Source of the DNA: an uncultured Acidobacteriota bacterium
GTDB lineage: Bacteria; Acidobacteriota; Thermoanaerobaculia; Multivoradales; JAHEKO01
NCBI GenBank assembly: GCA_963713825.1
Contig: CAVQNG010000003.1
Coordinates: 1,312,001 to 1,376,000 of the forward strand
Direction of reading: 5' to 3'
DNA: 64,000 nt
Part shown: piece after piece, positions 1 to 64,000 of the stretch
How positions within the stretch are numbered: the stretch's first letter is position 1
How the letters are laid out: each line of letters opens with the position of its first letter
Notes under the pieces: generated by a model
Database searches by the model: none
What the model was told of the DNA's origin: nothing
The model's input: only the letters and a program-made list of their open reading frames with translations
Translations under genes and position numbers: made by a program

Positions 1-98
1 GAGATTCGATTGTGGTGGGAGATCTCGGCGGAGGGACCGAGGCGGAGGAGCTGCTCAGCAACAAGGACTACTTCTTCGATTGGGAGGGCGAATCATGA
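1..98 (+). CDS. 3' end of an unidentified CDS truncated by the window edge
   Basis: Open frame from base 3 (DSIVVGDLGGGTEAEELLSNKDYFFDWEGES*). Its TGA overlaps the next ATG (ATGA at 95-98). Confidence 0.55.
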   Translation, partial: DSIVVGDLGGGTEAEELLSNKDYFFDWEGES

Positions 99-298
99 AG
101 GCGTTCTTTGCCATGCGGCGGAGCGAAGCGGCGGTGCTGCTGTTTCTGATTGCATTCTCTGCCTTCTCCTTCCTGCCAGTCTGGCGGCAAGTCGAAGTCG
201 CTGGAATTGCAGTCTTCGGCTGGTTGATGGTCGCCCTGATGCTGATCTCTCCTGTACTGACATTGTTGGTCTTTCTCCGCGGCGAGGGCGGGAGCTAG
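95..298 (+). CDS. Small two-TM membrane protein, probable partner of the solute symporter
   Basis: Two hydrophobic segments; lies just upstream of an SSS transporter, a common arrangement. Confidence 0.7.
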   Translation: MKAFFAMRRSEAAVLLFLIAFSAFSFLPVWRQVEVAGIAVFGWLMVALMLISPVLTLLVFLRGEGGS

Positions 299-305
299 GT
301 AACCG

Positions 306-1736
306 ATGCTCGTCGAGCGGATTCTCGTCGTGCTGTATCTGGCCGGCTGTGTCGGTATCGGTATCTTCGCGTCCAAGAAGGTTCTGGGCTCTCGGGACGA
401 GTACTGGGTGGCGGGTCGTCGCATCGGTACGACGGTCAATGCCATGGCCATCATGGCCAGCCTGGCCAGTGGGGGCTCGATCATCGGTGTGATGGGCCTC
501 GCCTATTCCCAGGGCATCCCGGCGACCCTGGCTCTGTTCGCCGGCGCCGTACTGGGATTTCCCCTGGCATCCATCCTGGTGGCCCGTCAGCTGCGCAACT
601 TCGGCAGATACACCATTACCGACTTTCTCGCTTTTCGCTACCCGACAAACGTTGTGCGCTATCTGGTGCCGACTCTGATCGTCGTTGCCTTCACGATATA
701 CATCGTGGCGCAGCTGAAGGCGGCCGGGATCACGGCCTACGCATTGCTCGGAATCCCCTACGAAACAGCAATCATCCTCGCGACGCTGGTGTTTATCGTC
801 TACGTCTCCTTCGGGGGCATGGTGGCGATCACCTGGACCGACATGATCCAGGGGGCGCTGATGCTGATTGTGGTGCTGGGCGCGGGTCTGGCGATGGTAT
901 GGCGCTTCGGCTCGCCCCTCGAGCTGATGCGGCAGGCGACGGCGGCGGCGCCCGAGCTCGGCCAGGTGGCCCATCAGCCCGTCGCCAGCTATCTCGGTTA
1001 CTTCGTGATCTGGGCCACGGCCATCCCGGTGATTCCCCACATCGTGATGCGCGTCTCGACGGCCAAGGATGCCAGGGGTGCCCGCCTGTCGCTCAACCTC
1101 GCCATGCTGGCCTATAGCGTCATGATCCTGGTAGCGGTGCTGGCGATTGTGCCGGTGGGCAAACTGCAATTTCCAGGGCTCGAAGATGCCGACCAGGTCT
1201 TCCTCAAGGTCATGGAATCGGAATTTCCGACGCTCATTCGCGGCGTCGCGGTGGCGGCAGTGCTGGCGGCGGTGATGTCCACCACCGATGCCCTGCTTCT
1301 CGCCTGCAGCTCGGCCATCGCGCATGACATCCTCGGCGGGCTGTTGCAGGACCGGGCGAGCGAGAAGACTCTGGCGGCGATTCGTGTTGGGGCTGCCTGG
1401 GTCGTTGGCCTACTGGCGCTCTATTGGGCTCTGTCGCCTCCCGAGCTCATCAGCAAGTTCTATACGGCAGGCATCGGGCTGCTGAGTGCCAGCCTCTTTG
1501 TTCCGACGATCGCGGGCCTCTGGTGGAAGCGGGCGAATCTGGCAGGTGGAACGGCCTCCCTGGTCGTGGGCGCTGCTACCTATATCCTGGCGCAGCCCCA
1601 AGTGTTCGACCTCGGCATCGCCCCGGTCGTGCTAGCTCTGATCACCAGCTCCATAGCCATGTTGGTAGGCGCCCGCTTCGGCCGCCGCGAAAGCCTCCCG
1701 ATGCTCGAAACGATCAGCGCCCTGCACGATGCATAG
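306..1736 (+). CDS. Sodium:solute symporter family protein
   Basis: 476 aa with many TM segments; SSS motifs 'EYWVAGR', 'GGMVAITWTDMIQG', 'AAVMSTTD'. Confidence 0.93.
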   Translation: MLVERILVVLYLAGCVGIGIFASKKVLGSRDEYWVAGRRIGTTVNAMAIMASLASGGSIIGVMGLAYSQGIPATLALFAGAVLGFPLASILVARQLRNFGRYTITDFLAFRYPTNVVRYLVPTLIVVAFTIYIVAQLKAAGITAYALLGIPYETAIILATLVFIVYVSFGGMVAITWTDMIQGALMLIVVLGAGLAMVWRFGSPLELMRQATAAAPELGQVAHQPVASYLGYFVIWATAIPVIPHIVMRVSTAKDARGARLSLNLAMLAYSVMILVAVLAIVPVGKLQFPGLEDADQVFLKVMESEFPTLIRGVAVAAVLAAVMSTTDALLLACSSAIAHDILGGLLQDRASEKTLAAIRVGAAWVVGLLALYWALSPPELISKFYTAGIGLLSASLFVPTIAGLWWKRANLAGGTASLVVGAATYILAQPQVFDLGIAPVVLALITSSIAMLVGARFGRRESLPMLETISALHDA

Positions 1737-1740
1737 GCCC

Positions 1741-2178
1741 TTTGGGCCTATGGGTTGAGACGCCCGGCTCACCGCCGGGTGTTCTTTGAGGGCTTGGGGC
1801 TGAGAGGGCCGATCCGGACCAGGGATCTCCCTCGTCTGCGGCCTCACCCGACCATACCCCTCCGACGAGGTAGACCCATGGCCCGATCTACCAAGTTCTA
1901 GACACATCGAGAATCGGATTACCGACCTGCCCCCTACGCTCCTATTGCCTCTAACGGTGCCAGAGGTTCGTCCGGGTGGTTCGACAGGGGGCGCCGAGTC
2001 GAGCGCGGCGCAAGGTTCTTGATAGGACACAGGTGACGGGGCGCGATGACGAGACGAGGCGGCGGCCCGCCCGTCATAGTCTGAGTAGCCGACGCCGTCC
2101 CCCGGCGGACCACCACACGAAAATCGTTGTTTCTTCAGGACACAGTACCCAAGCCCCAGGACGGGCGGGAGGGCGGGG
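1741..2178. repeat. Composite intergenic repeat mosaic, copy 1 (hairpin unit + module B 1811-1888 + module C 1969-2119 + heptamer/G-rich tail)
   Basis: Aligns by eye with 14311-14801, 29691-30166 (inverted) and 47271-47700 (inverted). Confidence 0.92.
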
Positions 2179-3249
2179 CTACACGTTGAAGCGGAAGTGG
2201 ATGACCTCGCCGTCTTGGACCGGGTATTCCTTGCCCTCGAGACGCAAGAGCCCCTTCTCCCGGCAGGCGGTGAGAGTGCCGAGATTCAGCAGGTCCTCCC
2301 AAGGCACCACCTCGGCCCGGATGAAGCCGCGCTCGATGTCGCTGTGAATGGCCCCTCCAGCTTGCCGAGCCAGCGTGCCGAGACGCACCGTCCAGGCCCT
2401 GACCTCGTCCTCGCCAACGGTGAAGAACGAGATCAAACCGAGCAGCTCATAGCTGGCGCGGATAACACGGTTGAGACTCGGCTCCCTCAACCCCAGATCC
2501 ACCAAGAAATGGATCTGGTGCTCGGCGTCGAGATGGGAGATCTCCTCCTCGATGGGAGCGCTCACCGTAACGACCTGCGCACCTGATGGGACTTCAATGA
2601 CGGGGTTCTCGGCAGGGCCTTCTACCAGAACAGCCTCGTCGACGTTGATCACCAGCAGCAGAGGTTTCGCTGAGAGCAGTTGAAATCCCCGCAAGCGCAG
2701 CTCGTCCTCGTTCGAAAGCTCCAGGGAGCGCAGCGGGCGCTCGTCCTCCAAGGCCGGCAGGATGATCTCGGCGAGCAGTGATTGCTCTCGTTTCTCATCT
2801 GTGGACAGACCGCGCTTCGCGCCCTGTTCCAACCTGGCGATACGTCGCTCGACGATCTCGTGGTCGGCCAGAATGAGCTCGAGGTCGATGATCGCGACGT
2901 CCCGAGCCGGATCTACCGCACCCTCCGAGTGCAGGATCTCTGGCTCCTCGAAGGCCCTGACGACATGGGCCAGAGCGTCCACCTCCCGAAGTCTCGCCAG
3001 GTCGAGGCTCTCCGCACTGCCTCCCTTCTTGAGACCGGGAATGTCCACGTAGGTTACCGTGGCAGGAGTGAATTTCTTCGGCTGATAGTGCTCCCGCAAG
3101 CGAATGAGCCGAGGGTCCGGAACCGTCGCGATGCCGACGTTGGTCTTGGTCGAAGTCGAGTACCGGTCGGTGGCCTGATGGGAGGCCGTCAGAATATTGA
3201 ACAGCGTCGTCTTGCCGACCTTGGGTAGTCCGATGATTCCTACTTCCAT
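2179..3249 (-). CDS. ychF: Ribosome-binding ATPase YchF
   Basis: 'GIIGLPKVGKTT', 'VDIPGL', TGS domain 'AGGAIHSDIERGFIRAEV', C-terminus 'GKEYPVQDGEVIHFRFNV'. Start taken at MEVG. Confidence 0.95.
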   Translation of the reverse strand: MEVGIIGLPKVGKTTLFNILTASHQATDRYSTSTKTNVGIATVPDPRLIRLREHYQPKKFTPATVTYVDIPGLKKGGSAESLDLARLREVDALAHVVRAFEEPEILHSEGAVDPARDVAIIDLELILADHEIVERRIARLEQGAKRGLSTDEKREQSLLAEIILPALEDERPLRSLELSNEDELRLRGFQLLSAKPLLLVINVDEAVLVEGPAENPVIEVPSGAQVVTVSAPIEEEISHLDAEHQIHFLVDLGLREPSLNRVIRASYELLGLISFFTVGEDEVRAWTVRLGTLARQAGGAIHSDIERGFIRAEVVPWEDLLNLGTLTACREKGLLRLEGKEYPVQDGEVIHFRFNV

Positions 3250-3432
3250 GGGAGAGAACCTCGTTGAGCGGTGTTGTTCGAGGGAGCCTGCAACAGCCGA
3301 GGAGGGCGAAGGATACACCAAACCAGCTCGACACCCTTTTGGACACTGCCTGCTGGAGTCGGTATCCTGACACCAGAAGTTCCTGATCAGACGACCCGCT
3401 CGAGCTCCAAAGACACCGCATAGGGAGAAGTC

Positions 3433-5688
3433 ATGAGAATGAGACCACCAAGCCCCTTTAGGCTTTCAGCCATCACTGTGTTCGTCGTCCTGGCGCTGTT
3501 TGGAGCTCGCTCCGCTCGTACGACCGAAACCGAAGCATGGCCTCGGGAGATCGAGACCCAGAAGGGCCTCGTAGTGATGTATCAACCCCAGATCGACAGC
3601 CTCGAAGGCAACATTTTGCATGGCCGGGCAGCGGTATCGGTGACAAGGACGGGGGAATCCGAACCGATCTTCGGTGCGGTCTGGCTGGAGAGTCGAATAG
3701 CAACCGACCTGGATACTCGGGTTGTCGAGTTCGAAGAGATTCGGGTTCCCAGGGTACGTTTTCCCGATGCGACACCCGATCAGGAGCAGGCACTCATCGA
3801 TTTATTGGTTCAGGAGATGCCCACTTGGAACATCGACCTGTCTCTCGACCGGCTGAGTGCAGCGCTCGATCTCGCCGAGAGGCAGACCCTGACGGCGGAA
3901 GGCTTCGACGACTCTCCCCCGAAGATCCTGTTCAGGCAAGAGCCGACGGTCCTGGTGACCGTTGACGGCGAACCCCAGTTGAGAGAGTTGGGGGACTCAG
4001 GGGTCCAGGGTGTGATCAACAGTCCGTTCCTGATGGCTCAAGATCCCAAGGACAAAGCCTCCTACTACCTCTATGCGGGAGCCGATACCTGGTACAAGGC
4101 GCCGGCTGTCGAAGGTCCCTGGCAGTTGACCTCGAAGGTGCCACAGCAGATCCAGCAGCTCGAGCCCGAGGAGGAGGAGCTGGACTCCGAGGAGGTTGCC
4201 GAAGGCCCAAGCACCCCACCGGCCATCGTGGTGAGCACGGAGCCAGCCGAGCTTATCGTTACCGATGGCCCGATGCAGTTCAGCCCTCTGGCTGGCGGTG
4301 AGCTTCTCGTCGTGACGAACTCGGAGAGCGATCTGCTGCGCGAAGTGGCCAGCCAGGAGATTTATGTCCTCTTGTCAGGCCGCTGGTATTCGGCTCGCTC
4401 CGAGGCAGGGCCGTGGGAGTTCAGGCGCCCCGACGAGCTACCGGAGAGCTTTGCCAGAATCGACCCGGACTCGGACTACGGCTACCTGCTCGTCTGGGTT
4501 GCAGGCACCGAGATGGCGACAGAGGCCGCCCTTGATGCCGCGGTCCCGCAGACCGCAGCCATCAAGCGGGATGCGACGATCCAGGTCGACTACGATGGCG
4601 AACCAAAGTTCGAGCCCGTCGAGGAGACAGCGCTCTACTACGCGGTCAATACGGAGTCTCAAGTCCTTCGATCCGGCAGCCAGTACTTCTGTGTCCAGGA
4701 GGGTGTGTGGTACGTCGCAGGCAGCGCGCAGGGACCCTGGGCGGTAGCCACCGAGGTGCCCGAGGAGATCCGCTCCATTCCGCCTTCGAGCCCGGTGTAC
4801 AACACCAAATATGTCTACATCTACGACACGACCCCGGAAGTGGTCTACGTCGGCTACTACCCCGGGTACACTTCCAGCTACATCTACCACGGAGTTCCGG
4901 TCTACGGCACCGGTTGGTACTACCGGCCCTGGTGGGGCCCCTACCATTACTACCCGAGATACCGGACCTGGGGCTTCAACGTGCGCTACAACCCCTGGTA
5001 CGGCTGGAGCTTTGGCCTGAGCTATTCGACCGGACGCTTCACGTTCTCGATCGGCTACGGTGGACGTGGTTGGTGGGGACCTGGAGGCTATCGGGGCTAC
5101 CGCCACGGCTATCACAGGGGCTGGCACCACGGTTACCGGGCGGGGACCCGAGCCGGGTATCAGGCGGGCTACCGTTCCGCCAAGCGGGATTCAGCCCGCA
5201 ACATGTATCAACGTCAGGGGAATGCCAACAGGGTGGCCCACACTTCGGGAACCAGGCCTGGCGCGGGCACGGCACAAGCTAGATCGCCGAATGTGTCGAA
5301 CCGGGCGAACAACGTCTATACCGACAAGAACGGCAACGTCTTTCGGAAGCAGCAGGACGGTAGCTGGCAGCAACGGGACGGTGGAAACTGGAAGGCAGCC
5401 GACATGAGTGGGGCAGCTGGCTCCCGGGAGGCGGCAAACAAGCCCTCGACCGGCACTCGCCCGACCGATCGGAGCGCCCCTTCCACCGGAGCTGTGGGTA
5501 CTCAACAGCAGAAGCCGAGGACAAGTACCGGGGGCACGAAGCAGCAGAAGCCGAAGACGAGCACTGGACAGTACGGTGGCAGCAGCAATCTGAATCGCGA
5601 CGCCAGTGCGCGGCAGCGAGGCAACCAGCGCGCCAGGAGCGCCCCTCGAGGTGGTGGCGGTCGCGGCGGTGGAGGCCGGCGGCGCTAG
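3433..5688 (+). CDS. Secreted protein with Tyr/Trp-rich region and Gly/Arg-rich low-complexity tail
   Basis: RBS GGAG, signal peptide, repeated 'W..A...GPW' units, C-terminus ending RGGGGRGGGGRRR. Confidence 0.8.
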   Translation: MRMRPPSPFRLSAITVFVVLALFGARSARTTETEAWPREIETQKGLVVMYQPQIDSLEGNILHGRAAVSVTRTGESEPIFGAVWLESRIATDLDTRVVEFEEIRVPRVRFPDATPDQEQALIDLLVQEMPTWNIDLSLDRLSAALDLAERQTLTAEGFDDSPPKILFRQEPTVLVTVDGEPQLRELGDSGVQGVINSPFLMAQDPKDKASYYLYAGADTWYKAPAVEGPWQLTSKVPQQIQQLEPEEEELDSEEVAEGPSTPPAIVVSTEPAELIVTDGPMQFSPLAGGELLVVTNSESDLLREVASQEIYVLLSGRWYSARSEAGPWEFRRPDELPESFARIDPDSDYGYLLVWVAGTEMATEAALDAAVPQTAAIKRDATIQVDYDGEPKFEPVEETALYYAVNTESQVLRSGSQYFCVQEGVWYVAGSAQGPWAVATEVPEEIRSIPPSSPVYNTKYVYIYDTTPEVVYVGYYPGYTSSYIYHGVPVYGTGWYYRPWWGPYHYYPRYRTWGFNVRYNPWYGWSFGLSYSTGRFTFSIGYGGRGWWGPGGYRGYRHGYHRGWHHGYRAGTRAGYQAGYRSAKRDSARNMYQRQGNANRVAHTSGTRPGAGTAQARSPNVSNRANNVYTDKNGNVFRKQQDGSWQQRDGGNWKAADMSGAAGSREAANKPSTGTRPTDRSAPSTGAVGTQQQKPRTSTGGTKQQKPKTSTGQYGGSSNLNRDASARQRGNQRARSAPRGGGGRGGGGRRR

Positions 5689-7013
5689 GGTATGGCCAAC
5701 GTCCAGCGACGGGTATCGCCGGATTCGACCCCGTCGACGAAAATGACGTCTAGGCCCTCGTAGGCGCCGATATCGAAAGCCGGACCCAAAGGTCGGGGCG
5801 TGCCCTCGAGGTCTGTCAGGACTTGCGTCAGGGTTTCGCCGTTGTCGAGGGCAGGACTACCCTCTCGAAGATGGAAATCACCGCCCGGGTCGATGAAGAG
5901 GGCTGCCGGTGAAGACCGGAGTGAGTCCTGATCGTGGCCGGTCTGTGCTCTCCATTCCGCAAGGCTCAGGACCGTGTCGCCATCATCCACGGTGAAGCGA
6001 TCCATGACCACATTGTGATCGGAGCTGAATCCGGCAAGGGAGTCAGCGGTGACGGAGACGCTGCCACGGAACGAATGGTAGTTGTAGAAGACGTTGTTGC
6101 GCACCCGGTTGTCGGTGGAGCTGTTCTTGATGTTGAGGGCCCACCGACCATCGTCGGCGACGATGACTGTGTTGTTGTAGACGTGGTTGCCTGTCGAAGC
6201 AGCGCCACCATCGATTCTGTAGAGCGAGATGCCACTCGCATGATTGTCGAAGAGCAGGTTGTTGCGGATGATGGAGCTCTGGACCCCATCCATATTGATG
6301 CCAGAGCCTCCCCCCAGACCGTTGCCGTAGATGGTGTTGTTCTCGACTACGGCTTCACTGATGATGCCGTCCCCACCCTGTGAGGCATCTCCATTCATGT
6401 GAATGCCATTGGCGCGGTTGTCCCAGATCCGGTTGCCTCGGATCGTCGGTCTGTCGCCACTATTGCTGACATAGATCCCGTGCTCGTCGCCACTGTTGGA
6501 GGTGTGATTCGACTCGATCAACAGGTCGTCGCAGAATCCGGTGAAGATGCCCCAACGTCCGTTACCGTCCAGGCGATTGCCCCGAAGAACAACGTTCTCG
6601 CATAGAACGGCGCGGATTCCAGCCCGCGTCCGGCCGTTGATGTGCAGGCCCTCGACGACAAAGTGGCTGGCACCTTCGAGGTTGATGCCGTCGGGCGTGT
6701 GCGGATTGTCGTCGTCGATCTCGACGGTCTCGCCAGGAAAGGCCTTTACAGTGATGGGCAGGGCGACCGTACCTGAAGTCGTGAAGTGAGCGCCGGCGAA
6801 ACTTCCCGCTCTCAGAAGTACAGTGTCTCCGGGCTGGATCACGCCGGCTGCGTGCTGCAAGGTCGCCCAGGGACTTCCCAGGGTTCCAGAATTGGAATCG
6901 CCTCCGGCTGGCGGGGGAGCGACGTAGTAGGTGGCGGCGCCGAGGCTCACTGGAGGCAAGGCGGCTACCAGAATTCCTGCCAGCAACGAGAACAACCCCG
7001 TAGAATGCGCCAT
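5685..7013 (-). CDS. Secreted right-handed parallel beta-helix protein
   Basis: 'TYYVAP...G.D.N.G...PWATLQHA', Asn-rich beta-helix repeats, 'DIGAYE', terminal 'IFVDGVESGD..W'. Start uncertain (7013 or 7040). Confidence 0.85.
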   Translation of the reverse strand: MAHSTGLFSLLAGILVAALPPVSLGAATYYVAPPPAGGDSNSGTLGSPWATLQHAAGVIQPGDTVLLRAGSFAGAHFTTSGTVALPITVKAFPGETVEIDDDNPHTPDGINLEGASHFVVEGLHINGRTRAGIRAVLCENVVLRGNRLDGNGRWGIFTGFCDDLLIESNHTSNSGDEHGIYVSNSGDRPTIRGNRIWDNRANGIHMNGDASQGGDGIISEAVVENNTIYGNGLGGGSGINMDGVQSSIIRNNLLFDNHASGISLYRIDGGAASTGNHVYNNTVIVADDGRWALNIKNSSTDNRVRNNVFYNYHSFRGSVSVTADSLAGFSSDHNVVMDRFTVDDGDTVLSLAEWRAQTGHDQDSLRSSPAALFIDPGGDFHLREGSPALDNGETLTQVLTDLEGTPRPLGPAFDIGAYEGLDVIFVDGVESGDTRRWTLAIP

Positions 7014-7178
7014 TTCCGGTCCCCAGCGATGCCTCTTCATCGTACTGTGGGAGAGTCGAAGCGGCAGCGGAGCAAGACACAGAGACGGATGCGCAGAGCT
7101 GGCTCCGAAAGTGGGGCAAGGTAGGCTATGCCATTCAGATCCGATCACAAGGCCGCTCGAGGCCACCAGGAGGAATCA

Positions 7179-7808
7179 ATGGGAACACCGAAGAAAGGCA
7201 TCCAGATCGTCAGCATTGTCGGCACCAGTCGGCCGGGCAATTTCACCGCCAGGGCCGTCGAAGTGGTCAATGACGAGCTGCGGAAGTCTGGCGTCGAAGT
7301 CACGACGATCGATCCGGCGAAGGTCGAGTTGAACTTTCCCGGCCAACCGGTGACCGAGGGTGCGAGAGAGGTGCAGCGTGCCGTTGAAGGTGCCACAGGT
7401 GTTGTCATGGCGACGCCCGAGTACCATGGATCGTTTGCCAGTGCTCTGAAGCTCATCATCGAGAACCTTGGATTTCCTTCAAAGCTCTCTGGCAAACCGA
7501 TCGCCCTGCTCGGAGTTGCGAGCGGGCGCATCGGAGCGATCAAATCTCTGGAACAGCTGCGTAGTGTTTGCTCGCACGTCGGAGGAATCGTGCTGCCTGG
7601 TCCGGTTTCGGTGGCCGCCGTTCACCGGGTCTTCGATGACCAGGGGAAGTGCCTGGACGAGGCCGTGGAGAAGCAGGTGAGAGGGGTGGCGACCCACCTT
7701 CTGGACTATCTGGATCAGAACATCTGTCCGCGCATCGCCCTGGAGGCGATCGTCAGGGCCGGCGGCGAGTCGGACATCCCGGTGCCAACATGCAGCCGTG
7801 GCGCGTGA
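7179..7808 (+). CDS. NAD(P)H-dependent FMN reductase
   Basis: 'GTSRPGN', 'ATPEYHGSFASALK'; RBS GGAGG before ATG 7179. Confidence 0.9.
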   Translation: MGTPKKGIQIVSIVGTSRPGNFTARAVEVVNDELRKSGVEVTTIDPAKVELNFPGQPVTEGAREVQRAVEGATGVVMATPEYHGSFASALKLIIENLGFPSKLSGKPIALLGVASGRIGAIKSLEQLRSVCSHVGGIVLPGPVSVAAVHRVFDDQGKCLDEAVEKQVRGVATHLLDYLDQNICPRIALEAIVRAGGESDIPVPTCSRGA

Positions 7809-7863
7809 GTCCTGACTCTTCGCCCCAGATGGGTCACACAGATCTTCTGAACCTGGGCGGGAC

Positions 7864-8955
7864 CTATCGGACCTGAGCCGGTTGGAGCGTCAGCAGGACA
7901 GCCTCGGGGGGACAGCCAATCCGGAATGGGAATCCTGTGGCGCCGAGGCCTCGACTGACGACGAGTTGTGAATTGCCGGCTCGGTAGTGCCCTTCATCGA
8001 GTCGGTAACGGCTCATCCGGACCAGGACTGGTAGACCGGGAAGCCGCCACTGGCCGCCGTGGGTGTGGCCGGCCAGGACCAGGGAGACATCGCGATCCAC
8101 CGCTTCAGGAAATACATCTGGGTTGTGAGAGAGCAAGAGGCTCGCAGCCCCGTCAGGCCTCCCTTGGAGGGCCGATTCGAGCTGCGCTTCGCCGCACAGT
8201 AGGTCGTCGACACCTGCGAGCAAGAGACGGCCGCCGCCGCGTTCGAGCATCACCGAGCGATTCTGAAGGAAGCGGACTCCGCTGGACTCCAGCAGCTCCA
8301 TGAGAGCCTCGGGCTGGCCGGTGTAATGGTCGTGATTGCCGAGAACCCCGTACACACCGAGGGGAGCCGCCAGGGTTTTGTAGGTCGGAGCTGTCGGTTC
8401 CACCTCCTCCAAGCGAACGGTGGCGAAATCACCGGCCAGGAGTATGAGGTCGGGCTCCAGGGTCATGAGCCTGTCGAAGGTGCGTTCGAGCGCTCCGGGA
8501 GCCAGGAAGGGTCCGGCGTGGAAGTCCGAGATCAGCAGCAGCTTCAGGTCGGCAAAGCTGTGGTCGAGTTGTTGGATAGCGATTGAAGCCTCCGAGACCG
8601 TAAGGTCCCGCTCGAGAGCTCGACTATAGGGCCAGGCGATTCCCGGGACTCGCGGGAAGATGCGATGGCTCAGAAACTTGTTTGTGCCGCGCTCGACTCT
8701 GCGAAACCAGCCTTTTGCCGGGTTGAAGAGGTGCCGGAGTCGAAAACTGGTGGCTGAAGGTGGCCCCAGGCTCTCATGGTGAACGCCGGAAGGGTCTGGT
8801 GACGATTCTGATGACCCCTGGGTGTCCGTCGGTCGCTCAGCCGTCGGTGGAGTACTGTCAGTATCCCGCGCCTCCCTCTTGTCTCCAGTCCGAGTCGATC
8901 GAGAAGTCGGCTCTGGCGGTACCTCGCGAGGTGGCGGCAAGTCCGAAAAACGCAT
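7864..8955 (-). CDS. Metallophosphoesterase (YkuE/YaeI-like)
   Basis: Motifs SDFH, GD, GNHD, SHNPD, AGHTHGGQ. Start uncertain. Confidence 0.88.
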   Translation of the reverse strand: MRFSDLPPPREVPPEPTSRSTRTGDKREARDTDSTPPTAERPTDTQGSSESSPDPSGVHHESLGPPSATSFRLRHLFNPAKGWFRRVERGTNKFLSHRIFPRVPGIAWPYSRALERDLTVSEASIAIQQLDHSFADLKLLLISDFHAGPFLAPGALERTFDRLMTLEPDLILLAGDFATVRLEEVEPTAPTYKTLAAPLGVYGVLGNHDHYTGQPEALMELLESSGVRFLQNRSVMLERGGGRLLLAGVDDLLCGEAQLESALQGRPDGAASLLLSHNPDVFPEAVDRDVSLVLAGHTHGGQWRLPGLPVLVRMSRYRLDEGHYRAGNSQLVVSRGLGATGFPFRIGCPPEAVLLTLQPAQVR

Positions 8956-8965
8956 GGTGACGAGC

Positions 8966-10489
8966 CTACAGCTGGGCCTCGGGGCGAAGCGCCTCATCGG
9001 TGGCGCGACCCAGGCGCATGACGACTTCGGGAAAGGCTTCGATGTCCTCCAACGAAGTGCGAAAGTTGACCACGCAGATGCGCAGGGCGAATCGCTCCTG
9101 GATGATGGCGTTGGAAAGATAGATCTCGCCCGAGCGCTCGATGCGAGCCAGGATCTCCTGATTCAAATCGTTGAGATAGGAACGCACCGGCTCTGTCTCG
9201 GAACGGTCGAGGAGATCGTGCGGAACATAGCGAAAAGTCGTAATGCTCAAATTCTGCGACAGGGCCTCGATCTCAGGGTAGTCGGTCAGCAGGTCGTGCA
9301 AGGCTCTGGCCAGTTGGATGTCGTCTCGAATCATCTGCACATAGCCGGAGCGGCCCACCTGCTGCAGAGCGAGCCAGACCTTGAGGGCCCGAAAGCCGCG
9401 CGAGTTCTGCAGTCCGTATTCGAAGTAGTTCGTGGCCAGCTCGCCAAAGTGATAGTACGGCGCACCATGTGCGAAGGCACCTCGTAGCGTTTCGGGATCC
9501 CGCACCAGGGCGCAGCCTGCTTCCAAGGGAGCGTAGAGCCACTTGTGTGGATCCACCGCGACGGAATCGGCCTCCGGCATGCCCGCGAGCAGGTCAGCAG
9601 CCTCGGGAACCGCGGCGGCCAGAGCGCCGTAGGCACCATCGACGTGGAACCAGAGGTCTCTCTCACGGCAGATCTCTGCGAGCTCCGCGAGAGGGTCGAT
9701 TGCCCCAGTGCTGACGGTACTGGCCGTGCCGACCACCAGGAACGGTTGATCACCCTCCGCAACATCCTTGTCGAGTTGGCTTCTCAGATCCGCCAGGTCC
9801 AGGCGTGATTCGTCGTCGACTCGAATCGAACGTAGCGAGTCGGTCCCGAGTCCCGAGATATCCATCGCCTTGTTGATCCAGGTGTGGACCTCGGTCGAGG
9901 CGTAGACGCGCATCGGACCCCCCGGGTTGGCGTCGAGGCCGCGGCCTTGCAGGTCCCAGCTCGCCTTCGAGGTGCGGGCGGCAAGGAAGCAGACGATATT
10001 CGCCAGGTTGCCGCCGCTGACCAGCACCCCGCCAGAGCTCTCGGGATAGCCGATGAGCTCGGCGATCCAGCGCACCGTCTGGGCCTCGATCTCCGTGGCC
10101 ATCGGTGCGATGGGCCAGGCTCCGACATTGGGGTTGACCGCGGCGGCGAGCAGATCTCCCAGCATGCCGATGGGGGCAGGCGCGGAGGTGATGTAGCCGA
10201 GGAAACGGGGATGGCCGTTGAAGAGGGAGTGATCGAAGAGTAGCTTGGTGGTCTCCTCGAGTAGTGCTGTCGCGTCGGTACCGTGCTCCGGAAGTCGACG
10301 AGAGGCCTTCAGCGCGTCACGTATGGTTCCGGGGCTCTCCGCCGGGGTGACGGGTCGGTCTGGCAACGAGCCCAGTAGCTCGGCGATTCGGTCGACGACC
10401 TGATGGCCGACTCGACGGAACTCGTTGGGACTCATATCCAGTGGAGCGCAACGGTTCTTCAGTCGATCCAGTTGATCACTACTCGTCAT
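8966..10489 (-). CDS. PLP-dependent group II (aromatic-type) amino acid decarboxylase
   Basis: 'HPRFLGY', 'WFHVDGAYG', 'DPHKWL' (PLP lysine), 'RGFRALKVW'. Confidence 0.92.
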   Translation of the reverse strand: MTSSDQLDRLKNRCAPLDMSPNEFRRVGHQVVDRIAELLGSLPDRPVTPAESPGTIRDALKASRRLPEHGTDATALLEETTKLLFDHSLFNGHPRFLGYITSAPAPIGMLGDLLAAAVNPNVGAWPIAPMATEIEAQTVRWIAELIGYPESSGGVLVSGGNLANIVCFLAARTSKASWDLQGRGLDANPGGPMRVYASTEVHTWINKAMDISGLGTDSLRSIRVDDESRLDLADLRSQLDKDVAEGDQPFLVVGTASTVSTGAIDPLAELAEICRERDLWFHVDGAYGALAAAVPEAADLLAGMPEADSVAVDPHKWLYAPLEAGCALVRDPETLRGAFAHGAPYYHFGELATNYFEYGLQNSRGFRALKVWLALQQVGRSGYVQMIRDDIQLARALHDLLTDYPEIEALSQNLSITTFRYVPHDLLDRSETEPVRSYLNDLNQEILARIERSGEIYLSNAIIQERFALRICVVNFRTSLEDIEAFPEVVMRLGRATDEALRPEAQL

Positions 10490-10603
10490 GTCGGGAGTCT
10501 CCTTCTCCGGTGCCTATCGAGCGCGAATATATCCGATCCTCGAAGGAGCGAGGGCGATCGCCATACCTGTCGTTGGTCAGATCCTCCAGTAGAATCCAGC
10601 CTC

Positions 10604-12361
10604 ATGCGCCGCCTATCGCGATTCACTTTGCTGGCTTCGGTCCTACTTGCTTCGGCCTGTGGTCTTGGTGATTCCGCTGAAGAGGGAGTCGCATACTACG
10701 ACTTGGTGGGCAATCGGGGCTCGTGGGCTGCCGTAGGGACGAATCCCTCGCTCCAGCCTGTCGTCGACCCTGCAGAGGGGATTGTCTTTCTGCCGGCTGG
10801 GGCCAGCGTCGACTACCTCTTGTTCGCAGAGCCCAAGAGCACGTTGCGGGTGGAGGGAGTCACTCTGCGAGGTGCCAGCACCCGACTCGATGTGCGATTG
10901 GAGACCGACGGCGATGGAGACCGTGAGTTGGCGTCGTTCCGGCGATCAAAGGAAGGCGTAGCCGTTTCTCTTGAGCTGAAATCGCGGACAGCGGTTCGCC
11001 TCAGCCTGGCCTCAGTGGCGAGCGACGACGAACCAGGTAGTGGTGTGGTTCTCAGAAGCCCCGCGCTGTGGGCGTCTTCCGAGGTAAGGGTCTCCACACC
11101 GGCCCCGGTCGGAGAAGCAAGGCCGCGCCGCGCCAACGTTCTGATCTACCTGGTGGACACCCTGCGGTCCGATCGCCTGGGGATTCTCGGCTATCCACGG
11201 CCGATCACACCGAATATCGATCGTTTTGCCGAGAGCTCCAGCCTGTTTCTCAACGCCATTGGTCAGTCCTCGTGGACCAAGGCGTCCGTAGGATCGATCT
11301 TCACTGGGCTGTGGCCGCCGGCGCATGGCGCTATCGGCTGGAAACACAAGCTGTCGAGTGAGATCGAGACCCTGGCCGAGAGGCTCCAGGCGGATGGTTA
11401 TCGAACGGCCGCGTTCGTTACCAACCCCAATGTGGTCAGAACCTTCGGCTTCACGCAGGGCTTCGATGAATTCACTCGCAAGCTCAAGCGTCCCTCCGAT
11501 GAGGTCAACCAGATGGTCTTCGATTGGTTCGAAGGAAGAAAGGACGAGGATCCGTTCCTGCTCTATGTACACACGATGGATCCCCATGCACCGTATGCTC
11601 CACGCGAGCCCTTCAAATCGAAGTTTGCTCCGACGGCCGACGAGATCCCTCAGTGGCAGCCCCGTTGGCGTTGGCCGATGGAGGCACTGCCCTATCTGTC
11701 CGACCTCTATGATGCGGAGATCGCGTTCAACGATGCGAGCTTCGGCCAGCTGCTCGGCTTTCTCGAAGAGCGCGGGCTCTACGATGACACCTTGATCGTC
11801 TTCGTCTCCGATCATGGAGAGGAGTTCAAGGAGCACGGCCGATGGCGACATGGCGCCAACCTGCATGCGGAGACCCTGAACTTCCCGTTGATCGTCAAAT
11901 TCCCCGACCAACAGGATGGAACCACAGTCGAAACGGCTGTGCAGCACATCGATCTTCTGCCGACGATCCTCGCCAGTGTGGGTCTGGAGATCCCGGAGGC
12001 GTTGGAGGGCCGTGACCTGGCTCCCATCGCAATGGCCGGCTTGGCGCCTGGCGAGACGGTCTCGTCGGGGATCTACTCTCACTTGCGCCTGGGAAGTGGT
12101 CCGCTGAACCACAGCCTCGTGAAGGGACAGTGGAAGCTGATTCGCAAACTGCGAGACGAGGGCTGGGAGACATCGCTGTTCGATTGGCGGCAGGATCCTG
12201 CCGAAACCCGGGACCTGGTGAGTGAAAGGCCGCTTCTGGCAGCCGTGTTGTCAGCGATGATCGACGACAAGGTGGCGAGCCTCGAACAGAGCGCAGCCGA
12301 AGAGGTCGTTCTCAGCGAGGAGCTCGAAGAGGATCTCAGGGCGCTGGGCTATCTGGAGTAG
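10604..12361 (+). CDS. Sulfatase-like (alkaline phosphatase superfamily) lipoprotein, Thr-type
   Basis: Lipobox LASAC, 'VDTLRSD', 'WTKASVGSIFTG', 'DPHAPY', 'SDHGEEF', terminal 'LRALGYL'. Confidence 0.85.
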   Translation: MRRLSRFTLLASVLLASACGLGDSAEEGVAYYDLVGNRGSWAAVGTNPSLQPVVDPAEGIVFLPAGASVDYLLFAEPKSTLRVEGVTLRGASTRLDVRLETDGDGDRELASFRRSKEGVAVSLELKSRTAVRLSLASVASDDEPGSGVVLRSPALWASSEVRVSTPAPVGEARPRRANVLIYLVDTLRSDRLGILGYPRPITPNIDRFAESSSLFLNAIGQSSWTKASVGSIFTGLWPPAHGAIGWKHKLSSEIETLAERLQADGYRTAAFVTNPNVVRTFGFTQGFDEFTRKLKRPSDEVNQMVFDWFEGRKDEDPFLLYVHTMDPHAPYAPREPFKSKFAPTADEIPQWQPRWRWPMEALPYLSDLYDAEIAFNDASFGQLLGFLEERGLYDDTLIVFVSDHGEEFKEHGRWRHGANLHAETLNFPLIVKFPDQQDGTTVETAVQHIDLLPTILASVGLEIPEALEGRDLAPIAMAGLAPGETVSSGIYSHLRLGSGPLNHSLVKGQWKLIRKLRDEGWETSLFDWRQDPAETRDLVSERPLLAAVLSAMIDDKVASLEQSAAEEVVLSEELEEDLRALGYLE

Positions 12362-13287
12362 GCAGCTCGATCGTTGGCCAGGGCGGGGATTGCCGTCAAC
12401 ACCTGCCGAGCCGCCGGAACCGAGAGGCTGTTACCGACCAGGCGCCAGGCGACCGACGTCGGAAGATCCGGCGGCAGTAGGAAGTCGGCAGGAAATCCCA
12501 AGAGCCGAAGTATCTCCTGTGGTGAGAAGCGACGTAGCCCGGACGGTGTCTCGAGGTAGGAGCCGCTGCGGACCGGCGAACGCCCATAGGCCGAGGTGAA
12601 GCAGGTAGCGACCGCTGCGGAATCCTTGGCGTTCACGATGCTGATTGCGTGACCGTACCTGTCGATCAGTGCCTCATCGACCCAGAGATCGGCTGGGGGC
12701 TCGAGGTCGAGATACGCTTCGAGCGGTCGAGGCTCCCGCGGCATTTGCGACATGGGTCCCAACGGCTCGCGTCCCGCCACGAGGAAGAGGCGCCGCCTCC
12801 GATTGGGAACTCCGAGCTCCGTTGGGCATAGCACAACCTCCTGGACCGCATAGCCGAGATCATCCAGAGCCGAACGCAGCACGGAGTGAGTCTGAGAACC
12901 CCTGAACCCCGGGACGTTCTCGAGTGCCAGGTAGGAGGGTGGAGTTTGGCGGAGGCAGTCGATCAATCGGAGGAAGCTCCGCGTTCTGGGGTCCTCGGTG
13001 TCTCGCTGTAGCCCGCGGACGGTAAACGGCTGACAGGGTGGCGATAGCCACCACAAGTCGGCATCGCGCCGTTGAAGGTCGTCGGCTGATACGAACTCGA
13101 GATTGACCGCCACTGTCGTGTCCGGGAAGTTCGACCGATAGACTTCGAGGCCCGCATCGTTGATGTCCATGGCTGCAACGACTTCGGTACCGCGGGGCAG
13201 GGCAGCGCAGCAACCCCCGATTCCACAGTAGAGCTCCAAGACTCGAAATGGTGGCTTGGCCCCGGTATCCAGATCAGGACTATCCAT
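12349..13287 (-). CDS. C5-cytosine methyltransferase, Dnmt2/TRDMT1-like (probable tRNA methyltransferase)
   Basis: 'RVLELYCGIGG', 'SPPCQPF', 'LENV', 'PNRRRR', Dnmt2-type 'CFTSAY', 'RRFSPQEILRLLGFP', 'RLVGNSL'. Confidence 0.85.
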   Translation of the reverse strand: MDSPDLDTGAKPPFRVLELYCGIGGCCAALPRGTEVVAAMDINDAGLEVYRSNFPDTTVAVNLEFVSADDLQRRDADLWWLSPPCQPFTVRGLQRDTEDPRTRSFLRLIDCLRQTPPSYLALENVPGFRGSQTHSVLRSALDDLGYAVQEVVLCPTELGVPNRRRRLFLVAGREPLGPMSQMPREPRPLEAYLDLEPPADLWVDEALIDRYGHAISIVNAKDSAAVATCFTSAYGRSPVRSGSYLETPSGLRRFSPQEILRLLGFPADFLLPPDLPTSVAWRLVGNSLSVPAARQVLTAIPALANDRAAYSR

Positions 13288-13327
13288 CGCTCGACTCTGT
13301 GGCTTGGGAGATCGAGTGGGCACTCCG

Positions 13328-14290
13328 CTACTCCTGAATGCCTGCCACCCCTTGCACCCACGATGCTGTGGTCGGTTCACCTTGAAACAGGGAGCGGTCG
13401 ACATCGCGGGTGATCGCCCAGCGATGCAACCAGGTAAGGCCGCCAGGTCCGGTATAGGTGTCCTCAGAGGAGTACGCGGGGTCCTTGAGAGCCTCGTCCA
13501 GATCGATGAATCGATAGCCACGTTGTCGCAGCGACACCACGAGCTCACCGAGATGATGGGCGTTGAGAGCGTTGGCGTGCAGCAGCAAGACCTGTGGAAT
13601 CTCGCGATCGAACAGCTCCTTGCTTTGGCCCTCGTAGTACCTGACCAGCCGCATCATGTAGTCGATGTACTCCCGAGCCAGGCGGGTCTGGAGCTCTTGA
13701 TCCCGGCGGTCGAGTGCCTCGTCATAGGCGCGGGCGAAGATCCACTCTGAGTTGTCGATAGTGATCGGTGCCACCCGGTAGCCTCGTTGAGCGAGGAAGT
13801 CTTCGACAGCCAACTTCGTTTCGAGGTCTAGCCCTGTGTGGAGGAACGGATGACGAAAATATCGTAACGCGCTGCCTCGCGCTGCTAGGAGCTCACCCGA
13901 TATCTGCTCACCGCGAACCAGGTCCTGCTTGAACTCATCGAGGACTACCCGGTGCAGGTCTGGATGAGAGAAGGTGTGATTTCCCAACTCCAGGCCTGCG
14001 TCCAGCCAAAGCTCCAGCAATCGAACCCGTGCTGCATCCACCGTCTCGTCGACATGGAGCTTGTTCTCGTTGACAAAACCGATGGCCGGTATCCCCTGGT
14101 CGCTCATCAATCTCACGAGGTACTGGTTGATTGCGGAGATCCTCGCCTCTGGAAGGCCATGTGCGCGCTGTGCGGGGAGATCGTCGAAAGTAATGACCAT
14201 CTGCCGATCCACTACCGGCTCGCTGGCGATCACAATTGCTGAACCTGCACCCAGGACTATGAACAATAGAACTGCAGCCGTCGGTTTCAT
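13328..14290 (-). CDS. Polysaccharide deacetylase family protein, secreted
   Basis: 'ITFDDLP', 'GNHTFSH', 'YFRHPFL', 'LLLH'; signal peptide. Confidence 0.9.
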   Translation of the reverse strand: MKPTAAVLLFIVLGAGSAIVIASEPVVDRQMVITFDDLPAQRAHGLPEARISAINQYLVRLMSDQGIPAIGFVNENKLHVDETVDAARVRLLELWLDAGLELGNHTFSHPDLHRVVLDEFKQDLVRGEQISGELLAARGSALRYFRHPFLHTGLDLETKLAVEDFLAQRGYRVAPITIDNSEWIFARAYDEALDRRDQELQTRLAREYIDYMMRLVRYYEGQSKELFDREIPQVLLLHANALNAHHLGELVVSLRQRGYRFIDLDEALKDPAYSSEDTYTGPGGLTWLHRWAITRDVDRSLFQGEPTTASWVQGVAGIQE

Positions 14291-14310
14291 GGCTCGTGAG
14301 CCTAGCACTG

Positions 14311-14801
14311 TGAGGGGTTGAGGCAGCTGGGCCTTCCTTCCAGTGGATATTGAGGGCTTGGGGGATCATGAGCCCGTCACTCCTCCGGCCGACCTTCGAG
14401 GCTTGGGGGTCGAGGCGTCCGATCGAACCAGGGATCTCCCTCGTCTGCGGCCTCACCCGACCATGCCCCTCCGACGAGGGAGACCCATGGCCCGATCTGC
14501 CTCCTTCGAGAAATAGTAAGAATCAAATTTCTGTCTAGCCCCCTACGCCCCTTCTGCCTTCAATGGTGCCCGAGGTTCGTTCGGGTGGTTCGACAGGGGG
14601 CGCCGAGTCGAGCGCAGCGCAAGAGCCACGAGAGAGCACAAGAGATGGGGCGCGATGACGAGACGAGATGGAGGCCCCCCGTTGCAGTTTGAGTAGCCTC
14701 CATCGTCCCCTTGCGAACCACTCGGATGGGCCTCTACCCGAAGCGAATTGTCTTTTCAGGACTCAGGGCGCAAGAAGGGTGGGGGAGAGAGGCCAAGGGG
14801 G
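14311..14801. repeat. Composite repeat mosaic, copy 2 (module B 14421-14497, module C 14578-14728)
   Basis: Same modules, order and orientation as copy 1. Confidence 0.92.
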
Positions 14802-14829
14802 CTAGAATCCAGGAACGGAAAGGGGAATC

Positions 14830-15366
14830 ATGGATAGAACACGCAGACGTGAGCACAGATCGAGGCTCGACACGAGCAGAGCCTGGCACGCGCAGGCTGG
14901 TATTGCCGTACTGGTGATAGTCGCTCTCACAGTGACGGGTTGCACTTCGATGGGCTCTCTCGAGCCGCCGGCGGTAACGTTGGCGGGGGTCGAGCTCACC
15001 GAGGTGACCATGTTCGAAACTACGGTGCAGGTGAAGCTACGGATCTCCAACCCGAATCCCGAGCCCATGACCCTGGAGGGTGCCTCGTTCAAGCTCCGAT
15101 TGGAGGGCTACAAGATCGGGCAGGGCTTATCTTCGGAGGCCGTGACGATCGACCGCTTGGACACAGCGATACTGAACGTGAAGTTTCACGTCAACAATGC
15201 AGTTGCTCTCCTGCAGCTCAAGGAGATTCTCGAACAGGAAGCACTGGATTACGGGATACGAGCGGTCCTGTATACCCAGGGTTCATGGGGTACCAAGAAG
15301 TTGAAGGTCGATAAAGAGGGGCGTTTCGAGTTCACGAGTCCTGTTGAGCTCAATCTGGAAGAGTAG
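14830..15366 (+). CDS. LEA type 2 / WHy domain lipoprotein
   Basis: Lipobox VTGC, 'LRISNPNPEP'. Confidence 0.85.
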   Translation: MDRTRRREHRSRLDTSRAWHAQAGIAVLVIVALTVTGCTSMGSLEPPAVTLAGVELTEVTMFETTVQVKLRISNPNPEPMTLEGASFKLRLEGYKIGQGLSSEAVTIDRLDTAILNVKFHVNNAVALLQLKEILEQEALDYGIRAVLYTQGSWGTKKLKVDKEGRFEFTSPVELNLEE

Positions 15367-15417
15367 CTCACTGGCTGCGCCTGCAACTCAGGGCTCCGCT
15401 CGCGGCACTCCGTCATA

Positions 15418-15448
15418 AGAAAAGGGCTCCGGCAGAACCGGAGCCCTT
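15418..15448 (-). terminator. Intrinsic terminator, probably bidirectional
   Basis: 11-bp stem AAGGGCTCCGG / CCGGAGCCCTT with a 5-nt loop, U-rich tail on the minus strand, between convergent genes. Confidence 0.8.
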
Positions 15449-15475
15449 GTGGTTTTTGTGCTGTGCGTGCGGCAA

Positions 15476-17398
15476 TTACTGCACCGTTGCGCTCCATGCG
15501 GAGGTGTCGCCGCTCTCGAATCCGTCGGCGAACGGCAAACCTGTACAGAACTGCCCCCAATGGGTGGCCCAGCGCCCTCTCTCGACCGCGCCGCCGTCGC
15601 CTGTGTTTGTGGGGCTGCCCTGCGTCATGGCGTACTGATTGAACACCCAGAAGCAACCGCTCGCTGCCGGGTCGATTGCGATTCCAGACCAGTCGCCCCA
15701 GCGATTGGCATTGCCGTCGCCTAGCCGAGTTCGAACGTAGAAGGCCTCGCCTTCATGGAGTGTCCCGGAGCCCCGGGTGGTCCCCGCGGCATCGGAAACA
15801 CCGCGGAAGGTGAAGTAGGCACCTGGGTTGATGGTCGGGCTGGATGCCGCGAAGCCCACGGCGACCGAGGCGCCATCGAAGGTGATCGACGGGAAGAAAG
15901 TATGTGTACCTGCTGATATGTCCTCGCCATCGACCACGCCCTGATCCGCGGTGGTCAGATTTGCCATGTTGCTGGTGTCGATCTCGTTCCAGTAGGCGGT
16001 GGCCTCACCGTCGTTGCCTGGAAAAGCGGTACCGGTCGGGTTGATCGTCTGAGCGGTAAACAAGGAATTGTCGCGCCAAACTGCTGAGAGCGTGGAACGG
16101 TCGTTGGTTTCGACCCTGACCGTCGTGCCCTTCTGACGGGCGTTGGGCAGCTGTGGAGCGCTCGACAGGTCCTCGATGTCTCCGAGGTTCACGAAATCAT
16201 GTGTGAACGTGGCGGCGCCCAGGGGGTTGTCAACTCGAATCACTTGCAGCAGCTCGGCTTTGGTTCCGTCGCCGCCCGTGTCGAATGTCGTGCCCGAGTA
16301 TCCGACGAGATAAGTTCCGAATCCCGCAGCCGGGGTGCCGAAGACTGCCGCTGGCTGAAGTGCAGCCTGCAGATCCAGGGCCACGCCGGTAGTGCTGTAG
16401 GGCTCAAAGAGATTGACGTCGGCTGTGTCGCAGTCGTAGAAGCCACCGGTCGTACCCTTGTCGATCGTCCAGAGGCGAATCCCACCGAAGGGCAGGGCAG
16501 GGTCTTCGGAGGCGAACTCGAACAAGCTTGCGGTGAGGTAGACAGCTTCTTCGTCGACCACCAGGCCGGGGTAGTCGGCCCACGTGAATACGCCGCCACC
16601 GACATCGGTCTTGGCCTCGATCTCCGCACTGCACCAGGTCCCATTTGGATTCCCATCGTCAGAGACTGCGACAAAGAGGCTCGACTCGTCGGTGGGAGTC
16701 CCATCGAGAATCTGATCCGAGACGCTGAGAATGACCACCACGAAACGATCTTCATACGGGTCGTACGTCACCTTCGGGTCGTAGGTGAAGGCGAGGGGGG
16801 TGAGGCCGAGGTTGGTCAAGAAGCCGTCCAGATCGCCTTGAGAATCGAGAGTCCCATCCTTCTGCCGGATCTCGATGATCTCGTTGATGATGTCGACGAC
16901 ATGATTCTGGCCGACGGCGCCGATCGGATCCGGCGGAATCCGGCCCTCGCCATTGACGATCGGGTTGTCGTCGAAATCGGGACCCTCGAAGGAAGTGAAT
17001 AGGGTTGGAGCATTGGGCAGCGGGGCTCGCGACCCTTCGCTGCTTGACTCGACTGAAGCCTCCGAGCGCTCGGTCGGTGCCGTGCGTGGCTCGCTGCGCC
17101 CCGGGGAATCAATGACCTGAATGAAGCTCAGCAAGTCGGGCTGTGAGACTCGATACTGCGCCCCGGGTTCACGAACGTCGGCCTGTACCGGGACGCCCTC
17201 CACCGAGCCGATGAAAGCACGAGGAGCACCGGAGGCTCTGAGAGGAAGACGGGCTGGTCTCGTGGTATGTGAACTTTCGATACCTGGCTGCGGGAAATCG
17301 GTTTCGTGGCCCGAAAGGACGAGACCCAACCCGACAGCCAATGCGACAGAGAATAGTGCCAGGACCAATACAGTCTTGTGTGATTTGAGAAATTTCAT
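15476..17398 (-). CDS. Large secreted protein of unknown function with C-terminal FADGFESGD tail
   Basis: Signal peptide, RBS GGAG, 'PPDPIGAVG', 'DPKVTYD', 'WADYP', 'RWGDWS', ends 'FADGFESGDTSAWSATVQ'. Confidence 0.85.
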   Translation of the reverse strand: MKFLKSHKTVLVLALFSVALAVGLGLVLSGHETDFPQPGIESSHTTRPARLPLRASGAPRAFIGSVEGVPVQADVREPGAQYRVSQPDLLSFIQVIDSPGRSEPRTAPTERSEASVESSSEGSRAPLPNAPTLFTSFEGPDFDDNPIVNGEGRIPPDPIGAVGQNHVVDIINEIIEIRQKDGTLDSQGDLDGFLTNLGLTPLAFTYDPKVTYDPYEDRFVVVILSVSDQILDGTPTDESSLFVAVSDDGNPNGTWCSAEIEAKTDVGGGVFTWADYPGLVVDEEAVYLTASLFEFASEDPALPFGGIRLWTIDKGTTGGFYDCDTADVNLFEPYSTTGVALDLQAALQPAAVFGTPAAGFGTYLVGYSGTTFDTGGDGTKAELLQVIRVDNPLGAATFTHDFVNLGDIEDLSSAPQLPNARQKGTTVRVETNDRSTLSAVWRDNSLFTAQTINPTGTAFPGNDGEATAYWNEIDTSNMANLTTADQGVVDGEDISAGTHTFFPSITFDGASVAVGFAASSPTINPGAYFTFRGVSDAAGTTRGSGTLHEGEAFYVRTRLGDGNANRWGDWSGIAIDPAASGCFWVFNQYAMTQGSPTNTGDGGAVERGRWATHWGQFCTGLPFADGFESGDTSAWSATVQ

Positions 17399-17630
17399 CT
17401 TGATAGCTCCACGAGGCGGTCATCATCGTCGGGTCGACACGCCCGGAAAATGGGGGCAAATCCACCATTTTGAGACCCTCCTGCAGGTCCTTTCTGGGCG
17501 AATCCGCCTGACCCTTCTGAGACCTGCGATTCTCCAGGCTCGGGCCGCCGAAGTCAAATAGAGCGAGATACATATAGGCACAACCTGGGTTGATTCCAAG
17601 GGGTAGAACCCTTTAGGGTCGGGAACTGCC

Positions 17631-18887
17631 ATGGATGGAACCTCGGACATCGTCCTCGAACCGGAAATGCGGGTGCTTCTGCGAACCGCAAGGATCGAGC
17701 TCGGGGTGCAAGATGTCGGAGATTTGACGCAGCTCGTCCACAATGGGTTGGATTGGCGGCGCTTGCTGGAAAGGGCCGAGTGGAATGAGACTGCAGCCCT
17801 TGTGGTGCGTCACCTGGAGGCTGCTGGCCAGATCGAGGTGGTTCCGGAGGCAGTCCTCTCGAGGCTACGGACCATCAAGCTGGAGCAGCGGGTGCGGTTC
17901 TTCTTCTTCCTTCAGCCCGAGTTGCTGCGGGTGCTCGAAGGGATGGAGTCGGCGGGGTTGGAGATCATCCCTCTGAAGGGCGCCTACCTGATGAACAAGA
18001 TCTACCCGGACGTGAGCCTCCGGCCAGTGGGTGACCTGGATCTCCTGGCGCGAGAAGAGGATCTGCCCCGTGCGATGCAGACTCTCTCCCAGCTGGGGTA
18101 TCGATCCAAGGCGGGCGAGGAGCCGCTGCCCAGTGGCGCGATCGACGACCACCATCACTGTCCCAGAGTGCTGAGCCCCGATGGGTCCGTCGAGCTCGAG
18201 CTGCATCGTCATGTCGTCCGACGACGGACTCCTCTCTATTTTCCTGTCGAGCGATTCTGGGAGCGCAGCGCAGTTGGTGAAATCAAGGGGCGAACGGTGA
18301 GAGTGCTGGCCGGCGAGGATCTGGTGACCCACCTCTGCTGCGCCTTCTTTCTCGACCGTCGAAGGAGAGCTCGAGGGTACGGTGCCTTGCGGCAGTTGAT
18401 GGATCTGTCGGAGTCGGTCCGTCATTGCGAGCCCGACATCGATTGGGAGAGGTTGATCCAGGAGAACGCAGGCGGGGCTCTGCAGGCTCCTCTCTACGTT
18501 GCACTGCGAGCGGCACGAGAGTTGCTGGAGGCGCCGGTGCCAGCTGAGTTTCTGGACAACTTCAGGCCGAGGAAGTTCGACGACGACGTATTCGGCCACT
18601 TCCTGCGTTACAAAGTTCTCAACCCTGGAATGTGGTTTTTCCACGAGCTCGTGGACCCGCACGACAATCATTGGTGGAACATGAGCAAAGCCGCCATTCA
18701 CAGGCTATTACCGCCGACTTCCTATCTACAGAACAAGTATGGCCCGGGGGACGACAGGGCGGAAGGGCAATTGCTCCGGAGGCACTTGCGGGATACTTTC
18801 CGCACGGCTCTGGCGACTTGTCGAAGGCCGGGCTCGATGATTCGGGAGCTGCGAGCCGACTTCTGGATGAATCAGATCCAGCTCTGA
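17631..18887 (+). CDS. Nucleotidyltransferase family protein (NTP_transf_5-like)
   Basis: 'PLKGAYL', 'YPDVSLRPVGDLDLL' (DxD), 'ELELHRH', 'RQLMDL'. Confidence 0.85.
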   Translation: MDGTSDIVLEPEMRVLLRTARIELGVQDVGDLTQLVHNGLDWRRLLERAEWNETAALVVRHLEAAGQIEVVPEAVLSRLRTIKLEQRVRFFFFLQPELLRVLEGMESAGLEIIPLKGAYLMNKIYPDVSLRPVGDLDLLAREEDLPRAMQTLSQLGYRSKAGEEPLPSGAIDDHHHCPRVLSPDGSVELELHRHVVRRRTPLYFPVERFWERSAVGEIKGRTVRVLAGEDLVTHLCCAFFLDRRRRARGYGALRQLMDLSESVRHCEPDIDWERLIQENAGGALQAPLYVALRAARELLEAPVPAEFLDNFRPRKFDDDVFGHFLRYKVLNPGMWFFHELVDPHDNHWWNMSKAAIHRLLPPTSYLQNKYGPGDDRAEGQLLRRHLRDTFRTALATCRRPGSMIRELRADFWMNQIQL

Positions 18888-18903
18888 TTCTTCAGGTCGG
18901 GTG

Positions 18904-19731
18904 CTAGGTGGCTACCCTCATTGTCTCGAGGACCAGCTCGCATGTCGCGCCGAGTCGGCTAGAGGTCAATTCGAAACAGGGGACTCTGGTGGCGATATCG
19001 ACTGCGACATCCAAGCCGCTGCCTGGGTGGGCCAGTGGATTGAGGGCGTTGGAGTAGAGCCTGACGGCGGCTTTCGCGGTTCCGATCTCCTGGACCCTTG
19101 GCTGTTCAGCGTTGGGATCGAAGCGGGGGAAGAACACACCCGCCAAAGGTACGGGTGTGTCCACAGGCGGTTGCGCCAGGCAACGGACCGGTACGTGCAG
19201 GGGATCCTGACCCTGGAGGAGATCGGCAGGAGCCGCGTAGGGAATCGGCGGATTCGATTTGAGACAGATCGCTCGACTGAAGGGGGCCACGGTCAAGTCT
19301 GTCGGATTGATCGGCCCCAGCTCATCGCTCGAGTAGCGAAGACCGTGCTGTAGAAGTGCCCAGGACAGCGTCGACTTGCCGTGTCCTCGAGGGGCGGGGA
19401 AGAGGAACGATCGTTCGTCGAGAGTCACGACCGCGGCATGCTGGAAGTAGAGGTCCGGTCTCAGGAGTTGCAGCTGCACGACGAGATCGTCATCGAAGTG
19501 CATCAGCAGATCTGCCGATCTCTGGACGCAGATCACATCTGTATTTCGTTGGATGCGAAGCCCTGAAGAGGTCGAGTCATCGATGGAGTAGGACAGGTCG
19601 GGTGTAGCGTCGGGAACCTCGAGGTGCCCGTAGCTTGCCCTGAGCACAGAGATGCCATCTTCGCAGTCGCCACGAGTCTCGATGACTCGATCCAGGATGC
19701 GAATGACCAGGGAGGGTGGTGTGACGCTCAA
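18904..19731 (-). CDS. HPr-kinase-related peptide kinase
   Basis: 'HAAVV', Walker A 'APRGHGKSTL', 'YSSDELGPI'. Short, lacking the HprK N-terminal domain. TTG start. Confidence 0.85.
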   Translation of the reverse strand: MSVTPPSLVIRILDRVIETRGDCEDGISVLRASYGHLEVPDATPDLSYSIDDSTSSGLRIQRNTDVICVQRSADLLMHFDDDLVVQLQLLRPDLYFQHAAVVTLDERSFLFPAPRGHGKSTLSWALLQHGLRYSSDELGPINPTDLTVAPFSRAICLKSNPPIPYAAPADLLQGQDPLHVPVRCLAQPPVDTPVPLAGVFFPRFDPNAEQPRVQEIGTAKAAVRLYSNALNPLAHPGSGLDVAVDIATRVPCFELTSSRLGATCELVLETMRVAT

Positions 19732-19795
19732 GATCCTTCGCCCTTAAACTCAATGATCGAATCAGGGATCTGGTCTAGGGAATGAAGCGACTCGG

Positions 19796-19829
19796 ACAAA
19801 GAAAAACCGGCGCGCCGAGCGCGCCGGTT
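19796..19829 (-). terminator. Intrinsic terminator between precursor peptide and kinase genes
   Basis: Minus strand reads AACCGGCGCG-CTCGG-CGCGCCGGTT followed by TTTCTTTG. Confidence 0.85.
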
Positions 19830-19911
19830 CATGTACAAACCTGCCTTCGCAGGCATCGCTAATCCGAGCCAAACCTGGGCCGTTGATCAGCCCGCGAGGC
19901 GAGATCGTGAT

Positions 19912-20061
19912 CTAGCGAGTCGGTGACGGCTTGTCCGTCCTGGTCGGTGCACCCGAGGACGCATTGGCCTTACCAGGCTTGGCCGCAAGCGTCAGAATTA
20001 CGGGCGTCGCGTAGGCAGCCGCCTTCAGTACCTCTCTGCGTGTTCTCTTCTTTTCTGCCAT
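19912..20061 (-). CDS. Putative RiPP precursor, 49 aa (MAEKKRTRREVLKAAAYATPVILTLAAKPGKANASSGAPTRTDKPSPTR)
   Basis: Strong SD AAAGGAG before ATG 20061; YxxPxI leader motif; sits between the PqqD/RRE and kinase genes. Confidence 0.8.
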   Translation of the reverse strand: MAEKKRTRREVLKAAAYATPVILTLAAKPGKANASSGAPTRTDKPSPTR

Positions 20062-20082
20062 AACCGCTCTCCTTTCTTCCTT

Positions 20083-20128
20083 AACAGTACTCCCTCGTAC
20101 TGTTGCTACCTTTTCTAAAAAGGTAGCA
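20083..20128. promoter_or_regulatory. Two back-to-back perfect inverted repeats upstream of the precursor gene
   Basis: AACAGTAC-N6-GTACTGTT (20083-20104) and TGCTACCTTTT-N3-AAAAGGTAGCA (20104-20128). Confidence 0.6.
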
Positions 20129-20140
20129 GAGCCTACATCA

Positions 20141-20401
20141 CTAGGATAACAGAAGTCCAATCTCCTCGAGCTTCTCGAGCGTATCGGCTACATCTTGCCC
20201 AGCAGTTTCGGCATCGACCTGGAAGGTCGTCGCCAACTCCTCGGCGATCTGCTGCCGGTTGTGTTCGCCGTCACACAGTTGCCAGATGAAGCTCGCTGTC
20301 TGGTTCAATTGATGGATCTGTTCGGACTCTTTGTCCATGACCACCATCTCGCCTTCGACGATGCGTTCTTCGAATTCTGCGCGTCGGGTCGGATTCTTCA
20401 T
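20141..20401 (-). CDS. PqqD family RiPP recognition element (RRE)
   Basis: 86 aa; 'IHQLNQTASFIWQLCDG', 'IAEELATTFQVD', 'DVADTLEKLEEIGLL'. Confidence 0.92.
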   Translation of the reverse strand: MKNPTRRAEFEERIVEGEMVVMDKESEQIHQLNQTASFIWQLCDGEHNRQQIAEELATTFQVDAETAGQDVADTLEKLEEIGLLLS

Positions 20402-20550
20402 AACCTTTGTCCCAACTCCGAATGGAGTTCTGACTCAATAGAGAGTGTAGGAAGCCAGGGTTGATCGGTCAACCTTATCGAGAACTCTCTATATTGCCTT
20501 TTTTGGTACCCGGTTTTCTCTAGACAGCTTGGCTGGGTGAGACGGTACCG

Positions 20551-21420
20551 TCAACAGGTGTCGTAGGAGAGCCAGCCAATCAGCTCGCCACTGGCTCCAA
20601 CAATCCGCTCGTGCTGGTAGCACTCGCCGGCAGGAGGTCGCCGGCTGCGAGGTGTGAAGATCGGGCTCCAGCCATCGTGAAGGCCAATCGCAGGCCCCTT
20701 GAGAGGGGTCAGGGCCCGGACGACAGATCCTTGACGAGTCGCCACGCATTCGAAGCCTGCGGCCTGAGAATTTACGGTTCGGACCCCAACTCTCTGGTCA
20801 TCGATCGACCACGCCTTGACGGCTTTGGCCGCGGTGCCCGGAGTCTGCGCCAGGCAGCTTTCGATGGCTGGAAGGAGATCGAAGAGTCGTTTCGACCAAT
20901 CGCCAGGGGGCTTCTCGTCGAGAACGGCGATCGGCAGACCGGCGAGGTCGGCGTCGATCTCTTCGATCAGCGCCTGGTCCTCCTCGATCAGCGGCTCGTC
21001 AGTGCTGTCTACCTGCGACTCCGACCAACTCTCGGTACTTGGATCCGAGGTCGAGTCGCAACAGCCCAGAAGAACGCTTCCATCGGGCAGCGAGAGACTG
21101 ACACTGTAGGGGTAATCGCGATCGACCATCGTGTCCGAGCAGGGCCGGTGGGTAACGAAGGCCACCAGGTCTCCTTCACCGAATTTGCCACGCCAGGCGA
21201 AGAGTCCGGCGTAGTCCAGCCGCTGGAAGGTGCCTTCGAGGGTTTGGCCGGCGGGTTCTTCAGGAGTCGCCCATCCGGCGTTCTCGCTATCGATCGCCAA
21301 GCCCCAGAAGGGCTCGTTGCCATTGCATTTGAACTCGGAGGGCATAGAGGCATGAGCCGCCGAGGCCAGCATGATGGCGCAAGACAAGATCGAGGCGGTC
21401 GGAAATGTAATTGAAGGCAA
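20551..21420 (-). CDS. Secreted COG3650-like protein
   Basis: 'GNEPFW' and 'CSDTMVDRDYP...GCC' motifs. Start uncertain. Confidence 0.7.
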   Translation of the reverse strand: MPSITFPTASILSCAIMLASAAHASMPSEFKCNGNEPFWGLAIDSENAGWATPEEPAGQTLEGTFQRLDYAGLFAWRGKFGEGDLVAFVTHRPCSDTMVDRDYPYSVSLSLPDGSVLLGCCDSTSDPSTESWSESQVDSTDEPLIEEDQALIEEIDADLAGLPIAVLDEKPPGDWSKRLFDLLPAIESCLAQTPGTAAKAVKAWSIDDQRVGVRTVNSQAAGFECVATRQGSVVRALTPLKGPAIGLHDGWSPIFTPRSRRPPAGECYQHERIVGASGELIGWLSYDTC

Positions 21421-21584
21421 CGGCGAAGGTCCTCTCGTCGGAGTGTGTCTCGTGAATCGTACCGCGTCGATCGCTCCAAGGAAAAGCGGTACGGAGTGGT
21501 ATGTTAGAAAGCCGTGCCTGAATCACAGTTGGGCCGCTGGGCCCTCGTGCCGGGCTCGCCGCCTTTCAAGAAAGGAGACTGCAG

Positions 21585-21788
21585 ATGCCAGTAGCGAAGG
21601 TTACAGAGATCTCGGCCACTTCCAAGACCAGTTTCGACAACGCCATCGCCAAAGGAATCGAACGGGCGAACAAGACTCTCGACGAGGTCAAAGGGGCTTG
21701 GGTCAACGAGATGAAGGTCGATGTGAAGGATGGCAAGATCGTCAGCTATCGAGTCAACATGAAGGTCACCTTTGTCCTGAAAAACTGA
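21585..21788 (+). CDS. Dodecin family (flavin-binding) protein
   Basis: 67 aa, 'SFDNAIAKGIERANKTL...YRVNMKVTFVL'; RBS AGGAG. Confidence 0.92.
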   Translation: MPVAKVTEISATSKTSFDNAIAKGIERANKTLDEVKGAWVNEMKVDVKDGKIVSYRVNMKVTFVLKN

Positions 21789-21858
21789 AACAGAACACTA
21801 GCCAAGCTCTGAACCCACTCGAGTCACTTGGAACTGCACCAGCGAGGAGCGTCAAGAT

Positions 21859-22356
21859 ATGGGCCTATTCGATTTCATCAAGGAAGCCGGCAGCAAGATC
21901 ATGGGTGGGGACGAGGCCGCGGAGCCTCAGTCTCAGACCACGACTTATAGCCCGGAAGAGATTCAGAAGATCAATGAGCGGCGACGGGCCATGGGCCTGG
22001 CCCAGAGTATCGAGACTTTGGGTTTGGAGATCGAAGATCTCGGAATCCGGGTCGATGACGACCTGGCCACGGTCTCCGGGCAGGTGGCGGACCAAGCCAC
22101 CAAGGAGAGGATCGTCCTCGCTCTGGGAAACACCGCTGGGATCGCCAGGGTCGACGACCAGATTGAGGTAGAGGCCGCCGCACCCGAGGCCCAGTTCCAT
22201 TCGGTGGCGTCAGGTGAAACGCTGTCGGCGATCGCGCAGAAGTACTATGGGAACGCGATGAAGTACCCCGTGATCTTCGAGGCCAACAAGCCCATGTTGT
22301 CGGATCCCGACAAGATCTACCCGGGCCAGGTGCTACGAATACCGCCGCTGGAGTAG
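21859..22356 (+). CDS. BON + LysM protein (Kbp/YgaU-like)
   Basis: 'MGLFDFIKEAG', 'GNTAGIARVDD', 'GETLSAIAQKYYG...IFEANKPMLSDPDKIYPGQVLRIP'. Confidence 0.92.
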   Translation: MGLFDFIKEAGSKIMGGDEAAEPQSQTTTYSPEEIQKINERRRAMGLAQSIETLGLEIEDLGIRVDDDLATVSGQVADQATKERIVLALGNTAGIARVDDQIEVEAAAPEAQFHSVASGETLSAIAQKYYGNAMKYPVIFEANKPMLSDPDKIYPGQVLRIPPLE

Positions 22357-22362
22357 TGGCGG

Positions 22363-23730
22363 TCAGGGTTCGACGACCGTGAATGTGGTCTGGTGCCGGG
22401 CTATCTGGATCGGTGTGGTCTCCTCTTCCGGTACTTCGAGATACCTGGCGACCGAGGACACGAGCCTCGAATACCAGACCGTGGCGGTGACCGTCACTGG
22501 TCCTGCCTTCAGACCTTCCGGTAGCGTCCAACTGTAGGTTTCGTTGCGGGCCTTCAGCGGGGCCAGCCTGTAGTCAGTGCCGAAAGCGGCTGTATTCCAT
22601 TGGGCAATCGTCATACGACCCTGGGGGTCGAGGTATGGCAAGCGAAAGATGCGCGCACCGGTCGGTACATCACCATCACGGAGCAGTCCGCCGAAGCCGT
22701 CGATGCCGCGAATCTCTCCGATGTCCTGATAGGCCAGGGTGTCTGGGGAGGCGATGGTCATTTCCTCGCCTTCGAACCCCTTGAGATCGACTGGCAGCGA
22801 GTAGCGATTTCCCTTCGCATCTTCCGCGTCGACCTGGATCCAAACGACTCTCTCTTCGGCCGATCCTGTTGGGATCATGTGAGCCGCCTTGGCGTTGACG
22901 ACGGTGGCCTGGAGGGTGACAGATCCTCCTGTCGGGACTTTCCGAATCGATGGGTGGATTCTCACTTCTACCGAGCCCGCGAGCTTGCCGTCGTCATGAG
23001 CGCCGTGGAACAGGTGCTGTCGGACGTCGGGATGATCGAGGCCACCACCATCTGGAGCACTGTTGCCAGACGCCGGTGGCATGTGACAGTCCTGGCAAAC
23101 GATGCCACCTTTTGCCTGTGGACTCTCCTTCCATTCGAGGTGGGTAGCCTTGACCCAGAGTCCCCACGGATCCTTTTCGTTGTGGCAGGTGCCGCAGAAC
23201 TCGGCGGTCATCAGGAAGGGGTTCGCCTGGATCTCGTGATACATGCTCTCAGTGCCAGTGCGAACGCCTTGCTGCACATCGCCGGGCTCGACTTGGAAGT
23301 TGAAATTGAATGGCACCTCTCCCTCGAAGCCGACGATCGAGTGGCACAGATCGCATGAGACTCCTTCGTTGGCTCGCGTGCCCTCGGCCGGTGGCTGCGG
23401 TGGGATGTCGCCGGCCAGAAAAGCCAACGGTGCGTGGCACCCATTGCAGCCGGCCTTGATGCCAGCGACCTTTGGCTCGATGAGGGAATGGGGTAGGGCA
23501 AGCTCGAAGTATTCGATCTCGTCCCAGGCATGGGTGTAGGACTGGGACATCATGGACTGCTTGTGCTGTTGGTAGAAGTGGTCGTGGCACTCGGCGCAGT
23601 CTTCGTCTGTGTCGAAGCTGCTGTAGGGATGCGTGCCCAGGGCAGCATCGCCAGCGGCGCCCGCATGGAGACCCGCAGCCGCGATGGTGTAGATGAGGGT
23701 GCATACGAGGAGCAGCCTTGTTGTCGACAT
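22363..23730 (-). CDS. Periplasmic multiheme c-type cytochrome
   Basis: Five CxxCH motifs (CAECH, CNGCH, CDLCH, CGTCH, CQDCH); signal peptide from MSTTRL. Confidence 0.9.
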   Translation of the reverse strand: MSTTRLLLVCTLIYTIAAAGLHAGAAGDAALGTHPYSSFDTDEDCAECHDHFYQQHKQSMMSQSYTHAWDEIEYFELALPHSLIEPKVAGIKAGCNGCHAPLAFLAGDIPPQPPAEGTRANEGVSCDLCHSIVGFEGEVPFNFNFQVEPGDVQQGVRTGTESMYHEIQANPFLMTAEFCGTCHNEKDPWGLWVKATHLEWKESPQAKGGIVCQDCHMPPASGNSAPDGGGLDHPDVRQHLFHGAHDDGKLAGSVEVRIHPSIRKVPTGGSVTLQATVVNAKAAHMIPTGSAEERVVWIQVDAEDAKGNRYSLPVDLKGFEGEEMTIASPDTLAYQDIGEIRGIDGFGGLLRDGDVPTGARIFRLPYLDPQGRMTIAQWNTAAFGTDYRLAPLKARNETYSWTLPEGLKAGPVTVTATVWYSRLVSSVARYLEVPEEETTPIQIARHQTTFTVVEP

Positions 23731-23913
23731 TTCTCTCTCCTGACAGGTCGTGGCCGAGATGAACTGTGTACCGGACCGCACGCATTGCTTCGAGGTCTGA
23801 TTGTGGATGTCGGAGCCATGGTCTGCCACGTACAGAAAGGTGGGCTCGGCTACCCGAACGGGTAGCTGGATTGACGCATCCTTTTGGTGACTCTATCCTC
23901 GGGTGTGGATTCC

Positions 23914-25251
23914 ATGACCACTTCCCTTTCATCGGTAGTGAAACGCAACGGAGAGGTCGCTTCTTTCGATCGCGAGAAGATCACCGTCGCGATCTACAAA
24001 GCCGCCGCAGCCGTCGGAGGGCACGACCGTGCCCTGACTGAGGAGCTGAGTGAGGCGGTCATTGCAGCTCTCTCGGCTACCTATTCCGACGACTCTCCAC
24101 CGACTGTCGAAGAGGTGCAGGATGTCGTGGAACGGGTGCTGATCAAGGCGGGTCACGCCAGGACTGCGAAGGCCTTCATCCTGTACCGGCACGAGCGCGC
24201 CAAGATGCGCTCCAAGCTGCGTGCCAGGCGGGTCGAGTACATCCCCTATCGAACCATGTGGCAGGCCCTGGACTGGGCGGTCGAGCACGAGTGCAACACC
24301 GTGGAGAAGTTCAACTCCCTGATCACAGACGGTCGGCTGTCAGGGCTCATCGCCGACGCCGACCGCCGCTACGAATCGATGCTGGAAGGAGCGGCCAACG
24401 CGATTCTGGAGAGGCGGGACGAGCTGCGCTTCATCATCGTAGCCGGGCCCAGCTCTTCGGGTAAGACCACCACCACCCACAAGCTTGGCGCGCTGCTCGA
24501 GGCCGAAGGATTGCACGTGATTCCGCTGTCTCTGGATAACTACTTCTTCGATCTGGAGCTCCACCCGCAAGACGAGTTCGGAGACTACGATTTCGAGACA
24601 CCGGAAGCGATGGACCTGGACCTTGTCAACAAGCATCTGGCGAGTCTGGATGAGGGGCGTGGTATCGATATGCCGATCTATGATTTTCGGGCCGGCAAGA
24701 GACTCGCCGAGACGAGTCGTTTCGAACCGGAGCCTGGAAGTCTGATTTTGCTAGATACTCTGCATGGTCTCTACGGCGGTCTCACCGCGAGCGTTCCCGA
24801 GCGCCATAAATTTCGGCTCTATCTGGAGACCATTAGCCAATTGAAGACGGCCGGCGGGCGTTATGCGCGCTGGACCGATATTCGGCTGCTACGTCGAATG
24901 GTCAGGGACCATCAGTATCGTGCCTACTCGCCGGAGAAGACGATCCTACATTGGCACTACGTGCGTCGAAGCGAGTTGAAGCACATCATCCCGAATCAGG
25001 CCATGGCCGACTTCCAGGTCAATACGGCTCTTGCCTACGAGCTGCCGTTCTTGAAGCTGCATCTCTTTCGGTACCTTCCCGACTTTCTCGACAAGTGGCG
25101 AGAGGAAGCGAAGCGCCTCGACGGCTACATTCGGGCTCGCCGGATCTACGACCTTCTGGATTCCATCGATGATGTCGCTGATGACTCGTTGGTACCACCC
25201 ACTTCCCTATTGCGGGAGTTCATCGGCGGCAGTGCATACGATGTTCACTGA
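23914..25251 (+). CDS. ATP-cone + uridine-kinase-like P-loop protein
   Basis: ATP cone 'VVKRNGEVASFDREKI...VEEVQDVVERVL...AKAFILYR'; 'AGPSSSGKTT', 'SLDNYF', 'RLLRRMVRD'. Confidence 0.85.
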   Translation: MTTSLSSVVKRNGEVASFDREKITVAIYKAAAAVGGHDRALTEELSEAVIAALSATYSDDSPPTVEEVQDVVERVLIKAGHARTAKAFILYRHERAKMRSKLRARRVEYIPYRTMWQALDWAVEHECNTVEKFNSLITDGRLSGLIADADRRYESMLEGAANAILERRDELRFIIVAGPSSSGKTTTTHKLGALLEAEGLHVIPLSLDNYFFDLELHPQDEFGDYDFETPEAMDLDLVNKHLASLDEGRGIDMPIYDFRAGKRLAETSRFEPEPGSLILLDTLHGLYGGLTASVPERHKFRLYLETISQLKTAGGRYARWTDIRLLRRMVRDHQYRAYSPEKTILHWHYVRRSELKHIIPNQAMADFQVNTALAYELPFLKLHLFRYLPDFLDKWREEAKRLDGYIRARRIYDLLDSIDDVADDSLVPPTSLLREFIGGSAYDVH

Positions 25252-25394
25252 GGGTCGCACAGGATGAAGAAAAAACTCGTTGGATGGAGCCTCCTGCTCA
25301 CAATGGCAGACAGCATTTGATGGCCTCTAAAAGAAGAAGCCCTGAAAAGCCCAGAGCCGGTTCGGCGCTTCGATTCTGACGACCGCCGAAAAGC

Positions 25395-26399
25395 TCAGCC
25401 CATTGGGTCGATTCCCAGCTCTTTGTACCAGGCGCCGATAGCGACCTCGAAGTAGCTCTCTCGGAAGAGATGCCAGTCTCGGAGCGGCTGCGGGAGGCTG
25501 AACCCAGCCGCCGCCTGAGCCGCTGAATTTCCCTTCTCGATGGCCGTACGGGAGGCCATCTCCACCGAGTCGATGAGGTCGATGAACAGGGCTACATCGG
25601 CCGCCGAGGCGAGGGGGCCGTGTCCAGGAACGTAGTCCGTCGCACTGTCGCGTTGCAGGGAGCGGACGCTTGCCGACAGGGCCGATGGAAGGGTATCTCT
25701 GAAGTTCGGGAACATCTGGTTCCAAACGAGGTCGCCGCAGAAGACGACGCCCGGCTCATCGAGCTCCACAGTCACGTCACTGGCAGTGTGTCCCCTCCTA
25801 GGGTGAATCATCAGGTCGAGGCCGCCCAGCTGCCAATGGATGACCTCTTCGGGGTCGAGCAGCATGGCGGCTTCGAGCAGCTCGCGGCGCAGTGGGGCGG
25901 GTGCTGGATCGCGCTTCGCGTCCTCGTTCCGGATCCATTTCTGGGTCTCTGCTGTCATCCAGAGCGCGGGCCTGTTGTCGCCATCGGCGAAGCCCTCGAA
26001 CCCATTGGCATGGTCACCGTGATAGTGGGTCACGATCACGTCCGTAGGCCAGCGGCCACAGAGCTGTCGAGCCTGCTCTGCTACGAGTCGAGCCCCTTCG
26101 GGACCGGCGAAGCTCTCGATGACGAGGACCCGATTCTCGCCAGCGACGATTCCTCCGTTGCACAGAGTGGTCCAGTCGTCGTGGGCAAGCGGGGTGGAGG
26201 CGACTGCCCAGATGCCTTCACCGAGCTTTTCGATGCGACCCCAGGTGCCTTCGGCGACTGCGATGCTCTCGACCTCGCCTGACGCGCCGAGCCGGCCGGC
26301 GCCAGTGAGAATGCCGAGTCCAGAAGCGCCGGCCAGCTGAACGAAACGGCGACGGCTCAGGGAGCCCGCAGGAAAGCTCTCACCACGAATCATGGGCAT
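25395..26399 (-). CDS. Tat-exported MBL-fold metallo-hydrolase
   Basis: 'SRRRFV' Tat motif; 'THYHGDH', 'GHT', 'GDL', 'PGHG'. Confidence 0.88.
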   Translation of the reverse strand: MPMIRGESFPAGSLSRRRFVQLAGASGLGILTGAGRLGASGEVESIAVAEGTWGRIEKLGEGIWAVASTPLAHDDWTTLCNGGIVAGENRVLVIESFAGPEGARLVAEQARQLCGRWPTDVIVTHYHGDHANGFEGFADGDNRPALWMTAETQKWIRNEDAKRDPAPAPLRRELLEAAMLLDPEEVIHWQLGGLDLMIHPRRGHTASDVTVELDEPGVVFCGDLVWNQMFPNFRDTLPSALSASVRSLQRDSATDYVPGHGPLASAADVALFIDLIDSVEMASRTAIEKGNSAAQAAAGFSLPQPLRDWHLFRESYFEVAIGAWYKELGIDPMG

Positions 26400-26438
26400 T
26401 CTCCTCTCTGGATGTTGATCTACGTCCATCCAAAGGTG

Positions 26439-29400
26439 TCAGGGCAGTACGATCACCGCCGGGATTCCCGTTTCTCGCAATGCGTCATCGAACGTCGCTA
26501 AGTCCGAATCCAGGATCTGTTGGATCGCCTCGAGATGGGGACCGATCTGCAACTGGAGGTCTTCGAGTCTCTGATAGGAGCCCTCTGTCGGGCGTCCATA
26601 CGCTTGGTAGACATGGCTGTACAGGTAAGCCAATTGGTCGTCGAGCCGCGGCGGGAAATTGAGCAGATCCTGGTTGGTTTCGGCCCGCGTCTGGATCAAC
26701 TGTTCTTCGACGCTGGTCAGGCTCTCGGCGATCTCTACGCCCTGCTCCTTCCATGCCCCTCCGTAGCCAGCTTTCTCGGCTCGATCCGTCATCGCTTGGA
26801 TCTGCTCACGAACGGAGCGCAGTCTGGCGATCGTGTTGTGGAGATCCTCGAAGGTCGCCGCAACCTCCTCGATCAACGCGCTCTGAGCCTGCAAGTCCTC
26901 GTCCGTGACCCAAGTCAATCGAGGGTCCTTGAGAACCCGGATCGGCTGTGTCCTTTCGGTGTCGCCGACCTTCAGGCGTATCTTGTAGCTGCCGGGCAGA
27001 ACATAGTAGTCACCGGTGTACGCGAGTGAGAACAGAGCCTTGTCCAACACCTCGGGACCAGACCTCTTCAGGTCCCAGACGAAACGGTTCATTCCCTGAG
27101 CGGCTGGTAGCACGGGATCGTCGTCGCCTTCCCCCTTCTTCTCATCGTCTTCGCTGTGGAAAGTGCGGAGGATCTCGCCATCGGGTGCCAGGATCTCCAG
27201 TATGGCTGGCTCTGCAGGTTCTTCGGCGAGCCAGTAGAAGATCGTCGCTCCACGATCGGGTTGCTGAGGGGTCCGAGTTCCACCGAATCGAGCCATGCCG
27301 GCGACCCGGTAAGTGTCTCGAGGTTGGAATAGGTAAAGGTCCGAGTCGGTGAGTTTCTCGTGCAGCTGGTGGAGTGGAGTCAGGTCGTCGAGGATCCAAA
27401 AGGACCTGCCCTGCGTGGCGACGATGAGGTCCTGGTTGTGAGCTCGAAGATCGGTAATCGGTGTCACCGGTAGATTGAGCTGCAACGACTGCCAGTGGGC
27501 TCCGTCGTCGAAGGAGACGAACAGCCCGAACTCTGTGCCGGCATACAGCAGGCCCTTCTTGTCCGGGTCCTCGACAATGGCACGGGTCGGATGGTCGGCC
27601 GGAATTCCATTCACCCCGTCTGTGAGTCGATGCCAGGTGGCGCCATGATCGTCGGTGCGCCAGAGGCCGGGGCGAAAATCATCCATGCGGTAGCGGTGGA
27701 CCGCCAGGAAGGCCCGTCCAGGCTGATGGGGCGATAGCGAGATCACATTGACCGTGCTATCCGGCTCCGTACCGGGAGGGGTGATGTCGCTCCAGGTGGC
27801 GCCGTCGTCCTGCGATAGGTAGACGAGCCCGTCATCGCTTCCGGCCCAGAGCTCCCCGGCCACGAGGGGTGACTCCTCGAAGGCGAAGATCGTATTGAAG
27901 ACCTCCACACCCGTATGGTCATGCTGCACCGGCCCACCCGGGATATTCTGCTTTTCCGGCTCATTGCGGGTCAGATCTGGGCTGATGGTCTGCCAACTCA
28001 TGCCGCCGTCTCGGGAGCGATGAACGAAGTTCGAGGTGTGGTAGATGACTGCCGGATCGTGTGGTGAGAAGCGAATGGGAGCGTTCCACTGGAATCGGTA
28101 CTTGAGGTCCTTGGGAGCGGTTCCATCCTGCATCTGTGGGTAGATCACGACATTGCGACCAAAGCTCGCCCGCCGGTCATAGCGATCGATCATGCCGATG
28201 TAGGTGCCGGCATAGATGATGTCTGGATCGTCGGGGTGAACCGCGATGTGACCACTTTCGCCCCCGCCGGCGTCGAACCACGATTCCTCGGGTGTCAGAA
28301 CGTTGGGTGCCCAGGATGGGACGCTGATGGTGCTGTTGTCCTGCTGCGCGCCGTAGAGACGGTAAGGGAACTGGTTGTCCACCATGACCCGATAGAACTC
28401 GGCAGTCGGCTGATTGTGCTGGCTTGACCAGGTATCGCCGCCATCGAGAGTGACGTTCGCGCCACCGTCGTTAGCCTGGATCATGATTTTGGAGTTGTCG
28501 GGGTTGACCCAGAGGTCGTGGTTGTCGCCGTGTGGCACGCCTCGGCGCTCGAAGCTCTGACCGCCGTCGATCGACTTGAGGAAGTGGACGTTGTTGACCC
28601 AGACCGTTTCTGGATCGACGGGATCTGCATGGACATGGGTGTAATACCAGCCGCGAGTGGTGAGGCGGTTGTCGCTGCTGGTCAGGCGCCAGGCCCCTCC
28701 GCCATCGTCGCTGCGATAGAGACCACCCCGGTCTCCGGTCGCAGTCACCAGCGCCCAGACCCGTTCTGGCCGAGCGGCTGAGATGGAAACGCCGATTCGC
28801 CCCAGCACACCGCTGGGCAAGCCGTTGTCGGCCCCGTCCTCGGTGAGGAGCTCCCAACTCTCGCCACCATCGGTAGTGCGATACAGGCCACTCTCCTCGC
28901 TGCCGTCAATCATGGTCCACGGCTTGCGTTCAGCGCGCCAGATGGCAGCGAACAGTTGTCTGGGATTGGCGGGATTGATGGTCAGGTCCACGGCGCCGGC
29001 CTGGTCGGACACGTACAGCACCTTGTCCCAGGTTCGGCCACCGTCGTGCGATCGATAGACACCGCGGTCCGTGTTGGGTCCGAAGATGTGACCGAGGGCC
29101 GCGACATAGACGAGGTCGGGGTCCTGTGGGTGCACGACGATCTTGCCGATCTGGCCGCTCTCCTCGAGACCGCTGCGCTGCCAGGTCTTGCCGGCATCGG
29201 TCGATCGGTAGACGCCATCTCCGTTGGAGATGTTGCCCCGGGGGCAAGCCGAGCCGGTACCGGCATAGACGACATTGGAGTCGGACGGGGCGACGGCGAC
29301 AGCCCCGATGGAGCCGACACCGAAGAAGCCATCGGAGATGTTCTCCCATGCCTCACCGGCGCTGGTTGTCTTCCAGACGCCACCGCCGGTGGAGCCAAAA

Positions 29401-29621
29401 TAGAACGTGAAGGGTTCGCTTGGAACTCCGGCCACGGTGGTGACGCGACCGCCCCGAAAGGGGCCCACCAGTCGGTACTTCATGGCCGAGTAGAGAGCCG
29501 GGTCGAAAACGGTGTTCGAATCGGTGTCGGCCAGAACTCCTCCGCCGAAAAGACCGAGGCCCATCAGGGTGAGTCCGAGGACAATCCTCTTGAGATGCAA
29601 ACGCGAACGTTCGGTTTTCAT
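26439..29621 (-). CDS. Secreted VPS10/BNR-repeat beta-propeller glycosyl hydrolase-like protein
   Basis: Many 'S.DGG.TW' Asp-box repeats, 'GPFRGGR'; 1060 aa with signal peptide. Confidence 0.9.
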   Translation of the reverse strand: MKTERSRLHLKRIVLGLTLMGLGLFGGGVLADTDSNTVFDPALYSAMKYRLVGPFRGGRVTTVAGVPSEPFTFYFGSTGGGVWKTTSAGEAWENISDGFFGVGSIGAVAVAPSDSNVVYAGTGSACPRGNISNGDGVYRSTDAGKTWQRSGLEESGQIGKIVVHPQDPDLVYVAALGHIFGPNTDRGVYRSHDGGRTWDKVLYVSDQAGAVDLTINPANPRQLFAAIWRAERKPWTMIDGSEESGLYRTTDGGESWELLTEDGADNGLPSGVLGRIGVSISAARPERVWALVTATGDRGGLYRSDDGGGAWRLTSSDNRLTTRGWYYTHVHADPVDPETVWVNNVHFLKSIDGGQSFERRGVPHGDNHDLWVNPDNSKIMIQANDGGANVTLDGGDTWSSQHNQPTAEFYRVMVDNQFPYRLYGAQQDNSTISVPSWAPNVLTPEESWFDAGGGESGHIAVHPDDPDIIYAGTYIGMIDRYDRRASFGRNVVIYPQMQDGTAPKDLKYRFQWNAPIRFSPHDPAVIYHTSNFVHRSRDGGMSWQTISPDLTRNEPEKQNIPGGPVQHDHTGVEVFNTIFAFEESPLVAGELWAGSDDGLVYLSQDDGATWSDITPPGTEPDSTVNVISLSPHQPGRAFLAVHRYRMDDFRPGLWRTDDHGATWHRLTDGVNGIPADHPTRAIVEDPDKKGLLYAGTEFGLFVSFDDGAHWQSLQLNLPVTPITDLRAHNQDLIVATQGRSFWILDDLTPLHQLHEKLTDSDLYLFQPRDTYRVAGMARFGGTRTPQQPDRGATIFYWLAEEPAEPAILEILAPDGEILRTFHSEDDEKKGEGDDDPVLPAAQGMNRFVWDLKRSGPEVLDKALFSLAYTGDYYVLPGSYKIRLKVGDTERTQPIRVLKDPRLTWVTDEDLQAQSALIEEVAATFEDLHNTIARLRSVREQIQAMTDRAEKAGYGGAWKEQGVEIAESLTSVEEQLIQTRAETNQDLLNFPPRLDDQLAYLYSHVYQAYGRPTEGSYQRLEDLQLQIGPHLEAIQQILDSDLATFDDALRETGIPAVIVLP

Positions 29622-29690
29622 GTTCCCTCCTGAGCCGCATAGTGCGGCAGCCCAAGACTATGGCAGATCACTACAGCCGGATAGACATCT

Positions 29691-30166
29691 TCCCACCCAC
29701 CTGCCCGTCCTGGGGCTTGGGTCCTGGGTCCTGAACAGGTAACCGTTTCTCGAAGAGGTACGTCCGAGTGGCTCGCAGGGGGACAGCGTCGGCTACTCAG
29801 GCTGCAACGGGGGGGCCGCCACCTCGTCTCGTCGTCGCGCCTCATCTGTTGTGCTCTCTCGTGGCTCTTGCGCTGCGCTCGACTCGGCGCCCCCTGTCGA
29901 ACCACCCGAACGAACCTCTGGCACCGATGAGGGCCTAAAGGCTTAGGGGCGTAAGGGCGTAGGGAGCGAGCCAGCAATCCGATTCTTACTGCGTCTCGAA
30001 GGTGGTAGATCGGGCCATGGGTCTCCCTCGTCGGAGGGGCATGGTCGGGTGGGGCCGCAGACGGGGGAGATCCATGGCCCGATCGGGCGTCTCAAATCCC
30101 CAGCCTCAAAGACAGGCTGGTGGTACAACGGACTCCTCAACCCCTGGTCGGGTGGGTGGGTTAGGG
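29691..30166. repeat. Composite repeat mosaic, copy 3, inverted (module C 29761-29912, module B 30008-30084)
   Basis: Reverse complement of copies 1 and 2. Confidence 0.92.
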
Positions 30167-33124
30167 CAAGCGGGCCAACTCGGCTCGGGCTTCGGCCACG
30201 AGCGGGATGCCTTCGTCGCCATCCTTCAGGATCTCGAAAAATGCTTCGTAGGACTCCCGAGCCGCTTGGGAGTTTCCCATCGCGGCGCTGGCGCGGGCCA
30301 TCCCGAGGTGGGTGAGCGTGTGCACCGGCAGATCCGGTTGAACGCTGCCGAGATCCTGCAGCTTCAAGAACTCCGCCATCGCCTTGGTCGGCTCGTCCGC
30401 CGTGAGATAGGCCAGGCCTCTGAGGTAGATTGCCCAGGGTCGACCCCGCTGGTAGGGAATGGTCGAGCTCAGCACTTTTACGGCGCCTTGTGGATCCTGC
30501 TGCTGCAGTGCAATTGCGGCCCGAGCGATTGGTGCCTGGACCTTGTTGATGATGGTGTCTTCCGGGAAGCGCTCCGAGAGCTCCTCTAGCAGAGCTTCGG
30601 CCTGCTCGACAGCGCCCGCACGAGCCAAGATGGCAGCCGCGTAGGGCATGGTGTCGCGGCTACGGGTGATCTCGAGCGCTGCCAGGGCGAGCTCTCTGGA
30701 CTGTTGCCCGTTACCGAAGGCGGCTTCGTAGGCTGCAGCCTCGGCGGTGAAGAACGCCGACTGCTCGGTGAAACCGAATTGCAGCGAAACCTCTATGGCT
30801 CGTTTGGTCAGGTCACGCGCCTCGTCCAGGTTCCCCGCGGAGGCGGCGACCTTGGCCTGGGAGGCCAACATCCATGCTTCACCGGGCTTTCCAGTGAGGG
30901 AGTCCGCCATGTGCTGCATGGTTGCCTCATCTCCCTCCAGCAGAGCAATCAAGTAAGGGCCGATGAAGAGCTCGTGATAAGTGAAGCCCCTCTCCAAGGC
31001 CTCTCCGTAGACGTGTTTGGCCTCGTCAAGTTGATTCAAGTTGCGCAGCGCCTCGCCGAGATTGGAGTAGGGGAAGGCATGATTGGGATTGAGCTCGACG
31101 GCAACCCGACTCTCTTCGACGGCTTTCTCGTACCAACCGAGATCGTTGTACTGCACTGCAAGGTTGTTGACCGGGGTCCAGTCGCGAGGATAGGCCTGCT
31201 TGAACTGCTCGTAAGCCTCGATCTGCTTGTCGACGTCGCCAGTCACGTTGTCGTGATAGTGCGCAGTGATGTAGAGCTTTTCGTTTTCGCTCACCTGGTC
31301 GCGCAGCTCGAAGGCTCTGGTGAGGTACTCGCGCGAGATTTCCCATTCCCGCAGATTTCCGTAGATGGTACCCAAGGCTCCATGGGCGCGGGCGAAATCG
31401 GGATCGAGCTCGATGGCCCGCTTGAAAAGCGGAATGGCTTCGTCTTCCTGTCCGCCTTCCCTCAGTTTCTCACCACTGCTGAAAGCCTTCAGCGCCTCCA
31501 GCGAAGAGGTGGTGGTCTGCTCGACGGGAGCGTCATACTTCTCGATCGAGGCCAGAGATTCACCCAGCTTGCGGCGGATCTGTACGGCAGCCGAGCCAAC
31601 TGCCGACAAGACCTCCTCCTTGCTCGAGGCCTCGACCTGCTCCCGTGCCAGTGCTCGGCCGGAGAGACACTCGTCTGCCGTAAGCGTGACAACGTAGTTG
31701 CTTCCTAATGGAGCGATCTCGCCTCGCACCAGGGCTTTGAGTCCCTGGCGCTCGCAGATCTCGTGCGCGATCTCGGGCGTGACGCGGTCCTCGGCCTCGC
31801 GGCCCATGAACCGCAGAGCTTCCTGAACCTGACGCTCTGGCAGTATGTTGAGGTAAGGCGACTCCTCGAGCTTTACGGCCAGGGCCTGCTTGAGAGTGTC
31901 GTCGAAGACGGGGTCACCCGTGGTGTTGGTGAAGTCGGTAAGCAGGAGCACGTCGCTTTCAGTCAAGGCGACGGTGGATGGTTGCTTCAGCAGCAGAAAT
32001 GCGATTACCACTATGGCTGCGAGCAAGAGGGTCGAGAGGATCCAGCGGATCCTGAGTCTGCCGGACCTCGGTGCGGGCTCGCCGACAGGGACTCCTGCTG
32101 ATGGAGTGCCCATGGCGGCCGGATGAGTACCCGAGATGGCAGGATGCGAGCCTGAATAGGCCGGTACCGCTGCGGTGACGGAACCGCTGGTCAGTGTGGC
32201 TTCCCTCGCCGTTTCGGGAGCCGCAACGACGGCGGAAGAGTGCCCCGATTCCATGTCGCGACGCAGGCGACGTAGGTCGGTGTGGAGCTCGAGTGCACTT
32301 TGATAACGCAGCACCGCGTTCTTCTCCAGCGCCTTGTCCAGGACCTGCTGGAGCTCCCAAGGGGTTTCGATACCCAGATGGGAAGGCGGTGCGGGCGCCC
32401 GATTCAGGATCTTGTCGAAGACGGCCGCCTGGGTGACACCGGAAAAGGACTGTTTGCCGGTGATCATCTCGTAGAGAACAGCTCCCAAGGAGAAGAGGTC
32501 CGAGCGGGCATCCACTTCCTTACCGAGAGCCTGTTCCGGCGACATGTAGGCCACCGTTCCCATGGCCTTGCCCGATCCGGTCAGGTCGGCCGTTTGGGTT
32601 GGCGCATCGGCGACGATGGTCTCCTCTTCACTCGCCGGGGTGACTTGCGGCGCCAACTTGGCCAGCCCGAAGTCGACGACCTTGGCTTGTCCGCCCATGG
32701 AGAGGAAGATGTTGGAGGGCTTGATGTCGCGATGGGTGATGCCCTTGGCATGGGCCGCGGCCAGTGCCTCCGCGACCTGGATGCCGATCTCGATGACGAT
32801 CTCGAGAGGCATCGGTTGGCCGCCGATGGCGAACTTGAGATTCTGGCCCTCGAGGTACTCCATGGCGATAAACGGCACGCCCTCGAACTCGTCGATTTCG
32901 TGGATCGTGCAGATATGAGGATGGCTGAGCGCGGCGGCGGCGCGAGCCTCGAGCATGAACCGCTCGACGGCCTGTTCATCTTCAGCGACGGAGTCTGGGA
33001 GGAACTTGAGGGCTACAAATCGACCGAGCTTGGTGTCCTCGGCTTTGTACACCACGCCCATCCCGCCCCCTCCGAGCTTCTCGACGATTCGGTAATGCGA
33101 GACGGTCTTGCCGATCATGGCCAA
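30161..33124 (-). CDS. Hanks-type Ser/Thr protein kinase with TM helix and TPR repeats
   Basis: 'GGGGMGVVYKA', 'HRDIKPSN', 'DFG', 'GTVAYMSPEQ', TM segment, TPR C-terminus. Confidence 0.95.
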   Translation of the reverse strand: MAMIGKTVSHYRIVEKLGGGGMGVVYKAEDTKLGRFVALKFLPDSVAEDEQAVERFMLEARAAAALSHPHICTIHEIDEFEGVPFIAMEYLEGQNLKFAIGGQPMPLEIVIEIGIQVAEALAAAHAKGITHRDIKPSNIFLSMGGQAKVVDFGLAKLAPQVTPASEEETIVADAPTQTADLTGSGKAMGTVAYMSPEQALGKEVDARSDLFSLGAVLYEMITGKQSFSGVTQAAVFDKILNRAPAPPSHLGIETPWELQQVLDKALEKNAVLRYQSALELHTDLRRLRRDMESGHSSAVVAAPETAREATLTSGSVTAAVPAYSGSHPAISGTHPAAMGTPSAGVPVGEPAPRSGRLRIRWILSTLLLAAIVVIAFLLLKQPSTVALTESDVLLLTDFTNTTGDPVFDDTLKQALAVKLEESPYLNILPERQVQEALRFMGREAEDRVTPEIAHEICERQGLKALVRGEIAPLGSNYVVTLTADECLSGRALAREQVEASSKEEVLSAVGSAAVQIRRKLGESLASIEKYDAPVEQTTTSSLEALKAFSSGEKLREGGQEDEAIPLFKRAIELDPDFARAHGALGTIYGNLREWEISREYLTRAFELRDQVSENEKLYITAHYHDNVTGDVDKQIEAYEQFKQAYPRDWTPVNNLAVQYNDLGWYEKAVEESRVAVELNPNHAFPYSNLGEALRNLNQLDEAKHVYGEALERGFTYHELFIGPYLIALLEGDEATMQHMADSLTGKPGEAWMLASQAKVAASAGNLDEARDLTKRAIEVSLQFGFTEQSAFFTAEAAAYEAAFGNGQQSRELALAALEITRSRDTMPYAAAILARAGAVEQAEALLEELSERFPEDTIINKVQAPIARAAIALQQQDPQGAVKVLSSTIPYQRGRPWAIYLRGLAYLTADEPTKAMAEFLKLQDLGSVQPDLPVHTLTHLGMARASAAMGNSQAARESYEAFFEILKDGDEGIPLVAEARAELARLP

Positions 33125-33228
33125 GTCCCGCGGCAGAGTAATTTCTGCTGACAGGCTGACGCTATTGTACCTTTGGGTGCCCGGACCGCAAGCGACCCCG
33201 GAGCATTGCAGCGTGTAGGATCGTCAGA

Positions 33229-33921
33229 ATGGAAGACTTTGCCGTACCCATCGAGTTCGAGCTCGCCGGCTGGGCACTGTTCATGGCGGAGCTCGAGGTG
33301 GCTCACGAGGGGGCGAATCAGCTGTCGAGCCTACGTCAGGCAGTGACAGCGAAGGTCAGAGAGAACCGAACGTTGGAAACGCTCTCTACTGACCCCACGG
33401 TGGCGGGTCTTCGCCGGCTGTTTCGAGCCGCCGGCTGCGATCCGACTCGCTACAGGCCTTCCTCGGAGGCTTTGCTGCGTCGGCTCCTCAAGGGCTCCGA
33501 GATGCCGGAGATCCACCCGCTCGTGGACTTGAACAACTGCCTGTCAGCCAAGCTGGCGGTGCCGTGCTGCGTGATGGCTGAAGGGACCTTCGAGCCGCCG
33601 TTCGTTCTGCGTGCCGGCCGGCCGGGTGAAAGTTACGATTCTCTGCGTGGCCCGTTCAACCTGGAGGGCAAGCCCCTTCTGGTCGATGCCCAGGGCCCCT
33701 GTGATGCGCCCATCACCGGCAGCCAGCGTGTCAAGGTGACTGCCGAAACGGAGCGGGCCACCCTGGTGGCCTATCTGCCCGCCGAAGTGCTGACATGGGA
33801 AATGGTGCTGGCAAGTCTCGAGGACCTCCTTGCGGGCGGCCCGGTGGCTCACATCTACGCGGCCGGCGGGGCTGGGGCCCCGACAACACGGGCGTCTACC
33901 GCTCGCGACCAGGACCGCTAG
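33229..33921 (+). CDS. Stand-alone B3/B4 (PheRS-beta editing-like) domain protein
   Basis: 'DPTRYRPSSEALLRR', 'PLVDLNN'. Confidence 0.88.
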   Translation: MEDFAVPIEFELAGWALFMAELEVAHEGANQLSSLRQAVTAKVRENRTLETLSTDPTVAGLRRLFRAAGCDPTRYRPSSEALLRRLLKGSEMPEIHPLVDLNNCLSAKLAVPCCVMAEGTFEPPFVLRAGRPGESYDSLRGPFNLEGKPLLVDAQGPCDAPITGSQRVKVTAETERATLVAYLPAEVLTWEMVLASLEDLLAGGPVAHIYAAGGAGAPTTRASTARDQDR

Positions 33922-35297
33922 TCCTTCTTGATCAGTCCGCCGATCCCCTTCTTGATTCCTTTCTTCAAGCCAGACTTGGCGGCTTCCTCGAAGATCGTCG
34001 TATCCAAGGCGACATCGGGTTCTCCGAGGGTGCCACCGACGTCGAAGGACACGGTGAGCCATCCGTTCTCGTCGGTTAGCGCGTCGAGAACATCTGCCGT
34101 GAAACCGCCGATGCTCATCAAATCGCGGGGAGCAAAGACATCTAGCCGAAGAGAGATAGGTCCCTGCATATCGACCCAACCAGCAGATCCCAGCTTGAAC
34201 GCCTCCGAAACCAGTTCGAACGGCGAGATGTTGAGGCGACCATCGGCGACGTCGAGGGCAATCTCGGTACCCTGATAGGCCGCGCCGTTGATGAAGGCCG
34301 CTCCGAGGAGCTTCTCGACGATTGCCAGCCAGGGACTCGAGGGGATCTTCCCGGATTCGAGTCGGAGGGTGCCGTCGGCGACAAAGTCATTCATGTCGGG
34401 TCCTGCACCGGAACCCTGAAGGGAAAGACTGGCCGGGCCGAAGCCGTCGCTGGTTGCGTTCATCATGCTGTTGACGTCGACGCCACCCGCCACCTCTAGT
34501 GTGTAGGTGAATGGAGAAGCGGTGAAGTCGGCTTCGAAGCTCGGCAGGCTCAGCTGGGCATTGAGTGTGACAAGGCCCAGATCGCTCAGGGCGATCTTCG
34601 AGTCACCGATAGCGATGCCGCCTCGAGCATCGGTGGCAGTGACTCCCTCTGTCCGGATCTCGGCTGCTGTCAGGGAGCCACTGGCTTTGATCTGCTCGAG
34701 AGGTGAGCTTCCCGAAGGAGTCAGAACGATGTCGTTGAAGTCCACATCGAGATCGATGATCTCCAGCGAGGGTTGATCGGAGCCTTCCGTTCGCATCGCC
34801 AGCCTGCCATCCACGATGCGAAGAGACTGGATATCGACGACAAGACCGCCACTGTCGACTTCGTCGACCGCGCCTGAGCTCGTAGCCTCGTCTTCGCCTT
34901 TCCCTCCTCCACCTCCCGAGGGCTTCGCCCCGCTCTCGCCTTGGGGCTGTGCAGGCGCAGTGACCAACTCGATCTGCGGCGACTCCAGAACGATCTGATG
35001 CACCTCGAAACGACCCTGCAGCAGCGGCAGTATCTCGTGCTCCAACAAGAGGCGATCGAGCTCGAGATTGACGGTCCCTGACTCCTCGGTCAAGGTGGCT
35101 CGGGCTGACTGCAACTCGAGCCCCTTGAAGGGAGATAGAGCAAAGCTCTCGGCGGTGATATCGACGCCTTCGTTCTGGTTGAGACGGTGGATCACAGCTG
35201 CCCCGAGAGTCTCGGGGTCGAATCGCCATAGCAAGAACGCGATGCCGAGGATGACGATGAGAACGATGATTCCGAGGATCTTCAAGAGTGTCTTCAT
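33918..35297 (-). CDS. AsmA family protein
   Basis: N-terminal TM anchor 'MKTLLKILGI...', beta-rich body, C-terminal 'GGTLGEPDV'. Confidence 0.75.
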   Translation of the reverse strand: MKTLLKILGIIVLIVILGIAFLLWRFDPETLGAAVIHRLNQNEGVDITAESFALSPFKGLELQSARATLTEESGTVNLELDRLLLEHEILPLLQGRFEVHQIVLESPQIELVTAPAQPQGESGAKPSGGGGGKGEDEATSSGAVDEVDSGGLVVDIQSLRIVDGRLAMRTEGSDQPSLEIIDLDVDFNDIVLTPSGSSPLEQIKASGSLTAAEIRTEGVTATDARGGIAIGDSKIALSDLGLVTLNAQLSLPSFEADFTASPFTYTLEVAGGVDVNSMMNATSDGFGPASLSLQGSGAGPDMNDFVADGTLRLESGKIPSSPWLAIVEKLLGAAFINGAAYQGTEIALDVADGRLNISPFELVSEAFKLGSAGWVDMQGPISLRLDVFAPRDLMSIGGFTADVLDALTDENGWLTVSFDVGGTLGEPDVALDTTIFEEAAKSGLKKGIKKGIGGLIKKD

Positions 35298-35337
35298 GGC
35301 GGAAGCTCCCTCCCGTGTTGGCTCGATAGGTCCAGGC

Positions 35338-36471
35338 TCAATGCTGACTCGCCTGAAATCGTTTCATGAAAGCGCGGTCGATGCGATCTTTGAGCCGCAT
35401 CACCCACCTGCCCTCGAAAGACCGACCCCATTTGGCTCCCAGGGCAGACCCGTCGCCGAGGTTGAGTAGGGTCAGGAAATCGGTCTGCGGCCGATAGTTC
35501 TCCAGTGTCCTGCCCGCCGCCATGGCTCGCAGGTTGTCCGTTAGAACGGGTCCCTGTCGGACGGCGTAGACGCCCGCTTTCGGAGTCTGAGGAAAGTCGA
35601 TCAGATGGGCGCAATCACCGACTGCAAACAGAGAACTCTCTCCTTCGACCTGGAGGGTCGAGCCGATGCGAGCGAAGCCCCTCGGATCGATAGGGAGACC
35701 GGAGTCTCGAAACAGGGGATGGCTGGCAGCGCCGACGACCCAGACCAGGGCGTCGAAGGGAAGCGGATCTCCAGTCTCGAATCGAACCGTGCCTGCATCG
35801 GCACCGACGACTCTCCGATTGGGCTGGATCTGGATGCCTCGCGCCACTGCGTGACGGTGGATCCGGCGCGCCAATCCCGCTGGGTATCCGTCCATCAAGC
35901 GCCCCCCAGAATGGACCAGTTGAACCGCCGCCGGCCGGTCGTTCTCCGCAGAGAGCCTGGCCTGGAGGGTGAAAGCCAATTCGACCCCGCCCGCCCCTCC
36001 TCCGACGACGACGACCCGAAAGGTGGAACGGTTCGTGTCGCCCTGAAGCTCAGTGATCAACTCGTCAACGCGTCGAACCAGCTCGGCTATGGGCCGGGTC
36101 GGAAGAGCGAACTCCCGAACACCAGGCAGGTCCAGACCGGCTACCGTGGAGCCGATGTTGGCCGAAGCGAGATCGAACGAGATCGGGGGGTGATCCGCCA
36201 CGACGATCTGTCGATTCTCTGGATCGATCTTCAAAGCGCGGGCCACGACGACCTGTGCTCCGGCTCGTTCGGCGAGTGCTGGGATGTCAATCTCGAGATC
36301 GGCGAGCTCGTATTGGCCAGCCACGAATCCGGGCACCATGCCGGAGTAGATGGCAATCGGAGAGTCCACCACCACAGTGACTTGGAAACCCGGGATCGGC
36401 TCGTCAGCCAGGCTCTCCAGCACCTGGACGTGCGAGTGCCCGCCACCAATCAAGACCAGATCACGTGCCAT
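35338..36471 (-). CDS. FAD-dependent oxidoreductase resembling the N-terminal domain of long SelD proteins
   Basis: 'LVLIGGGHSH', 'YSGMVPG', 'GGGAGGVELA', 'PKAGVYAVRQG', 'KDRIDRAFM'. Confidence 0.85.
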   Translation of the reverse strand: MARDLVLIGGGHSHVQVLESLADEPIPGFQVTVVVDSPIAIYSGMVPGFVAGQYELADLEIDIPALAERAGAQVVVARALKIDPENRQIVVADHPPISFDLASANIGSTVAGLDLPGVREFALPTRPIAELVRRVDELITELQGDTNRSTFRVVVVGGGAGGVELAFTLQARLSAENDRPAAVQLVHSGGRLMDGYPAGLARRIHRHAVARGIQIQPNRRVVGADAGTVRFETGDPLPFDALVWVVGAASHPLFRDSGLPIDPRGFARIGSTLQVEGESSLFAVGDCAHLIDFPQTPKAGVYAVRQGPVLTDNLRAMAAGRTLENYRPQTDFLTLLNLGDGSALGAKWGRSFEGRWVMRLKDRIDRAFMKRFQASQH

Positions 36472-36498
36472 GGTCCAAGGATATCCCCTCTCCCACCC

Positions 36499-36712
36499 TG
36501 AGGGTTGAGGCGGTCGCGTCCTATCTCGCGACCGATCTTTGAGGGCTTGAGGGTTGAGCCAGCTGTCGTGCCTCCAGCTGGCCTTTGAGGGCTCGGGTCC
36601 TGGGTCATGAACAGATGACTGCGTGGTAACGCCGGACCCTGGACATCCGTCGTCCCGCTTGCCATAGCGGCCTTGAGCCGTTGTTCCCCCCTAGGCCCTA
36701 GGGGCCCCTAGA
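36499..36712. repeat. Repeat mosaic: two tandem hairpin units + heptamer tail + CTAGGGG octamers
   Basis: GGGTTGAG-[hairpin]-TTTGAGGGCT twice, then GGGTCCTGGGTCATGAACA, as at 29719 and 47319. Confidence 0.85.
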
Positions 36713-38417
36713 GGCGTGACGAGGTGAGCTTCAGATCGGCATGCTGCCAGGCTTTGGCATAGAGCTGCGCTACTTCTTTGGCTTGCAGATTCTTGCCTTG
36801 TGCTTCGAGGCTCTGCTGCAGACCGATCAGGGCCCAGCCATTGTCAGGGTAGATCTCCAGATCCTCACGATAGACGCGCTCGGCCTCGGCTGGCCGGTTG
36901 GCCTGGAGCAGCACTGCACCCAGGTTGAGCCTCACAGGGGCGTGCCATGTCGGCGGCTCGTCATAGTTCAGCTTGCTCTCGAGCTCGACGCCTGCTTCCA
37001 AGTGTCTGATTCCAATCTCGAGGTCTCCCCTCGCTGTCGCCAACTCTCCCACCACCACCTCCTTGGCAATGGCCAGCAAGCTGGCCGCATCGTTCAGGTC
37101 CCACACGGTGATCGAGGCCAACGAAGGGTCCGCCAAGACCTTGGTGAGGCTTGCCAGTTCCCGAGCTGCGGCGTCGAGGTCTTGGGTGCGAATCAGTGCC
37201 ATTGCCCGGGCGTAGTGCCAGACTCCAATCGGGTAAATGAGATCCGGGTCGGGTGATGAAACTTGCAGGATCTCCTGCCACCGGCCGAAGCGAACCATGG
37301 CATACAGCGGCGTGATCCAGTAGTGCTGCACTGTCGAGTACCCAGGTTGGCGCATCTTGTCGGCATCCTGGCGCGAGGCCATTTCGCGCGCTGTTTCGAT
37401 GGCCAGTTGGCTGCGTCCCTCCAGGGAGGCGGCCGCCCACAGGAAGTGATGGTTGTGGGGCATGTACATGACGGGGTACATCCCCTGCCTCCGGCAAGCG
37501 GTGACGTACTCGTCGTCGGCTTCGATGGCCGCCAGATTGGCCTCGGAGGCGTCGTGATAGCGACCGACACGCAGGTAGATGTGCGAGGGCATATGAACCA
37601 GGTGACCGGCACCGGGAACCACCGCTCCCAGGCGGTCGGCGGCTTCGATTCCCCGCTCGGGGTACCAGACTTCGACAGCGTGGATCAGAAAGTGATTCGC
37701 GCCGGGATGGTTGGGAACCTCTTCGAGGACGGCATCCAGGGTGGCCAGGATCTCGACAGTCTCCGGCTTGGGATCGCCGTTCTCCAGCCAGTAATCCCAC
37801 GGGGTGGTGTCCATGAGGGCTTCCGCGTGCAGGGTAGCGGCATCGGTATCTGCAGGGAATCGTCGGGCGACATCACCCATGGCCTCGGCGTAGGCCCAAT
37901 CGAGATGAGAACGGTCCTCGGGAGCGTCGGCCGTGTAGCGCTTGCTGAGCGCCTCGATGAAAGCCTGCTCCTTCGGGCTGGCCCGATCCTTGTGCTCGAG
38001 AGCCTTTTGCAGGGCGTTCCAGGCCTCCGGTAGGTCACTGGCATCCATCATCGAGTTGATGTTGGGTCCCAGCACGTAGGAGAGACCCCAGTAGCAGGAG
38101 GCGCAATCGGGATCCAGCCGAATGGCTTCGCGGAACGAGCGCGCCGCTTCAGCGTGGTTGAAGCCATAGGCCAGCACCAAGCCCTGGTCGAAGAACCGCT
38201 GGACCATCGGGTTGTCGGTGGTGATCGGGTGATGGTGCTCACCCATTCCTTCCAGTAGTGGCGCCACCCGCTGCGAGTCATCGGCCGCCAGGAGCGCGAG
38301 TTGGCCTACGAGCAGGAGCACGAGAGCTGCGGTTGCCACCAAGAGTGGTCGCGCCGAAATACCGAGCGAGTTGCTCTCGGGAAGCGAAAACCCGGTTGGG
38401 ATTCTTCGATTCTGCAT
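36708..38417 (-). CDS. TPR-containing secreted protein
   Basis: 'FFDQGLVLAYGFNHAEA', 'HPGANHFLIHAVE', 'GHLVHMPSHIY', TPR helices. Start uncertain. Confidence 0.85.
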   Translation of the reverse strand: MQNRRIPTGFSLPESNSLGISARPLLVATAALVLLLVGQLALLAADDSQRVAPLLEGMGEHHHPITTDNPMVQRFFDQGLVLAYGFNHAEAARSFREAIRLDPDCASCYWGLSYVLGPNINSMMDASDLPEAWNALQKALEHKDRASPKEQAFIEALSKRYTADAPEDRSHLDWAYAEAMGDVARRFPADTDAATLHAEALMDTTPWDYWLENGDPKPETVEILATLDAVLEEVPNHPGANHFLIHAVEVWYPERGIEAADRLGAVVPGAGHLVHMPSHIYLRVGRYHDASEANLAAIEADDEYVTACRRQGMYPVMYMPHNHHFLWAAASLEGRSQLAIETAREMASRQDADKMRQPGYSTVQHYWITPLYAMVRFGRWQEILQVSSPDPDLIYPIGVWHYARAMALIRTQDLDAAARELASLTKVLADPSLASITVWDLNDAASLLAIAKEVVVGELATARGDLEIGIRHLEAGVELESKLNYDEPPTWHAPVRLNLGAVLLQANRPAEAERVYREDLEIYPDNGWALIGLQQSLEAQGKNLQAKEVAQLYAKAWQHADLKLTSSRL

Positions 38418-38608
38418 GGGTCGATCTCCTCCTTCGCCCCGCTGGCGCAACGCCGTCGGACTGGGTCCGACCGATTCGTCCGTGCCTCGACGAGGCCGGT
38501 CTTCCTTGCTCCTGGCAGGGACTGATTGCCCCAAGCGTATCGCGATTCAGGAGACGGTGTCAGGCGGAAGTCAGTGCCGCTGCTCGTGGTATCACGGTCT
38601 GTTGATTC

Positions 38609-38744
38609 GACCCACCCTCCTGGGCAGGAGTGATGCCCGCCTGCAAGGGTGTTGGGGCACTCGAGCGCTCCTGCTACAAACCATGGTGAAGGGGTGTCGG
38701 ATCCCCCTTCGGACTCGGACCGAAGTTCGGGGCCTGGGTTGGTC
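38609..38744 (+). ncRNA. Candidate structured leader RNA upstream of asnA
   Basis: Four helices around one junction, GCAA tetraloop, G-U pairs favouring the + strand. Matches no family I recognise. Confidence 0.4.
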
Positions 38745-38814
38745 TGTCATCTTGGCCTCGCCGTCAGTGATCCGCAACTATCCATCCTCGAAGACCACCG
38801 TAGGAGGATCGAGA

Positions 38815-39948
38815 ATGAGCGTCATGGACAAGAAAGCCGATCTGGCTGGCCCTGGAATCAGCACCTATGAAGAAGTGGAGAAGATTCTCCCGAATGACTA
38901 CGAGTCGTTGCTCACCCCCATGGAGACCATGGAGGCGGTCTACGCCGTCAAGCGGTACATCGAAGACAACCTGTGCAAAGAGCTCAACCTGACGATGGTG
39001 CAGGTACCGCTCATCGTCGATATCGAGAGCGGCGTCAACGACATGCTCGACCGGGACGGCTCGAGGACCCCGGTGGAGTTTCCGTGCGGTCTGGGACTGG
39101 AGAAGCCGATCACGGCTCAAGTCGTACAAGCGGCAACGAAATGGAAGCGGGTGGCCCTGAAGCAGTTCGGCTGCCAGGTCGGTGAGGGCATCAACACCGA
39201 CATGCACGCCGTGCGCAAGGACTACTTTCTGGATCATGACCACAGCGCCTACGTCGATCAGTGGGATTGGGAGCGTGTCATCTCGAGGGACCAGCGCAAT
39301 CTGGACTTTCTCACCGAGGTCGTGGCGAAGATCTGGAAGGTCCTCAAAGGCGCGGAGCTTCACGCCCAGGATCTCTTTCCGCAGCTCGTGGATGACAAGT
39401 ATCCGAGCCTGCCCGACGAGCTCACCTTCCTCCACGCCGAAGAGATTCTCGAGATGTACCCCGACCTGCCTCGCAAGGCGCGTGAGACGCGGATACTGCA
39501 GGACTATCCTGCGGTCTTCATCTACGGCATCGGCTGGCCGCTGGCGGATGGATACCCGCATGAAATGCGGGCTGCGGACTATGACGACTGGGTGACCGAG
39601 ACGACCTCGAAGAAGGGTGTCCCCATGCATGGTCTCAACGGCGACATTCTGGTTTGGAATCCCGTGACCCGCCGCCGGCACGAACTGACTTCCATGGGCA
39701 TTCGGGTCGATGCCGAGACCTTGAAGACGCAGCTGGAGATGAGCGACCTGCTCCACTACATGGAGTTTCCTTATCACCAGGCGATTCTCAAGGACGAGAT
39801 TCCTCTGTCCATCGGAGGCGGAATCGGTCAGTCCCGCACCTACATGCTCTTGCTCAAGAAGGCACACCTGGGCGAGGTGAGTGTCACCGTCTGGCCTCAG
39901 GAGCTCAAGGACATCTGCGCCAAGAAGAACATCTTCGTCCTCGAATGA
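38815..39948 (+). CDS. asnA: Aspartate--ammonia ligase (asparagine synthetase A)
   Basis: 'KWKR', 'HSAYVDQWDWE', 'RAADYDDW', 'LNGDILVW', 'SIGGGIGQSR'; RBS AGGAGG before ATG 38815. Confidence 0.95.
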   Translation: MSVMDKKADLAGPGISTYEEVEKILPNDYESLLTPMETMEAVYAVKRYIEDNLCKELNLTMVQVPLIVDIESGVNDMLDRDGSRTPVEFPCGLGLEKPITAQVVQAATKWKRVALKQFGCQVGEGINTDMHAVRKDYFLDHDHSAYVDQWDWERVISRDQRNLDFLTEVVAKIWKVLKGAELHAQDLFPQLVDDKYPSLPDELTFLHAEEILEMYPDLPRKARETRILQDYPAVFIYGIGWPLADGYPHEMRAADYDDWVTETTSKKGVPMHGLNGDILVWNPVTRRRHELTSMGIRVDAETLKTQLEMSDLLHYMEFPYHQAILKDEIPLSIGGGIGQSRTYMLLLKKAHLGEVSVTVWPQELKDICAKKNIFVLE

Positions 39949-39962
39949 GGATTGATAATCGT

Positions 39963-39991
39963 GGGGGCTTAGGGGCTTAGGGGCTTGGGGG
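39963..39991 (+). repeat. Tandem (TTAGGGGC)n octamer, G-quadruplex-capable
   Basis: GGGGG CTTA GGGG CTTA GGGG CTT GGGGG, overlapping the stop of the convergent hydrolase gene. Confidence 0.8.
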
Positions 39992-40829
39992 TGAGAGCTT
40001 CGGCAACGAGCCCCATGACCTCTGGCTCGGTGAGCAACCCCAGATGTCCGACGCCATTCAGGGTGACCTGTCGCGAGCCCTTCAGGTAGCAGGTTGCCAC
40101 CGGGTAGACGATCAGGTCCTGCTCGGTCGCTACGGTGGTGACCTCCGCACTGGGAGCGGAAGTCTGGAAGTCAGGGAGCTCCTTGATGAAGTCCGAATCG
40201 AGGCTCATCATCTCGTAGACGGGCCCAAAACGAATCCAGCTCAGCAGTCCGGTGCCGTGATGAGGCGACCCCAGGGTGACGATGCGGCCCACGTCGTCTG
40301 CTAGTGCCGGGTCGTCTGCTAGCACTTTCCTGGTGATCAGGCCGCCCATGGAGTGCGCGACGACATCGATCCCCTTACCTTTGAACTGCAGCTGTAGATC
40401 CCTCATGGCTCGGGTCAGGGACTTGGCGTAAACCCCGGCGCTGCGGTACGGCTCACCCAGAAACACCGAGCGAGTTGGTCGACCCCGGGCTTCCAGGTAG
40501 CGACGGATGCCCCACATGCAGCTGCCCGTCATGTGGAACCCATGGACGCAGAGCACCGGGGGCCCCGTTGTCTTGCCAGCCGGGGGCCGCAGACCGTTCT
40601 GGAACGGGTGCAGGAACAGCCACCAGAGGAGCACGACCGAGGCTCTCATGGTACGGAGGTAGAACCGTGGCCAGCCTTGTCCGTCCAGGGGAGGCGGCTC
40701 TTCACCGATTCGGTGGTAGAAGTGCGTCCACCGGAGGTGCGTGAAGGTAGTCCAGGAGAGGATCCAGCCCAGGACCGCCAGAGCAGCTAGGGGAGGGACC
40801 AGAAGTAGTAGGAGGGGGTTCATCGTCAA
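39969..40829 (-). CDS. Membrane-anchored alpha/beta hydrolase (lipase-like)
   Basis: 'VHGF', 'AHSMGG', 'LGSPHHG', 'GHLGLL'. Confidence 0.88.
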   Translation of the reverse strand: MTMNPLLLLLVPPLAALAVLGWILSWTTFTHLRWTHFYHRIGEEPPPLDGQGWPRFYLRTMRASVVLLWWLFLHPFQNGLRPPAGKTTGPPVLCVHGFHMTGSCMWGIRRYLEARGRPTRSVFLGEPYRSAGVYAKSLTRAMRDLQLQFKGKGIDVVAHSMGGLITRKVLADDPALADDVGRIVTLGSPHHGTGLLSWIRFGPVYEMMSLDSDFIKELPDFQTSAPSAEVTTVATEQDLIVYPVATCYLKGSRQVTLNGVGHLGLLTEPEVMGLVAEALTPKPLSP

Positions 40830-40859
40830 GGACTGATTCTATGAGAGTCGAGATCCAGC

Positions 40860-42773
40860 GTGGACCATGTACTATTCAGGAATCCACTGCCCGAAAGGAG
40901 TTGTGTCGTGGGACAAGAAGAATCGAGGCTCTCCAGGATTCTGCATAGCCTGCAGGCTACCTGGCCGCAGTTGGCGATCACCGACATTCTCTACAAGATC
41001 CTCGCCTTCGTGATTCTTACGCCCTTGACGGCTGTCTTGGTACGAATGGTAGTTGCGATGTCCGGGCGGACGGTGCTGGCGGACGAGGACCTGCTGTTTT
41101 TCTTCCTGCGGCCGGTTGGCTGGTTGAGTCTCATTCTCCTGGGCGGAATCACTCTGGCCATCATCGCGCTCGAGCAGGCGGCCCTGATGAGCATTGTCTT
41201 CGGCGAGAGAAAGGGCATGCAGGTGGACTTCTGGCGCGCTCTGGTGTTCGTGGCTGGGAGAGCGTGGTCCGTGCTGCAGGTCACGGCCTCGATCGTGGCA
41301 CGTGTGCTCTTGATTGCGGCGCCATTCCTGCTGGGAGCGGGCTTGACCTATAGGTTGCTACTCACCCGGCACGACATCAACTTCTATCTGGCAGAGAAAC
41401 CCCCTGAGTTCCTGTGGGCCATGGGCATCGCGGCCGTGCTGGTGGTGGTACTCGTCTTCCTTCTGGCCCGACGCTTGATCGGTTGGGCTTTCTCGCTTCC
41501 CCTGGTGATCTTCGGCGGAGTGCGACCGCAAGCGGCTCTCGAGGAGAGCCGCACCATGGTCAGTGGCAACCAAACGATGATCGCCAAGTGGTTGATTGGA
41601 TGGGCGGTCGCGGGCTTCGTCCTGTCAACCGTCCTGACCTGGATCGTCCTGGCGGTTGGCCGCGAGGTGATCCCGCGACTAACAGGAGCCCTGCCGCTCT
41701 TCGTCATCGCCCTGGGACTCATGCTCCTCGCATGGGGCCTGGTCAATCTCGTTGCGACCCTCGTTTCGGCTGCGGCGTTCGCGGTGCTGATCGTCGATCT
41801 CTACGAGACGATGGGAGGGGGCTCGACGGCTCTCGGCAAGGCTCAACAGGCTTCGAGCACAGAAGCTCGGATGAGGGCCCTGAGTCTCTCCCGCGGATTC
41901 GTCATTTCTCTGGCGGTGATGGCACTGATCGCTTCGGTCGGGTTTTCTTTCCTCCTCCTGAAGCAGGCGAGCATCGAGGATCAGGTCGAGGTTACGGCGC
42001 ACCGAGGTGCCGCGATGCACGCGCCCGAGAACACGATCGCCGCCGTTGAGGCGGCGCTCGCGGCGGGAACCGACTGGGTGGAGATCGATGTTCAGGAGAC
42101 TGCCGACGGCGAAGTCGTGGTCCTGCATGACAGCGATCTGAAGAAAGTCGGCGGCGTCGATCTCAAGATCTGGGACGCGACCTGGGAAGACCTCCAGGAG
42201 ATCGACGTCGGGAGCTTTTTCTCACCAGAGTTCAGCGACCAGAGAGTGCCGAAGCTGGCGCAGGTGCTGGAGCTCTGCCGGGGGAGAGCCGGAGTTGTCA
42301 TCGAGCTCAAGTACTACGGTCACCAGGACCGCCTCGAGGAGAGGGTCGCCGAGATCGTCGATGGATTGGGCATGGCGTCGACTATCAAAGTGATGTCCCT
42401 GAACTCCGATGGCCTAGACAGGATGAAAGCCGTGCGACCCGATTGGACGACCGGAATCCTGACGTCCGTGGTCGTTGGCGACCTGACCCGGATGGATGTG
42501 GATTTCCTGGCCGTCAACTCGGGAATGGCGACGCGTCGATTTGTGAAGGCTACCCACAACTCCGGCAAGAAGATCTTCGCCTGGACAGTGAATGACGTGC
42601 TGGGTATGTCGGCGATGATGGACCTCGGCGTCGACAGCATCATCACCGACGATCCGCAGCTGGCGCGGGACGTGCTGCAATACCGTGCCGACCTCAACCC
42701 GGTCGAGCGGTTGATGATCGGACTGGCGGTCTACTTCGGCGGGGTGAAGGAGACGTCCGAGGACAACGCCTGA
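40860..42773 (+). CDS. Glycerophosphodiester phosphodiesterase with N-terminal membrane domain
   Basis: 'AHRG...PENT', 'EIDV', 'HD', 'IELK', 'WTVN', 'IITD'. Confidence 0.92.
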   Translation: MDHVLFRNPLPERSCVVGQEESRLSRILHSLQATWPQLAITDILYKILAFVILTPLTAVLVRMVVAMSGRTVLADEDLLFFFLRPVGWLSLILLGGITLAIIALEQAALMSIVFGERKGMQVDFWRALVFVAGRAWSVLQVTASIVARVLLIAAPFLLGAGLTYRLLLTRHDINFYLAEKPPEFLWAMGIAAVLVVVLVFLLARRLIGWAFSLPLVIFGGVRPQAALEESRTMVSGNQTMIAKWLIGWAVAGFVLSTVLTWIVLAVGREVIPRLTGALPLFVIALGLMLLAWGLVNLVATLVSAAAFAVLIVDLYETMGGGSTALGKAQQASSTEARMRALSLSRGFVISLAVMALIASVGFSFLLLKQASIEDQVEVTAHRGAAMHAPENTIAAVEAALAAGTDWVEIDVQETADGEVVVLHDSDLKKVGGVDLKIWDATWEDLQEIDVGSFFSPEFSDQRVPKLAQVLELCRGRAGVVIELKYYGHQDRLEERVAEIVDGLGMASTIKVMSLNSDGLDRMKAVRPDWTTGILTSVVVGDLTRMDVDFLAVNSGMATRRFVKATHNSGKKIFAWTVNDVLGMSAMMDLGVDSIITDDPQLARDVLQYRADLNPVERLMIGLAVYFGGVKETSEDNA

Positions 42774-42860
42774 TCCGGCCCCGGGTAGCTCGCGGGCTGA
42801 GAAGGGTCTGGGCAGCGTCGCAGAAAGAACAGGAGTGAGGACGATGCGAGGTGAAGGACG

Positions 42861-43268
42861 ATGAACCAAAATCGAGAGGCGAAGTGTGCGATAGCCCTTG
42901 TTTGGGCAATCGGCGGTTTGGTGGCCGGGACAGCTCTTGCTGAGCTCGACCACAGCGGCTCGGAGATGCCTGCCGACTGCTGCTTCGAGAACACGGGGTA
43001 CACCGGTGTGTGTGTCGTGCAGCCGGCAGAGGGAGAGACTTGCGCCAGTATCCTGGACTATCTCAACAATCCGTCCAGTAGCGGCAAGAGCTACTGTGGA
43101 TTTACGGAGATTCGAGGTGGCTGGAAAGAAATCTCCTGTCAGGAGGAGACAACGAGCCCGCGATCTTCGGTTCCGACACGGATCCCGGATAGAGTAGGAC
43201 CTGGTCCATACTGGGACTCCCCGTCGGACCCGACTCACGAGGAGGCTGATCCAAAATGCTGGAATTGA
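42861..43268 (+). CDS. Small Cys-rich secreted hypothetical protein
   Basis: Signal peptide, then a compact six-Cys domain (CCF...C...C...YCG...GGW...C). Confidence 0.65.
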   Translation: MNQNREAKCAIALVWAIGGLVAGTALAELDHSGSEMPADCCFENTGYTGVCVVQPAEGETCASILDYLNNPSSSGKSYCGFTEIRGGWKEISCQEETTSPRSSVPTRIPDRVGPGPYWDSPSDPTHEEADPKCWN

Positions 43269-44002
43269 ACAGAAGCGCTCGAATCCCGTCTTCGACCTGT
43301 CGGTCATCGTGGCTTCTCACCACGGTAATGCTGGTCGTCATTGCACTTTCATTGGGCCTGGTGGGGACGGCAGACGCTCAGAGCAAGGAGCAGAAGGCCC
43401 GTCAGACGGTGGAGAAGTCGAGGCTCACGGTAGAGACCTTTCAGTCGGATGAGGTCTTCACGCGAAACTACGATGGATATCTCAAGACTGCGAAGGGTTT
43501 CCTGATCGTTCCTCAAATGGTGAAAGGCGCTTTCATCTTCGGTGGCTCTGGAGGGACAGGACTGCTGGTGGCGCGCAACGAGGAGGGAGGGTGGAGCCAA
43601 CCAGCTTTCTACACGATTGGAGGGGTGAGCTTTGGACTCCAGGCTGGGGGTCAGGCGTCGGAGACCCTGATCATCGTCACCAATGAGCGCGGTCTGAACC
43701 GGCTTCTGAACTCAGGAGCCAAGCTCGGTGCCGACATCAGCATGGCGGTGGGGCCGATCGGCGAGGGTGTTGGGACCGCCAACATCACAGCTGACCTGAT
43801 CGTCTTCACCCGGAACAAAGGACTGTATGGTGGCGCCTCTGTGGAGGGCTCTGTGGTGGATGTCCGACAGTCCTGGAATCGGGCCTACTTCGGCGAGGAC
43901 CTCCGGCCGTCAGACATTCTGGTCCAAGGCAAGGGCGAAAACCTTCACTCCATTCCTCTTCTGGAGGCGGTTGCCAAGCTGTCGGGTACCGCACCCGAAT
44001 AG
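43256..44002 (+). CDS. Lipid-binding SYLF (Ysc84) domain protein
   Basis: 'KGAFIFGGSGGTG', 'WSQPAF', 'SFGLQAG', 'KGLYGGASVEG'. Confidence 0.9.
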   Translation: MLELNRSARIPSSTCRSSWLLTTVMLVVIALSLGLVGTADAQSKEQKARQTVEKSRLTVETFQSDEVFTRNYDGYLKTAKGFLIVPQMVKGAFIFGGSGGTGLLVARNEEGGWSQPAFYTIGGVSFGLQAGGQASETLIIVTNERGLNRLLNSGAKLGADISMAVGPIGEGVGTANITADLIVFTRNKGLYGGASVEGSVVDVRQSWNRAYFGEDLRPSDILVQGKGENLHSIPLLEAVAKLSGTAPE

Positions 44003-44029
44003 AGCTCCTGCTCTGCCTCGATTCAGGAG

Positions 44030-45892
44030 TCAGTACTCCTGACTGAAGTCCAATAGGCCGAATTTGGTTGGCGTCATTGGGATCTCTGCTTTGACGAGTT
44101 GCCGCTGCGCGAGGAGGTAGCTCGCAATGACCAGCGAGGTGCATACGATGGCGAGAGTCAGGGCCGCTGGCGCCGAGTTGGTTGCCTGTCGTAGCAAGAC
44201 CTCCAGAGTTCCTCTCAAGACATCGGGTCTGGCGATACCGGTCGCGGCCATGCCGATCTGGCCGAGCATGAGAAGCATGGGCAGGCCGAGAAGGCAACCG
44301 AAGGTCACCTGACGGGTTCTGTCGCCCAAATTGGCCCGGAATGTCCTGAGAAAGACTCCCAGAAGTAGGAACCATGGAACGAGAACAAGGGTCATCAAGG
44401 CGAGGAACTGGTGCTGACCAGCTGCCGTGCCGAGGTTCGGGTAATCCTCTGTCAGCGTCAGACCTCCTCTTTTGAGCCCCACAAGACGGTTACCATCCAC
44501 TTCGAAGTAGCGCTCCTGAACCTCCTCCGGAGGAATCGATATCCCGTGAACGCTCTCGATTGCGCGACTGGTCAGGAGAGCTTCAAAGGCGGCTGAGCCT
44601 TCATCGGGAGTATTGAAGGGTGAGTAGAGAGCGGCCTTGCTGCCGCGGAACAAAGGAGAGCTCGAAGCAGGGTGATGCTCTCCCCATGGAGACGTCAGCT
44701 CGGGAACCTCTCCGTCCCAGGCGATCTCCAGGTTGGCATAGGGCACGCTGACCCAATAGTGCGGCATCTCGACACGGTATTGGACGGTCCTCGTGGGGTT
44801 TCCCAGGTGTCGCTGAACGAGCCATCCTCCCGCATACCCGAGAGTCAGACTGAAGATAGCCGGCAGGACTATCAAAGCGAAGAGGAGACGGCGTGAGACC
44901 GGCAGCGGGTCCAGCGCGGGCAGGCGAAAGGTGACTGGGGCGAAGAATGCGAGCAGCATGTAGACGGCCATGGCTGCGACCCAGAGTCGAACATTGGCTT
45001 CCGGGTACCAGGTCCGGAGCACCCCACTCATGAGAAATCCCAGGCCAGCGATGAATAGGATCGCGATCCATCCAGTCGCCGCCCCCCACGGGGGGGTGTG
45101 GAACAGGGTGCGGGCTATGAGCGATCGCGAAGTGAGGCGAGAGGGCACTCCGGTGGCAGGTTGTTGAGACTCCGAGCGTTGTGTCGGCACTTCTATGGTA
45201 CCCGTGGTGTTCTGGTCCGAGACCTCCAGCGGCCACAGACTGAACGTCTTCGGAAGGTCATGAAGGGTGCGGTAGCCAAGGATCATGCCTACTGCGGTCG
45301 CCACCGAGGCGATAGCCAAGGAGTGCTCTCCCAAGAACGCGGCGGAAGCCAGAATCCCGACAGCCGTAGTGAGGCTGATCAGGATCGCCCTTCGGCCGGT
45401 CGGTTTCTTCAGATCCGTGCGGTAGCTCTGCATCACCATGACCGCCAGGAACCAGATTGCCGCCAGCTGGGCGCAGAGGCCAACGAGTACATCCGTACCT
45501 GCCGAGAAGGCCGCGACGCTCGACAGGATCGTCAGGTGGACCGCCAGCACGCCAGCCGAGGCGACAATGATCAGGAATCCGGCCAGGAGTGTCGCAACGG
45601 AATGGACCGTCCACAGGTTCCTTGTCGACAAGGGTAGGGTCATGTCGATCTGGCGACAGCGGTCGCGAACCCCGGCCGCGAGCAGGTAGACGGCAAGGGC
45701 CAGACCCAGGACGAGAGTCAGCTCCCGGGTCGGAAAGACCGCGGATTCTTGACGTGCGTTCCGTAGGGCGATAACTCCCATCAAGACGTTGGTGTTCAGA
45801 GCCGTTACAACGATCCACAAAGGTGCCGAGCGCAGGGCCCTGTCGCGTCCGATCTGTGATAGCCAGAAGCCAACACCATGTGCAGTTCTCAT
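44030..45892 (-). CDS. Multi-TM membrane protein, probable ABC permease of the GntR-ABC operon
   Basis: Many hydrophobic segments; ATGA overlap with the upstream ATPase gene. Confidence 0.75.
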   Translation of the reverse strand: MRTAHGVGFWLSQIGRDRALRSAPLWIVVTALNTNVLMGVIALRNARQESAVFPTRELTLVLGLALAVYLLAAGVRDRCRQIDMTLPLSTRNLWTVHSVATLLAGFLIIVASAGVLAVHLTILSSVAAFSAGTDVLVGLCAQLAAIWFLAVMVMQSYRTDLKKPTGRRAILISLTTAVGILASAAFLGEHSLAIASVATAVGMILGYRTLHDLPKTFSLWPLEVSDQNTTGTIEVPTQRSESQQPATGVPSRLTSRSLIARTLFHTPPWGAATGWIAILFIAGLGFLMSGVLRTWYPEANVRLWVAAMAVYMLLAFFAPVTFRLPALDPLPVSRRLLFALIVLPAIFSLTLGYAGGWLVQRHLGNPTRTVQYRVEMPHYWVSVPYANLEIAWDGEVPELTSPWGEHHPASSSPLFRGSKAALYSPFNTPDEGSAAFEALLTSRAIESVHGISIPPEEVQERYFEVDGNRLVGLKRGGLTLTEDYPNLGTAAGQHQFLALMTLVLVPWFLLLGVFLRTFRANLGDRTRQVTFGCLLGLPMLLMLGQIGMAATGIARPDVLRGTLEVLLRQATNSAPAALTLAIVCTSLVIASYLLAQRQLVKAEIPMTPTKFGLLDFSQEY

Positions 45893-46782
45893 TGCTGTCC
45901 TCCTGCGAGCTCCACGAACATGTCTTCGAGGGCGATGCGATCGCAGAGACTGTCGGTGATCCCCAACTCAGCCTCCAAGAGTCGGACGGTCGACTCCGGC
46001 TCAAGGCTGAAGACGGCGTGCAGTGCATCACTGCGGTCCCGCACCCCCAGGCACCCCTCCAGGGAGACCAGCGTCGACCTGGAGGTACCACCGGTGTGTG
46101 GGACCAGGGCCAGCGAGTAATGCTCACGAAGCTCGTCCAGTTCGGAGTCAATGAGAACCCGGCCCTCATGGAGCATCACGATTCGGTCAGCCAGCCGTTC
46201 GACGTCGCTCATGTAGTGCGAAGAGAACAGGATCGTCGAGCCGGTCCGGTTGAGCAGCTGGATTGAAGTCTCGAGAAACTCGCGCCGTGAAGCCGGGTCG
46301 AGCCCGGCAGCTGGCTCGTCGAGCAGCAAGAGATCGGGCTTGTGGGACACCGCGCAGAGCAGCGCCACCTGGCGTGCCTGGCCCTTGCTGAGAGCCTTGA
46401 TCTTCTTCCGGGTGGGTATTCCGAAGCGGTCGATCAGATCTCGGGTGATGGCCTCGTCCCAGGTCGGAAACAGACCTCGATGCAGATCGAGCACCTCGTC
46501 GACCTTCAAGAACGGGGGCAGAATCTGGTCTTCAGAGACGAAGCCCACACGCCGCTTGACCTCCAGAGGCTCGCGGCGGGGATCCAGGCCGAAGAGACGC
46601 ACCGTCCCGTGCTGAGCTTCGAGCATCCCCATGGCGATGCGAAGTAGGGTGGTCTTGCCGGCGCCGTTCTTACCCACGAGGCCTACGACCCGGCCAGGCT
46701 CGATGTCGAACGTCACTCCGTTGAGGACGTCGGAACCCCGTTGGTAGGCGCGGTGGATGTTTTCGAAGTCGACGACGTTCAT
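45889..46782 (-). CDS. ABC transporter ATP-binding protein (YtrB-like)
   Basis: 'GKNGAGKTT', 'LSKGQ', 'LLLDEP', 'SSH'. Start at MNVVDF. Confidence 0.92.
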   Translation of the reverse strand: MNVVDFENIHRAYQRGSDVLNGVTFDIEPGRVVGLVGKNGAGKTTLLRIAMGMLEAQHGTVRLFGLDPRREPLEVKRRVGFVSEDQILPPFLKVDEVLDLHRGLFPTWDEAITRDLIDRFGIPTRKKIKALSKGQARQVALLCAVSHKPDLLLLDEPAAGLDPASRREFLETSIQLLNRTGSTILFSSHYMSDVERLADRIVMLHEGRVLIDSELDELREHYSLALVPHTGGTSRSTLVSLEGCLGVRDRSDALHAVFSLEPESTVRLLEAELGITDSLCDRIALEDMFVELAGGQQ

Positions 46783-46801
46783 GATGAATCCTCCACAGTC
46801 T

Positions 46802-47200
46802 CTATGACTGACGATCTCGTTCCGTGTTCCAGTGTTGGTTTTCTTCGTGGAGCAGCTTCGCCACAGCCTCGACCGTGACGCCCGACAGGCGCGCTCGGGA
46901 CAGCAGTTGGCGCACCATGGGGCGCAGCCGCTCTCTCTGTTCACGAGGATCGGTGGTGGCGGCCGCGGTGGTGACGAAGGTGCCCCGACCACGCTCGGTG
47001 GCGATGAGTCCTTCACGCTCGAGCTCGTCATAGGCCTTCTTGACGGTGAGCGGCGAGACAATGAGCTGCTCGGCCAGCTCCCGCTGCGACGTGAGCTTGT
47101 CGCCGGGTCGGAGACGTCCCCCAGTCAGGGCGTCGGTGACCTGTCGCATGATCTGACGGTAGATGGGAAGCTCGCTGCCTGGGACGATGACGAAGTGCAC
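46802..47200 (-). CDS. GntR family regulator, YtrA subfamily
   Basis: 'PIYRQI', 'LRPGDKLTSQRELA', 'TVKKAYDELEREG...RGRGTFV'; GTG start with GAGGAG RBS. Confidence 0.92.
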   Translation of the reverse strand: MHFVIVPGSELPIYRQIMRQVTDALTGGRLRPGDKLTSQRELAEQLIVSPLTVKKAYDELEREGLIATERGRGTFVTTAAATTDPREQRERLRPMVRQLLSRARLSGVTVEAVAKLLHEENQHWNTERDRQS

Positions 47201-47218
47201 GGTGGTGGGCTCCTCTCT

Positions 47219-47244
47219 TAGTGCTATGCAAGTATATAGCACTA
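47219..47244. promoter_or_regulatory. Probable YtrA/GntR operator palindrome
   Basis: TAGTGCTAT-N8-ATAGCACTA just upstream of the GntR RBS. Confidence 0.8.
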
Positions 47245-47270
47245 TAGGAGTAGAGCGCAAGCCGTCGTGG

Positions 47271-47700
47271 CTCGGGGGTTGAAGCGTCCGGCGTTCCTGC
47301 AGCCGATCTTTGGGGCTTGGGTCCTGGGTCCTGAACAAACAATCATGTCCGTGTGGAGGCCCGTCCGGGTGGTCCGCAGGGGGACGGCGACGGCTACTCG
47401 GACTGCAACGGGGGGCCGCCGCCTCGTCTCGTCATCGCGCCTCATCTCCTGTGCCCTATCAAGGCTCTTGCGCCGCGCTCGACTCGGCGCCCCCTGTCGA
47501 ACCACCCGAACGACCCTTTGGCACCAACAGAGGGACATAAGGGCCTAGAGCAGTAGGGGAGTAAGGGGTGTCGATCGGCTGTTCCTCCAAGCCCCAAAGG
47601 CCGGCCGACACGGAGTGCGGCCGGTTCAACCCCCAGGTCCTCAAAATCGTCCGGAGGTACGACCGGACGCCTCAACCTCCAAAGACCCAAGCCCCAGGAC
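47271..47700. repeat. Composite repeat mosaic, copy 4 (module C 47362-47512 inverted, hairpin units on both sides, no module B)
   Basis: Aligns by eye with copies 1-3. Confidence 0.92.
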
Positions 47701-47730
47701 AATAGGTCTGGGCCGTCGTATACTCCGCCG

Positions 47731-48273
47731 ATGCGCTTGAAGAACGCCACCGTCGTTTCTGGAAGCACCTGCGCCGTCATGGCGCTGATGCTCGTCGCCT
47801 GTCAGGCGGGAAGCCAGGAAGAGCGACTCACCGATGCCCAGAAGAAGGAGCGTCTCGAGGCCCTCTACCAGGGATATCAGAAGTCCTTCCCTTCCATCGA
47901 CAGCATTTCAGTCGAGGAGTTCTTGGAGCTTCAGCAGGGGACGAAACAAGTCGTGCTCGTTGATGTGCGCGAGCCCAAAGAGATGGAAGTCTCTATGATC
48001 CCGGGCGCCATCGACACTGCGACTTTTCAGCGGGAGGCACAGTCCTATCGTGAAGCCATCGTAGTGCCGTACTGCACCGCGGGCTACCGGTCGGGTCTCT
48101 TCACTCAGGAGCTGCAGAAAGCAGGTTGGGATGTACGCAATCTCGAGGGCAGTATCCTGGCCTGGACACTCGCGGGGTTACCGCTGGAGAACACCGAGGG
48201 GCCAACCAAGAGAATTCACGTCTACGGTCGTACCTGGGACCTGGCGGCCGAGGAGTTCTCGACAGTCTGGTAG
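47731..48273 (+). CDS. Rhodanese-like domain lipoprotein
   Basis: Lipobox LVAC, 'VDVRE..E..VSMIPGA', 'YCTAGYRS', 'NLEGSILAW'. Confidence 0.88.
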   Translation: MRLKNATVVSGSTCAVMALMLVACQAGSQEERLTDAQKKERLEALYQGYQKSFPSIDSISVEEFLELQQGTKQVVLVDVREPKEMEVSMIPGAIDTATFQREAQSYREAIVVPYCTAGYRSGLFTQELQKAGWDVRNLEGSILAWTLAGLPLENTEGPTKRIHVYGRTWDLAAEEFSTVW

Positions 48274-48303
48274 CACCGGTCCCTCTCGAGACCCCCGCCG
48301 CAG

Positions 48304-49773
48304 TCAATTGAGATAGCCGAGGGCCCGCAGAGCATTGAGGGTCTCTTCGGAGTAGGCCTCCGATTCTGGATCGGCGACACCCGTTTCGGGCGTGCTCTCC
48401 ATCCACGTCGAAAGAGCCTGCCAGAGTCGATCGAACTCCTCTTCATGCTGGCCCGCGAGATTCTCGGCTTCCAGTGGGTCGGACTGTAGATCGTAGAGCT
48501 CGAAAGCTGGCGCCAACTGTCGGTCGTTTCTCTCGACAGCAGGATGGAAGACGAGCTTCCAACGGCCGTCTTGGACGGAGAAGTAGTGACGCCAGAGCAT
48601 CTGTCCACCGCCGGCCTCCGAGAAGGCGTACCGAAACGGCTCTAGTGCCGCTGTTTCGACGGCTCCCATCGGGCCGAGGAACGGTGTCAGGCTGGATCCC
48701 TCGAGCCCTTCTGGTCCTGCCGTGATCTGCAGGAGATCGCGAAGGGTCGGGTACAGATCCAGCAACTCGGCCGGGTGATCGACCCGCCGGCCTGCACGGG
48801 CCACCCCAGGGTAGGTGATGAAGAGCGGCACATGGGCCGTCGTGTTGTACGGCTCGCGCCCATGTTCGAACAGCTCGTCGTGCTCTCCCAGGCCCTCACC
48901 GTGATCGGAGGTGAAGATCACCAGGGCTCCTTCGAGCAGGCCGAGCCCTTCGAGATGGTCGAGGATGGCGCCGATGTGGGAGTCCGTTACCAGGATGTTG
49001 GCATCGTACTTGGCGATGTAGGAGCCGAGCCGGCGTTCGTCGCCCAGAGCTCTTGCCGGGGGCAGGTCGGCCCCGATCGACTGATCTTGGGTGTCGAAGG
49101 AGTCGCCGAGAAACGGGTCGGAGGCACCCTCCGGTAGCAGATAGGGAGCGTGGGGATCGGAGTAGTGAAGCCAGACGAACAACCGCTCCGAGTCGGCGTG
49201 GCGCTCGAGAGCGGGAATGGCCAGCTGATTGACCAGGGGGGCACCGACCCATTTGCGGTGCTCGACCGGATCGTCACTGACAGCACCTCCCAGCCTCCAG
49301 GTTTCCAGAAACTCGTCGAAGCCCCGATTCCAACCCAGCTCTGCCGAGAGGACGGCATTGGAGACCACGCCCAGGGTGCTGTAGCCAGCAGACTGGAAGA
49401 GCTCGGGCAGGGTCAGGTACTCGTCCGGAATCTGCTGGGCCGCCCTGTGGGTCAAACCCGTTGTCTTGGGATAGCGGCCCGTAAAGATGGAGGCCAAAGA
49501 AGGTCCGGTCTTCGGCCATTGTGCGACTGCGCGGGCAAACGTCACTCCCTGCTCTGCCAACTTGTCGAGGGCCGGAGAAGTCTGTCGGGGATAGCCGTAG
49601 ATTCCCATGTGGTCGGCACGCAGTGTGTCGACCGTGATCAGGAAGACTCTCTTTGGAGGTTCTGGCTCGGAGGGCTGCCGGTTGCAAGCCGCGAGGCCGA
49701 GGAGCAGGATCGCGGTGAGGCATCCGGCGACCCTCGAGTAGGCGCGCTTTGTTGGGGTTCTGGTGAGTCTCAT
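48304..49773 (-). CDS. Sulfatase-like lipoprotein, Thr-type
   Basis: LAAC lipobox, 'VDTLRADH', 'TGPSLASIFTG', 'DPHAPY', 'SDHGE', 'LRALGYL'. Confidence 0.88.
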   Translation of the reverse strand: MRLTRTPTKRAYSRVAGCLTAILLLGLAACNRQPSEPEPPKRVFLITVDTLRADHMGIYGYPRQTSPALDKLAEQGVTFARAVAQWPKTGPSLASIFTGRYPKTTGLTHRAAQQIPDEYLTLPELFQSAGYSTLGVVSNAVLSAELGWNRGFDEFLETWRLGGAVSDDPVEHRKWVGAPLVNQLAIPALERHADSERLFVWLHYSDPHAPYLLPEGASDPFLGDSFDTQDQSIGADLPPARALGDERRLGSYIAKYDANILVTDSHIGAILDHLEGLGLLEGALVIFTSDHGEGLGEHDELFEHGREPYNTTAHVPLFITYPGVARAGRRVDHPAELLDLYPTLRDLLQITAGPEGLEGSSLTPFLGPMGAVETAALEPFRYAFSEAGGGQMLWRHYFSVQDGRWKLVFHPAVERNDRQLAPAFELYDLQSDPLEAENLAGQHEEEFDRLWQALSTWMESTPETGVADPESEAYSEETLNALRALGYLN

Positions 49774-51170
49774 AGATAACCGAGGCTCCTCAGCTCCTCG
49801 AGCTCATCTTCATCCAAGATGGCGGTCTCGCCGTCCTGACCCGACTGTCGCAGCTCACTCATGGCCCTCTGGTGCCCGACGAGCTGCTCGGCCATCTGTC
49901 CGCAGAGATCGACGCAGGCTGCCGTTCGAGGTGTTTGCTCCTCGGGGTCGGTGCCGAGGTCGTAGAACTCCAGGTGGCCATCGTGAAAACGAATCAGCTT
50001 GTGGGTACTGCTCCGCACTGCGACTGCGTCGGCGCTCTCGGCGAAGATCCAACGCTCGGCTGCGGGCTCACCCAGCATGAGCGGGACCAGGCTTTGGCCT
50101 TGCGCCTGTGGCACCGGGGGAAGGTTGGCGAGCTCCAACAGGGTCGGCATCAAATCGACGAGCCCAGCGGGAGCATCGACCTTTGGGATCGGGGTGCGGC
50201 GGCTCTCCGGCAGACGGAACACCAGGGGAACCCGGATCACCTCGTCGTAGGGAGCGAAACTGTGCAATAGCTTGTCGTGCTCGAGGAAGCCTTCGCCATG
50301 ATCGGACGTCACGACGACGATCGTGTTTTCGTAGAGATCCATTGCCTGAAGGGCACGCATGAGATCGTCGATGGCGGCATCGACGAAGGCCACTTCCTGG
50401 TCGTAGCGCGCGACGAGTGCGTCGAGGTCGGACTCTGACTTGAGGGTCTCGATCCAACCTGCAACACGGTTCCCTCGCTGGGGTGGCTCTGAAGTCATGC
50501 GCAGCGGGCCGAATGCTTCCTGCTTTCCCTCGAGTCGGTTGGTGTAGGGCCAGTGGACATCCAGGTAGTGCAGGTAGGCGAAGAAGGGAGCTGTGCTGGC
50601 GCCCTCGAGTTGCTTCAGGAGCTTTTGGTTCAACTTGCCGGCACCCAGGCCTCGAACAGCCTCGAAATGGTCGAACCCTTGAGCAAAGCCGAAACGGGAC
50701 TGGAGATGGACCTGGTTGAGAACACCGATGGTCGAGTAGCCGGCCGCCTGGAACCTCTCGGCCAGAGTGTCGTATCCCTCGTAGAGAATATCGGTCCTGT
50801 ATGAGTCACCCTCCTGAATACCGACGCGATCGATGCCGTGCTGACCTGGATAGAGCGACGTGAAAAGAGTGGCGATCGAAGGCTTGGTCCAGGTGGAGTG
50901 CGCGAAGGCGGACGTGAAGGTCACGCCCTCCTCTGCCAGTTGGTCGATCGCCGGGGAGGTCGGTAGACCGTAGCCACCGATTCCGAGGTGATCGGCTCGC
51001 AGGGCGTCGATCAGGATCACCAGAACATTGGGTGGTGGCCCCGGATCGATCTCCTGGGCGTCGCGGCCGCAGGCGAGCAGTGACAGTAGGACGAGCGCTG
51101 TGAGCCAGCCTGGGCGGATGTCGCCGATCGGCCAAAACGGACTTGGGAACCTCGACGTCTTGGAGGTCAT
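49770..51170 (-). CDS. Sulfatase-like lipoprotein, Thr-type
   Basis: LLAC lipobox, 'IDALRADH', 'TKPSIATLFTS', 'DVHWPY', 'SDHGE', 'LRSLGYL'. Confidence 0.88.
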   Translation of the reverse strand: MTSKTSRFPSPFWPIGDIRPGWLTALVLLSLLACGRDAQEIDPGPPPNVLVILIDALRADHLGIGGYGLPTSPAIDQLAEEGVTFTSAFAHSTWTKPSIATLFTSLYPGQHGIDRVGIQEGDSYRTDILYEGYDTLAERFQAAGYSTIGVLNQVHLQSRFGFAQGFDHFEAVRGLGAGKLNQKLLKQLEGASTAPFFAYLHYLDVHWPYTNRLEGKQEAFGPLRMTSEPPQRGNRVAGWIETLKSESDLDALVARYDQEVAFVDAAIDDLMRALQAMDLYENTIVVVTSDHGEGFLEHDKLLHSFAPYDEVIRVPLVFRLPESRRTPIPKVDAPAGLVDLMPTLLELANLPPVPQAQGQSLVPLMLGEPAAERWIFAESADAVAVRSSTHKLIRFHDGHLEFYDLGTDPEEQTPRTAACVDLCGQMAEQLVGHQRAMSELRQSGQDGETAILDEDELEELRSLGYL

Positions 51171-51361
51171 TCGCCTGCCTGCTCCTGATCTGGGATGATC
51201 GTTTTGTGGTTGCGGGACGCTCGGCGTCCGAATTGATCCAAGCAGCCGTCAGCATATCACCGGGTCTCGAGGCGATGGTGGCGTCGAGGGCGGGCGGGGC
51301 ACCCGCCCGGTGGGGCCTTCCAATAGAATCGATGGTGCTCGACGGCGAGGCAAGCTAAGGA

Positions 51362-52750
51362 ATGCACAGGTCAGCACAAATCTTGGGATTGGTCATTGTG
51401 ACCCTGGTCGCCGGCTGTGGTCGCGAGGAAGTGACTCAGGGTCCACGCCTCCAGAGCTCGGCTGCGGGCTGGAACCTGATTCTGATCAGTGTAGATACCG
51501 TGCGGGCCGACCGCTTGGGCGCCTACGGATATGCCGAGCGCCCATCCAGTCCCAACATCGATGCGCTGCTGGCGTCAGGAGCCAAATTTCAACGTGCCAT
51601 GGCTCCCAGAGCCCTCACCTGGCCTTCGATGGCCTCGGTGCTCACGGGGCTCTATCCATCCGGCCACGGGCTGATCTCGAACGGGTACGAGTTCTCCGAC
51701 GCCACCCGCACGTTGCCGAAGATCTTGGGTGATGCCGGGTACCAGACGGGGGCTGTGCTCAGCAATATGTGCCAGGCGAACCACCAGGGATGGGAGAGCT
51801 TCAAGTGCACGGGAGGTAACGACACCCGCGTCAACCGGGTGGCGAAGCAGTGGATCGATGGGATCGAAGACGGGCGGCCATTCTTCCTCTGGGCGCACTA
51901 TTTTGGTGCCCACGCTCCGTACTACAACGGCGGCATCGTGGCCCGCCGGGTGCTGAATCAGTACTACGAAGGTCCGATCGCAGCTAAGAAGAACATGCTC
52001 AACCGGGTGATGCGTGAAGGCCTCGAGCTGAGCGAGGACGACTTGACTCAGTTGGATGCGGTCTATGACGCGGCGGTGATGGGAACCGATCAGTTTGTCG
52101 GTGAGCTGCTGGACTATCTGCGTGAGGCTGGCCGATTGGACAGCACACTGATTGTCTTCGTGGCGGATCACGGGGAGGACCTCTACCAGCACAACGGCTA
52201 CCTCTACCACGCCTGTTCCGTGTACCAGTCGTCCTTGCACGTGCCGCTGGGTTTCGTAGCCCCAGGCGTGCTTCCCGCAGGGGCGACTGTCTCCCAGACC
52301 GTCGAGTTGATCGATGTGCTGCCTACCATTCTGGAGCTGCTCGCACTGGACGAAGAGGGTGAGCTCCACGGCAGGTCCCTGATTCCCTATCTGGAGTGGC
52401 CCGACTCCAGTATTGAAGGTGAGCCGGCTTTCTCCGAATACGACGACACTCGGATTCACACCGTTCAAGTCGGTGACTGGAAGCTTGTAGACAACCCGGA
52501 TGCGGTCCTGCCGGTCTGTTTCGCGGGCGTCCCGGAGGACTTCTACCCGATTGCGGAGGTGGAGCTCTACGATCTCTCCGAGGATCCGGGCGAGACCGTC
52601 AATCTGGCTTCGAAGTACCCAGAGAAGGTGGCTGAGATGCGGGCATTGATTCGGCAGCGCTTTGCGTCGCTGCCCCGCAACATCGAGCATCAGGAGATCC
52701 CAGAGGAGCTGAAAGAGCAACTGGAGGCTCTTGGCTACGTGGCCAACTGA
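51362..52750 (+). CDS. Sulfatase-like lipoprotein, Thr-type
   Basis: VAGC lipobox, 'VDTVRADR', 'TWPSMASVLTG', 'AHAPY', 'ADHGE', 'LEALGYV'. Confidence 0.88.
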   Translation: MHRSAQILGLVIVTLVAGCGREEVTQGPRLQSSAAGWNLILISVDTVRADRLGAYGYAERPSSPNIDALLASGAKFQRAMAPRALTWPSMASVLTGLYPSGHGLISNGYEFSDATRTLPKILGDAGYQTGAVLSNMCQANHQGWESFKCTGGNDTRVNRVAKQWIDGIEDGRPFFLWAHYFGAHAPYYNGGIVARRVLNQYYEGPIAAKKNMLNRVMREGLELSEDDLTQLDAVYDAAVMGTDQFVGELLDYLREAGRLDSTLIVFVADHGEDLYQHNGYLYHACSVYQSSLHVPLGFVAPGVLPAGATVSQTVELIDVLPTILELLALDEEGELHGRSLIPYLEWPDSSIEGEPAFSEYDDTRIHTVQVGDWKLVDNPDAVLPVCFAGVPEDFYPIAEVELYDLSEDPGETVNLASKYPEKVAEMRALIRQRFASLPRNIEHQEIPEELKEQLEALGYVAN

Positions 52751-52776
52751 CCCCTAGACCCGATTTGGAGGCTGGC

Positions 52777-53895
52777 ATGACCGAGACAGATAGCGACAGG
52801 GTGAAGTTCTATCGATCGTTTCTGCTGCTAATGGTGGTAGCCATCTCGGCACTCTTCTTCACCATGATCCGGGATTTCTTGATGACCCTGTTGCTGGCGG
52901 CCATCTTCTCCGGCCTGGCCTATCCGCTCTACCGACGTCTGAACAAGAAGTCGGGAGATCGGAAGGTGTTGGCGTCCGCTACCACTATTCTCATTGCCAT
53001 TCTGGTTGTCGTTATTCCGCTGACGGCCCTGCTGGGTCTGATTGCCAATGAGGCGTTCCAGATCAGTCAGGTGGTCAAACCGTGGATCCAGGAACAGATC
53101 AGCCAGTCCAGCGGAGTGGCGGAGCGCTTGCCCGCTTGGGCTCAGCCCTGGCTCGAGAGGTTGAATCCCTTCAGGGATCAGATTCTCGAGAAGACGGGTG
53201 AGATCACCGGCATGGCTGGGAACTTTCTGTTCAAGAGTCTGTCGGCTACCACCCGAGGAACGGTGTCATTCTTCCTACACCTCTTCGTGATGCTCTATGC
53301 GATGTTCTTCTTCTTGATGGACGGCCCGACGTTGATTCAGAAGGTCCGTTCCTTTCTGCCGCTCCGGGAGTCCGACAAGGACCTCATGGAAGAGCGCTTC
53401 ATGTCGGTTACCAGGGCCACGATCAAGGGCACCTTTGCGATTGGTGCCATTCAGGGTCTTCTCGGTGGCGTCGGCTTTGCGGTGGCCGGCATCCAGGGAT
53501 CGATCTTCTGGGCCGCGCTCATGGGGGTGCTCTCCGTCATCCCCGGAGTCGGAGCAGCGATCATCTGGGCTCCGGTGGTGATCTATTTGTTGGCAACGGG
53601 AGATATCTTCGCGGGAGTCGCCTTGCTGGCATGGTGTGCGGGGGTAGTGGGGACCGTCGACAATGTTCTGCGACCGCGATTGGTGGGCAAGGACGCCAAG
53701 ATGCCTGATCTGCTGATCCTGTTGAGCACTCTCGGCGGCATCGTCATGTTCGGGGCGGTGGGCTTCATCATCGGGCCGATTGTGGCGGCCCTCTTTCTCA
53801 CCATCTGGGACATGTATGGTGCGGCCTTCCAGGATGTGCTACTGCCCGCGACCTATCGCAGTGGCCCGGAAGGTGATTCGGAAGCACCACTTTGA
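52777..53895 (+). CDS. AI-2E family transporter
   Basis: 'FFFLMDG', 'IPGVG', 'DNVLRPRLVG', 'FGAVGFIIGP'. Confidence 0.92.
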   Translation: MTETDSDRVKFYRSFLLLMVVAISALFFTMIRDFLMTLLLAAIFSGLAYPLYRRLNKKSGDRKVLASATTILIAILVVVIPLTALLGLIANEAFQISQVVKPWIQEQISQSSGVAERLPAWAQPWLERLNPFRDQILEKTGEITGMAGNFLFKSLSATTRGTVSFFLHLFVMLYAMFFFLMDGPTLIQKVRSFLPLRESDKDLMEERFMSVTRATIKGTFAIGAIQGLLGGVGFAVAGIQGSIFWAALMGVLSVIPGVGAAIIWAPVVIYLLATGDIFAGVALLAWCAGVVGTVDNVLRPRLVGKDAKMPDLLILLSTLGGIVMFGAVGFIIGPIVAALFLTIWDMYGAAFQDVLLPATYRSGPEGDSEAPL

Positions 53896-53913
53896 GACTC
53901 GAGTCGAGCCCGG

Positions 53914-55092
53914 GTGCGGTGGATGGGAATGAAGACTTCTTCGAGGCAGCAGACGCTGGCTGGCATCAGGCCGGAAAGGCTTGAGCGGTGGTCCCTGGGA
54001 GCCTTGTGTCTACTGCTGGGAGCCTGGGCGGTGAGTCCCGCTTGGGGTCAGACTCCTATTGCAGAGGACGACACCATCTCGGAGGCGACCGACACCGAGC
54101 AGGTCGAAGAGCCCGTCGAGCCTCAGGCAGGTTTCGGCGGGGAGACTCTTCCGAATCCGTGCGCCCTGCCTCAGGATGACCCGGCGGCCTGGATCGATTG
54201 GGTCCAGCGCAGCATCTTCAAGAGTGTCTGTGCCTCGGCGCGGTGGTTCGACAACTTGTTCGGTAACGACGCTGCCTTTATCGAGGCCGAGCCCACCATC
54301 GGCTGGTTTCGGGGGGCTGTAGTCTGGAATGAAAGGGATGGATTCGATGTCGACGGCACGCTGAGGACCAAGTTCGATCTGCCCAATGTCGACAAGGTCG
54401 AAAATAGAGTGAGAGGATTCTTCGGCAGGGTCAGTAACGAGGAGTTCAGCCGCGAAACCGGTAGTCCGCTCCAGCGAAGGCCTGATGTGTTCCGAGCGAC
54501 CGAAGACGAGGAGTGGCTCCTGGGCCTGGGGTATAGCCCCGTCAAGAACTCCAAGCGGCGCCTGGACATCGGCGGTGGGGTCAACGTAGCTTGGCCCCCC
54601 GATGTCTGGGCTAGAGCCCGCTATCGCCGCCATGCCTTCTTTGGCGAAAGGACCTTGGGTCGTTACCGTCAGACCCTGTTCTGGAAACAGGAGGAGGGTG
54701 CCGGAGCCTCGACCATCTTCGACCTGGAGCACATGATACAGAAGCGTTTCCTGGTGGGTTGGAACGGGAGCGCGACGTTCTCCCAGGCGACCGAAGGGGT
54801 GGATTGGCTTACCTCGTTTATCCTCTATCAGGCGTTGACACCGGGCTCCGCCCTCGCCTATCGATTTGCCATCGACGGCGAAACCGGTGCCGATGTGCCG
54901 CTGAATGTCTACAGTATCCGGCTCACCTACAGAGGAAGAATCAGTCGCGAGTGGTTATTTGTCGAGGTGCGCCCAGAGGTGGCCTACCGGAAGTTCGAGC
55001 GAGGCGGCGATTGGGATGTGGTGCCAGGGCTGTATCTCGGCTTCGAACTGCACTTCGGTCAGGATGCCGGCAAGGCTCGCCGCCGCCTGTGA
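53914..55092 (+). CDS. Hypothetical outer-membrane beta-barrel-like protein
   Basis: Signal peptide, 'ARWFDNLFG', amphipathic strands, 'WLFVEVRPE', near-terminal 'FELHFG'. Confidence 0.65.
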   Translation: MRWMGMKTSSRQQTLAGIRPERLERWSLGALCLLLGAWAVSPAWGQTPIAEDDTISEATDTEQVEEPVEPQAGFGGETLPNPCALPQDDPAAWIDWVQRSIFKSVCASARWFDNLFGNDAAFIEAEPTIGWFRGAVVWNERDGFDVDGTLRTKFDLPNVDKVENRVRGFFGRVSNEEFSRETGSPLQRRPDVFRATEDEEWLLGLGYSPVKNSKRRLDIGGGVNVAWPPDVWARARYRRHAFFGERTLGRYRQTLFWKQEEGAGASTIFDLEHMIQKRFLVGWNGSATFSQATEGVDWLTSFILYQALTPGSALAYRFAIDGETGADVPLNVYSIRLTYRGRISREWLFVEVRPEVAYRKFERGGDWDVVPGLYLGFELHFGQDAGKARRRL

Positions 55093-55103
55093 GCAACGAA
55101 CCT

Positions 55104-55697
55104 CTATTCGATGGGTAGCCCCAGCTTTTCCCTTACCGTGGGCTCGAGACGCGTCATGCCCGCCGCCTTGCCCACTGCCAGTGCCTCTTCGGGGCTCATG
55201 CCGTCGATGTAGTAAGCCTTCATCGCGAACAGGCCTCCAACCCGATTGCCACTGGCGCAGTGCACCATCACGGGCGACTCCGCCTTGTCGAGGGCTTCAG
55301 CCAGAGCTCGGGCCTTGTCCTCGGTCATGTCGGCAGAGCCATCGATGGGAATCTCGATGTAGGCCATTCCCAAGCCCCGAACCTGTTCGGGGTCCGTATT
55401 GTCCTTCTCTTCAGGTTGTCGAAGGTTGATGACGGTCTTGTAGCCGTCCTCGTGAGCGCGTTCGAGCTGGGCCGGCGTGGGTTGACCGCCCGTCAGCAGC
55501 GCGTCACCCTCGAACGGAGTGCGTCCGTTTCGAAGTCGGTCTTCGGGCCGCAGGGTTTCGACGATGGCGCTCTCCTGCATCTCTGGTGCAGTGCTCTGCG
55601 TCTGCGAAGGCGTCGTCTGCTCGACGTCGGAGGTGCACGCGACGGTCAGCAGCGTCAGGCTTGTCAAGAAGATCTTCTGGGTCTTCATGCTGCTCAT
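55104..55697 (-). CDS. DUF442/PTP-like sulfurtransferase or phosphatase lipoprotein
   Basis: 'GGQPT', 'GYKTVINLR', 'HCASGNR'; lipobox TVAC. Confidence 0.85.
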   Translation of the reverse strand: MSSMKTQKIFLTSLTLLTVACTSDVEQTTPSQTQSTAPEMQESAIVETLRPEDRLRNGRTPFEGDALLTGGQPTPAQLERAHEDGYKTVINLRQPEEKDNTDPEQVRGLGMAYIEIPIDGSADMTEDKARALAEALDKAESPVMVHCASGNRVGGLFAMKAYYIDGMSPEEALAVGKAAGMTRLEPTVREKLGLPIE

Positions 55698-57805
55698 GGG
55701 AGTCCTTTCTCTTCTGCGCGGGCTCCAAGAATAGTCGAATCGAGGCACAGGGAACAGCCTTTCCGCGCCACGGTCAAGCCACTTTCGGGCACTCGAGTCG
55801 CAGGTTGTCGAAGGCCCCTCAGAAGTCGGGTCCGGTCAACCTCGTAGACCCGCACCAGAGGCACGGGTCCGAATGGCCCCTGGCGCATCTGTGGGGTCCG
55901 GAAGACCTCGACGAAGCCGCGAGGCGGAGTGGGTGCCGCGGTGGAGCTCTGCCCAGATGCAACAGCTGCAAACGCGAGTCGGGCGCCCACGGTGGCCATG
56001 AGTCGATCCAGCTGGATCGGTCGCCTGCCGTCCGACTCCTCGGGTCCGAGAAAGATCTGAGGATCGATGGTTGCAATCCGAGCGGCATGCTCGAGTTTCA
56101 GAAGATCGGTCTCCACCACCACCCAGCGAACTCGACGGCGCTGCAGCAGGGAGGCGATCTCATCGTCGTCCTCCAGGAAGTAGAACCGCACTGCGTCGTG
56201 AAAGCTGGGTTGACCGTGCGAGCCGAACGGGCTGGCGATCGTTGCTTTCTGTCCAATCCACTCGATCCAGTGCCCAGCGCTCCAAGGCCCCAGAACCGAT
56301 TCTTCAGCCGGTTCTTCAGGGTGTTTCCACGCGCTGGGTGGTGGGGCGGCAGAACGGAGAAAGAGGCAGACGCTGTCCATGCTGGACGCCACGACGGGCG
56401 CGGGGCGTCCCAAGAAACGCAGCCCTGCAAAGCCCGGCACCGGAACATAGGCCGCCAGGCAGGGCAAGAAGATCAGGCCGACGAGAAGGTAGGCTCGCCG
56501 AGGGCGGAGATCCACAGCGGCCTGTGAAGACCAACGGAACATGGCGAAGGCGGTAACAGACGCAACCGCGAACGCCGCGCCATGACTGTAGCGGGCCTGA
56601 AAGAGAGCCAGTCCCAGCGAGTAGGTGGCCCAGGTCAGGAGAAACGCTGTTGCCATCCGCGTCCTGCTGTCTCGCAGGAGCCACAGACCAATGATCGGGA
56701 TGAGCAGTGGGATCAAGGACAGGCGCACCAGAAGAGGCCTGAGGTCGGGCTGGCCGAAGAGCGACAGTAGTGGCCGGGATTCCGCGATGGACTGAAGCCA
56801 GGGCTCGGAGCGACCGAGAAAGGTCAGACCCGCCAGAAGAGGCGGCACGCAGATAGGTAGAAGAACAGTGAGGGCAAGGGCACTGATGCAAGCCAGAGCC
56901 AATACCCGTGACCGGCCCTGCTGCGATCTGCCGGTGGCTAGGGCAAGCAGGCTACCGGCCAGTGACAATCCCAGGAGTGCAGCGATTTGTAGCCAGGACA
57001 GTCCTTCATAGGAAGCTCCGTCCGAGGCGGTCCAGACACTCCCCAGGACGAAAGGGAGGACGATGATGGAGGCGCCAAGTCCTCCGAGGGCGATGCTTGA
57101 CCCGAGGCGTGAGGTGGACTCGGAGCGCCACCCGGCAGCCGCCGCCGATGCGACTCCGACCACCAGGAAGAGCCCTATGTGGATGAGAGCCCCCGGCCAG
57201 GTCAGCATCAGGGCGCTCAGCCAGGCGGCAGCCTCGATGGAGGTCTGTCGGACCGGCACGGGGTCGGATTGAGGTCGGGCCAAGGCACCGGCTATTGCTG
57301 CGAGCACACCGAGAGCAGCCAACTCGATCAGTGGATCGTGGTCCGAGGCACCCAGGAGGGTGTAGCGCACCACTCCGGGAAGCAACGCTGCCAGCGCCGC
57401 GCCGAGAACGGCTGTCCGGCGTCCAGCGATCCGTCTGAGCAGCATCGCCAGGATGAGAATCTGCAGGACGCCGAGGGCCGGGGGCAGGATGGCACTCGCT
57501 AATTCGACAGCCGACTCAGCACCTCCGGGCAGTACCTTGGCCAGCGTGGCCAGAAGGAAGTCGTACAGGGGTGCCCACACCAGGGGCGCCCCGTCAGGGA
57601 CATTCATGAGATGGTCGAAGTCAGGTACCCGTGGCCAGTCCAGCATGGTCAGCCAAGCACGGCGCAGATGGTAGTAGGCGTCTGTGCCGTCCAGAGTAAT
57701 TCCACCCGCCGTGAAGACCGAGCCCCAGGTTCCGAGACGGAGAACGGTTGCGACCAGTGACACCAGAATGAGGCTGATTGCGTAGCGCTGGCGACTCATC
57801 TCCAT
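55694..57805 (-). CDS. STT3/AglB-like oligosaccharyltransferase
   Basis: 'DAYYHLRR', 'GASDHD', multi-TM region, 'SIAE', soluble domain 'PWSAGHWIEWIGQKATIASPF' at the WWDYG position. Confidence 0.75.
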   Translation of the reverse strand: MEMSRQRYAISLILVSLVATVLRLGTWGSVFTAGGITLDGTDAYYHLRRAWLTMLDWPRVPDFDHLMNVPDGAPLVWAPLYDFLLATLAKVLPGGAESAVELASAILPPALGVLQILILAMLLRRIAGRRTAVLGAALAALLPGVVRYTLLGASDHDPLIELAALGVLAAIAGALARPQSDPVPVRQTSIEAAAWLSALMLTWPGALIHIGLFLVVGVASAAAAGWRSESTSRLGSSIALGGLGASIIVLPFVLGSVWTASDGASYEGLSWLQIAALLGLSLAGSLLALATGRSQQGRSRVLALACISALALTVLLPICVPPLLAGLTFLGRSEPWLQSIAESRPLLSLFGQPDLRPLLVRLSLIPLLIPIIGLWLLRDSRTRMATAFLLTWATYSLGLALFQARYSHGAAFAVASVTAFAMFRWSSQAAVDLRPRRAYLLVGLIFLPCLAAYVPVPGFAGLRFLGRPAPVVASSMDSVCLFLRSAAPPPSAWKHPEEPAEESVLGPWSAGHWIEWIGQKATIASPFGSHGQPSFHDAVRFYFLEDDDEIASLLQRRRVRWVVVETDLLKLEHAARIATIDPQIFLGPEESDGRRPIQLDRLMATVGARLAFAAVASGQSSTAAPTPPRGFVEVFRTPQMRQGPFGPVPLVRVYEVDRTRLLRGLRQPATRVPESGLTVARKGCSLCLDSTILGARAEEKGLP

Positions 57806-57900
57806 GTCTGAACCCAATCGGAATCGGCGAATGCAAGGCTACACCGTCCGAATCTCCTGGACCAACACGAACTTGCACCGTTAGAAGCAACAGAGGGGCA

Positions 57901-58040
57901 TAGGGCAGTTGTGGCTTAGGGGCCTAGGGGAATGGGAGGGGGCCCCACTGCCGCAAAGGTAGGCCGGAGGGACGACGGACTCCTCAACCCCCAAGCCCTC
58001 AAAGACCGGCCAAAGGTACGCCGGCCGCCTCATCCCCTTA
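57901..58040. repeat. Repeat mosaic: TAGGGG octamers + two hairpin units (minus strand)
   Basis: Contains CTCAACCCCCAAGCCCTCAAA, the reverse complement of the TTTGAGGGCTTGGGGGTTGAG linker. Confidence 0.8.
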
Positions 58041-59321
58041 CTAGGCGTAGCGAATCCAGCGCCAGAGCTCTCTGAGACTGGGCTTCTTGCCATACATCAG
58101 GATCCCGATCCGGTAGATGCGAGCACAGAGCCAGATCATTCCGCCGCACAGCGCTGTGGTGAGGAAGTAGCCAAGAAGGATCTGCCACGTGGGTGGCATC
58201 TTGACGGCGATCCTCAGCACCATCAGGAACGGTGTGAAGATCGGAATCAGGGAAGTGACGACGGCCAGGGTCGAATCGGGATCATTGAGAATCGGTAAGA
58301 AGAAAATCCATGGCAGAACCACAAAGATGACTGCGAGCGAGGCCATCTGCTGTGCTTCCTGGGGATTGTTGAAGGCCGATCCGATCATGGCGTAGAACGT
58401 GGCGTAGAAGAAGTAACCCAGGATGAACAGCAGGAAGAAATGGAGCACGAGAATCGGGGGCAGGGTGGGCAACTCGGTGCCGGCGGGCAGGAACGCCATC
58501 GCGGCAACGACCGCCGGCGCTGTGAGCACCGCCGCAAGAGAGAACCAGATGCCGAGTTGGGTCAGGCCAGCCAGCCCGATTCCGACAATCTTGCCCGCCA
58601 TCAGATCGAGCGGATCGACGGTCGAGAGAAGCACCTCCACTACCCTGGAGCTCTTCTCCTCCAAGACTCCGAGCATGACTTGTTGGCCGTAGATCAGGGT
58701 GGTGATGTAGAGCATCATGAAGACGGCGAAAGCCAGGGCGAAGCCTCCGAGGCCACCTTCCGCTCGGCTCCCCTCTGCCGAGATTCGTACGGTCTCCAGA
58801 TCGATCGAGCTGGACAGCTCGGCCACGATCTCCGGGTCGTAGCCTGATTCCACCAGTCGAACCTGTTGCACCGCTACTGACAGCGCTCCTGTCAGGGCCT
58901 GCTGGGTAATGAAGTTCGAGACGCTCTGGGCGTGGTATTCCACTCGGTTCTCAGCCAGCATCTCGGGGTCGATCCAGACCCAGGCCGCGATCTCTTCGTC
59001 GAGCACGCGTTGGTCGAGAGCCGCCCGTTGTGCCGCCGCATCGGTCTCGGGCTCGACGACCTCCAGGTCGAAGCTGACCTGCCCGGCCGTGCGCTTCGCC
59101 AAGTCATCGAGTGTCTCCCGGAGGAGGCCTGCGACCTCGTGGGTCCGGTCGACGACCGCCAGCTTCTGACTGGTCTTCGCCTTGGCCACCATAAGACTGG
59201 GAAGAACCGCCCAGGCCGCCATCATCACCGGCAGGGCGATGGTGCTGATCCAGAAACCCTTGCTCCGTAGGCGCGCCAGATACTCGCGCTTGGCGATGGT
59301 CCGAAAGTTACTCGGCCGCAT
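58041..59321 (-). CDS. ABC-2 type permease (NatB/YhaP-like)
   Basis: 'IAKREY', 'EEKSSRVVEVLLS', 'GKIVG', 'RIYRIGILMYGKKPS'. Confidence 0.9.
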   Translation of the reverse strand: MRPSNFRTIAKREYLARLRSKGFWISTIALPVMMAAWAVLPSLMVAKAKTSQKLAVVDRTHEVAGLLRETLDDLAKRTAGQVSFDLEVVEPETDAAAQRAALDQRVLDEEIAAWVWIDPEMLAENRVEYHAQSVSNFITQQALTGALSVAVQQVRLVESGYDPEIVAELSSSIDLETVRISAEGSRAEGGLGGFALAFAVFMMLYITTLIYGQQVMLGVLEEKSSRVVEVLLSTVDPLDLMAGKIVGIGLAGLTQLGIWFSLAAVLTAPAVVAAMAFLPAGTELPTLPPILVLHFFLLFILGYFFYATFYAMIGSAFNNPQEAQQMASLAVIFVVLPWIFFLPILNDPDSTLAVVTSLIPIFTPFLMVLRIAVKMPPTWQILLGYFLTTALCGGMIWLCARIYRIGILMYGKKPSLRELWRWIRYA

Positions 59322-60213
59322 CTCGGACCGCCTTGATGAAGATCTCTTCGAGATCCGGTTCTTGCGATCGAAACTCATGGACCGTGAGAAAGCCGACCAA
59401 GTCGCTCAGCACATCGGCACCACGGGTGTCGGGAGCGAGGAGCAGCTTGGCCGTCCCATCGTGGAACAGGGCCTGCTCGACCCCATGCACATCGGCGAGG
59501 CGATCCAGGTCACCTTCGGCGACCAGGCGGTAGGAGTTGCCACCCAGTCGTCGCTTGATGGCCGAGAGCTCTCCTTCCAGAATCGTGCGTCCGCGGGAGA
59601 TGAGGCAGATGTGGTCGCACAGCTTCTCGGCCTGCTCCATGATGTGGGTGGAGAAGATGATCGTCTTGCCTTGCTGCTTGTAGTCGGCGAGGAGATCTTT
59701 GAACAGTCCTTGATTGATGGGGTCGAGGCCAGAAAAGGGCTCATCGAGGATGACCAGGTCCGGGTCGTGGAGAATCGTGCCAATGAGCTGGATCTTCTGC
59801 TGCATCCCTTTGGAGAGCTCTTCGACCTTCTTCTTTCCCCATGCAGCGAGATCGACGCGCTCGAGCCAGCTGTCGATGGTCGGCAGCGCCTCACGCCGTC
59901 GAATTCCGTGCAGCTCAGCCAGAAAGGCCAGTTGGTCGATGACGGTCATCTTGCGATAGAGGCCCCGCTCCTCGGGCAGATATCCGACGCCGGCGAGGTC
60001 GGTTCGATATCTCGGATGGCCGTTGAGAAGCACCAGTCCGGCATCTGGGGCGATGATGTCCATGATCATGCGCAGGGTCGTCGTCTTGCCGGCCCCATTC
60101 GGCCCCAGAAGGCCGTAGATCGTCCCCTGAGGAACGGCGAAGGAGACCCCGTTCACGGCAGTGAAATCGCCGAAAGACTTGGAGACCGCTTGCAGCTCGA
60201 GTGTAGGCGTCAT
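59308..60213 (-). CDS. ABC transporter ATP-binding protein (NatA/YhaQ-like)
   Basis: 'GPNGAGKTT', 'GYLPEERGLY', 'LSKGMQQK', 'LDEPFSGLDP'. Confidence 0.93.
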   Translation of the reverse strand: MTPTLELQAVSKSFGDFTAVNGVSFAVPQGTIYGLLGPNGAGKTTTLRMIMDIIAPDAGLVLLNGHPRYRTDLAGVGYLPEERGLYRKMTVIDQLAFLAELHGIRRREALPTIDSWLERVDLAAWGKKKVEELSKGMQQKIQLIGTILHDPDLVILDEPFSGLDPINQGLFKDLLADYKQQGKTIIFSTHIMEQAEKLCDHICLISRGRTILEGELSAIKRRLGGNSYRLVAEGDLDRLADVHGVEQALFHDGTAKLLLAPDTRGADVLSDLVGFLTVHEFRSQEPDLEEIFIKAVRDAAE

Positions 60214-60387
60214 GGGCGATGGTGGCAACGAACTAGTTCTGGGATCCAGAGTTGATTCTACCCGGCAGCGAAGCGGTGGAAACAACCAGTACCTCGACAC
60301 GTAGGTGGCAAGGTGGTAGAAAGTGCGGACCTCTAGGAGAGGGCAAGGCTCGGTCGAGCTGCCCTCTGGAAACTTCCCCAGACTCGA

Positions 60388-62487
60388 ATGCGTTCGTTCT
60401 GCTTGCTGATCGCCTCTCTATCCATACCGCTGCCAGTACTGGCAGCGGTTGATGGTCTTGTTACGACGGATACCGGAACCCCGGTCGAGCATGCACGCGT
60501 GGAGGTCGCGGACTCCTCTCGTGTGGCTTTCTCGGAGATGGGCGGGCAGTTCCGCCTCGAGGATGTGGAACCGCCGCTGCTGCTGCTGATCACCCATCCG
60601 CGCTTCGTGACTCAGGCCCTCTCCATCGAGGCCGGAGATCCGATGCCGATTGAAGTCAGGCTGGCGGCGAAACAGGAGATCTACGAAGAGATCGCCGTAT
60701 CCGCCAACCGTGGGGAGGTCAACTTCTCACCCATCACGGTGGCGAGCAGCGTCGTCGAGGTGCAGGATGCGGCGACTCCGCCTGGCACCGTGACCGAGAT
60801 GATCGCAACGGTACCGACCGTTTCGGAGAACGGCCAGGGGGGGCTCCTCCAGACCTACTCGATTCGCGGTATGTCTCGCCAACGTGTCATGACGCTGGTG
60901 TCAGGGATGCGTATCATGGCCGAGCGGCGCGCCGGCGTCTCCGCGTCGTTCCTCGACCCTCTGCTCGTAAGCGCCGTGGACGTCGTGCGGGGACCCTCCT
61001 CGACCTACTATGGATCCGGCGCCATCGGCGGTGTCGTCCAACTGTTTCCCCGCTCGTTCGATTCCTGGGCTGTCGAAGCCGGCTATTCGGGTCAGGGTAA
61101 CGAGACCTTTGGTACCGCGGGTTGGGGAGGCCGGGGCTGGTCCGGTGGACTGGCCTATCGCACCGCGTCGGACAGCGAGACCCCGGAGGGTGAGACCCTC
61201 AATTCCGCTTTCACGCAGACCTCGGGCACCATGAAGAAAGAGTGGGGCTCCGGGCGGTACAGCTACGAGCTCTTGGGGATCGGTTCACTGGCCAGCGATA
61301 TTGGCAAGTCGAGCACGGATTTTCCAGAGCGCACGACGATCTATCCTGAGGAGCGCCATCTGCTGCTGCGATTCGCCATGACGGCCGAGAGCGGCTGGGG
61401 TCTGGAAGCGTGGGCCCATCCCAACGACCTGGAGACGGAAGTGCTCGAGGAGAACGTGTCGTTCTCCCAGGTCGACAACGAGGCGTTCGACCTGGGGCTC
61501 ACCTGGCAGCGACAGAAGACGCTGAAAGGTTCCAAATCGGTGCGTTTTGGTCTCGACTGGGTCGGCCGGCGCAATGTCAGTGCCCTCGAGAGCACGTTCG
61601 ACCTGGTCGACAACGAACAGACAGTACAGAAGACCCTCGACGACGGTGAGGAAGACGAGATCGGAGCGTATGGGGCTCTGGAGTGGAATTGGGGACGCGC
61701 GACGCTGGTGGCCGGCGGCCGACTGACCTATCAGAGGCAGTCCAACTCCGGCGATCCGAGCACCGATGATTCGGCAGCCAGCGGCTTCGCTGGTCTCGTT
61801 GTGCCACTGGGAGCTGGGTTCGAGCTGGTTGGGAACGTCGGATCCGGCCTGCGCTTCCCGACTCTGAGCGAGCGCTACTTCAGCGGCGTGACGGGCCGCG
61901 GCGAAGTCGTCGGAAACCCGAGCCTCGATCCGGAGCGCTCCGTCAATCTGGAGACCGGGTTGCGCTGGTACGGCACCAAGCTGTTTCTGTCGGGCTACCT
62001 CTTTCGCAACGACATCGACGACTACATCGAGCGCATCGAGGTCGAGCCGAACCTGCTCACCTTCGTCAATCTGACATCGGGCACCATCCAGGGGATCGAG
62101 GCCGAAGGGCACTATCAGATCGACGAGCACTGGAGCTTCGAGTTCGGCGCCCACCTGATGGAGGGCGACAACGATCAGGGTGAGCCCCTCGCCGACATCC
62201 CCGCCAACCGGTTCTTCCTGGGTGGCAGGTGGAGTCAGGGGGCCTGGATGGGTCGGCTGCGCTGGGAGGAGCGGGCTGAGAAGGACGATCCGGGAAGTGG
62301 CGAGAAGGTGATTCCCTCGGCCAGCCTCCTGTCGGCGGCGCTCGACTACGAGCTGCAAGAGGGACTGGTGCTGTCCTTGAACGGCCGCAACCTACTGGAC
62401 ACTTCGTACTTCAACTCGCCGGATCGCAAGGTGCCCTGCTCACCTGGTCGCTCGATCGGTGTCACACTACGCTGGCGACCTCAGTAG
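60388..62487 (+). CDS. TonB-dependent receptor
   Basis: Signal peptide, plug 'SIRG...VDVVRGPSSTYYGSGAIGGV', 'GNPSLDPERS', 'NLLD..Y', terminal 'PGRSIGVTLRW'. Confidence 0.92.
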   Translation: MRSFCLLIASLSIPLPVLAAVDGLVTTDTGTPVEHARVEVADSSRVAFSEMGGQFRLEDVEPPLLLLITHPRFVTQALSIEAGDPMPIEVRLAAKQEIYEEIAVSANRGEVNFSPITVASSVVEVQDAATPPGTVTEMIATVPTVSENGQGGLLQTYSIRGMSRQRVMTLVSGMRIMAERRAGVSASFLDPLLVSAVDVVRGPSSTYYGSGAIGGVVQLFPRSFDSWAVEAGYSGQGNETFGTAGWGGRGWSGGLAYRTASDSETPEGETLNSAFTQTSGTMKKEWGSGRYSYELLGIGSLASDIGKSSTDFPERTTIYPEERHLLLRFAMTAESGWGLEAWAHPNDLETEVLEENVSFSQVDNEAFDLGLTWQRQKTLKGSKSVRFGLDWVGRRNVSALESTFDLVDNEQTVQKTLDDGEEDEIGAYGALEWNWGRATLVAGGRLTYQRQSNSGDPSTDDSAASGFAGLVVPLGAGFELVGNVGSGLRFPTLSERYFSGVTGRGEVVGNPSLDPERSVNLETGLRWYGTKLFLSGYLFRNDIDDYIERIEVEPNLLTFVNLTSGTIQGIEAEGHYQIDEHWSFEFGAHLMEGDNDQGEPLADIPANRFFLGGRWSQGAWMGRLRWEERAEKDDPGSGEKVIPSASLLSAALDYELQEGLVLSLNGRNLLDTSYFNSPDRKVPCSPGRSIGVTLRWRPQ

Positions 62488-62508
62488 TCACTGCCCCGCA
62501 AAGCTGGT

Positions 62509-63264
62509 TCAGGCCTGGTTGGCCTCCTCCACGTGCTTCTTGTAGAGCTTCAGAGGCTTGCGCCGAGTCTTTCGTAGCCGCAGATTCAGGACTTCCACGA
62601 AGACCGAGAAGCCCATGGCGAAGTAGATGTAGCCCTTGGGGATGTGGAATCCGAGCCCATCGGCGACCAGCGCCATGCCGACGAGCAGCAGGAAGCTCAA
62701 AGCCAGCATCTTGACGGTCGGGTGATCTTCCACGAAGTCGCCAATCGGTTTGGCGAACGCCATCATGAAGAGCACCGCCACGACGACAGCGGTCACCATG
62801 ACCGGGATCTGCTGCACCATGCCGATGGCGGTGATGACCGAATCGAGAGAGAACACGATGTCCAGCAGCATGATCTGAACCAGAACGCTGCCGAATCTGG
62901 CGGTCCCTGCCGAGACCGTGATGTCCTCTTCTCCCTCCAACTTGTCGTGGATCTCGTGCGTGCTCTTGGCGAGCAGGAACAAGCCTCCCACGATGAGTAT
63001 CAGGTCCCGGCCGGAGACGCCGTGACCGAAGACCGTGAACATGGGCGAGGTGAGCCGAACGATCCAGGCAAGCGACAGCAGGAGCAGGATGCGCATGATC
63101 ATGGCGAGTGCCAACCCGATCATCCGGCCCTTCTGGCGCTGCTCTTCGGGCAGCTTGCCCGCCAGTATGGAGATGAAGATGATGTTGTCGATCCCCAGAA
63201 CGATCTCGAGGGACGTCAACGTGATCAGCGCGATCCATGCTTGGGGGTCACTCAGCCATTCCAT
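62509..63264 (-). CDS. TerC family membrane protein
   Basis: 'LEIVLGIDN', 'LDIVFSLDSVITA', 'IPKGYIYFAMGFS'. Confidence 0.93.
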   Translation of the reverse strand: MEWLSDPQAWIALITLTSLEIVLGIDNIIFISILAGKLPEEQRQKGRMIGLALAMIMRILLLLSLAWIVRLTSPMFTVFGHGVSGRDLILIVGGLFLLAKSTHEIHDKLEGEEDITVSAGTARFGSVLVQIMLLDIVFSLDSVITAIGMVQQIPVMVTAVVVAVLFMMAFAKPIGDFVEDHPTVKMLALSFLLLVGMALVADGLGFHIPKGYIYFAMGFSVFVEVLNLRLRKTRRKPLKLYKKHVEEANQA

Positions 63265-63803
63265 TCTTCTTCTCCTTCCAAATCGTCCGGCAGCAGGGCA
63301 TAGAGGAACAAGTCCATCAGCCGGCCATTCTTGAAGACACCCTTCCGGAGGCGACCTTCCAGGCTGAAGCCAGCCTTCTCCAGGACTCGACAAGAAGCCG
63401 GATTGATCTCGTAGACATGGGCTTGGATGCGCGCAAAATCCAACTCCCGAAAAGCCCAGCGGGTGAAGACCTGAAGAGCGCGGGTCGCAACGCCCTGTCC
63501 CCAGAAAGGTTCACCGAGCCAATACCCCACCTCGGCGGTGCGACGAAAAACGTCGTCGCGCAGCAGCAATCCGATGCCGCCGATCAGCTCGTCGGGAGTG
63601 GCGAGTGCGAAGCTGATTTCTGGATCCTGTTCGTGGGCTGCCTGTAGCCACTCGTGGGCCGCTTCTTCGGTGTAGGGGTGCGGAAAGTGGTCCAGGAGTT
63701 GGCCTGCAATGGCCGCGTTGTTGGCGTACTTCATGAGCGCTGCCACGTCACCGTCGTCGTAGCTGCGGATGAGGACGTCCCCTTTTCCGATGGGCAGTCT
63801 CAT
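63252..63803 (-). CDS. GNAT N-acetyltransferase (RimJ/RimL-like)
   Basis: 'FPHPYT', 'AEVGYWLGEPFWGQGVAT', 'NPASCRVLEKAGF'. Confidence 0.92.
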   Translation of the reverse strand: MRLPIGKGDVLIRSYDDGDVAALMKYANNAAIAGQLLDHFPHPYTEEAAHEWLQAAHEQDPEISFALATPDELIGGIGLLLRDDVFRRTAEVGYWLGEPFWGQGVATRALQVFTRWAFRELDFARIQAHVYEINPASCRVLEKAGFSLEGRLRKGVFKNGRLMDLFLYALLPDDLEGEEEWNG

Positions 63804-64000
63804 GAGGTTGTGGGGGTGCCCTGCGCGGCGGACGGATCGAGAACGGCGGCACCTTCGATGGTGCCGGATCGCAGTCGCTCGAGCGCCAGGTTGGCCTGGG
63901 TCAGTGGGAAGACCTCGATCTGGGACTGCACGGGCACACGAGGCGCGACTTCGAGGAACTCCTCTCCGTCTTCGCGGGTCAGATTGGCGACGGAGCGAAC
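63800..64000 (-). CDS. Zinc-dependent alcohol dehydrogenase family protein, C-terminal part (truncated by window)
   Basis: Hand translation VRSVANLTREDGEEFL...FPLTQANLALERLRSGTIEGAAVL; TGA overlaps the GNAT ATG. Confidence 0.8.
   Translation of the reverse strand, partial: VRSVANLTREDGEEFLEVAPRVPVQSQIEVFPLTQANLALERLRSGTIEGAAVLDPSAAQGTPTTS

Follow-up and report, generated by a model that had tools for sequence, protein, structure and literature searches.

BIMEs of E. coli and BOX elements of pneumococcus are modular intergenic repeat clusters in which the modules keep a fixed relative orientation, and PATEs and the TnpB/IscB scaffolds are structured non-coding elements acting as one strand. 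The passages on bcr1 in PMC3184786 describe a repeat of ~155 bp found at non-conserved locations, transcribed, and keeping its RNA structure through compensatory changes. Where the same source treats ERIC and Correia elements, it places them often at gene 3′ ends, with co-transcription and effects on mRNA processing, and for ERIC on mRNA decay (PMC3184786). REPs are palindromes of 20–40 bp with a terminal GTAG or CGTC tag in the account given in part of PMC3733652, and the portions of PMC3116915, PMC4690160, and PMC3733652 devoted to the REP/REPIN-RAYT system name the single-stranded form as the recognised substrate.

We analysed a stretch of 64 kb (hereafter the window) in which an earlier note had singled out four copies of a structured element, here called module C. 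RNAalifold folded one strand of 17 full copies into a three-way junction, formed by a closing helix (P1) and two arms (P2 and P3), with a core of 172 nt, or ~230 nt including a leader and a tail. Knowledge of Thermoanaerobaculia comes almost entirely from metagenome bins, and we found in the literature neither a described repeat or ncRNA family for this group nor anything on repeats of Acidobacteria/Thermoanaerobaculia that bears on module C. Rfam 15 gave no match on any copy, at the gathering score or at E ≤1 (window and 14 further loci, see below), and the element can thus still be called undescribed, as it had been in the note. We consider module C most likely to be a novel small non-coding mobile repeat family and not a dedicated RNA gene.

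By analogy, module C may be ranged with bcr1, ERIC, BOX, and BIME. Like bcr1 and ERIC, it is intergenic, between 100 and 200 nt long, located at non-conserved sites, and marked by changes that keep the structure; the likeness to bcr1, as far as the latter is covered in PMC3184786, extends to its similar size, its interspersed and non-coding nature, and its several stems. On the other hand, bcr1 is bordered by direct repeats of 5 bp, whereas no duplication was found for module C, and bcr1 is known to be transcribed, whereas a transcript of module C is putative. Moreover, bcr1 is drawn as two independent stem-loops and not as a closed three-way junction, and the two are unrelated in sequence and belong to different phyla.

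ERIC (IRU) and Correia/NEMIS are imperfect palindromes of 100–160 bp between genes whose ends form a long closing helix, as do those of module C, and they are listed as MITEs with terminal inverted repeats (TIRs) and TA duplications. The ends of module C also form an imperfect inverted repeat of 28 bp (P1), but no duplication was seen, and on one strand every mismatch in P1 belongs to the G-T type, which a double-stranded TIR would not require. Unlike ERIC and Correia, module C has an interior (junction, P2, and P3) conserved as strongly as its ends, and a strand-specific G-U bias could be demonstrated for it; work by Wilson and Sharp in 2006 is said to bear on whether that of ERIC is equally strong. 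With BIME and BOX, the likeness lies in the gathering of distinct modules in intergenic clusters with a fixed order and orientation, which here runs from module A to module B or E (on the opposite strand), short arrays, module C, a tail, and an inverted module A. These modules are however larger (47, ~85, ~95, and 172 nt) and unrelated in sequence to those of BIME and BOX.

Copies in the window and in related genomes

Alignment and a covariance model built from 17 copies identified exactly four copies of module C in the window (Table 1), with scores of 160.7–188.7 bits (E-values from 4e-32 to 6e-38). Their positions and orientations are those of the earlier note, which had given them an extent of 151–152 nt; that extent was well placed but too short, the core being ~10 nt longer at each end according to the model matches and the trimmed alignment, with fainter homology reaching into a leader of ~25 nt and a tail of ~40 nt. 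Aligned with 20-nt flanks, the four copies showed a mean column identity of 84% over 190 nt and shared an invariant block of 33 nt. In copy 1, 13 nt are missing from the 3′ strand of P1, in the outer helix, which corresponds to the decayed outer end noticed previously. The covariance model run with filters off recovered no further copy in the window; its other matches there were weak and corresponded to the reverse strands of the four copies and to the neighbouring hairpin module, and a weak 12-mer lead at 54216–54253 was dismissed by the same search.

Table 1. Module C and the modules accompanying it in the window (positions are those of the window).
Feature	Position	Strand	Remarks
Module A, ~47-nt REP-like unit	1752–1798	+	outer edge of the mosaic
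Module B hairpin, upstream of copy 1	1810–1889	-	antisense -42.7 vs. sense -32.9 kcal/mol; G-U pairs 5 vs. 0
Module C, copy 1, core	1956–2116	+	alignment; model 160.7 bits
Copy 1, parts	P1 5′ 1964–1992; J1/2 1993–1994; P2 1995–2053; J2/3 2054–2057; P3 2058–2096; P1 3′ 2097–2116	+	P1 3′ shortened
Tail of copy 1 (3′)	2136–2155	+	semi-conserved; heptamer-like C-rich units
Module A, near copies of module C	14315–14363	+	
Module B, upstream of copy 2	14420–14498	-	opposite to C; -50.8 vs. -40.4 kcal/mol
Module C, copy 2	14565–14735	+	intact; 183.6 bits
Copy 2, parts	P1 5′ 14573–14601; J1/2 14602–14603; P2 14604–14662; J2/3 14663–14666; P3 14667–14704; P1 3′ 14705–14733	+	
Equivalent tail	14757–14776	+	
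7-nt array	29707–29733		3.9 copies; in the tail of copy 3
Equivalent tail	29714–29733	-	
Module C, copy 3	29754–29925	-	intact; 188.4 bits; both flanking genes co-oriented with the element
Copy 3, parts	P1 5′ 29889–29917; P2 29828–29886; J2/3 29824–29827; P3 29785–29823; P1 3′ 29756–29784	-	
Octamer array	29930–29961	-	leader directly upstream of copy 3; period 8, 4.0 copies
Module B, upstream of copy 3	30007–30085	+	opposite to C; inverted repeat; -60.8 vs. -48.5 kcal/mol
Module A, near copies of module C	30098–30144		
Module A, away from module C	36532–36616		
Equivalent tail	47314–47333	-	
Module C, copy 4	47355–47525	-	intact; 188.7 bits
Copy 4, parts	P1 5′ 47489–47517; P2 47428–47486; J2/3 47424–47427; P3 47386–47423; P1 3′ 47357–47385	-	
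Module A, near copies of module C	47632–47677	-	
Module A, away from module C	57943–58037		

We then scanned 185,579 species, each represented by one genome, with an exact 21-base stretch of the invariant block and obtained 14 loci, distributed over three MAGs titled Thermoanaerobaculia or Acidobacteriota (4, 7, and 3 loci). The covariance model added one full copy in locus L002, which departs from the pattern by one base, and one of the loci (L008) contains a truncated copy reduced to the first ~57 nt of the element. The total thus amounts to 18 full copies and a truncated one in four genomes; in the three related MAGs, 3, 4, and 8 copies could be detected, so that the many more copies per genome anticipated in the note were not recovered. 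A contig end within 2 kb cuts 6 of the 14 loci, as expected if the repeat breaks assemblies, and MAG assemblies thus probably undercount it; this breakage is one of the two practical consequences of module C.

Plasmid and phage collections contained nothing similar (blastn in its “distant” mode). A profile of the antisense open frame retrieved only 15 proteins among 5.8 billion, two of which are named and correspond to hypothetical proteins from Thermoanaerobaculia MAGs. From the scan of one genome per species and from this protein profile, the family looks narrow, and the second practical consequence is that the element yields spurious “hypothetical proteins” in databases. A small ORF or type I toxin was not recognised either: the eight copies examined share no consistent ORF, their frames and stops differ, and none is hydrophobic. 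ARAGORN detected no tRNA gene in the window that could suggest a tRNA-like origin. The only Rfam matches listed were located elsewhere or were sub-threshold hairpin matches.

A fold conserved on one strand

The closing helix P1 comprises 28 pairs with one bulged A, where the earlier note had seen the same bulge in a helix of ~22 bp. In its inner part, 12 of the 17 copies have a G opposite a G or a bulged G, while the window copies pair perfectly there. P2 contains a tandem G.A loop and a second internal loop with G.A, followed by a variable tip of 26 nt, and is separated from P3 by four nearly invariant bases (J2/3). P3 adjoins P1 directly, without a linker, and its loop is variable and tolerates insertion, reaching 44 inserted nt in the second copy of L002.

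Standard pairs occupied 98.1% of the 824 pair cells of the trimmed alignment, against 33–52% when the partners were slid by 1–3 columns. Three pairs were changed on both sides compared to 0.3 in shuffles, and none of 500 shuffles reached the observed value. Kinship among sequences can, however, beat such shuffles without any structure, and we thus put the weight on the pattern of the changes. All two-sided changes were located in P3 and in two separate copies. In window copy 2, the pairs 104/140 and 108/136 went from G-C/C-G to A-U and the pair 105/139 to U-A, which bears out the compensatory change previously proposed for the inner helix of this copy, and an independent case was found in L005 (pair 111/133). 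The covariation claimed in the note is therefore real but confined to P3 and to these two lineages.

Variation in P1 was one-sided only. P2, the third arm with G.A mismatches of the note, was indeed predicted by RNAalifold from the 17 sequences but is invariant; this invariance, and the fact that its 5′ strand was fixed by the 21-base search pattern (the 21 pattern columns being invariant by ascertainment), leave this arm without support from covariation. The 52 variable columns revealed no pseudoknot or long-range covariation beyond the fold model. As a side observation, alignment columns 77 and 82 could close a loop of four bases (G-C in 4 copies, A-U in 9, G-U in 3, and A.A in 1).

The strongest result was the specificity for one strand. 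Over the 49 pairs, we counted 120 G-U cells for a single A.C cell, and among polymorphic pair columns 19 varied between Watson-Crick and G-U and one through A.C. When the pairs touching the 21 pattern-fixed columns were removed, 15 columns toggling through G-U remained against one through A.C, in agreement with the strand-specific pairing reported in the note; in P1 alone, 10 of the unforced columns alternated by way of G-U and not one by way of A.C. If transitions are assumed to be equal on both strands, at most one column out of 16 would be expected by chance with P ~3 in 10,000. The covariance model gave 160–198 bits to the given strand and 12–41 bits to the reverse strand. For one copy, the fold z-scores were -4.9 (sense) and -1.4 (antisense) with RNA parameters and -3.1 and -1.3 with DNA parameters; the asymmetry is real, and the two energy models, which agree on it, thus do not discriminate between RNA and DNA as the selected strand.

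With the 21 fixed columns excluded, the mean minor-allele fraction was 0.054 at paired positions, 0.036 in J2/3, 0.156 at unpaired positions, and 0.165 in the P2 tip. The interior of module C is thus at least as constrained as its ends. Module C provides a clean example of structural selection acting on one strand of a dispersed repeat.

Repeat mosaics and genomic context

Module C is gene-free, is not tied to any gene, and usually forms one module of a mosaic that also includes module A, module B or E, and arrays of 7–8 nt. Most copies are preceded by a C-rich leader with tandem units of 7–8 nt. Module B was present upstream of window copies 1, 2, and 3 and in L005 and L009; in these five cases, the succession of A, B, C, and tail makes up a conserved unit of ~430 nt found across three genomes. 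In L002 (first copy), L003, L006, L007, L010, and L011, B is replaced by module E, an alternative long hairpin. Module A is frequently present at the edge of the cluster, on one side or on both, the far-side copy being inverted.

For both hairpins, the strand opposite to that of module C gave the better fold and the larger number of G-U pairs (five of five for B, six of six for E). We thus ruled out that the whole mosaic of ~430 nt is one large RNA; judging from these predicted folds, the cluster is a set of strand-specific units in a fixed opposed orientation. C is accompanied here by a second hairpin for which selection acts on the other strand, a layout that could show how such mosaics originate and spread. 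In L013 and L014, module C occurs without B, E, or A, and it can thus stand alone. Model matches of 15–29 bits hinted that hairpin E might be homologous to the P1 arms, which the arm-similarity test did not support.

The 19 copies occupy 19 different intergenic sites in the four genomes, next to unrelated and ordinary genes (genes were called by codon-position GC and neighbours identified by Pfam). These neighbours include a sodium:solute symporter, YchF, a polysaccharide deacetylase, LEA_2, a BNR-repeat protein, a Ser/Thr kinase, an ABC ATPase, a rhodanese, sulfatases, hydrolases, and regulators. Among the 16 contexts that could be classified, 7 were convergent, 4 divergent, and 5 tandem, and the variety of gene contexts announced in the note is thus found again. 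The 7 convergent contexts do not amount to a clear enrichment, about one third of the gene junctions of the window being of this type (~14 convergent, ~14 divergent, and ~14 tandem in our tally). In the tandem contexts, the element was co-oriented with the genes in three cases, one of them the truncated copy, and anti-oriented in two, which shows no orientation bias; two copies were antisense to both neighbours.

Flanking sequences showed no similarity between the window and the loci or from one locus to another, with HSPs of at most 33 bits. Copies do not group by genome: identity averaged 0.856 over the 33 within-genome pairs and 0.848 over the 103 between-genome pairs, and 13 of the 17 copies had their nearest relative in another genome. 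Together with the unrelated flanks and the ordinary neighbours, this suggests that several sub-lineages have repeatedly moved or been exchanged. A Pfam search of the 64-kb window and of up to 2 kb around the 15 other copies revealed no transposase, RT, nuclease, TnpB-like, or HUH gene. The autonomous partner that the note proposed to look for was thus not encountered there, and we infer mobility only from the unrelated contexts. No direct repeat that could be a target-site duplication was visible by eye at the isolated copies L013 and L014. The ends of the element cannot be placed exactly because the leader, the tail, and the neighbouring modules adjoin the core.

Nature of the element

With moderate confidence, we favour the view that module C is a lineage-restricted structured interspersed repeat of Thermoanaerobaculia, non-autonomous, with a fold selected on one strand, probably that of a transcript. 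Such an element would depend for its movement on an enzyme from another locus. We favour RNA as the selected molecule, most likely a transcript, in view of the branching of the fold, of the conservation of the junction and of the G.A loops, and of the peripheral loop in which an insertion is tolerated. In the manner reported for ERIC and bcr1-type repeats, a very stable GC-rich fold in read-through or intergenic transcripts may act as an end-protecting or processing structure, but the split of the tandem contexts (three co-oriented and two anti-oriented) implies that a role depending on read-through cannot hold for every copy. The earlier note had left the choice between an ncRNA and a mobile element of the MITE, ERIC, or REPIN kind. 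The dispersed repeat fits best with the 19 unrelated sites, the lack of a conserved neighbour, and the mosaic, although the mobility partner did not turn up.

Several observations count against this dispersed-repeat reading. In the sequences at hand, neither a target-site duplication nor clean element ends appear definable, and the low copy numbers in MAGs (3, 4, and 8) are no less compatible with a small gene family than with a repeat. The conservation of the junction and loop bases exceeds what a hairpin recognised by a transposase would need. We found no sigma-70-like promoter or intrinsic terminator belonging to any of the four window copies, a result to be read with the fact that the promoters of this phylum may differ. 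A likeness to a sigma-54 -24 box, seen by eye on the reverse strand of the 5′ end, was dropped, the -12 spacing being off by one. Finally, P2 without covariation and the G mismatch or bulge in the inner P1 of 12 of the 17 copies also count against it.

The main rival, which we regard as unlikely, is that the same dispersed element is selected as folded single-stranded DNA and is moved by a trans-encoded HUH/Y1 transposase (of the RAYT or IS200/IS605 TnpA type), as are REP/REPIN and PATE. The one-strand specificity with G-T-compatible changes, the strand asymmetry that persists under DNA energies, and the lack of a promoter and terminator all agree with this scenario, as does the opposite orientation of the neighbouring palindromic modules, a layout that resembles those of BIME and REPIN. 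The likeness to REP and REPIN thus resides in strand-specific palindromic units, adjacent ones being inverted. However, REPs as defined in the part of PMC3733652 devoted to them are short tagged palindromes, whereas module C is a branched junction of 172 nt without terminal GTAG, this motif occurring only inside the P3 loop. The arms of a REPIN are also copies of one another, forming an inverted doublet of related units, while the partner hairpins B and E are unrelated to C: their arm similarity (z ~2 and ~0) was no better than that of the wrong-strand control, and the arms of E were no closer to the P1 arms than controls. In addition, REP/REPIN are associated with a single-copy RAYT gene that the repeats flank, and no such gene was seen in the 112 kb examined, and the window and the 14 loci lack a Y1 transposase gene. 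The IS200/IS605-derived PATEs and the guide-RNA scaffolds of TnpB and IscB are comparable to module C in being non-coding, structured, of similar size, and active as one strand. They differ from it in that the partner hairpin of C lies on the opposite strand and no hypervariable guide-like segment flanks the scaffold; neither tnpA, tnpB, nor iscB adjoins any of the 19 copies.

Next comes the possibility, which we also find doubtful, that module C is a new class of structured ncRNA, encoded by a stand-alone gene in multiple copies and acting in trans by binding proteins or by catalysis, each copy being maintained because it benefits the host. The three-way junction, whose junction bases hardly vary, the G.A loops, the variable peripheral loops including the 44-nt insertion, and paired and junction positions that are 3–4 times more conserved than unpaired ones would suit such a gene, and so would the low copy numbers in MAGs, the excess of G-U-type over A.C-type singleton changes in the pair table, and the lack of a matching Rfam family. 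Against it, no conserved neighbour or synteny was observed for the 19 copies (19 of 19), which sit inside repeat mosaics, and the truncated L008 and the broken closing helix of copy 1 are tolerated. Four copies in 64 kb would also be unusual for an sRNA gene, and neither a linked promoter or terminator (the promoter test being a weak one) nor a shared neighbour was found, the four window copies being uniformly devoid of sigma-70 promoter and intrinsic terminator.

A bolder reading, which we hold to be rather improbable, would make module C a functional structured RNA of a new class that spreads as a mobile unit and is self-processing (catalytic) or protein-recruiting. Its transcription would diverge from that of a partner RNA formed by the B or E hairpin on the other strand, the whole A-B/E-C set being a gene-less mobile cassette of two RNAs; if true, this would amount to a new class of structured RNA.

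We consider it very improbable that module C is a self-cleaving ribozyme or an RNA-mobilised SINE-like retroelement needing the fold for its own propagation. The three-way-junction architecture with its conserved core, and the dispersal to unrelated sites with the whole fold kept and not only the ends, are features that it would explain, but no ribozyme family of Rfam matched even at E ≤1, the window and the loci contain no RT gene, and we saw no poly-A-like or other mark of retro-insertion.

Lastly, it is hardly credible that module C serves the gene lying downstream as a cis-regulatory leader, be it a riboswitch or an attenuator: this reading could find support in the four divergent contexts (window copies 2 and 4, the first copy of L002, and L010), in which the element lies 74–293 nt upstream of a co-oriented start codon, but the 16 contexts showed neither a constant position nor a coherent set of downstream genes, and it is contradicted by the unrelated nature of these genes (LEA_2, ABC ATPase, alpha/beta hydrolase, and GreA-like protein) and by the seven copies lying between convergent gene ends and the two that are antisense to both their neighbours.

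Repeat units accompanying module C

The structured intergenic repeat termed module C, a three-way junction folding on one strand, was usually part of a mosaic with other repeat units (modules A, B, and E) and with short tandem arrays, whose positions are given in the table.

Positions of repeat units and sulfatase-family genes in the window and at module C loci of other Acidobacteriota MAGs (L002 to L011, local coordinates)
Feature	Location	Positions
Module A	window	1752-1798, 14315-14409, 30098-30144, 36532-36616, 47560-47677, 57943-58037
Module B hairpin	window	1810-1889, 14420-14498, 30007-30085
Module E hairpin	L002	1812-1903
Module E hairpin	L003	
Module E hairpin	L006	1817-1912
Module E hairpin	L007	2118-2212
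Module E hairpin	L010	1799-1870
Module E hairpin	L011	
Short tandem arrays, 7-8-nt G3/C3-rich units	window	29707-29733, 29930-29961, 47318-47333, 39964-39991
Sulfatase-family genes (4)	window	10403-12361, 48304-49773, 49770-51170, 51362-52750

Module B, a hairpin of ~80 nt containing a stem of ~30 bp, was always located upstream of module C at a distance of 70-90 nt, and folded better on the strand opposite to it (3-8 G-U pairs versus 0). It was also recovered at L005 and L009, and loci L004 and L012 each began with a partial copy. At six loci, module B was replaced upstream of module C by module E, a distinct hairpin of ~95 nt for which the opposite strand was favoured (-60.6 to -67.7 versus -40.6 to -59.1 kcal/mol) and which had no above-threshold match in Rfam.

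Module A is a REP-like unit of ~47 nt in which conserved G-rich flanks surround a short variable hairpin; its copies were single or in tandem, in both orientations, and with or without module C. The short arrays flanked module C, except for a lone one (39964-39991), and their G-rich strand was the one opposite to module C.

Copies of module C outside the window

At L002, module C was present twice in direct orientation (1974-2144 and 3262-3477); the copies, separated by 1.1 kb, enclosed a single alpha/beta-hydrolase gene (2219-3109), and the loop of the P3 arm was enlarged in the second copy by a 44-nt insertion. In the L004 copy only, an inverted partial duplicate of the module C 5' end and of the leader preceding it was present after the 3' end (206-265), lengthening the closing helix by ~11 pairs. 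Only the first ~57 nt remained of a truncated copy (L008:1993-2048), which had a co-oriented gene on each side and was directly adjoined by an unassigned 131-aa ORF. At L014 (1940-1975), module C ran in the opposite direction to a DUF1684 lipoprotein-like gene and started ~35 nt away from its start codon; the module is therefore located within the promoter or leader region of this gene.

Other genes and matches

Three of the four sulfatase-family genes of the window were adjacent to one another, and a fifth adjoined module C at L011. An ORF encoding a C-5 cytosine DNA methylase domain (window 12349-13548) overlapped the following one, for a polysaccharide deacetylase on the same strand (13328-14308), by ~220 nt; the start of one of them was probably miscalled. 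The sole Rfam match in the window at E-values up to 1 corresponded to the archaeal C/D-box sR1 (5889-5933, E 0.8), with a score of 20 bits versus a gathering score of 45; we considered it a chance match.

Follow-up and report, generated by a model that had tools for sequence, protein, structure and literature searches.

A four-gene cassette that recurs in several phyla and probably makes an uncharacterised kind of modified secreted peptide

We re-examined a 64,000-nt stretch of DNA from an uncultured Acidobacteriota bacterium (the window), in which an initial annotation had proposed a RiPP-like locus. The locus is a four-gene cassette comprising a gene for a 49-aa peptide and genes for a peptide-binding chaperone of the PqqD family, a relative of serine kinases and a nucleotidyltransferase; our analysis confirmed the placement of these genes, of the Shine-Dalgarno site and of the terminator in that annotation (Table 1). 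The nucleotidyltransferase gene is convergent with the operon and is not co-transcribed with it. The annotation had also described the window as free of lasso cyclase, B2 protease, radical SAM and YcaO genes. Family scans agree, in that none of its 41 long ORFs (the longest non-overlapping of 100 listed) matched Asn_synthase, Transglut_core3, radical SAM or YcaO, and so do six-frame genome searches for the cyclase and B2 families. No protease or transporter linked to the cassette was found in the window.

Table 1. Features of the cassette, with positions counted from the first nucleotide of the window.
Feature	Positions	Strand	Basis
PF14907 (NTP_transf_5) nucleotidyltransferase, 418 aa, convergent with the kinase gene	17631..18887	+	PF14907 161.1 bits, cut-off 31.2
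HPr-kinase-related P-loop kinase (predicted), 275 aa	18904..19731	-	TIGR04352 78.2 bits, E 5.5e-22
Intrinsic terminator or attenuator, between peptide and kinase genes	19804..19830	-	Fold energy and conservation
Precursor peptide gene, 49 aa	19912..20061	-	Internal ATG of an 82-aa frame
Ser36 codon, proposed phosphorylation site	19954..19956	-	Conservation; role by analogy with BsfK
Shine-Dalgarno site AAGGAG, 7 nt before the peptide ATG	20069..20074	-	Sequence; conserved in orthologues
Two conserved hairpins between PqqD and peptide genes, just before the Shine-Dalgarno site	20082..20127	-	Same-genus comparison
PqqD-family RiPP recognition element (RRE), 86 aa	20141..20401	-	PF05402 71.9 bits, cut-off 23.4
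Sigma-70-like promoter candidate (TTGACC, 17 nt, TACACT), upstream of the PqqD gene	20444..20472	-	9/12 consensus positions

The promoter candidate is a consensus match only, two such sites having been found against 1.1 expected. Both hairpin stems are kept in all five same-genus sequences, with little covariation because the compared sequences are close, and the second stem was also flagged in the element scan of the window. The terminator consists of a 12-bp stem with 9 G-C pairs followed by UUUUUCUUU, with an energy of -26.4 kcal/mol (z -2.26) and an equally good fold in 4 of 200 shuffles; since the scan gave 4 terminator-like sites against 3.7 expected, only its strength and its conservation in orthologues count, and the hairpin plus T-run is found in loci L017-L020 as well. 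A terminator in this position would lead to an excess of precursor over the enzymes. Contigs from four RNA libraries of four studies map to no part of the cassette other than the PqqD and peptide genes and the 5′ portion of the kinase gene, and one of them spans the terminator, so that some read-through is possible. RNA libraries may hold DNA, and we take these contigs as a weak hint of expression; they cannot show absence for the nucleotidyltransferase gene and most of the kinase gene, on which no contig was placed.

The short ORF is a real, conserved gene. Comparison of its 32 leader codons with four same-genus loci yielded 12, 12, 8 and 11 synonymous versus 1 non-synonymous changed codons, a synonymous-biased pattern indicating that selection acts on the peptide as a protein, and that it is purifying in the leader. 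Within the genus, the peptide is 84-86% identical, which is higher than for the enzymes. Its family amounts to 1279 representative clusters at E<=0.001, while scans of Pfam and NCBIfam returned no family name for it; in its own genome, the window copy is the only one found, with the next best match among 112,218 frames at E 0.12. There is hardly any chance that we are dealing with a fortuitous frame or a purely regulatory leader ORF, with the three enzymes acting on something else: the shortness of the ORF, its missing name in both libraries and the terminator downstream could be read in this way, but the codon-position pattern, the size of the family, the strong Shine-Dalgarno site and the presence of the same enzymes next to the ORF across phyla all argue against such a view.

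Residues 1-32 of the peptide form a conserved leader similar to a twin-arginine signal (TRREVLK, a hydrophobic stretch with YATPVIL, and PGKA), and residues 37-49, following a nearly invariant Ser36, form a variable tail. The family as a whole has the layout [ST]RRxF/V-L-K, a hydrophobic stretch with a lasso-like YxxPxI/L, PxxA, a Ser at +4 and a hypervariable low-complexity tail. In an alignment of 44 sequences, R8, R9 and K13 hardly vary, if at all; Y17 and P20, both invariant, are followed by I/V and then L and belong with L23, T24 and L25 to the most invariant positions; Ser36 is conserved in at least 90% of the sequences. The Ser at +4 after the PxxA site is present in 70 of 72 family members, and the conserved Ser in 128 of 130 members of a further set. 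The tails are rich in G, S, P and K, differ widely in length and charge, and are unlike typical bioactive cores; 16 of the 72 are devoid of any Asp or Glu. The resemblance of the leader to a twin-arginine signal, and the fact that the sole conserved residue of the “core” is one Ser just after the leader, go beyond what the initial annotation had recorded. Judged from sequence, the gene-level features of a RiPP are in place, namely a conserved leader with a variable tail, a linked RRE and predicted modifying enzymes.

The PqqD protein, 76-83% identical to its orthologues within the genus, has as its best NCBIfam match the lasso B1-type model NF033530 (47 bits, below the cut-off of 70), and scores 30.1 bits on TIGR04353, below the cut-off of 35. 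The kinase has no Pfam match, and its TIGR04352 score is below the cut-off of 200; its invariant residues are G116, G118, K119 and S120 of the P-loop (G-x-G-K-S) and S135-D136-E137. Top Foldseek matches of its structure model (pLDDT 90.9) are PEP carboxykinases (TMq 0.6-0.67, E 2e-7), with HprK/P 1kkl_B at rank 39 (E 2.3e-4); matches to HprK structures by sequence only are weak (E 0.15-0.75), and the kinase profile gave only weak P-loop matches. The predicted kinase keeps the P-loop, the SDE motif and, in the model, the PEPCK/HprK fold. For the nucleotidyltransferase, a comparison of 13 sequences showed K116-G117 and D135-x-D137 to be invariant, the pol-beta G...DxD motif being kept; its sequence yielded 0 matches to solved structures, and the core of its model (pLDDT 79.2) matches the pol-beta-type nucleotidyltransferases JHP933, MenT1, ANT(2'')-Ia and LnuA; over the full length of the chain, TM is low.

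The conserved short ORF between the PqqD and kinase genes, which the initial annotation had suggested looking for, was seen in all six complete orthologous loci and also outside the phylum: searching with nothing but the peptide motif brought up 16 loci in several phyla, with the kinase adjacent in 12, PqqD in 12 and PF14907 in 13. Four loci have no adjacent kinase; in three of these the genome has a kinase elsewhere, in one case with a second precursor beside it. Locus L039 contains three tandem precursors and a PqqD-nucleotidyltransferase fusion, and L044 contains the peptide and a PF14907 fragment, while the search of the L044 genome revealed no kinase or PqqD, two candidate ORFs being dissimilar by hhalign (probability 0.15 and 0.17). 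Both the cassette and its unnamed peptide family occur repeatedly across several phyla; the product is probably a modified, secreted peptide of an uncharacterised kind.

Five of the 16 peptide-found loci (L039, L041, L042, L043 and L044) are surrounded by sugar-transferase, glycosyltransferase, flippase, sugar-nucleotide and AsnB-type amidotransferase genes. Such settings, together with low-complexity, G/S/P/K-rich tails, with G-S-G as the sole conserved site of the peptide behind the leader, and with the addition of a hexose to phospho-Ser by PsmN (PMC8498205), would suit a peptide that acts as a carrier or anchor, its phospho-Ser being glycosylated and joined to, or priming, an extracellular polysaccharide to form a small proteoglycan-like molecule. 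We regard this as improbable, as no glycosyltransferase is constant in it and no polysaccharide genes are found next to it in the window or at L034, L036, L040 and L045.

With its PqqD-type RRE (B1) and YxxPxL-like leader motif, the window does display lasso features, and the initial annotation had named, as evidence that would count against its own reading, the processing of this peptide by a lasso cyclase and a protease encoded elsewhere. Such genes are indeed present on contig C5 (duplicated on C32), where B2 (NF033537, 89.9 bits), PqqD, an HprK-like kinase, PF14907 and a cyclase-like AsnB homologue (NF033535, 347.5 bits, cut-off 525) lie together; however, the C5 cluster has its own kinase, nucleotidyltransferase and precursor, the latter being 53 aa long with a canonical YxxPxLxxxGxxxxxTx leader and fitting the lasso -2 / ring-position rule. 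We had also considered the C5 locus as a mere polysaccharide-linked AsnB set, which was dropped in view of this canonical precursor. In six-frame searches of the genome, PF13471 (B2) was matched only on C5 and C32, and PF00733 on C11, C3:1403221, C5, C32, C14, C1 and C3:1604610, all outside the window; the genes with the two strongest PF00733 matches encode genuine asparagine synthases, which exceed the TIGR01536 cut-off at 423.5 and 281.9 bits. Among five relatives carrying the cassette, B2 is over cut-off in one and the lasso cyclase in none, and B2 was not found in carriers G009 and G035, which are 95% and 97% complete. In the window peptide, no ring-capable start is preceded by Thr at -2, and the arrangement of Thr (or Ile/Val) at -2 with Asp/Glu at core position 7-9 is absent; the family tails free of Asp and Glu could not close a ring. 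It is therefore very improbable that the peptide is a lasso precursor processed in trans by the cyclase and B2 of C5 or its copy on C32, despite the co-occurrence of these enzymes in the genome and the YxxPxI within the leader.

Twin-arginine signals conform to the consensus [ST]-R-R-x-F-L-K, followed by a hydrophobic stretch devoid of charges and by small residues at positions -3 and -1. The expression [ST]RR.[FLIVM][LIVM][KR] fits 70 of the 72 family members, and 66 have a PxxA-type site with the full n-, h- and c-region layout; the strict Tat expression fits only 105 of 140 further representatives. The best weak HMM matches of the family are all Tat-signal models: the window peptide scores 14.3 bits on TIGR01409 (cut-off 16.7), aligned over model positions 2-29 of 29, and E<=1 was reached by 6 of 44 family members on TIGR01409 and by 1 of 44 on PF10518. 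TatC was present in all 11 carrier genomes tested, which says little because it is also found in 11 of 14 control genomes. An unlikely but by no means negligible alternative keeps the same chemistry and sees in the N-terminal half only an RRE-binding leader or a membrane anchor rather than a working Tat signal, with the product staying in the cell or membrane or leaving by another route. The Tat scores below cut-off, the lasso B1 model as the best NCBIfam match of PqqD, and the lasso-type, YxxPxL-like recognition motif (PMC10368454) formed by the most invariant leader residues agree with it, whereas R8, R9 and K13 would remain unaccounted for, lasso leaders needing no such residues. The three-region layout with PxxA, the lack of a cassette-linked protease or transporter in the window, and the same layout in canonical substrate-like proteins of a related system, discussed below, one of which scores 18.4 bits on PF10518, also favour a Tat signal.

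Taken together, we consider it somewhat probable that the cassette is a cyclase-free, RRE-dependent peptide-modification system with Ser phosphorylation, extension and Tat export. The PqqD/RRE protein would bind the conserved leader via its YxxPxI/L-T-L stretch, and the HprK-like kinase, aided by the RRE, would phosphorylate Ser36, four residues past the PxxA signal-peptidase-like site; this residue is suggested by analogy with BsfK, which was reported to phosphorylate Ser3 of its precursor in a reaction accelerated by the RRE BsfB1 (PMC10368454). In the same report, replacement of the YxxPxL residues of BsfA by Ala did not stop phosphorylation, which means that the kinase does not necessarily rely on this motif of the leader. 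The PF14907 nucleotidyltransferase would then extend the phosphate with a sugar or nucleotide to give a phosphodiester-linked group, in keeping with PsmK, which phosphorylates a Ser, and PsmN, which adds a hexose to the phosphate (PMC8498205). The leader would double as a twin-arginine signal, and the modified peptide would therefore leave through Tat and be cut by signal peptidase I, which would account for the lack of a dedicated protease and transporter in the cassette. Weighing against this scheme are the Tat scores below cut-off, the looser fit of further representatives to the Tat expression, the low-complexity tails, the convergent position of the nucleotidyltransferase gene, and locus L044. 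Peptide modification with phosphorylation as the primary chemistry, put forward in the initial annotation, is the best-supported reading that we infer, and the conserved ORF supports it.

A wider proposal is offered tentatively, as a doubtful one: the peptide may belong to a class of exported peptides and small proteins that is widespread but unnamed, counting at least 1279 clusters of the short form plus the canonical HPr-rel-A substrates of 140-245 aa, and in which one N-terminal element serves as both RRE docking site and Tat signal. PqqD would act as a Tat “proofreading” chaperone and hold the signal while the kinase and the PF14907 transferase assemble a phosphodiester-linked group, either a phospho-sugar or a nucleotide, on the Ser that immediately follows the cleavage site; some lineages might use this group to join the peptide to an exopolysaccharide. 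TorD, DmsD and NapD are Tat-signal-binding proofreading chaperones, and the likeness, by analogy only, is that a twin-arginine signal would be held by a cytoplasmic protein for as long as maturation lasts; PqqD differs in its unrelated winged-helix fold and in the covalent side-chain modification that would take the place of cofactor insertion. Should our main reading be correct, HprK-related/PqqD/nucleotidyltransferase neighbourhoods, catalogued but unexplained, would gain a substrate in the form of a large peptide family unnamed in the libraries, lasso tailoring enzymes would be found to work as a self-standing pathway, and a Tat-type signal would be added to the very small number of RiPP-like precursors known to rely on general export in place of a protease and exporter of their own. 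We found no paper on a non-lasso PqqD and HPr-kinase system, and none joining a RiPP precursor peptide with a twin-arginine signal peptide; the main text of the RRE-Finder paper contains neither “kinase” nor “HPr”, and its supplementary novel-cluster figures could bear on priority.

Comparison with known systems begins with the “HPr-rel-A system” of NCBIfam/TIGRFAMs, defined by TIGR04352 (HprK-related kinase A) and TIGR04353 (PqqD family peptide chaperone), which is catalogued, and for which we know of no characterised product. It brings the same three enzyme types together in one neighbourhood, the order in canonical locus L067 being substrate-like gene, PqqD, kinase and nucleotidyltransferase-like gene, and its substrate-like genes have a similar RR...PV(I/L)(M/L)T(L/V) leader; however, canonical substrates are proteins of 140-245 aa, as opposed to peptides of about 50 aa here. 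Kinases of peptide-linked loci score 42.8-93.6 bits on TIGR04352, none of the ten scanned reaching 200, while true members score 303-412, and the L067 PqqD yields 59 bits on TIGR04353, against 30.1 for its window counterpart. Both peptide-linked and canonical systems coexist in genome G065.

Bufferins, MNIO-modified RiPPs with Sec signal peptides, likewise replace a dedicated leader protease and exporter with a general export signal, although the signal is Sec rather than Tat and the chemistry is that of thiooxazoles; their signal peptide was reported as dispensable for modification (PMC11626156), whereas in the present peptides conservation is limited to the signal-like part, which is also the likely RRE site. 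The bsf cluster of Bradymonas sediminis (BsfA, B1, K, B2, C, N, D) shares the discrete PqqD-type RRE, the HprK-like kinase and the predicted nucleotidyltransferase (PMC10368454), as well as a YxxPxL-type leader and a kinase target near the leader/core junction (Ser3 in bsf, and the proposed Ser at +4 here). The window cassette, however, has no cyclase, B2 protease or ABC exporter, its leader carries invariant RR...K plus PxxA, and its tail is hypervariable and often unable to form a ring. In paeninodin- and pseudomycoidin-type clusters of Firmicutes, an HPr-kinase homologue also acts on a precursor Ser, the pseudomycoidin nucleotidyltransferase adds a hexose, and the nucleotidyltransferase is sometimes fused to another maturation protein (PMC8498205); as described, their target is the C-terminal Ser of the lasso core and the enzymes only tailor it, whereas here the kinase and nucleotidyltransferase would provide the sole chemistry, at a site next to the leader. 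The cassette is best explained as an offshoot or a sister of the tailoring enzymes, kinase plus nucleotidyltransferase, that accompany lasso clusters of the paeninodin, pseudomycoidin and bsf types, and we classify it as a variant of this lasso toolkit and of the catalogued HPr-rel-A neighbourhood.

The four-gene locus is laid out as the initial annotation described it, and its coordinates hold, with gene calls, Pfam scores, Shine-Dalgarno site and terminator all in place. Among the 41 long ORFs scanned, which are the longest non-overlapping ones of the 100 listed for the window, none belongs to the Asn-synthase, transglutaminase-core-3, radical SAM or YcaO families, and six-frame searches of the genome placed all PF13471 and all PF00733 matches elsewhere, so that the window indeed contains, as claimed earlier, no lasso cyclase, B2 protease, radical SAM or YcaO enzyme. 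The two hairpins ahead of the peptide gene are kept in 5/5 same-genus loci, at a divergence too small for a covariation test, and may represent an RNA processing or stability element. Upstream of the PqqD gene, on the same strand, lies a gene (20551-21420, minus strand) whose 289-aa product has a signal-like stretch at its N-terminus and matches no family in Pfam or NCBIfam; the gene is syntenic in four same-genus loci (63-72% identity), is absent from loci L021 and L022, and probably does not belong to the cassette. The window also carries an STT3-type oligosaccharyltransferase homologue (55694-57817, minus strand; PF02516, 40.9 bits), as well as four sulfatase genes (at 48304-52750 and 10403-12361), none of them with a visible link to the cassette.

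Features of the cassette, in window coordinates
Feature	Position	Strand	Basis
Promoter-like site	20472-20444	-	Sequence match
PqqD-family gene	20141-20401	-	PF05402, 71.9 bits
Two hairpins, between PqqD stop codon and peptide Shine-Dalgarno site	20082-20127	-	
Shine-Dalgarno site, AAGGAG	7 nt ahead of peptide ATG	-	
Peptide ORF, 49 codons	20061-19912	-	
Terminator: G+C-rich hairpin of 12 bp, then T-run	19830-19804	-	
Kinase gene, 275 aa	18904-19731	-	Best NCBIfam match HprK-related kinase A; no Pfam family
Nucleotidyltransferase gene, 418 aa, convergent with kinase gene	17631-18887	+	PF14907, 161.1 bits

A search of the window's own genome and 60 relatives yielded kinase matches in 12 of the 61, with full-length orthologues in four same-genus genomes (63-70% identity) and in genomes G009 (44%) and G035 (36%); a fifth same-genus locus, broken by a contig end, was left out of the complete loci. 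A homologous short ORF, on whose conservation the initial annotation had staked its reading, lies between PqqD and kinase in all six complete loci. Within the genus, identity is 84-86% for the peptide, above the 63-70% of the kinase, the 68-78% of the nucleotidyltransferase and the 76-83% of PqqD, and the first 32 codons of the peptide gene differ from those of the four same-genus loci by 12, 12, 8 and 11 synonymous changes, with a single non-synonymous change in each. Conservation in the orthologous loci extends to the Shine-Dalgarno site and the terminator. Judged by sequence conservation, the short ORF is a gene.

The same linkage emerges when the search starts from the peptide. A scan for the peptide motif, with one genome per species, returned 16 loci, five of which were the relatives already known, and the remaining eleven carry the labels Rokubacteria, Vicinamibacterales, Binatia, Lysobacterales, beta- and other Proteobacteria, and one Enterobacteriaceae bin that looks mislabelled. 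With profiles built from the orthologues, the kinase was found adjoining the peptide in 12/16 loci and PqqD likewise in 12/16, and profiles together with Pfam placed a PF14907 gene next to it in 13/16. Three of the four loci lacking an adjacent kinase belong to genomes with a kinase of the same clade elsewhere (241.5, 85.7 and 318.3 bits), in one case adjoining PqqD and a second precursor; the exception is L044, for which the genome search found no kinase either. In locus L039 (5968-9952), three tandem precursor genes, alike in leader but not in tail, are followed by the kinase and a 552-aa PqqD-PF14907 fusion; this cassette adjoins methyltransferase and GT4 genes. Five of the 16 loci, unlike that of the window, are set amid polysaccharide and sugar-nucleotide genes.

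A word-indexed profile search matched 59 proteins of 42-90 aa, which are "hypothetical" wherever the source gives a name, and none has a Pfam domain; an exhaustive HMM search gave 1279 representative clusters at E<=0.001 (581 at E<=1e-10), with lengths of 42-153 aa among the best 150 of the 1279. Across an alignment of 44 members, R9, Y17, P20, L23, T24 and L25 are invariant, R8, K13, V21, A27, P29, A32 and S36 are conserved in at least 90%, and there is no conservation beyond S36. Among 72 distinct members, 70 match [ST]RR.[FLIVM][LIVM][KR], 66 have a P-x-x-small site, and 70 have Ser at +4 after it; their tails, of 10-52 residues, are rich in G, S, P, K and R, and in 16 of the 72 contain neither Asp nor Glu. 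A further 140 representatives have RR in 137, the strict regex in 105 and the YxxP core in 131, with Ser at the conserved place in 128 of the 130 parsable sequences. The family has no model in Pfam or NCBIfam, its best weak matches being only Tat-signal models (TIGR01409, formate dehydrogenase Tat region, Rieske Tat signal, MelC1), each below cut-off; the window peptide scores 14.3 bits on TIGR01409, against a cut-off of 16.7.

Contigs of four RNA libraries, from four studies, are confined to 19250-20416, a stretch that runs from PqqD through the peptide gene and the terminator into the 5′ portion of the kinase gene; one of them spans the terminator. Such contigs are no proof of transcription and therefore give only a weak hint of it. 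In another contig PqqD and the leader are 95-99% identical to the window, while the tail is unalignable, with 129 letters in place of 123 (window 19829-19951), and a second contig ends abruptly at 19952, where the tail diverges. A differing tail in a related strain behind so similar a leader means that the tail varies at strain level, in keeping with a fixed leader followed by a variable tail.

Could the peptide instead be a stray lasso precursor, processed by a cyclase and protease encoded elsewhere, as the initial annotation had allowed? The window's genome (G000) does contain a lasso-type cluster, on contig C5 at about 366400-373400 (locus L014:4421-11358); contig C32 carries an identical copy, and this duplication may be an assembly artefact. 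The cluster comprises B2 (NF033537, 89.9 bits), PqqD, an HprK-like kinase (272 aa), a PF14907 gene (403 aa) and a cyclase-like AsnB homologue (704-aa frame) whose best family is NF033535, at 347.5 bits below the cut-off of 525. The cluster has, however, its own precursor, a 53-codon ORF directly after the cyclase (L014:11197-11358), with a leader that fits exactly the lasso leader motif YxxPxLxxxGxxxxxTx given in PMC10368454, and with this canonical-leader precursor beside the cyclase it is self-contained. Since, in addition, the window's peptide family is single-copy in this genome and many of its tails are unable to close a ring, we regard the stray-precursor reading as very unlikely. Among five cassette-carrying relatives, B2 was over cut-off in one and a lasso cyclase in none; the search for B2 gave nothing in G009 or G035, which are 95% and 97% complete, respectively. 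As for the remaining Asn-synthase genes of the window's genome, the two strongest are ordinary asparagine synthases. The core of the C5 precursor begins, unusually, with Lys, and the cluster is set among sugar-modification genes (PglD-, DegT- and PglF-like). A third PqqD-domain gene (G000:C3:1450913-1451077; L015:6722-7129; 135 aa; PF05402, 42.9 bits) sits between genes for an OPT oligopeptide transporter and an NYN/OST-HTH protein, with no kinase or radical SAM gene beside it.

The PEP carboxykinase fold class includes HPr kinase, and the model of the window kinase (pLDDT 90.9) has its best matches among PEP carboxykinases (TMq 0.6-0.67, E about 2e-7), with HprK/P at rank 39. Its motifs G116-x-G-K-S and S135-D-E are kept in 13 sequences from several phyla. 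On TIGR04352 (HprK-related kinase A) it scores 78.2 bits, where the cut-off is 200, and kinases of peptide-linked loci score 42.8-93.6 bits, with 0/10 over cut-off; moreover, one genome (G065) holds both a kinase of the peptide-linked type and a true TIGR04352 member (333 bits). These scores place the clade beside the catalogued HprK-related kinase A, as its sister, and not within it. The nucleotidyltransferase keeps K116-G117 and D135-x-D137, and the model built for it (pLDDT 79.2) resembles pol-beta-type nucleotidyltransferases in the catalytic core only.

Of 401 genomes sampled from one class, 31 have canonical HPr-rel-A loci (TIGR04352 of at least 200 bits). A loose regex, applied to 30 such loci (L067, at G065:C6:19000-33000, with its ORF at 7829-8377 on the minus strand, and L068-L096), found in 16 of them an ORF whose Tat-like leader resembles that of the window peptide; 14 of these ORFs are 140-245 aa long, the one in L086 is only 39 aa, and the one in L088 looks spurious. 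C-[ST]-x-S-G-x-L-S-G-N-L-S and PG[YF]W motifs are common to 8 of 13 aligned ORFs, none of 12 has a Pfam family over cut-off, and the one tested has no NCBIfam match. From their sequences, these ORFs look like the unnamed substrate family of the HPr-rel-A system.

From homology and the conservation pattern we infer each chemical step and the export: the leader would be bound by PqqD, Ser36 phosphorylated by the kinase, the phosphate extended by the transferase, and the peptide exported via Tat and cut after Ala32. Export via Tat is proposed from the leader layout, from the presence of TatC in carriers and from the fact that no protease or exporter is linked to the cassette; TatC was present in 11/11 carrier genomes tested, but also in 11/14 controls. 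A 2026 paper reportedly deals with lipoprotein-pathway RiPPs, and PMC11626156 describes bufferins as RiPPs using a general export signal. For the chemistry, two reports offer precedents: in Bradymonas, Ser3 of the precursor is phosphorylated by BsfK in a reaction sped up by the RRE BsfB1 (PMC10368454), and in Firmicutes a kinase phosphorylates Ser and the pseudomycoidin nucleotidyltransferase puts one or two hexoses on the phosphate (PMC8498205). A literature search, within whose reach the RRE-Finder supplements did not fall, returned no paper on a cyclase-free RRE/kinase/nucleotidyltransferase system. By analogy, the cassette would function much as the tailoring enzymes do in lasso clusters of the bsf and pseudomycoidin types, but it is set apart from lasso clusters proper by having no cyclase, no B2 and no ring-capable precursor, and from the HPr-rel-A families by scores below their cut-offs. 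It is best described as a cyclase-free system of RRE, kinase and nucleotidyltransferase whose Tat-signal-like precursor family is named in no library.

Follow-up and report, generated by a model that had tools for sequence, protein, structure and literature searches.

A conserved precursor peptide whose leader has the layout of a twin-arginine signal and carries a lasso-type recognition motif, encoded within an RRE, kinase and nucleotidyltransferase cassette of an Acidobacteriota genome

The window, by which we mean the whole 64,000-nucleotide stretch of Acidobacteriota DNA analysed here, contains a short gene for a 49-residue peptide set among genes for a PqqD-family RiPP recognition element (RRE), an HPr-kinase-related protein and a nucleotidyltransferase, together with several candidate regulatory elements. 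In the order in which the minus strand is read, the features are as follows.

20444..20472, minus strand: sigma-70-like promoter match TTGACC-17-TACACT, upstream of the PqqD gene
20141..20401, minus strand: PqqD-family RRE, 86 aa (PF05402, 5.5e-20, 71.9 bits against a cut-off of 23.4)
20083..20127, minus strand: two adjacent RNA hairpins (20127..20105 and 20104..20083), in the gap that separates the PqqD stop from the peptide gene
20069..20074, minus strand (read 20074..20069): Shine-Dalgarno sequence AAGGAG, 7 nt before the ATG of the 49-aa ORF
19912..20061, minus strand: precursor peptide gene, 49 aa, with residues 1-32 forming a signal-like leader and 33-49 a variable tail that contains the invariant Ser36
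19804..19830, minus strand: intrinsic terminator-like hairpin (12 pairs, 9 of them G-C, plus a T run), separating the peptide gene from the kinase gene
18904..19731, minus strand: candidate HPr-kinase-related peptide kinase, 275 aa (TIGR04352, 5.5e-22, 78.2 bits against a cut-off of 200)
17631..18887, plus strand: NTP_transf_5 nucleotidyltransferase, 418 aa (PF14907, 4.6e-47, 161 bits)

The ORF list covers the peptide with an 82-aa call (19912-20160, minus strand), of which the last 49 residues begin with the ATG at 20061: MAEKKRTRREVLKAAAYATPVILTLAAKPGKANASSGAPTRTDKPSPTR. A preliminary description of this DNA had held that the longer call masks the peptide, and translation of the frame bears this out. 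The start at 20061, rather than that of the 82-aa call, is the correct one, because a Shine-Dalgarno site precedes it, homologues have the matching length and the sequence upstream lacks a codon pattern. The AAGGAG is kept in four of five aligned genomes, the fifth having G for A; 16 of 18 database homologues are 48-50 aa long, and the remaining two, of 63 and 77 aa, both contain an internal MAEK start as in the 49-aa form; and in the 30 nt 5' of the ATG, 18 of the 30 columns vary across the five genomes without any codon periodicity. Within leader codons 1-32 of the same alignment, variable columns number 2, 1 and 19 at the first, second and third codon positions, 19 codons varying only synonymously against one with a residue change. 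At the level of sequence comparison, purifying selection is shown to act on the peptide ORF in its own reading frame, and the third-position pattern contradicts the reservation, voiced at the outset, that the ORF might not be translated. The 15-aa tail, SSGAPTRTDKPSPTR, has six Ser/Thr, as first described and as translation confirms, with Asp at tail position 9; the peptide contains no Cys and its C-terminal residue is Arg. No Pfam or NCBIfam family matched it at E<=0.01, and the databases label its relatives solely as 'hypothetical protein'. Gene callers conceal such a peptide within a longer ORF or omit it altogether.

The hairpin pair that follows the PqqD stop and precedes the peptide gene has a minimum free energy of -33.1 kcal/mol (z = -4.33, with none of 200 shuffles as good), and in four relatives its stems are mostly retained and its loops variable, the second stem (20104..20083) being partly changed in one relative, L011. 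The promoter match is weak, two such sites having been found where 1.0 was expected. Evidence at the RNA level comes from contigs assembled from RNA-labelled libraries of three studies, which cover only 19952-20416, that is, the PqqD gene and the leader-coding part of the peptide gene. Their upstream ends, at 20381-20416, are a weak hint in support of the promoter at 20444..20472, and their extent is likewise a weak hint of a joint RRE-peptide transcript, which would run from about 20440 to the terminator at 19804. The kinase gene and the 289-aa gene upstream have no such coverage, a lack that carries no weight either way. All six differences that they show within the leader are at third codon positions. 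In one contig the 123 nt coding for the tail are swapped for 129 other letters; it rejoins the window sequence at the terminator, over 19828..19796, and stops there, with 18 unmatched letters beyond. These contigs give a direct view of a conserved leader joined to a variable tail.

The peptide gene starts 80 nt downstream of the PqqD gene on the same strand, and the initial claim of a genuine precursor-like peptide adjoining an RRE holds, a PF05402 gene lying directly upstream and the peptide belonging to a conserved family. When the RRE family profile was compared with solved structures, its best relatives were TbiB1 (1.5e-10) and TfuB1 (3.4e-10), followed by PqqD (2.7e-8), a ranking that shows the cassette RRE to be closest, by profile similarity, to lasso B1 proteins among solved structures; against TIGR04353 (PqqD_rel_X) it scores 30.1 bits, under the cut-off of 35. 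The candidate kinase has H98, then P-R-G-H-G-K-S-T and then S-D-E-L, and the motif H..PxGxGKST..SDEL is retained in all 35 unique cassette kinases aligned; compared with the catalytic motif published in PMC10368454, H ... G-x-x-G-x-G-K-S ... D-D, the first Gly is replaced and D-D has become D-E. Kinases of the TIGR04352 type were matched in 45 of the 201 Acidobacteriota genomes searched, above the cut-off in one of the 201. In the window the nucleotidyltransferase and kinase genes are convergent; most other loci have the two collinear. Neither the kinase nor the nucleotidyltransferase matched a solved structure at E<=1 in sequence searches. Among the literature matches listed for PF14907, the context was that of phosphonates.

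With a narrower family alignment, 77 metagenome loci were gathered and the neighbours of the peptide were scored by profile searches. At least one cassette gene (PqqD, kinase or NTP_transf_5) lies beside the peptide in 48 of the 77 and none was found near it in the other 29; of the 54 loci whose upstream sequence spans 350 nt or more, 34 have PqqD; of the 59 whose downstream sequence spans 500 nt or more, 38 have the kinase; and NTP_transf_5 was found in 19 of 42. These figures count loci and not independent lineages, since many of the loci are near-duplicates. The commonest order is RRE, peptide, kinase and nucleotidyltransferase on one strand, and the RRE-peptide-kinase order recurs in loci where peptide identity is just 40-55%. 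The window arrangement is retained in four close relatives, and two further Acidobacteriota genomes contain all four genes in another arrangement. Comparison of gene neighbourhoods shows, as far as gene order can, that the four cassette genes travel together, and we hold with high confidence that the 49-aa ORF is the real precursor of an RRE-kinase-nucleotidyltransferase cassette. Related sets of RRE, kinase and nucleotidyltransferase genes occur without this peptide family in four other genomes examined, and no small ORF with YxxPx[LIVM] was found next to those four sets.

RiPP pathways normally require a leader protease and an exporter of their own, and the few exceptions known in bacteria rely on Sec signals. 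The absence of both protease and exporter had been proposed from the window alone, and it extends further: no protease, ABC exporter or cyclase is conserved in seven long related loci, and none of the three was found among the 20 ORFs scanned at 12-30 kb of the window. The flanking genes for proteins of 289 and 640 aa encode secreted proteins and are confined to close relatives.

A search of 1.84 billion proteins for the peptide family returned 31 representative proteins at E<=1e-3, and conservation was counted on 89 unique sequences, which include peptides read from the fetched loci and about three spurious regular-expression hits. The front half is near-invariant, with the consensus [ST]RRE-V/I-L/I-KKAAYxTPVILTLAAxP[SAG]xA-xx-GSG. 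Among the 89 sequences, Ser or Thr is kept at position 7 in 84 (T in 57, S in 27), R8 in 85, R9 in 88, a hydrophobic residue at positions 11 (V/F/L/I) and 12 (L/I/V) in 85 and 87, K13 in 83, Y17 in 86, P20 in 87, I/V/L at position 22 in 87, T24 in 80, A27 in 84, P29 in 78, a small residue at position 30 in 78 (S 47, A 25, G 6), A32 in 85, G/A/S35 in 88 and S36 in 86. Position 34 is far less uniform (A 25, G 13, K 13, T 12, S 7). Past Ser36 the sequences share nothing: counted from position 33, the tails run from 9 to 184 aa, with a median of 27 aa, and are hypervariable, charged and of low complexity, with an abundance of G, K, S, R, P and D. Ser36 is the sole hydroxyl residue common to all tails and the sole Ser/Thr of any kind in four of 86. 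An acidic residue is wholly absent from seven of the 86 tails, and D/E is missing at ring positions 7-9 in 29 of them; Asp43 is invariant in 18 close homologues. The profile matched 12 of 301 Acidobacteriota genomes, five of the 12 convincingly (E<=4.4e-6) and one of the others being a weak match in genome G049. Judged by this conservation, the sequences are an unnamed family of real, conserved precursor-like peptides.

Twin-arginine signals follow the consensus S/T-R-R-x-F-L-K. Residues 7-13 of the window peptide, TRREVLK, fit it, and they are followed by 14 uncharged residues (14-27), P29 and G30-K31-A32; in the window subfamily, two Lys stand directly ahead of the small-x-Ala site. The preliminary description had read a Tat-like motif here, and it is retained in distant homologues as well. 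Arg is kept at both R8 and R9 while the flanking basic positions vary freely, with K-R in place of R-R in two cassette-linked Acidobacteriota members. The same description had proposed A-N-A at residues 32-34 as the signal peptidase site. That tripeptide is present in the sequence, but its final Ala is found in just 25 of 89 members and it is A32 that is conserved instead; A34 being variable and P29-[SAG]30-x-A32 conserved, the candidate cleavage position moves to that after Ala32. Loss of the twin arginine and of the small-x-Ala site in homologues would have told against a signal, and both are kept, the latter ending at A32.

Similarity to known Tat signals is consistent in kind and modest in score. 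Against the Tat-signal model TIGR01409 the window peptide reaches 14.3 bits, under the cut-off of 16.7 (E 0.041, residues 7-34), and just three of 30 family members match that model at E<=1; no match to PF10518 was found at E<=1. The sole named models to surface at weak thresholds are nevertheless those of Tat signals (TIGR01409, formate_TAT, UCR_Fe-S_N and others), and among named Atlas clusters those nearest to the peptide consist of Tat-exported proteins, at scores of 0.83-0.87 that serve as leads only. A loose Tat-like regular expression matched 55 ORFs of the genome and 59 in reversed sequences, so that the motif in a single sequence is no better than chance. The uncharged stretch is short and includes Tyr, Thr and Pro, and the front half is much more conserved than ordinary signal peptides. 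Solitary members of the family, found beside transposases, integrases and unrelated genes, retain the entire front half, and one genome with such a member, 99% complete, is without a cassette-type kinase. Among 23 candidates, no longer protein bearing the front half as its signal was found at E<=0.01, which is weak evidence. TatC is encoded in the source genome. On these sequence features the front half appears to have the layout of a twin-arginine signal peptide, and export of the peptide by a general pathway (Tat or Sec) is predicted with moderate confidence.

The same front half can be read in the register of a lasso leader. According to the accessible part of PMC10368454, the motif YxxPxL is always placed at -17 to -12 in lasso leaders. 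The -2 residue of lasso precursors, recognised by the B2 protease, is Thr, rarely Ile or Val. In the window peptide YATPVI occupies residues 17-22, so that Y17 corresponds to -17, P20 to -14, I22 to -12, Ala32 to -2 and Ser36 to +3. The family as a whole conforms to the motif, the window peptide with Ile for Leu, and the resemblance originally noted is thus one of exact register. The remark that the conserved -2 Thr is missing also stands, the residue at -2 being an Ala that 85 of the 89 members share.

The phosphorylated lasso pathway of the bsf type supplies a precedent for the residue at +3. In the portions of PMC10368454 available, BsfK phosphorylates only Ser3 of the core and is strongly sped up by the B1 RRE; the BsfA variant I(-2)A is polyphosphorylated at Ser3 and no longer cleaved by B2; and phosphorylation persists when Y(-17), P(-14) and L(-12) are changed to Ala singly or jointly, which makes the role of YxxPxL in the kinase step unsure. 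Other lasso kinases target a C-terminal Ser, and in pseudomycoidin a nucleotidyltransferase adds a hexose to the phosphoserine, as described in the accessible part of PMC8498205. From the register match, the BsfK Ser3 precedent and the kept kinase motif we infer, with moderate confidence, that Ser36 is the likely modification site and would be phosphorylated with the help of the RRE. The invariant Ser36 and the kinase and nucleotidyltransferase partners had been overlooked in the preliminary description.

A full lasso cluster, with B1 RRE, B2, cyclase, kinase and nucleotidyltransferase, is also encoded in the genome, on contig C5 and, as a duplicate, on C32. In the candidate precursor of this cluster the motif reads YNKPEL and, with Tyr set at -17, Thr falls exactly at -2; that precursor has neither a hydrophobic stretch nor RR, so that these features would be additions in the peptide family. 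The window cassette is remote from the C5 proteins (RRE 24% identical over 72 aa, kinase 35% over 51 aa). B2 was found in this genome only on C5/C32, not at the locus, and Asn-synthase hits were found on C5/C32 and elsewhere but not at the locus, the nearest being about 71 kb away.

A lasso ring was considered for the window peptide and rejected. Cyclase and B2 are absent from the locus and from the seven long related loci; the invariant Ala at -2 corresponds to the change that made BsfA I(-2)A non-cleavable by B2; indels in close homologues alter how far Asp lies from the possible start; there are tails without any acidic residue (7/86); and only six residues follow Asp43 in the window peptide. 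Of the earlier observation, therefore, Asp at core position 9 is indeed present, but the lasso ring geometry ascribed to it is not upheld, given the local lack of cyclase and B2 and the 29 of 86 tails with no D/E at positions 7-9.

The reading that we prefer, and to which we give about an even chance, is one of RRE-guided phospho-modification of Ser36, maybe extended by the nucleotidyltransferase, followed by Tat or Sec export and cleavage after Ala32. The 49-aa ORF would be the substrate (A) gene of a cassette of RRE, A, kinase and NTP_transf_5, corresponding to the tailoring half of phosphorylated lasso pathways minus cyclase and leader protease. The RRE would bind the Y-x-x-P-x-I stretch of the leader, the kinase would phosphorylate Ser36, as BsfK does Ser3 with help from the B1 RRE, and the phosphate may be built upon by the nucleotidyltransferase, in the manner of pseudomycoidin. 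The front half would double as a Tat-type signal, with [ST]-R-R-x-hydrophobic-hydrophobic-K, 14 uncharged residues and P-[SAG]-x-A, so that the general Tat (or Sec) pathway would carry the modified peptide out and signal peptidase I would cut after Ala32, freeing NASSGAPTRTDKPSPTR in the source genome. As the RRE motif lies within the hydrophobic core of the signal, RRE binding and targeting to the translocase would compete; RRE binding could delay export until modification is complete, and the competition would suggest an ordered hand-over.

A bolder form of this proposal, which we hold only tentatively and consider rather doubtful as a whole, is that a Tat signal doubles as a RiPP leader and the lasso-type RRE, bound to Y-x-x-P-x-I in the hydrophobic core of that signal, acts in the manner of a Tat proofreading chaperone that keeps the peptide cytoplasmic until the kinase has marked Ser36 at +3, a mark that the nucleotidyltransferase would perhaps extend; release of the RRE would then let Tat and signal peptidase I replace the missing exporter and protease. 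The products would be exported phospho-(glyco)peptides of a new class, one that arose from lasso tailoring modules when cyclase and protease were lost. The interpretation with which the preliminary description ended, that Tat export and signal peptidase I could stand in for a dedicated protease and exporter, is partly supported. A prediction of the RRE-peptide complex from alignments gave a score of 0.47 against a best control of 0.00, rated 'weak support', with a partner pLDDT of at least 53 and runs agreeing in at least 92% of contacts. The mark it passed is reached by 58 of 80 solved complexes and by two of 110 mismatched pairs; scores of 0.60 or below are shared by just seven of the 80 solved complexes and by both mismatches that passed, and since solved lasso B1-leader complexes exist, the pass may be one of memory. 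The prediction was set aside as evidence.

Other readings of the locus have to be weighed against this one. The strongest, unlikely in our judgement and deserving of serious weight, takes the front half to be a purely cytoplasmic RiPP leader in which RR, the hydrophobic stretch and Ala32 serve recognition by the RRE, the kinase and the nucleotidyltransferase and the likeness to Tat signals is coincidental, the product being freed, if at all, by an unlinked protease or kept inside the cell. It would account for a front half more conserved than a signal peptide needs to be, for a TIGR01409 score under the cut-off, for a loose Tat pattern no rarer than chance (55 against 59 in reversed sequences) and for the K-R variants in two cassette-linked members, and the lasso-type register explains Y17, P20, I22 and A32 with no export role at all. 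It sits badly, however, with the C5 precursor, which shares the YxxPxL register and dispenses with hydrophobic stretch and RR; with the retention of Arg rather than Lys at both positions amid varying basic neighbours; with a P29-[SAG]-x-A32 segment shaped like a signal peptidase site; with cassette-free members that keep the front half, one of them in the kinase-less genome that is 99% complete; and with the failure to find a linked protease. If instead the signal were real and the cassette incidental, the family would be one of ordinary small exported peptides or proteins that adjoin an RRE, kinase and nucleotidyltransferase acting elsewhere. That account, which we think quite improbable, agrees with the 29 of 77 loci and one complete-looking genome that lack the cassette, with the peptide-less sets in four genomes and with the weak support from complex prediction; against it, the RRE-peptide-kinase order recurs at 40-55% peptide identity and in rearranged loci, a lasso-register YxxPxI combined with Ser at +3 is difficult to account for if RRE and kinase play no part, and a conserved leader with a hypervariable tail is typical of modified peptides.

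Two further accounts carry much less weight. Formation of a genuine lasso peptide, with the C5 cyclase and B2 acting in trans, would suit the register of YxxPxI, the invariance of Asp43 among 18 close homologues and a genome whose full lasso cluster includes its own kinase and nucleotidyltransferase; we regard it as very improbable in view of the absence of cyclase and B2 from the locus and seven long related loci, the invariant Ala at -2 (the I(-2)A change abolished B2 cleavage of BsfA), a start-to-Asp distance altered by indels, non-acidic tails in 7 of 86 members, the mere six residues after Asp43 and the remoteness of the cassette proteins from those of C5. That the ORF is a chance one in an intergenic region, and not a gene, can hardly be credited: its small size, the lack of any Pfam or NCBIfam match at E<=0.01 and relatives called 'hypothetical protein' would suit that view, but the ORF also has third-codon-position substitutions, a Shine-Dalgarno site, a terminator and homologues at distant loci with conserved neighbours.

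Should the preferred reading of modification followed by general export be true, an RRE-kinase-nucleotidyltransferase module would be separable from lasso biosynthesis and coupled to general secretion, and there would be a testable case of a single short sequence serving both an RRE and a translocase. It would also give a name and a predicted substrate residue, Ser36, to an unannotated peptide family and to 'HprK-related' kinase cassettes. Genome mining keyed on a cyclase or a protease would overlook such clusters. Literature searches, with subscription journals and supplements outside their scope, found neither an RRE-dependent peptide with a Tat-like leader nor a lasso-less RRE-kinase-nucleotidyltransferase cassette with a substrate. 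In the searchable papers, nothing was found on the HprK-related kinase, HPr-rel-A, TIGR04352 or TIGR04353, nor any mention of RRE-Finder together with 'HPr kinase', and among the matches listed for twin-arginine, RiPP and RRE jointly, papers were off-topic by title and the start of the abstract. No description was found in the literature searched of a front half that, on one peptide, resembles at once an export signal and a handle for such modification proteins.

Among named protein families, the HPr-rel-A models (TIGR04352, HprK_rel_A; TIGR04353, PqqD_rel_X) describe the same two families in adjacency and both match window proteins; the window set differs in scoring below both curated cut-offs and in having a precursor, which the models do not include. 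With Tat signals (TIGR01409, PF10518) the peptide has in common [ST]-R-R-x-hydrophobic-hydrophobic-K, a short and weakly hydrophobic core, basic residues ahead of a small-x-Ala site and a predicted small cytoplasmic binder; it departs from them in scoring under the model cut-off and in a passenger that is a 17-residue disordered peptide and not a folded cofactor protein. An RRE acting as signal binder would resemble the signal-binding chaperones of the TorD/DmsD type, but the predicted binder in the window has the RRE fold and is not a TorD-family protein.

The bsf-type phosphorylated lasso pathways (BsfA, B1, B2, C, K, N), reported from Bradymonadales, Acidobacteriaceae and Sphingomonadales in the accessible part of PMC10368454, are the closest characterised system. 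They and the cassette have in common the gene set of PqqD-type RRE, HPr-kinase-like peptide kinase and nucleotidyltransferase; their precursors share YxxPx[L/I] at -17 to -12, a residue other than Thr at -2 and conservation of Ser at +3. The cassette differs in having no lasso cyclase and no B2, an invariant Ala at -2, a kinase with S-D-E where BsfK has D-D, hypervariable tails often unable to form a ring, and a leader to which R-R and a hydrophobic stretch are added, giving it a signal-peptide architecture. The tailoring of paeninodin and pseudomycoidin, as far as the accessible part of PMC8498205 describes it, is likewise comparable, in that an HPr-kinase homologue phosphorylates the linear precursor at a Ser, and the phosphate then receives a hexose from a nucleotidyltransferase; those kinases act on a C-terminal Ser, whereas the window peptide ends in Arg and has its conserved Ser near the junction of leader and tail. 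The nearest counterpart in logic is found in the bufferins, which are RiPPs that bear Sec signal peptides and have no dedicated exporter or leader protease, an arrangement that their authors call rare among bacterial RiPPs (PMC11626156, accessible part). There too the N-terminal part of a modified ribosomal peptide is a general-pathway signal, one that the same portion of that paper reports to be dispensable for modification. Bufferins, however, have MNIO (DUF692) and DUF2063 enzymes, Cys-rich folded cores and Sec signals, and no MNIO (DUF692) domain was found among the cassette neighbours in the window and seven long loci; the signal of the window peptide, in contrast, is Tat-like and contains the RRE motif.

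Between the PqqD stop codon and the ribosome-binding site of the peptide gene, the window carries two back-to-back hairpins (z = -4.33), and two conserved genes, both encoding an N-terminal signal sequence, flank the cassette of PqqD-family RRE, peptide, HPr-kinase-like kinase and NTP_transf_5 nucleotidyltransferase genes:

20083-20127, minus strand: two back-to-back hairpins
20551-21420, minus strand: conserved 289-aa gene, Cys-containing
15476-17398, minus strand: conserved 640-aa gene

Across the four relatives compared, the hairpin loops vary and the stems are mostly kept, the second stem being partly altered in locus L011. The pair may serve to process or stabilise the RNA, leaving more precursor mRNA than enzyme mRNA. 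Neither flanking gene matches Pfam or NCBIfam, and both lie beside the cassette in close relatives only. We take the minus-strand 289-aa reading as the gene, because a 267-aa ORF antisense to it is less conserved (48% vs 69%).

Some cassettes (L057, L058 and L059) hold a pair of peptide genes that bracket the kinase gene, with a common leader and with both tails ending in GPKK(Y/H). Two Acidobacteriota members replace R-R with K-R and lie convergent with their own PqqD gene, the kinase and nucleotidyltransferase genes adjoining:

L057, 3048-3230 and 4752-4991: peptide gene pair
L026, 8424-8594, plus strand: member with SKRKFIKK
L027, 9191-8943, minus strand: member with SKRLFVKK

Lone members, found without a cassette in metagenome loci L084, L086 and L100, carry SRRxFVKK, nearer still to the Tat consensus, and adjoin IS21-type and DDE transposases or a phage-type integrase.

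Sets of RRE, HPr-kinase-like and NTP_transf_5 genes also occur in four other Acidobacteriota genomes (L124-L127), with no peptide-family member found within about 6 kb; one such set includes the sole kinase above the TIGR04352 (HprK_rel_A) cut-off in the 201 genomes searched. In one distant locus, a VKOR-DsbA fusion gene separates the peptide and PqqD genes, and the nucleotidyltransferase carries a further domain:

L104, 3230-4588, plus strand: NTP_transf_5 protein with a C-terminal SET (methyltransferase) domain

Away from the window, the source genome encodes a complete lasso cluster (L108, G000:C5:364000-376000), with a second copy on contig C32:

2421-3632, plus strand: NTP_transf_5
6067-5639, minus strand: B2 protease
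6326-6054, minus strand: B1 PqqD
6423-7241, plus strand: HPr-kinase-like
7090-9204, plus strand: cyclase
ending at 9358: candidate lasso precursor

The leader of this candidate contains YNKPEL and Thr at -2, and its predicted first core residue would, unusually, be Lys.
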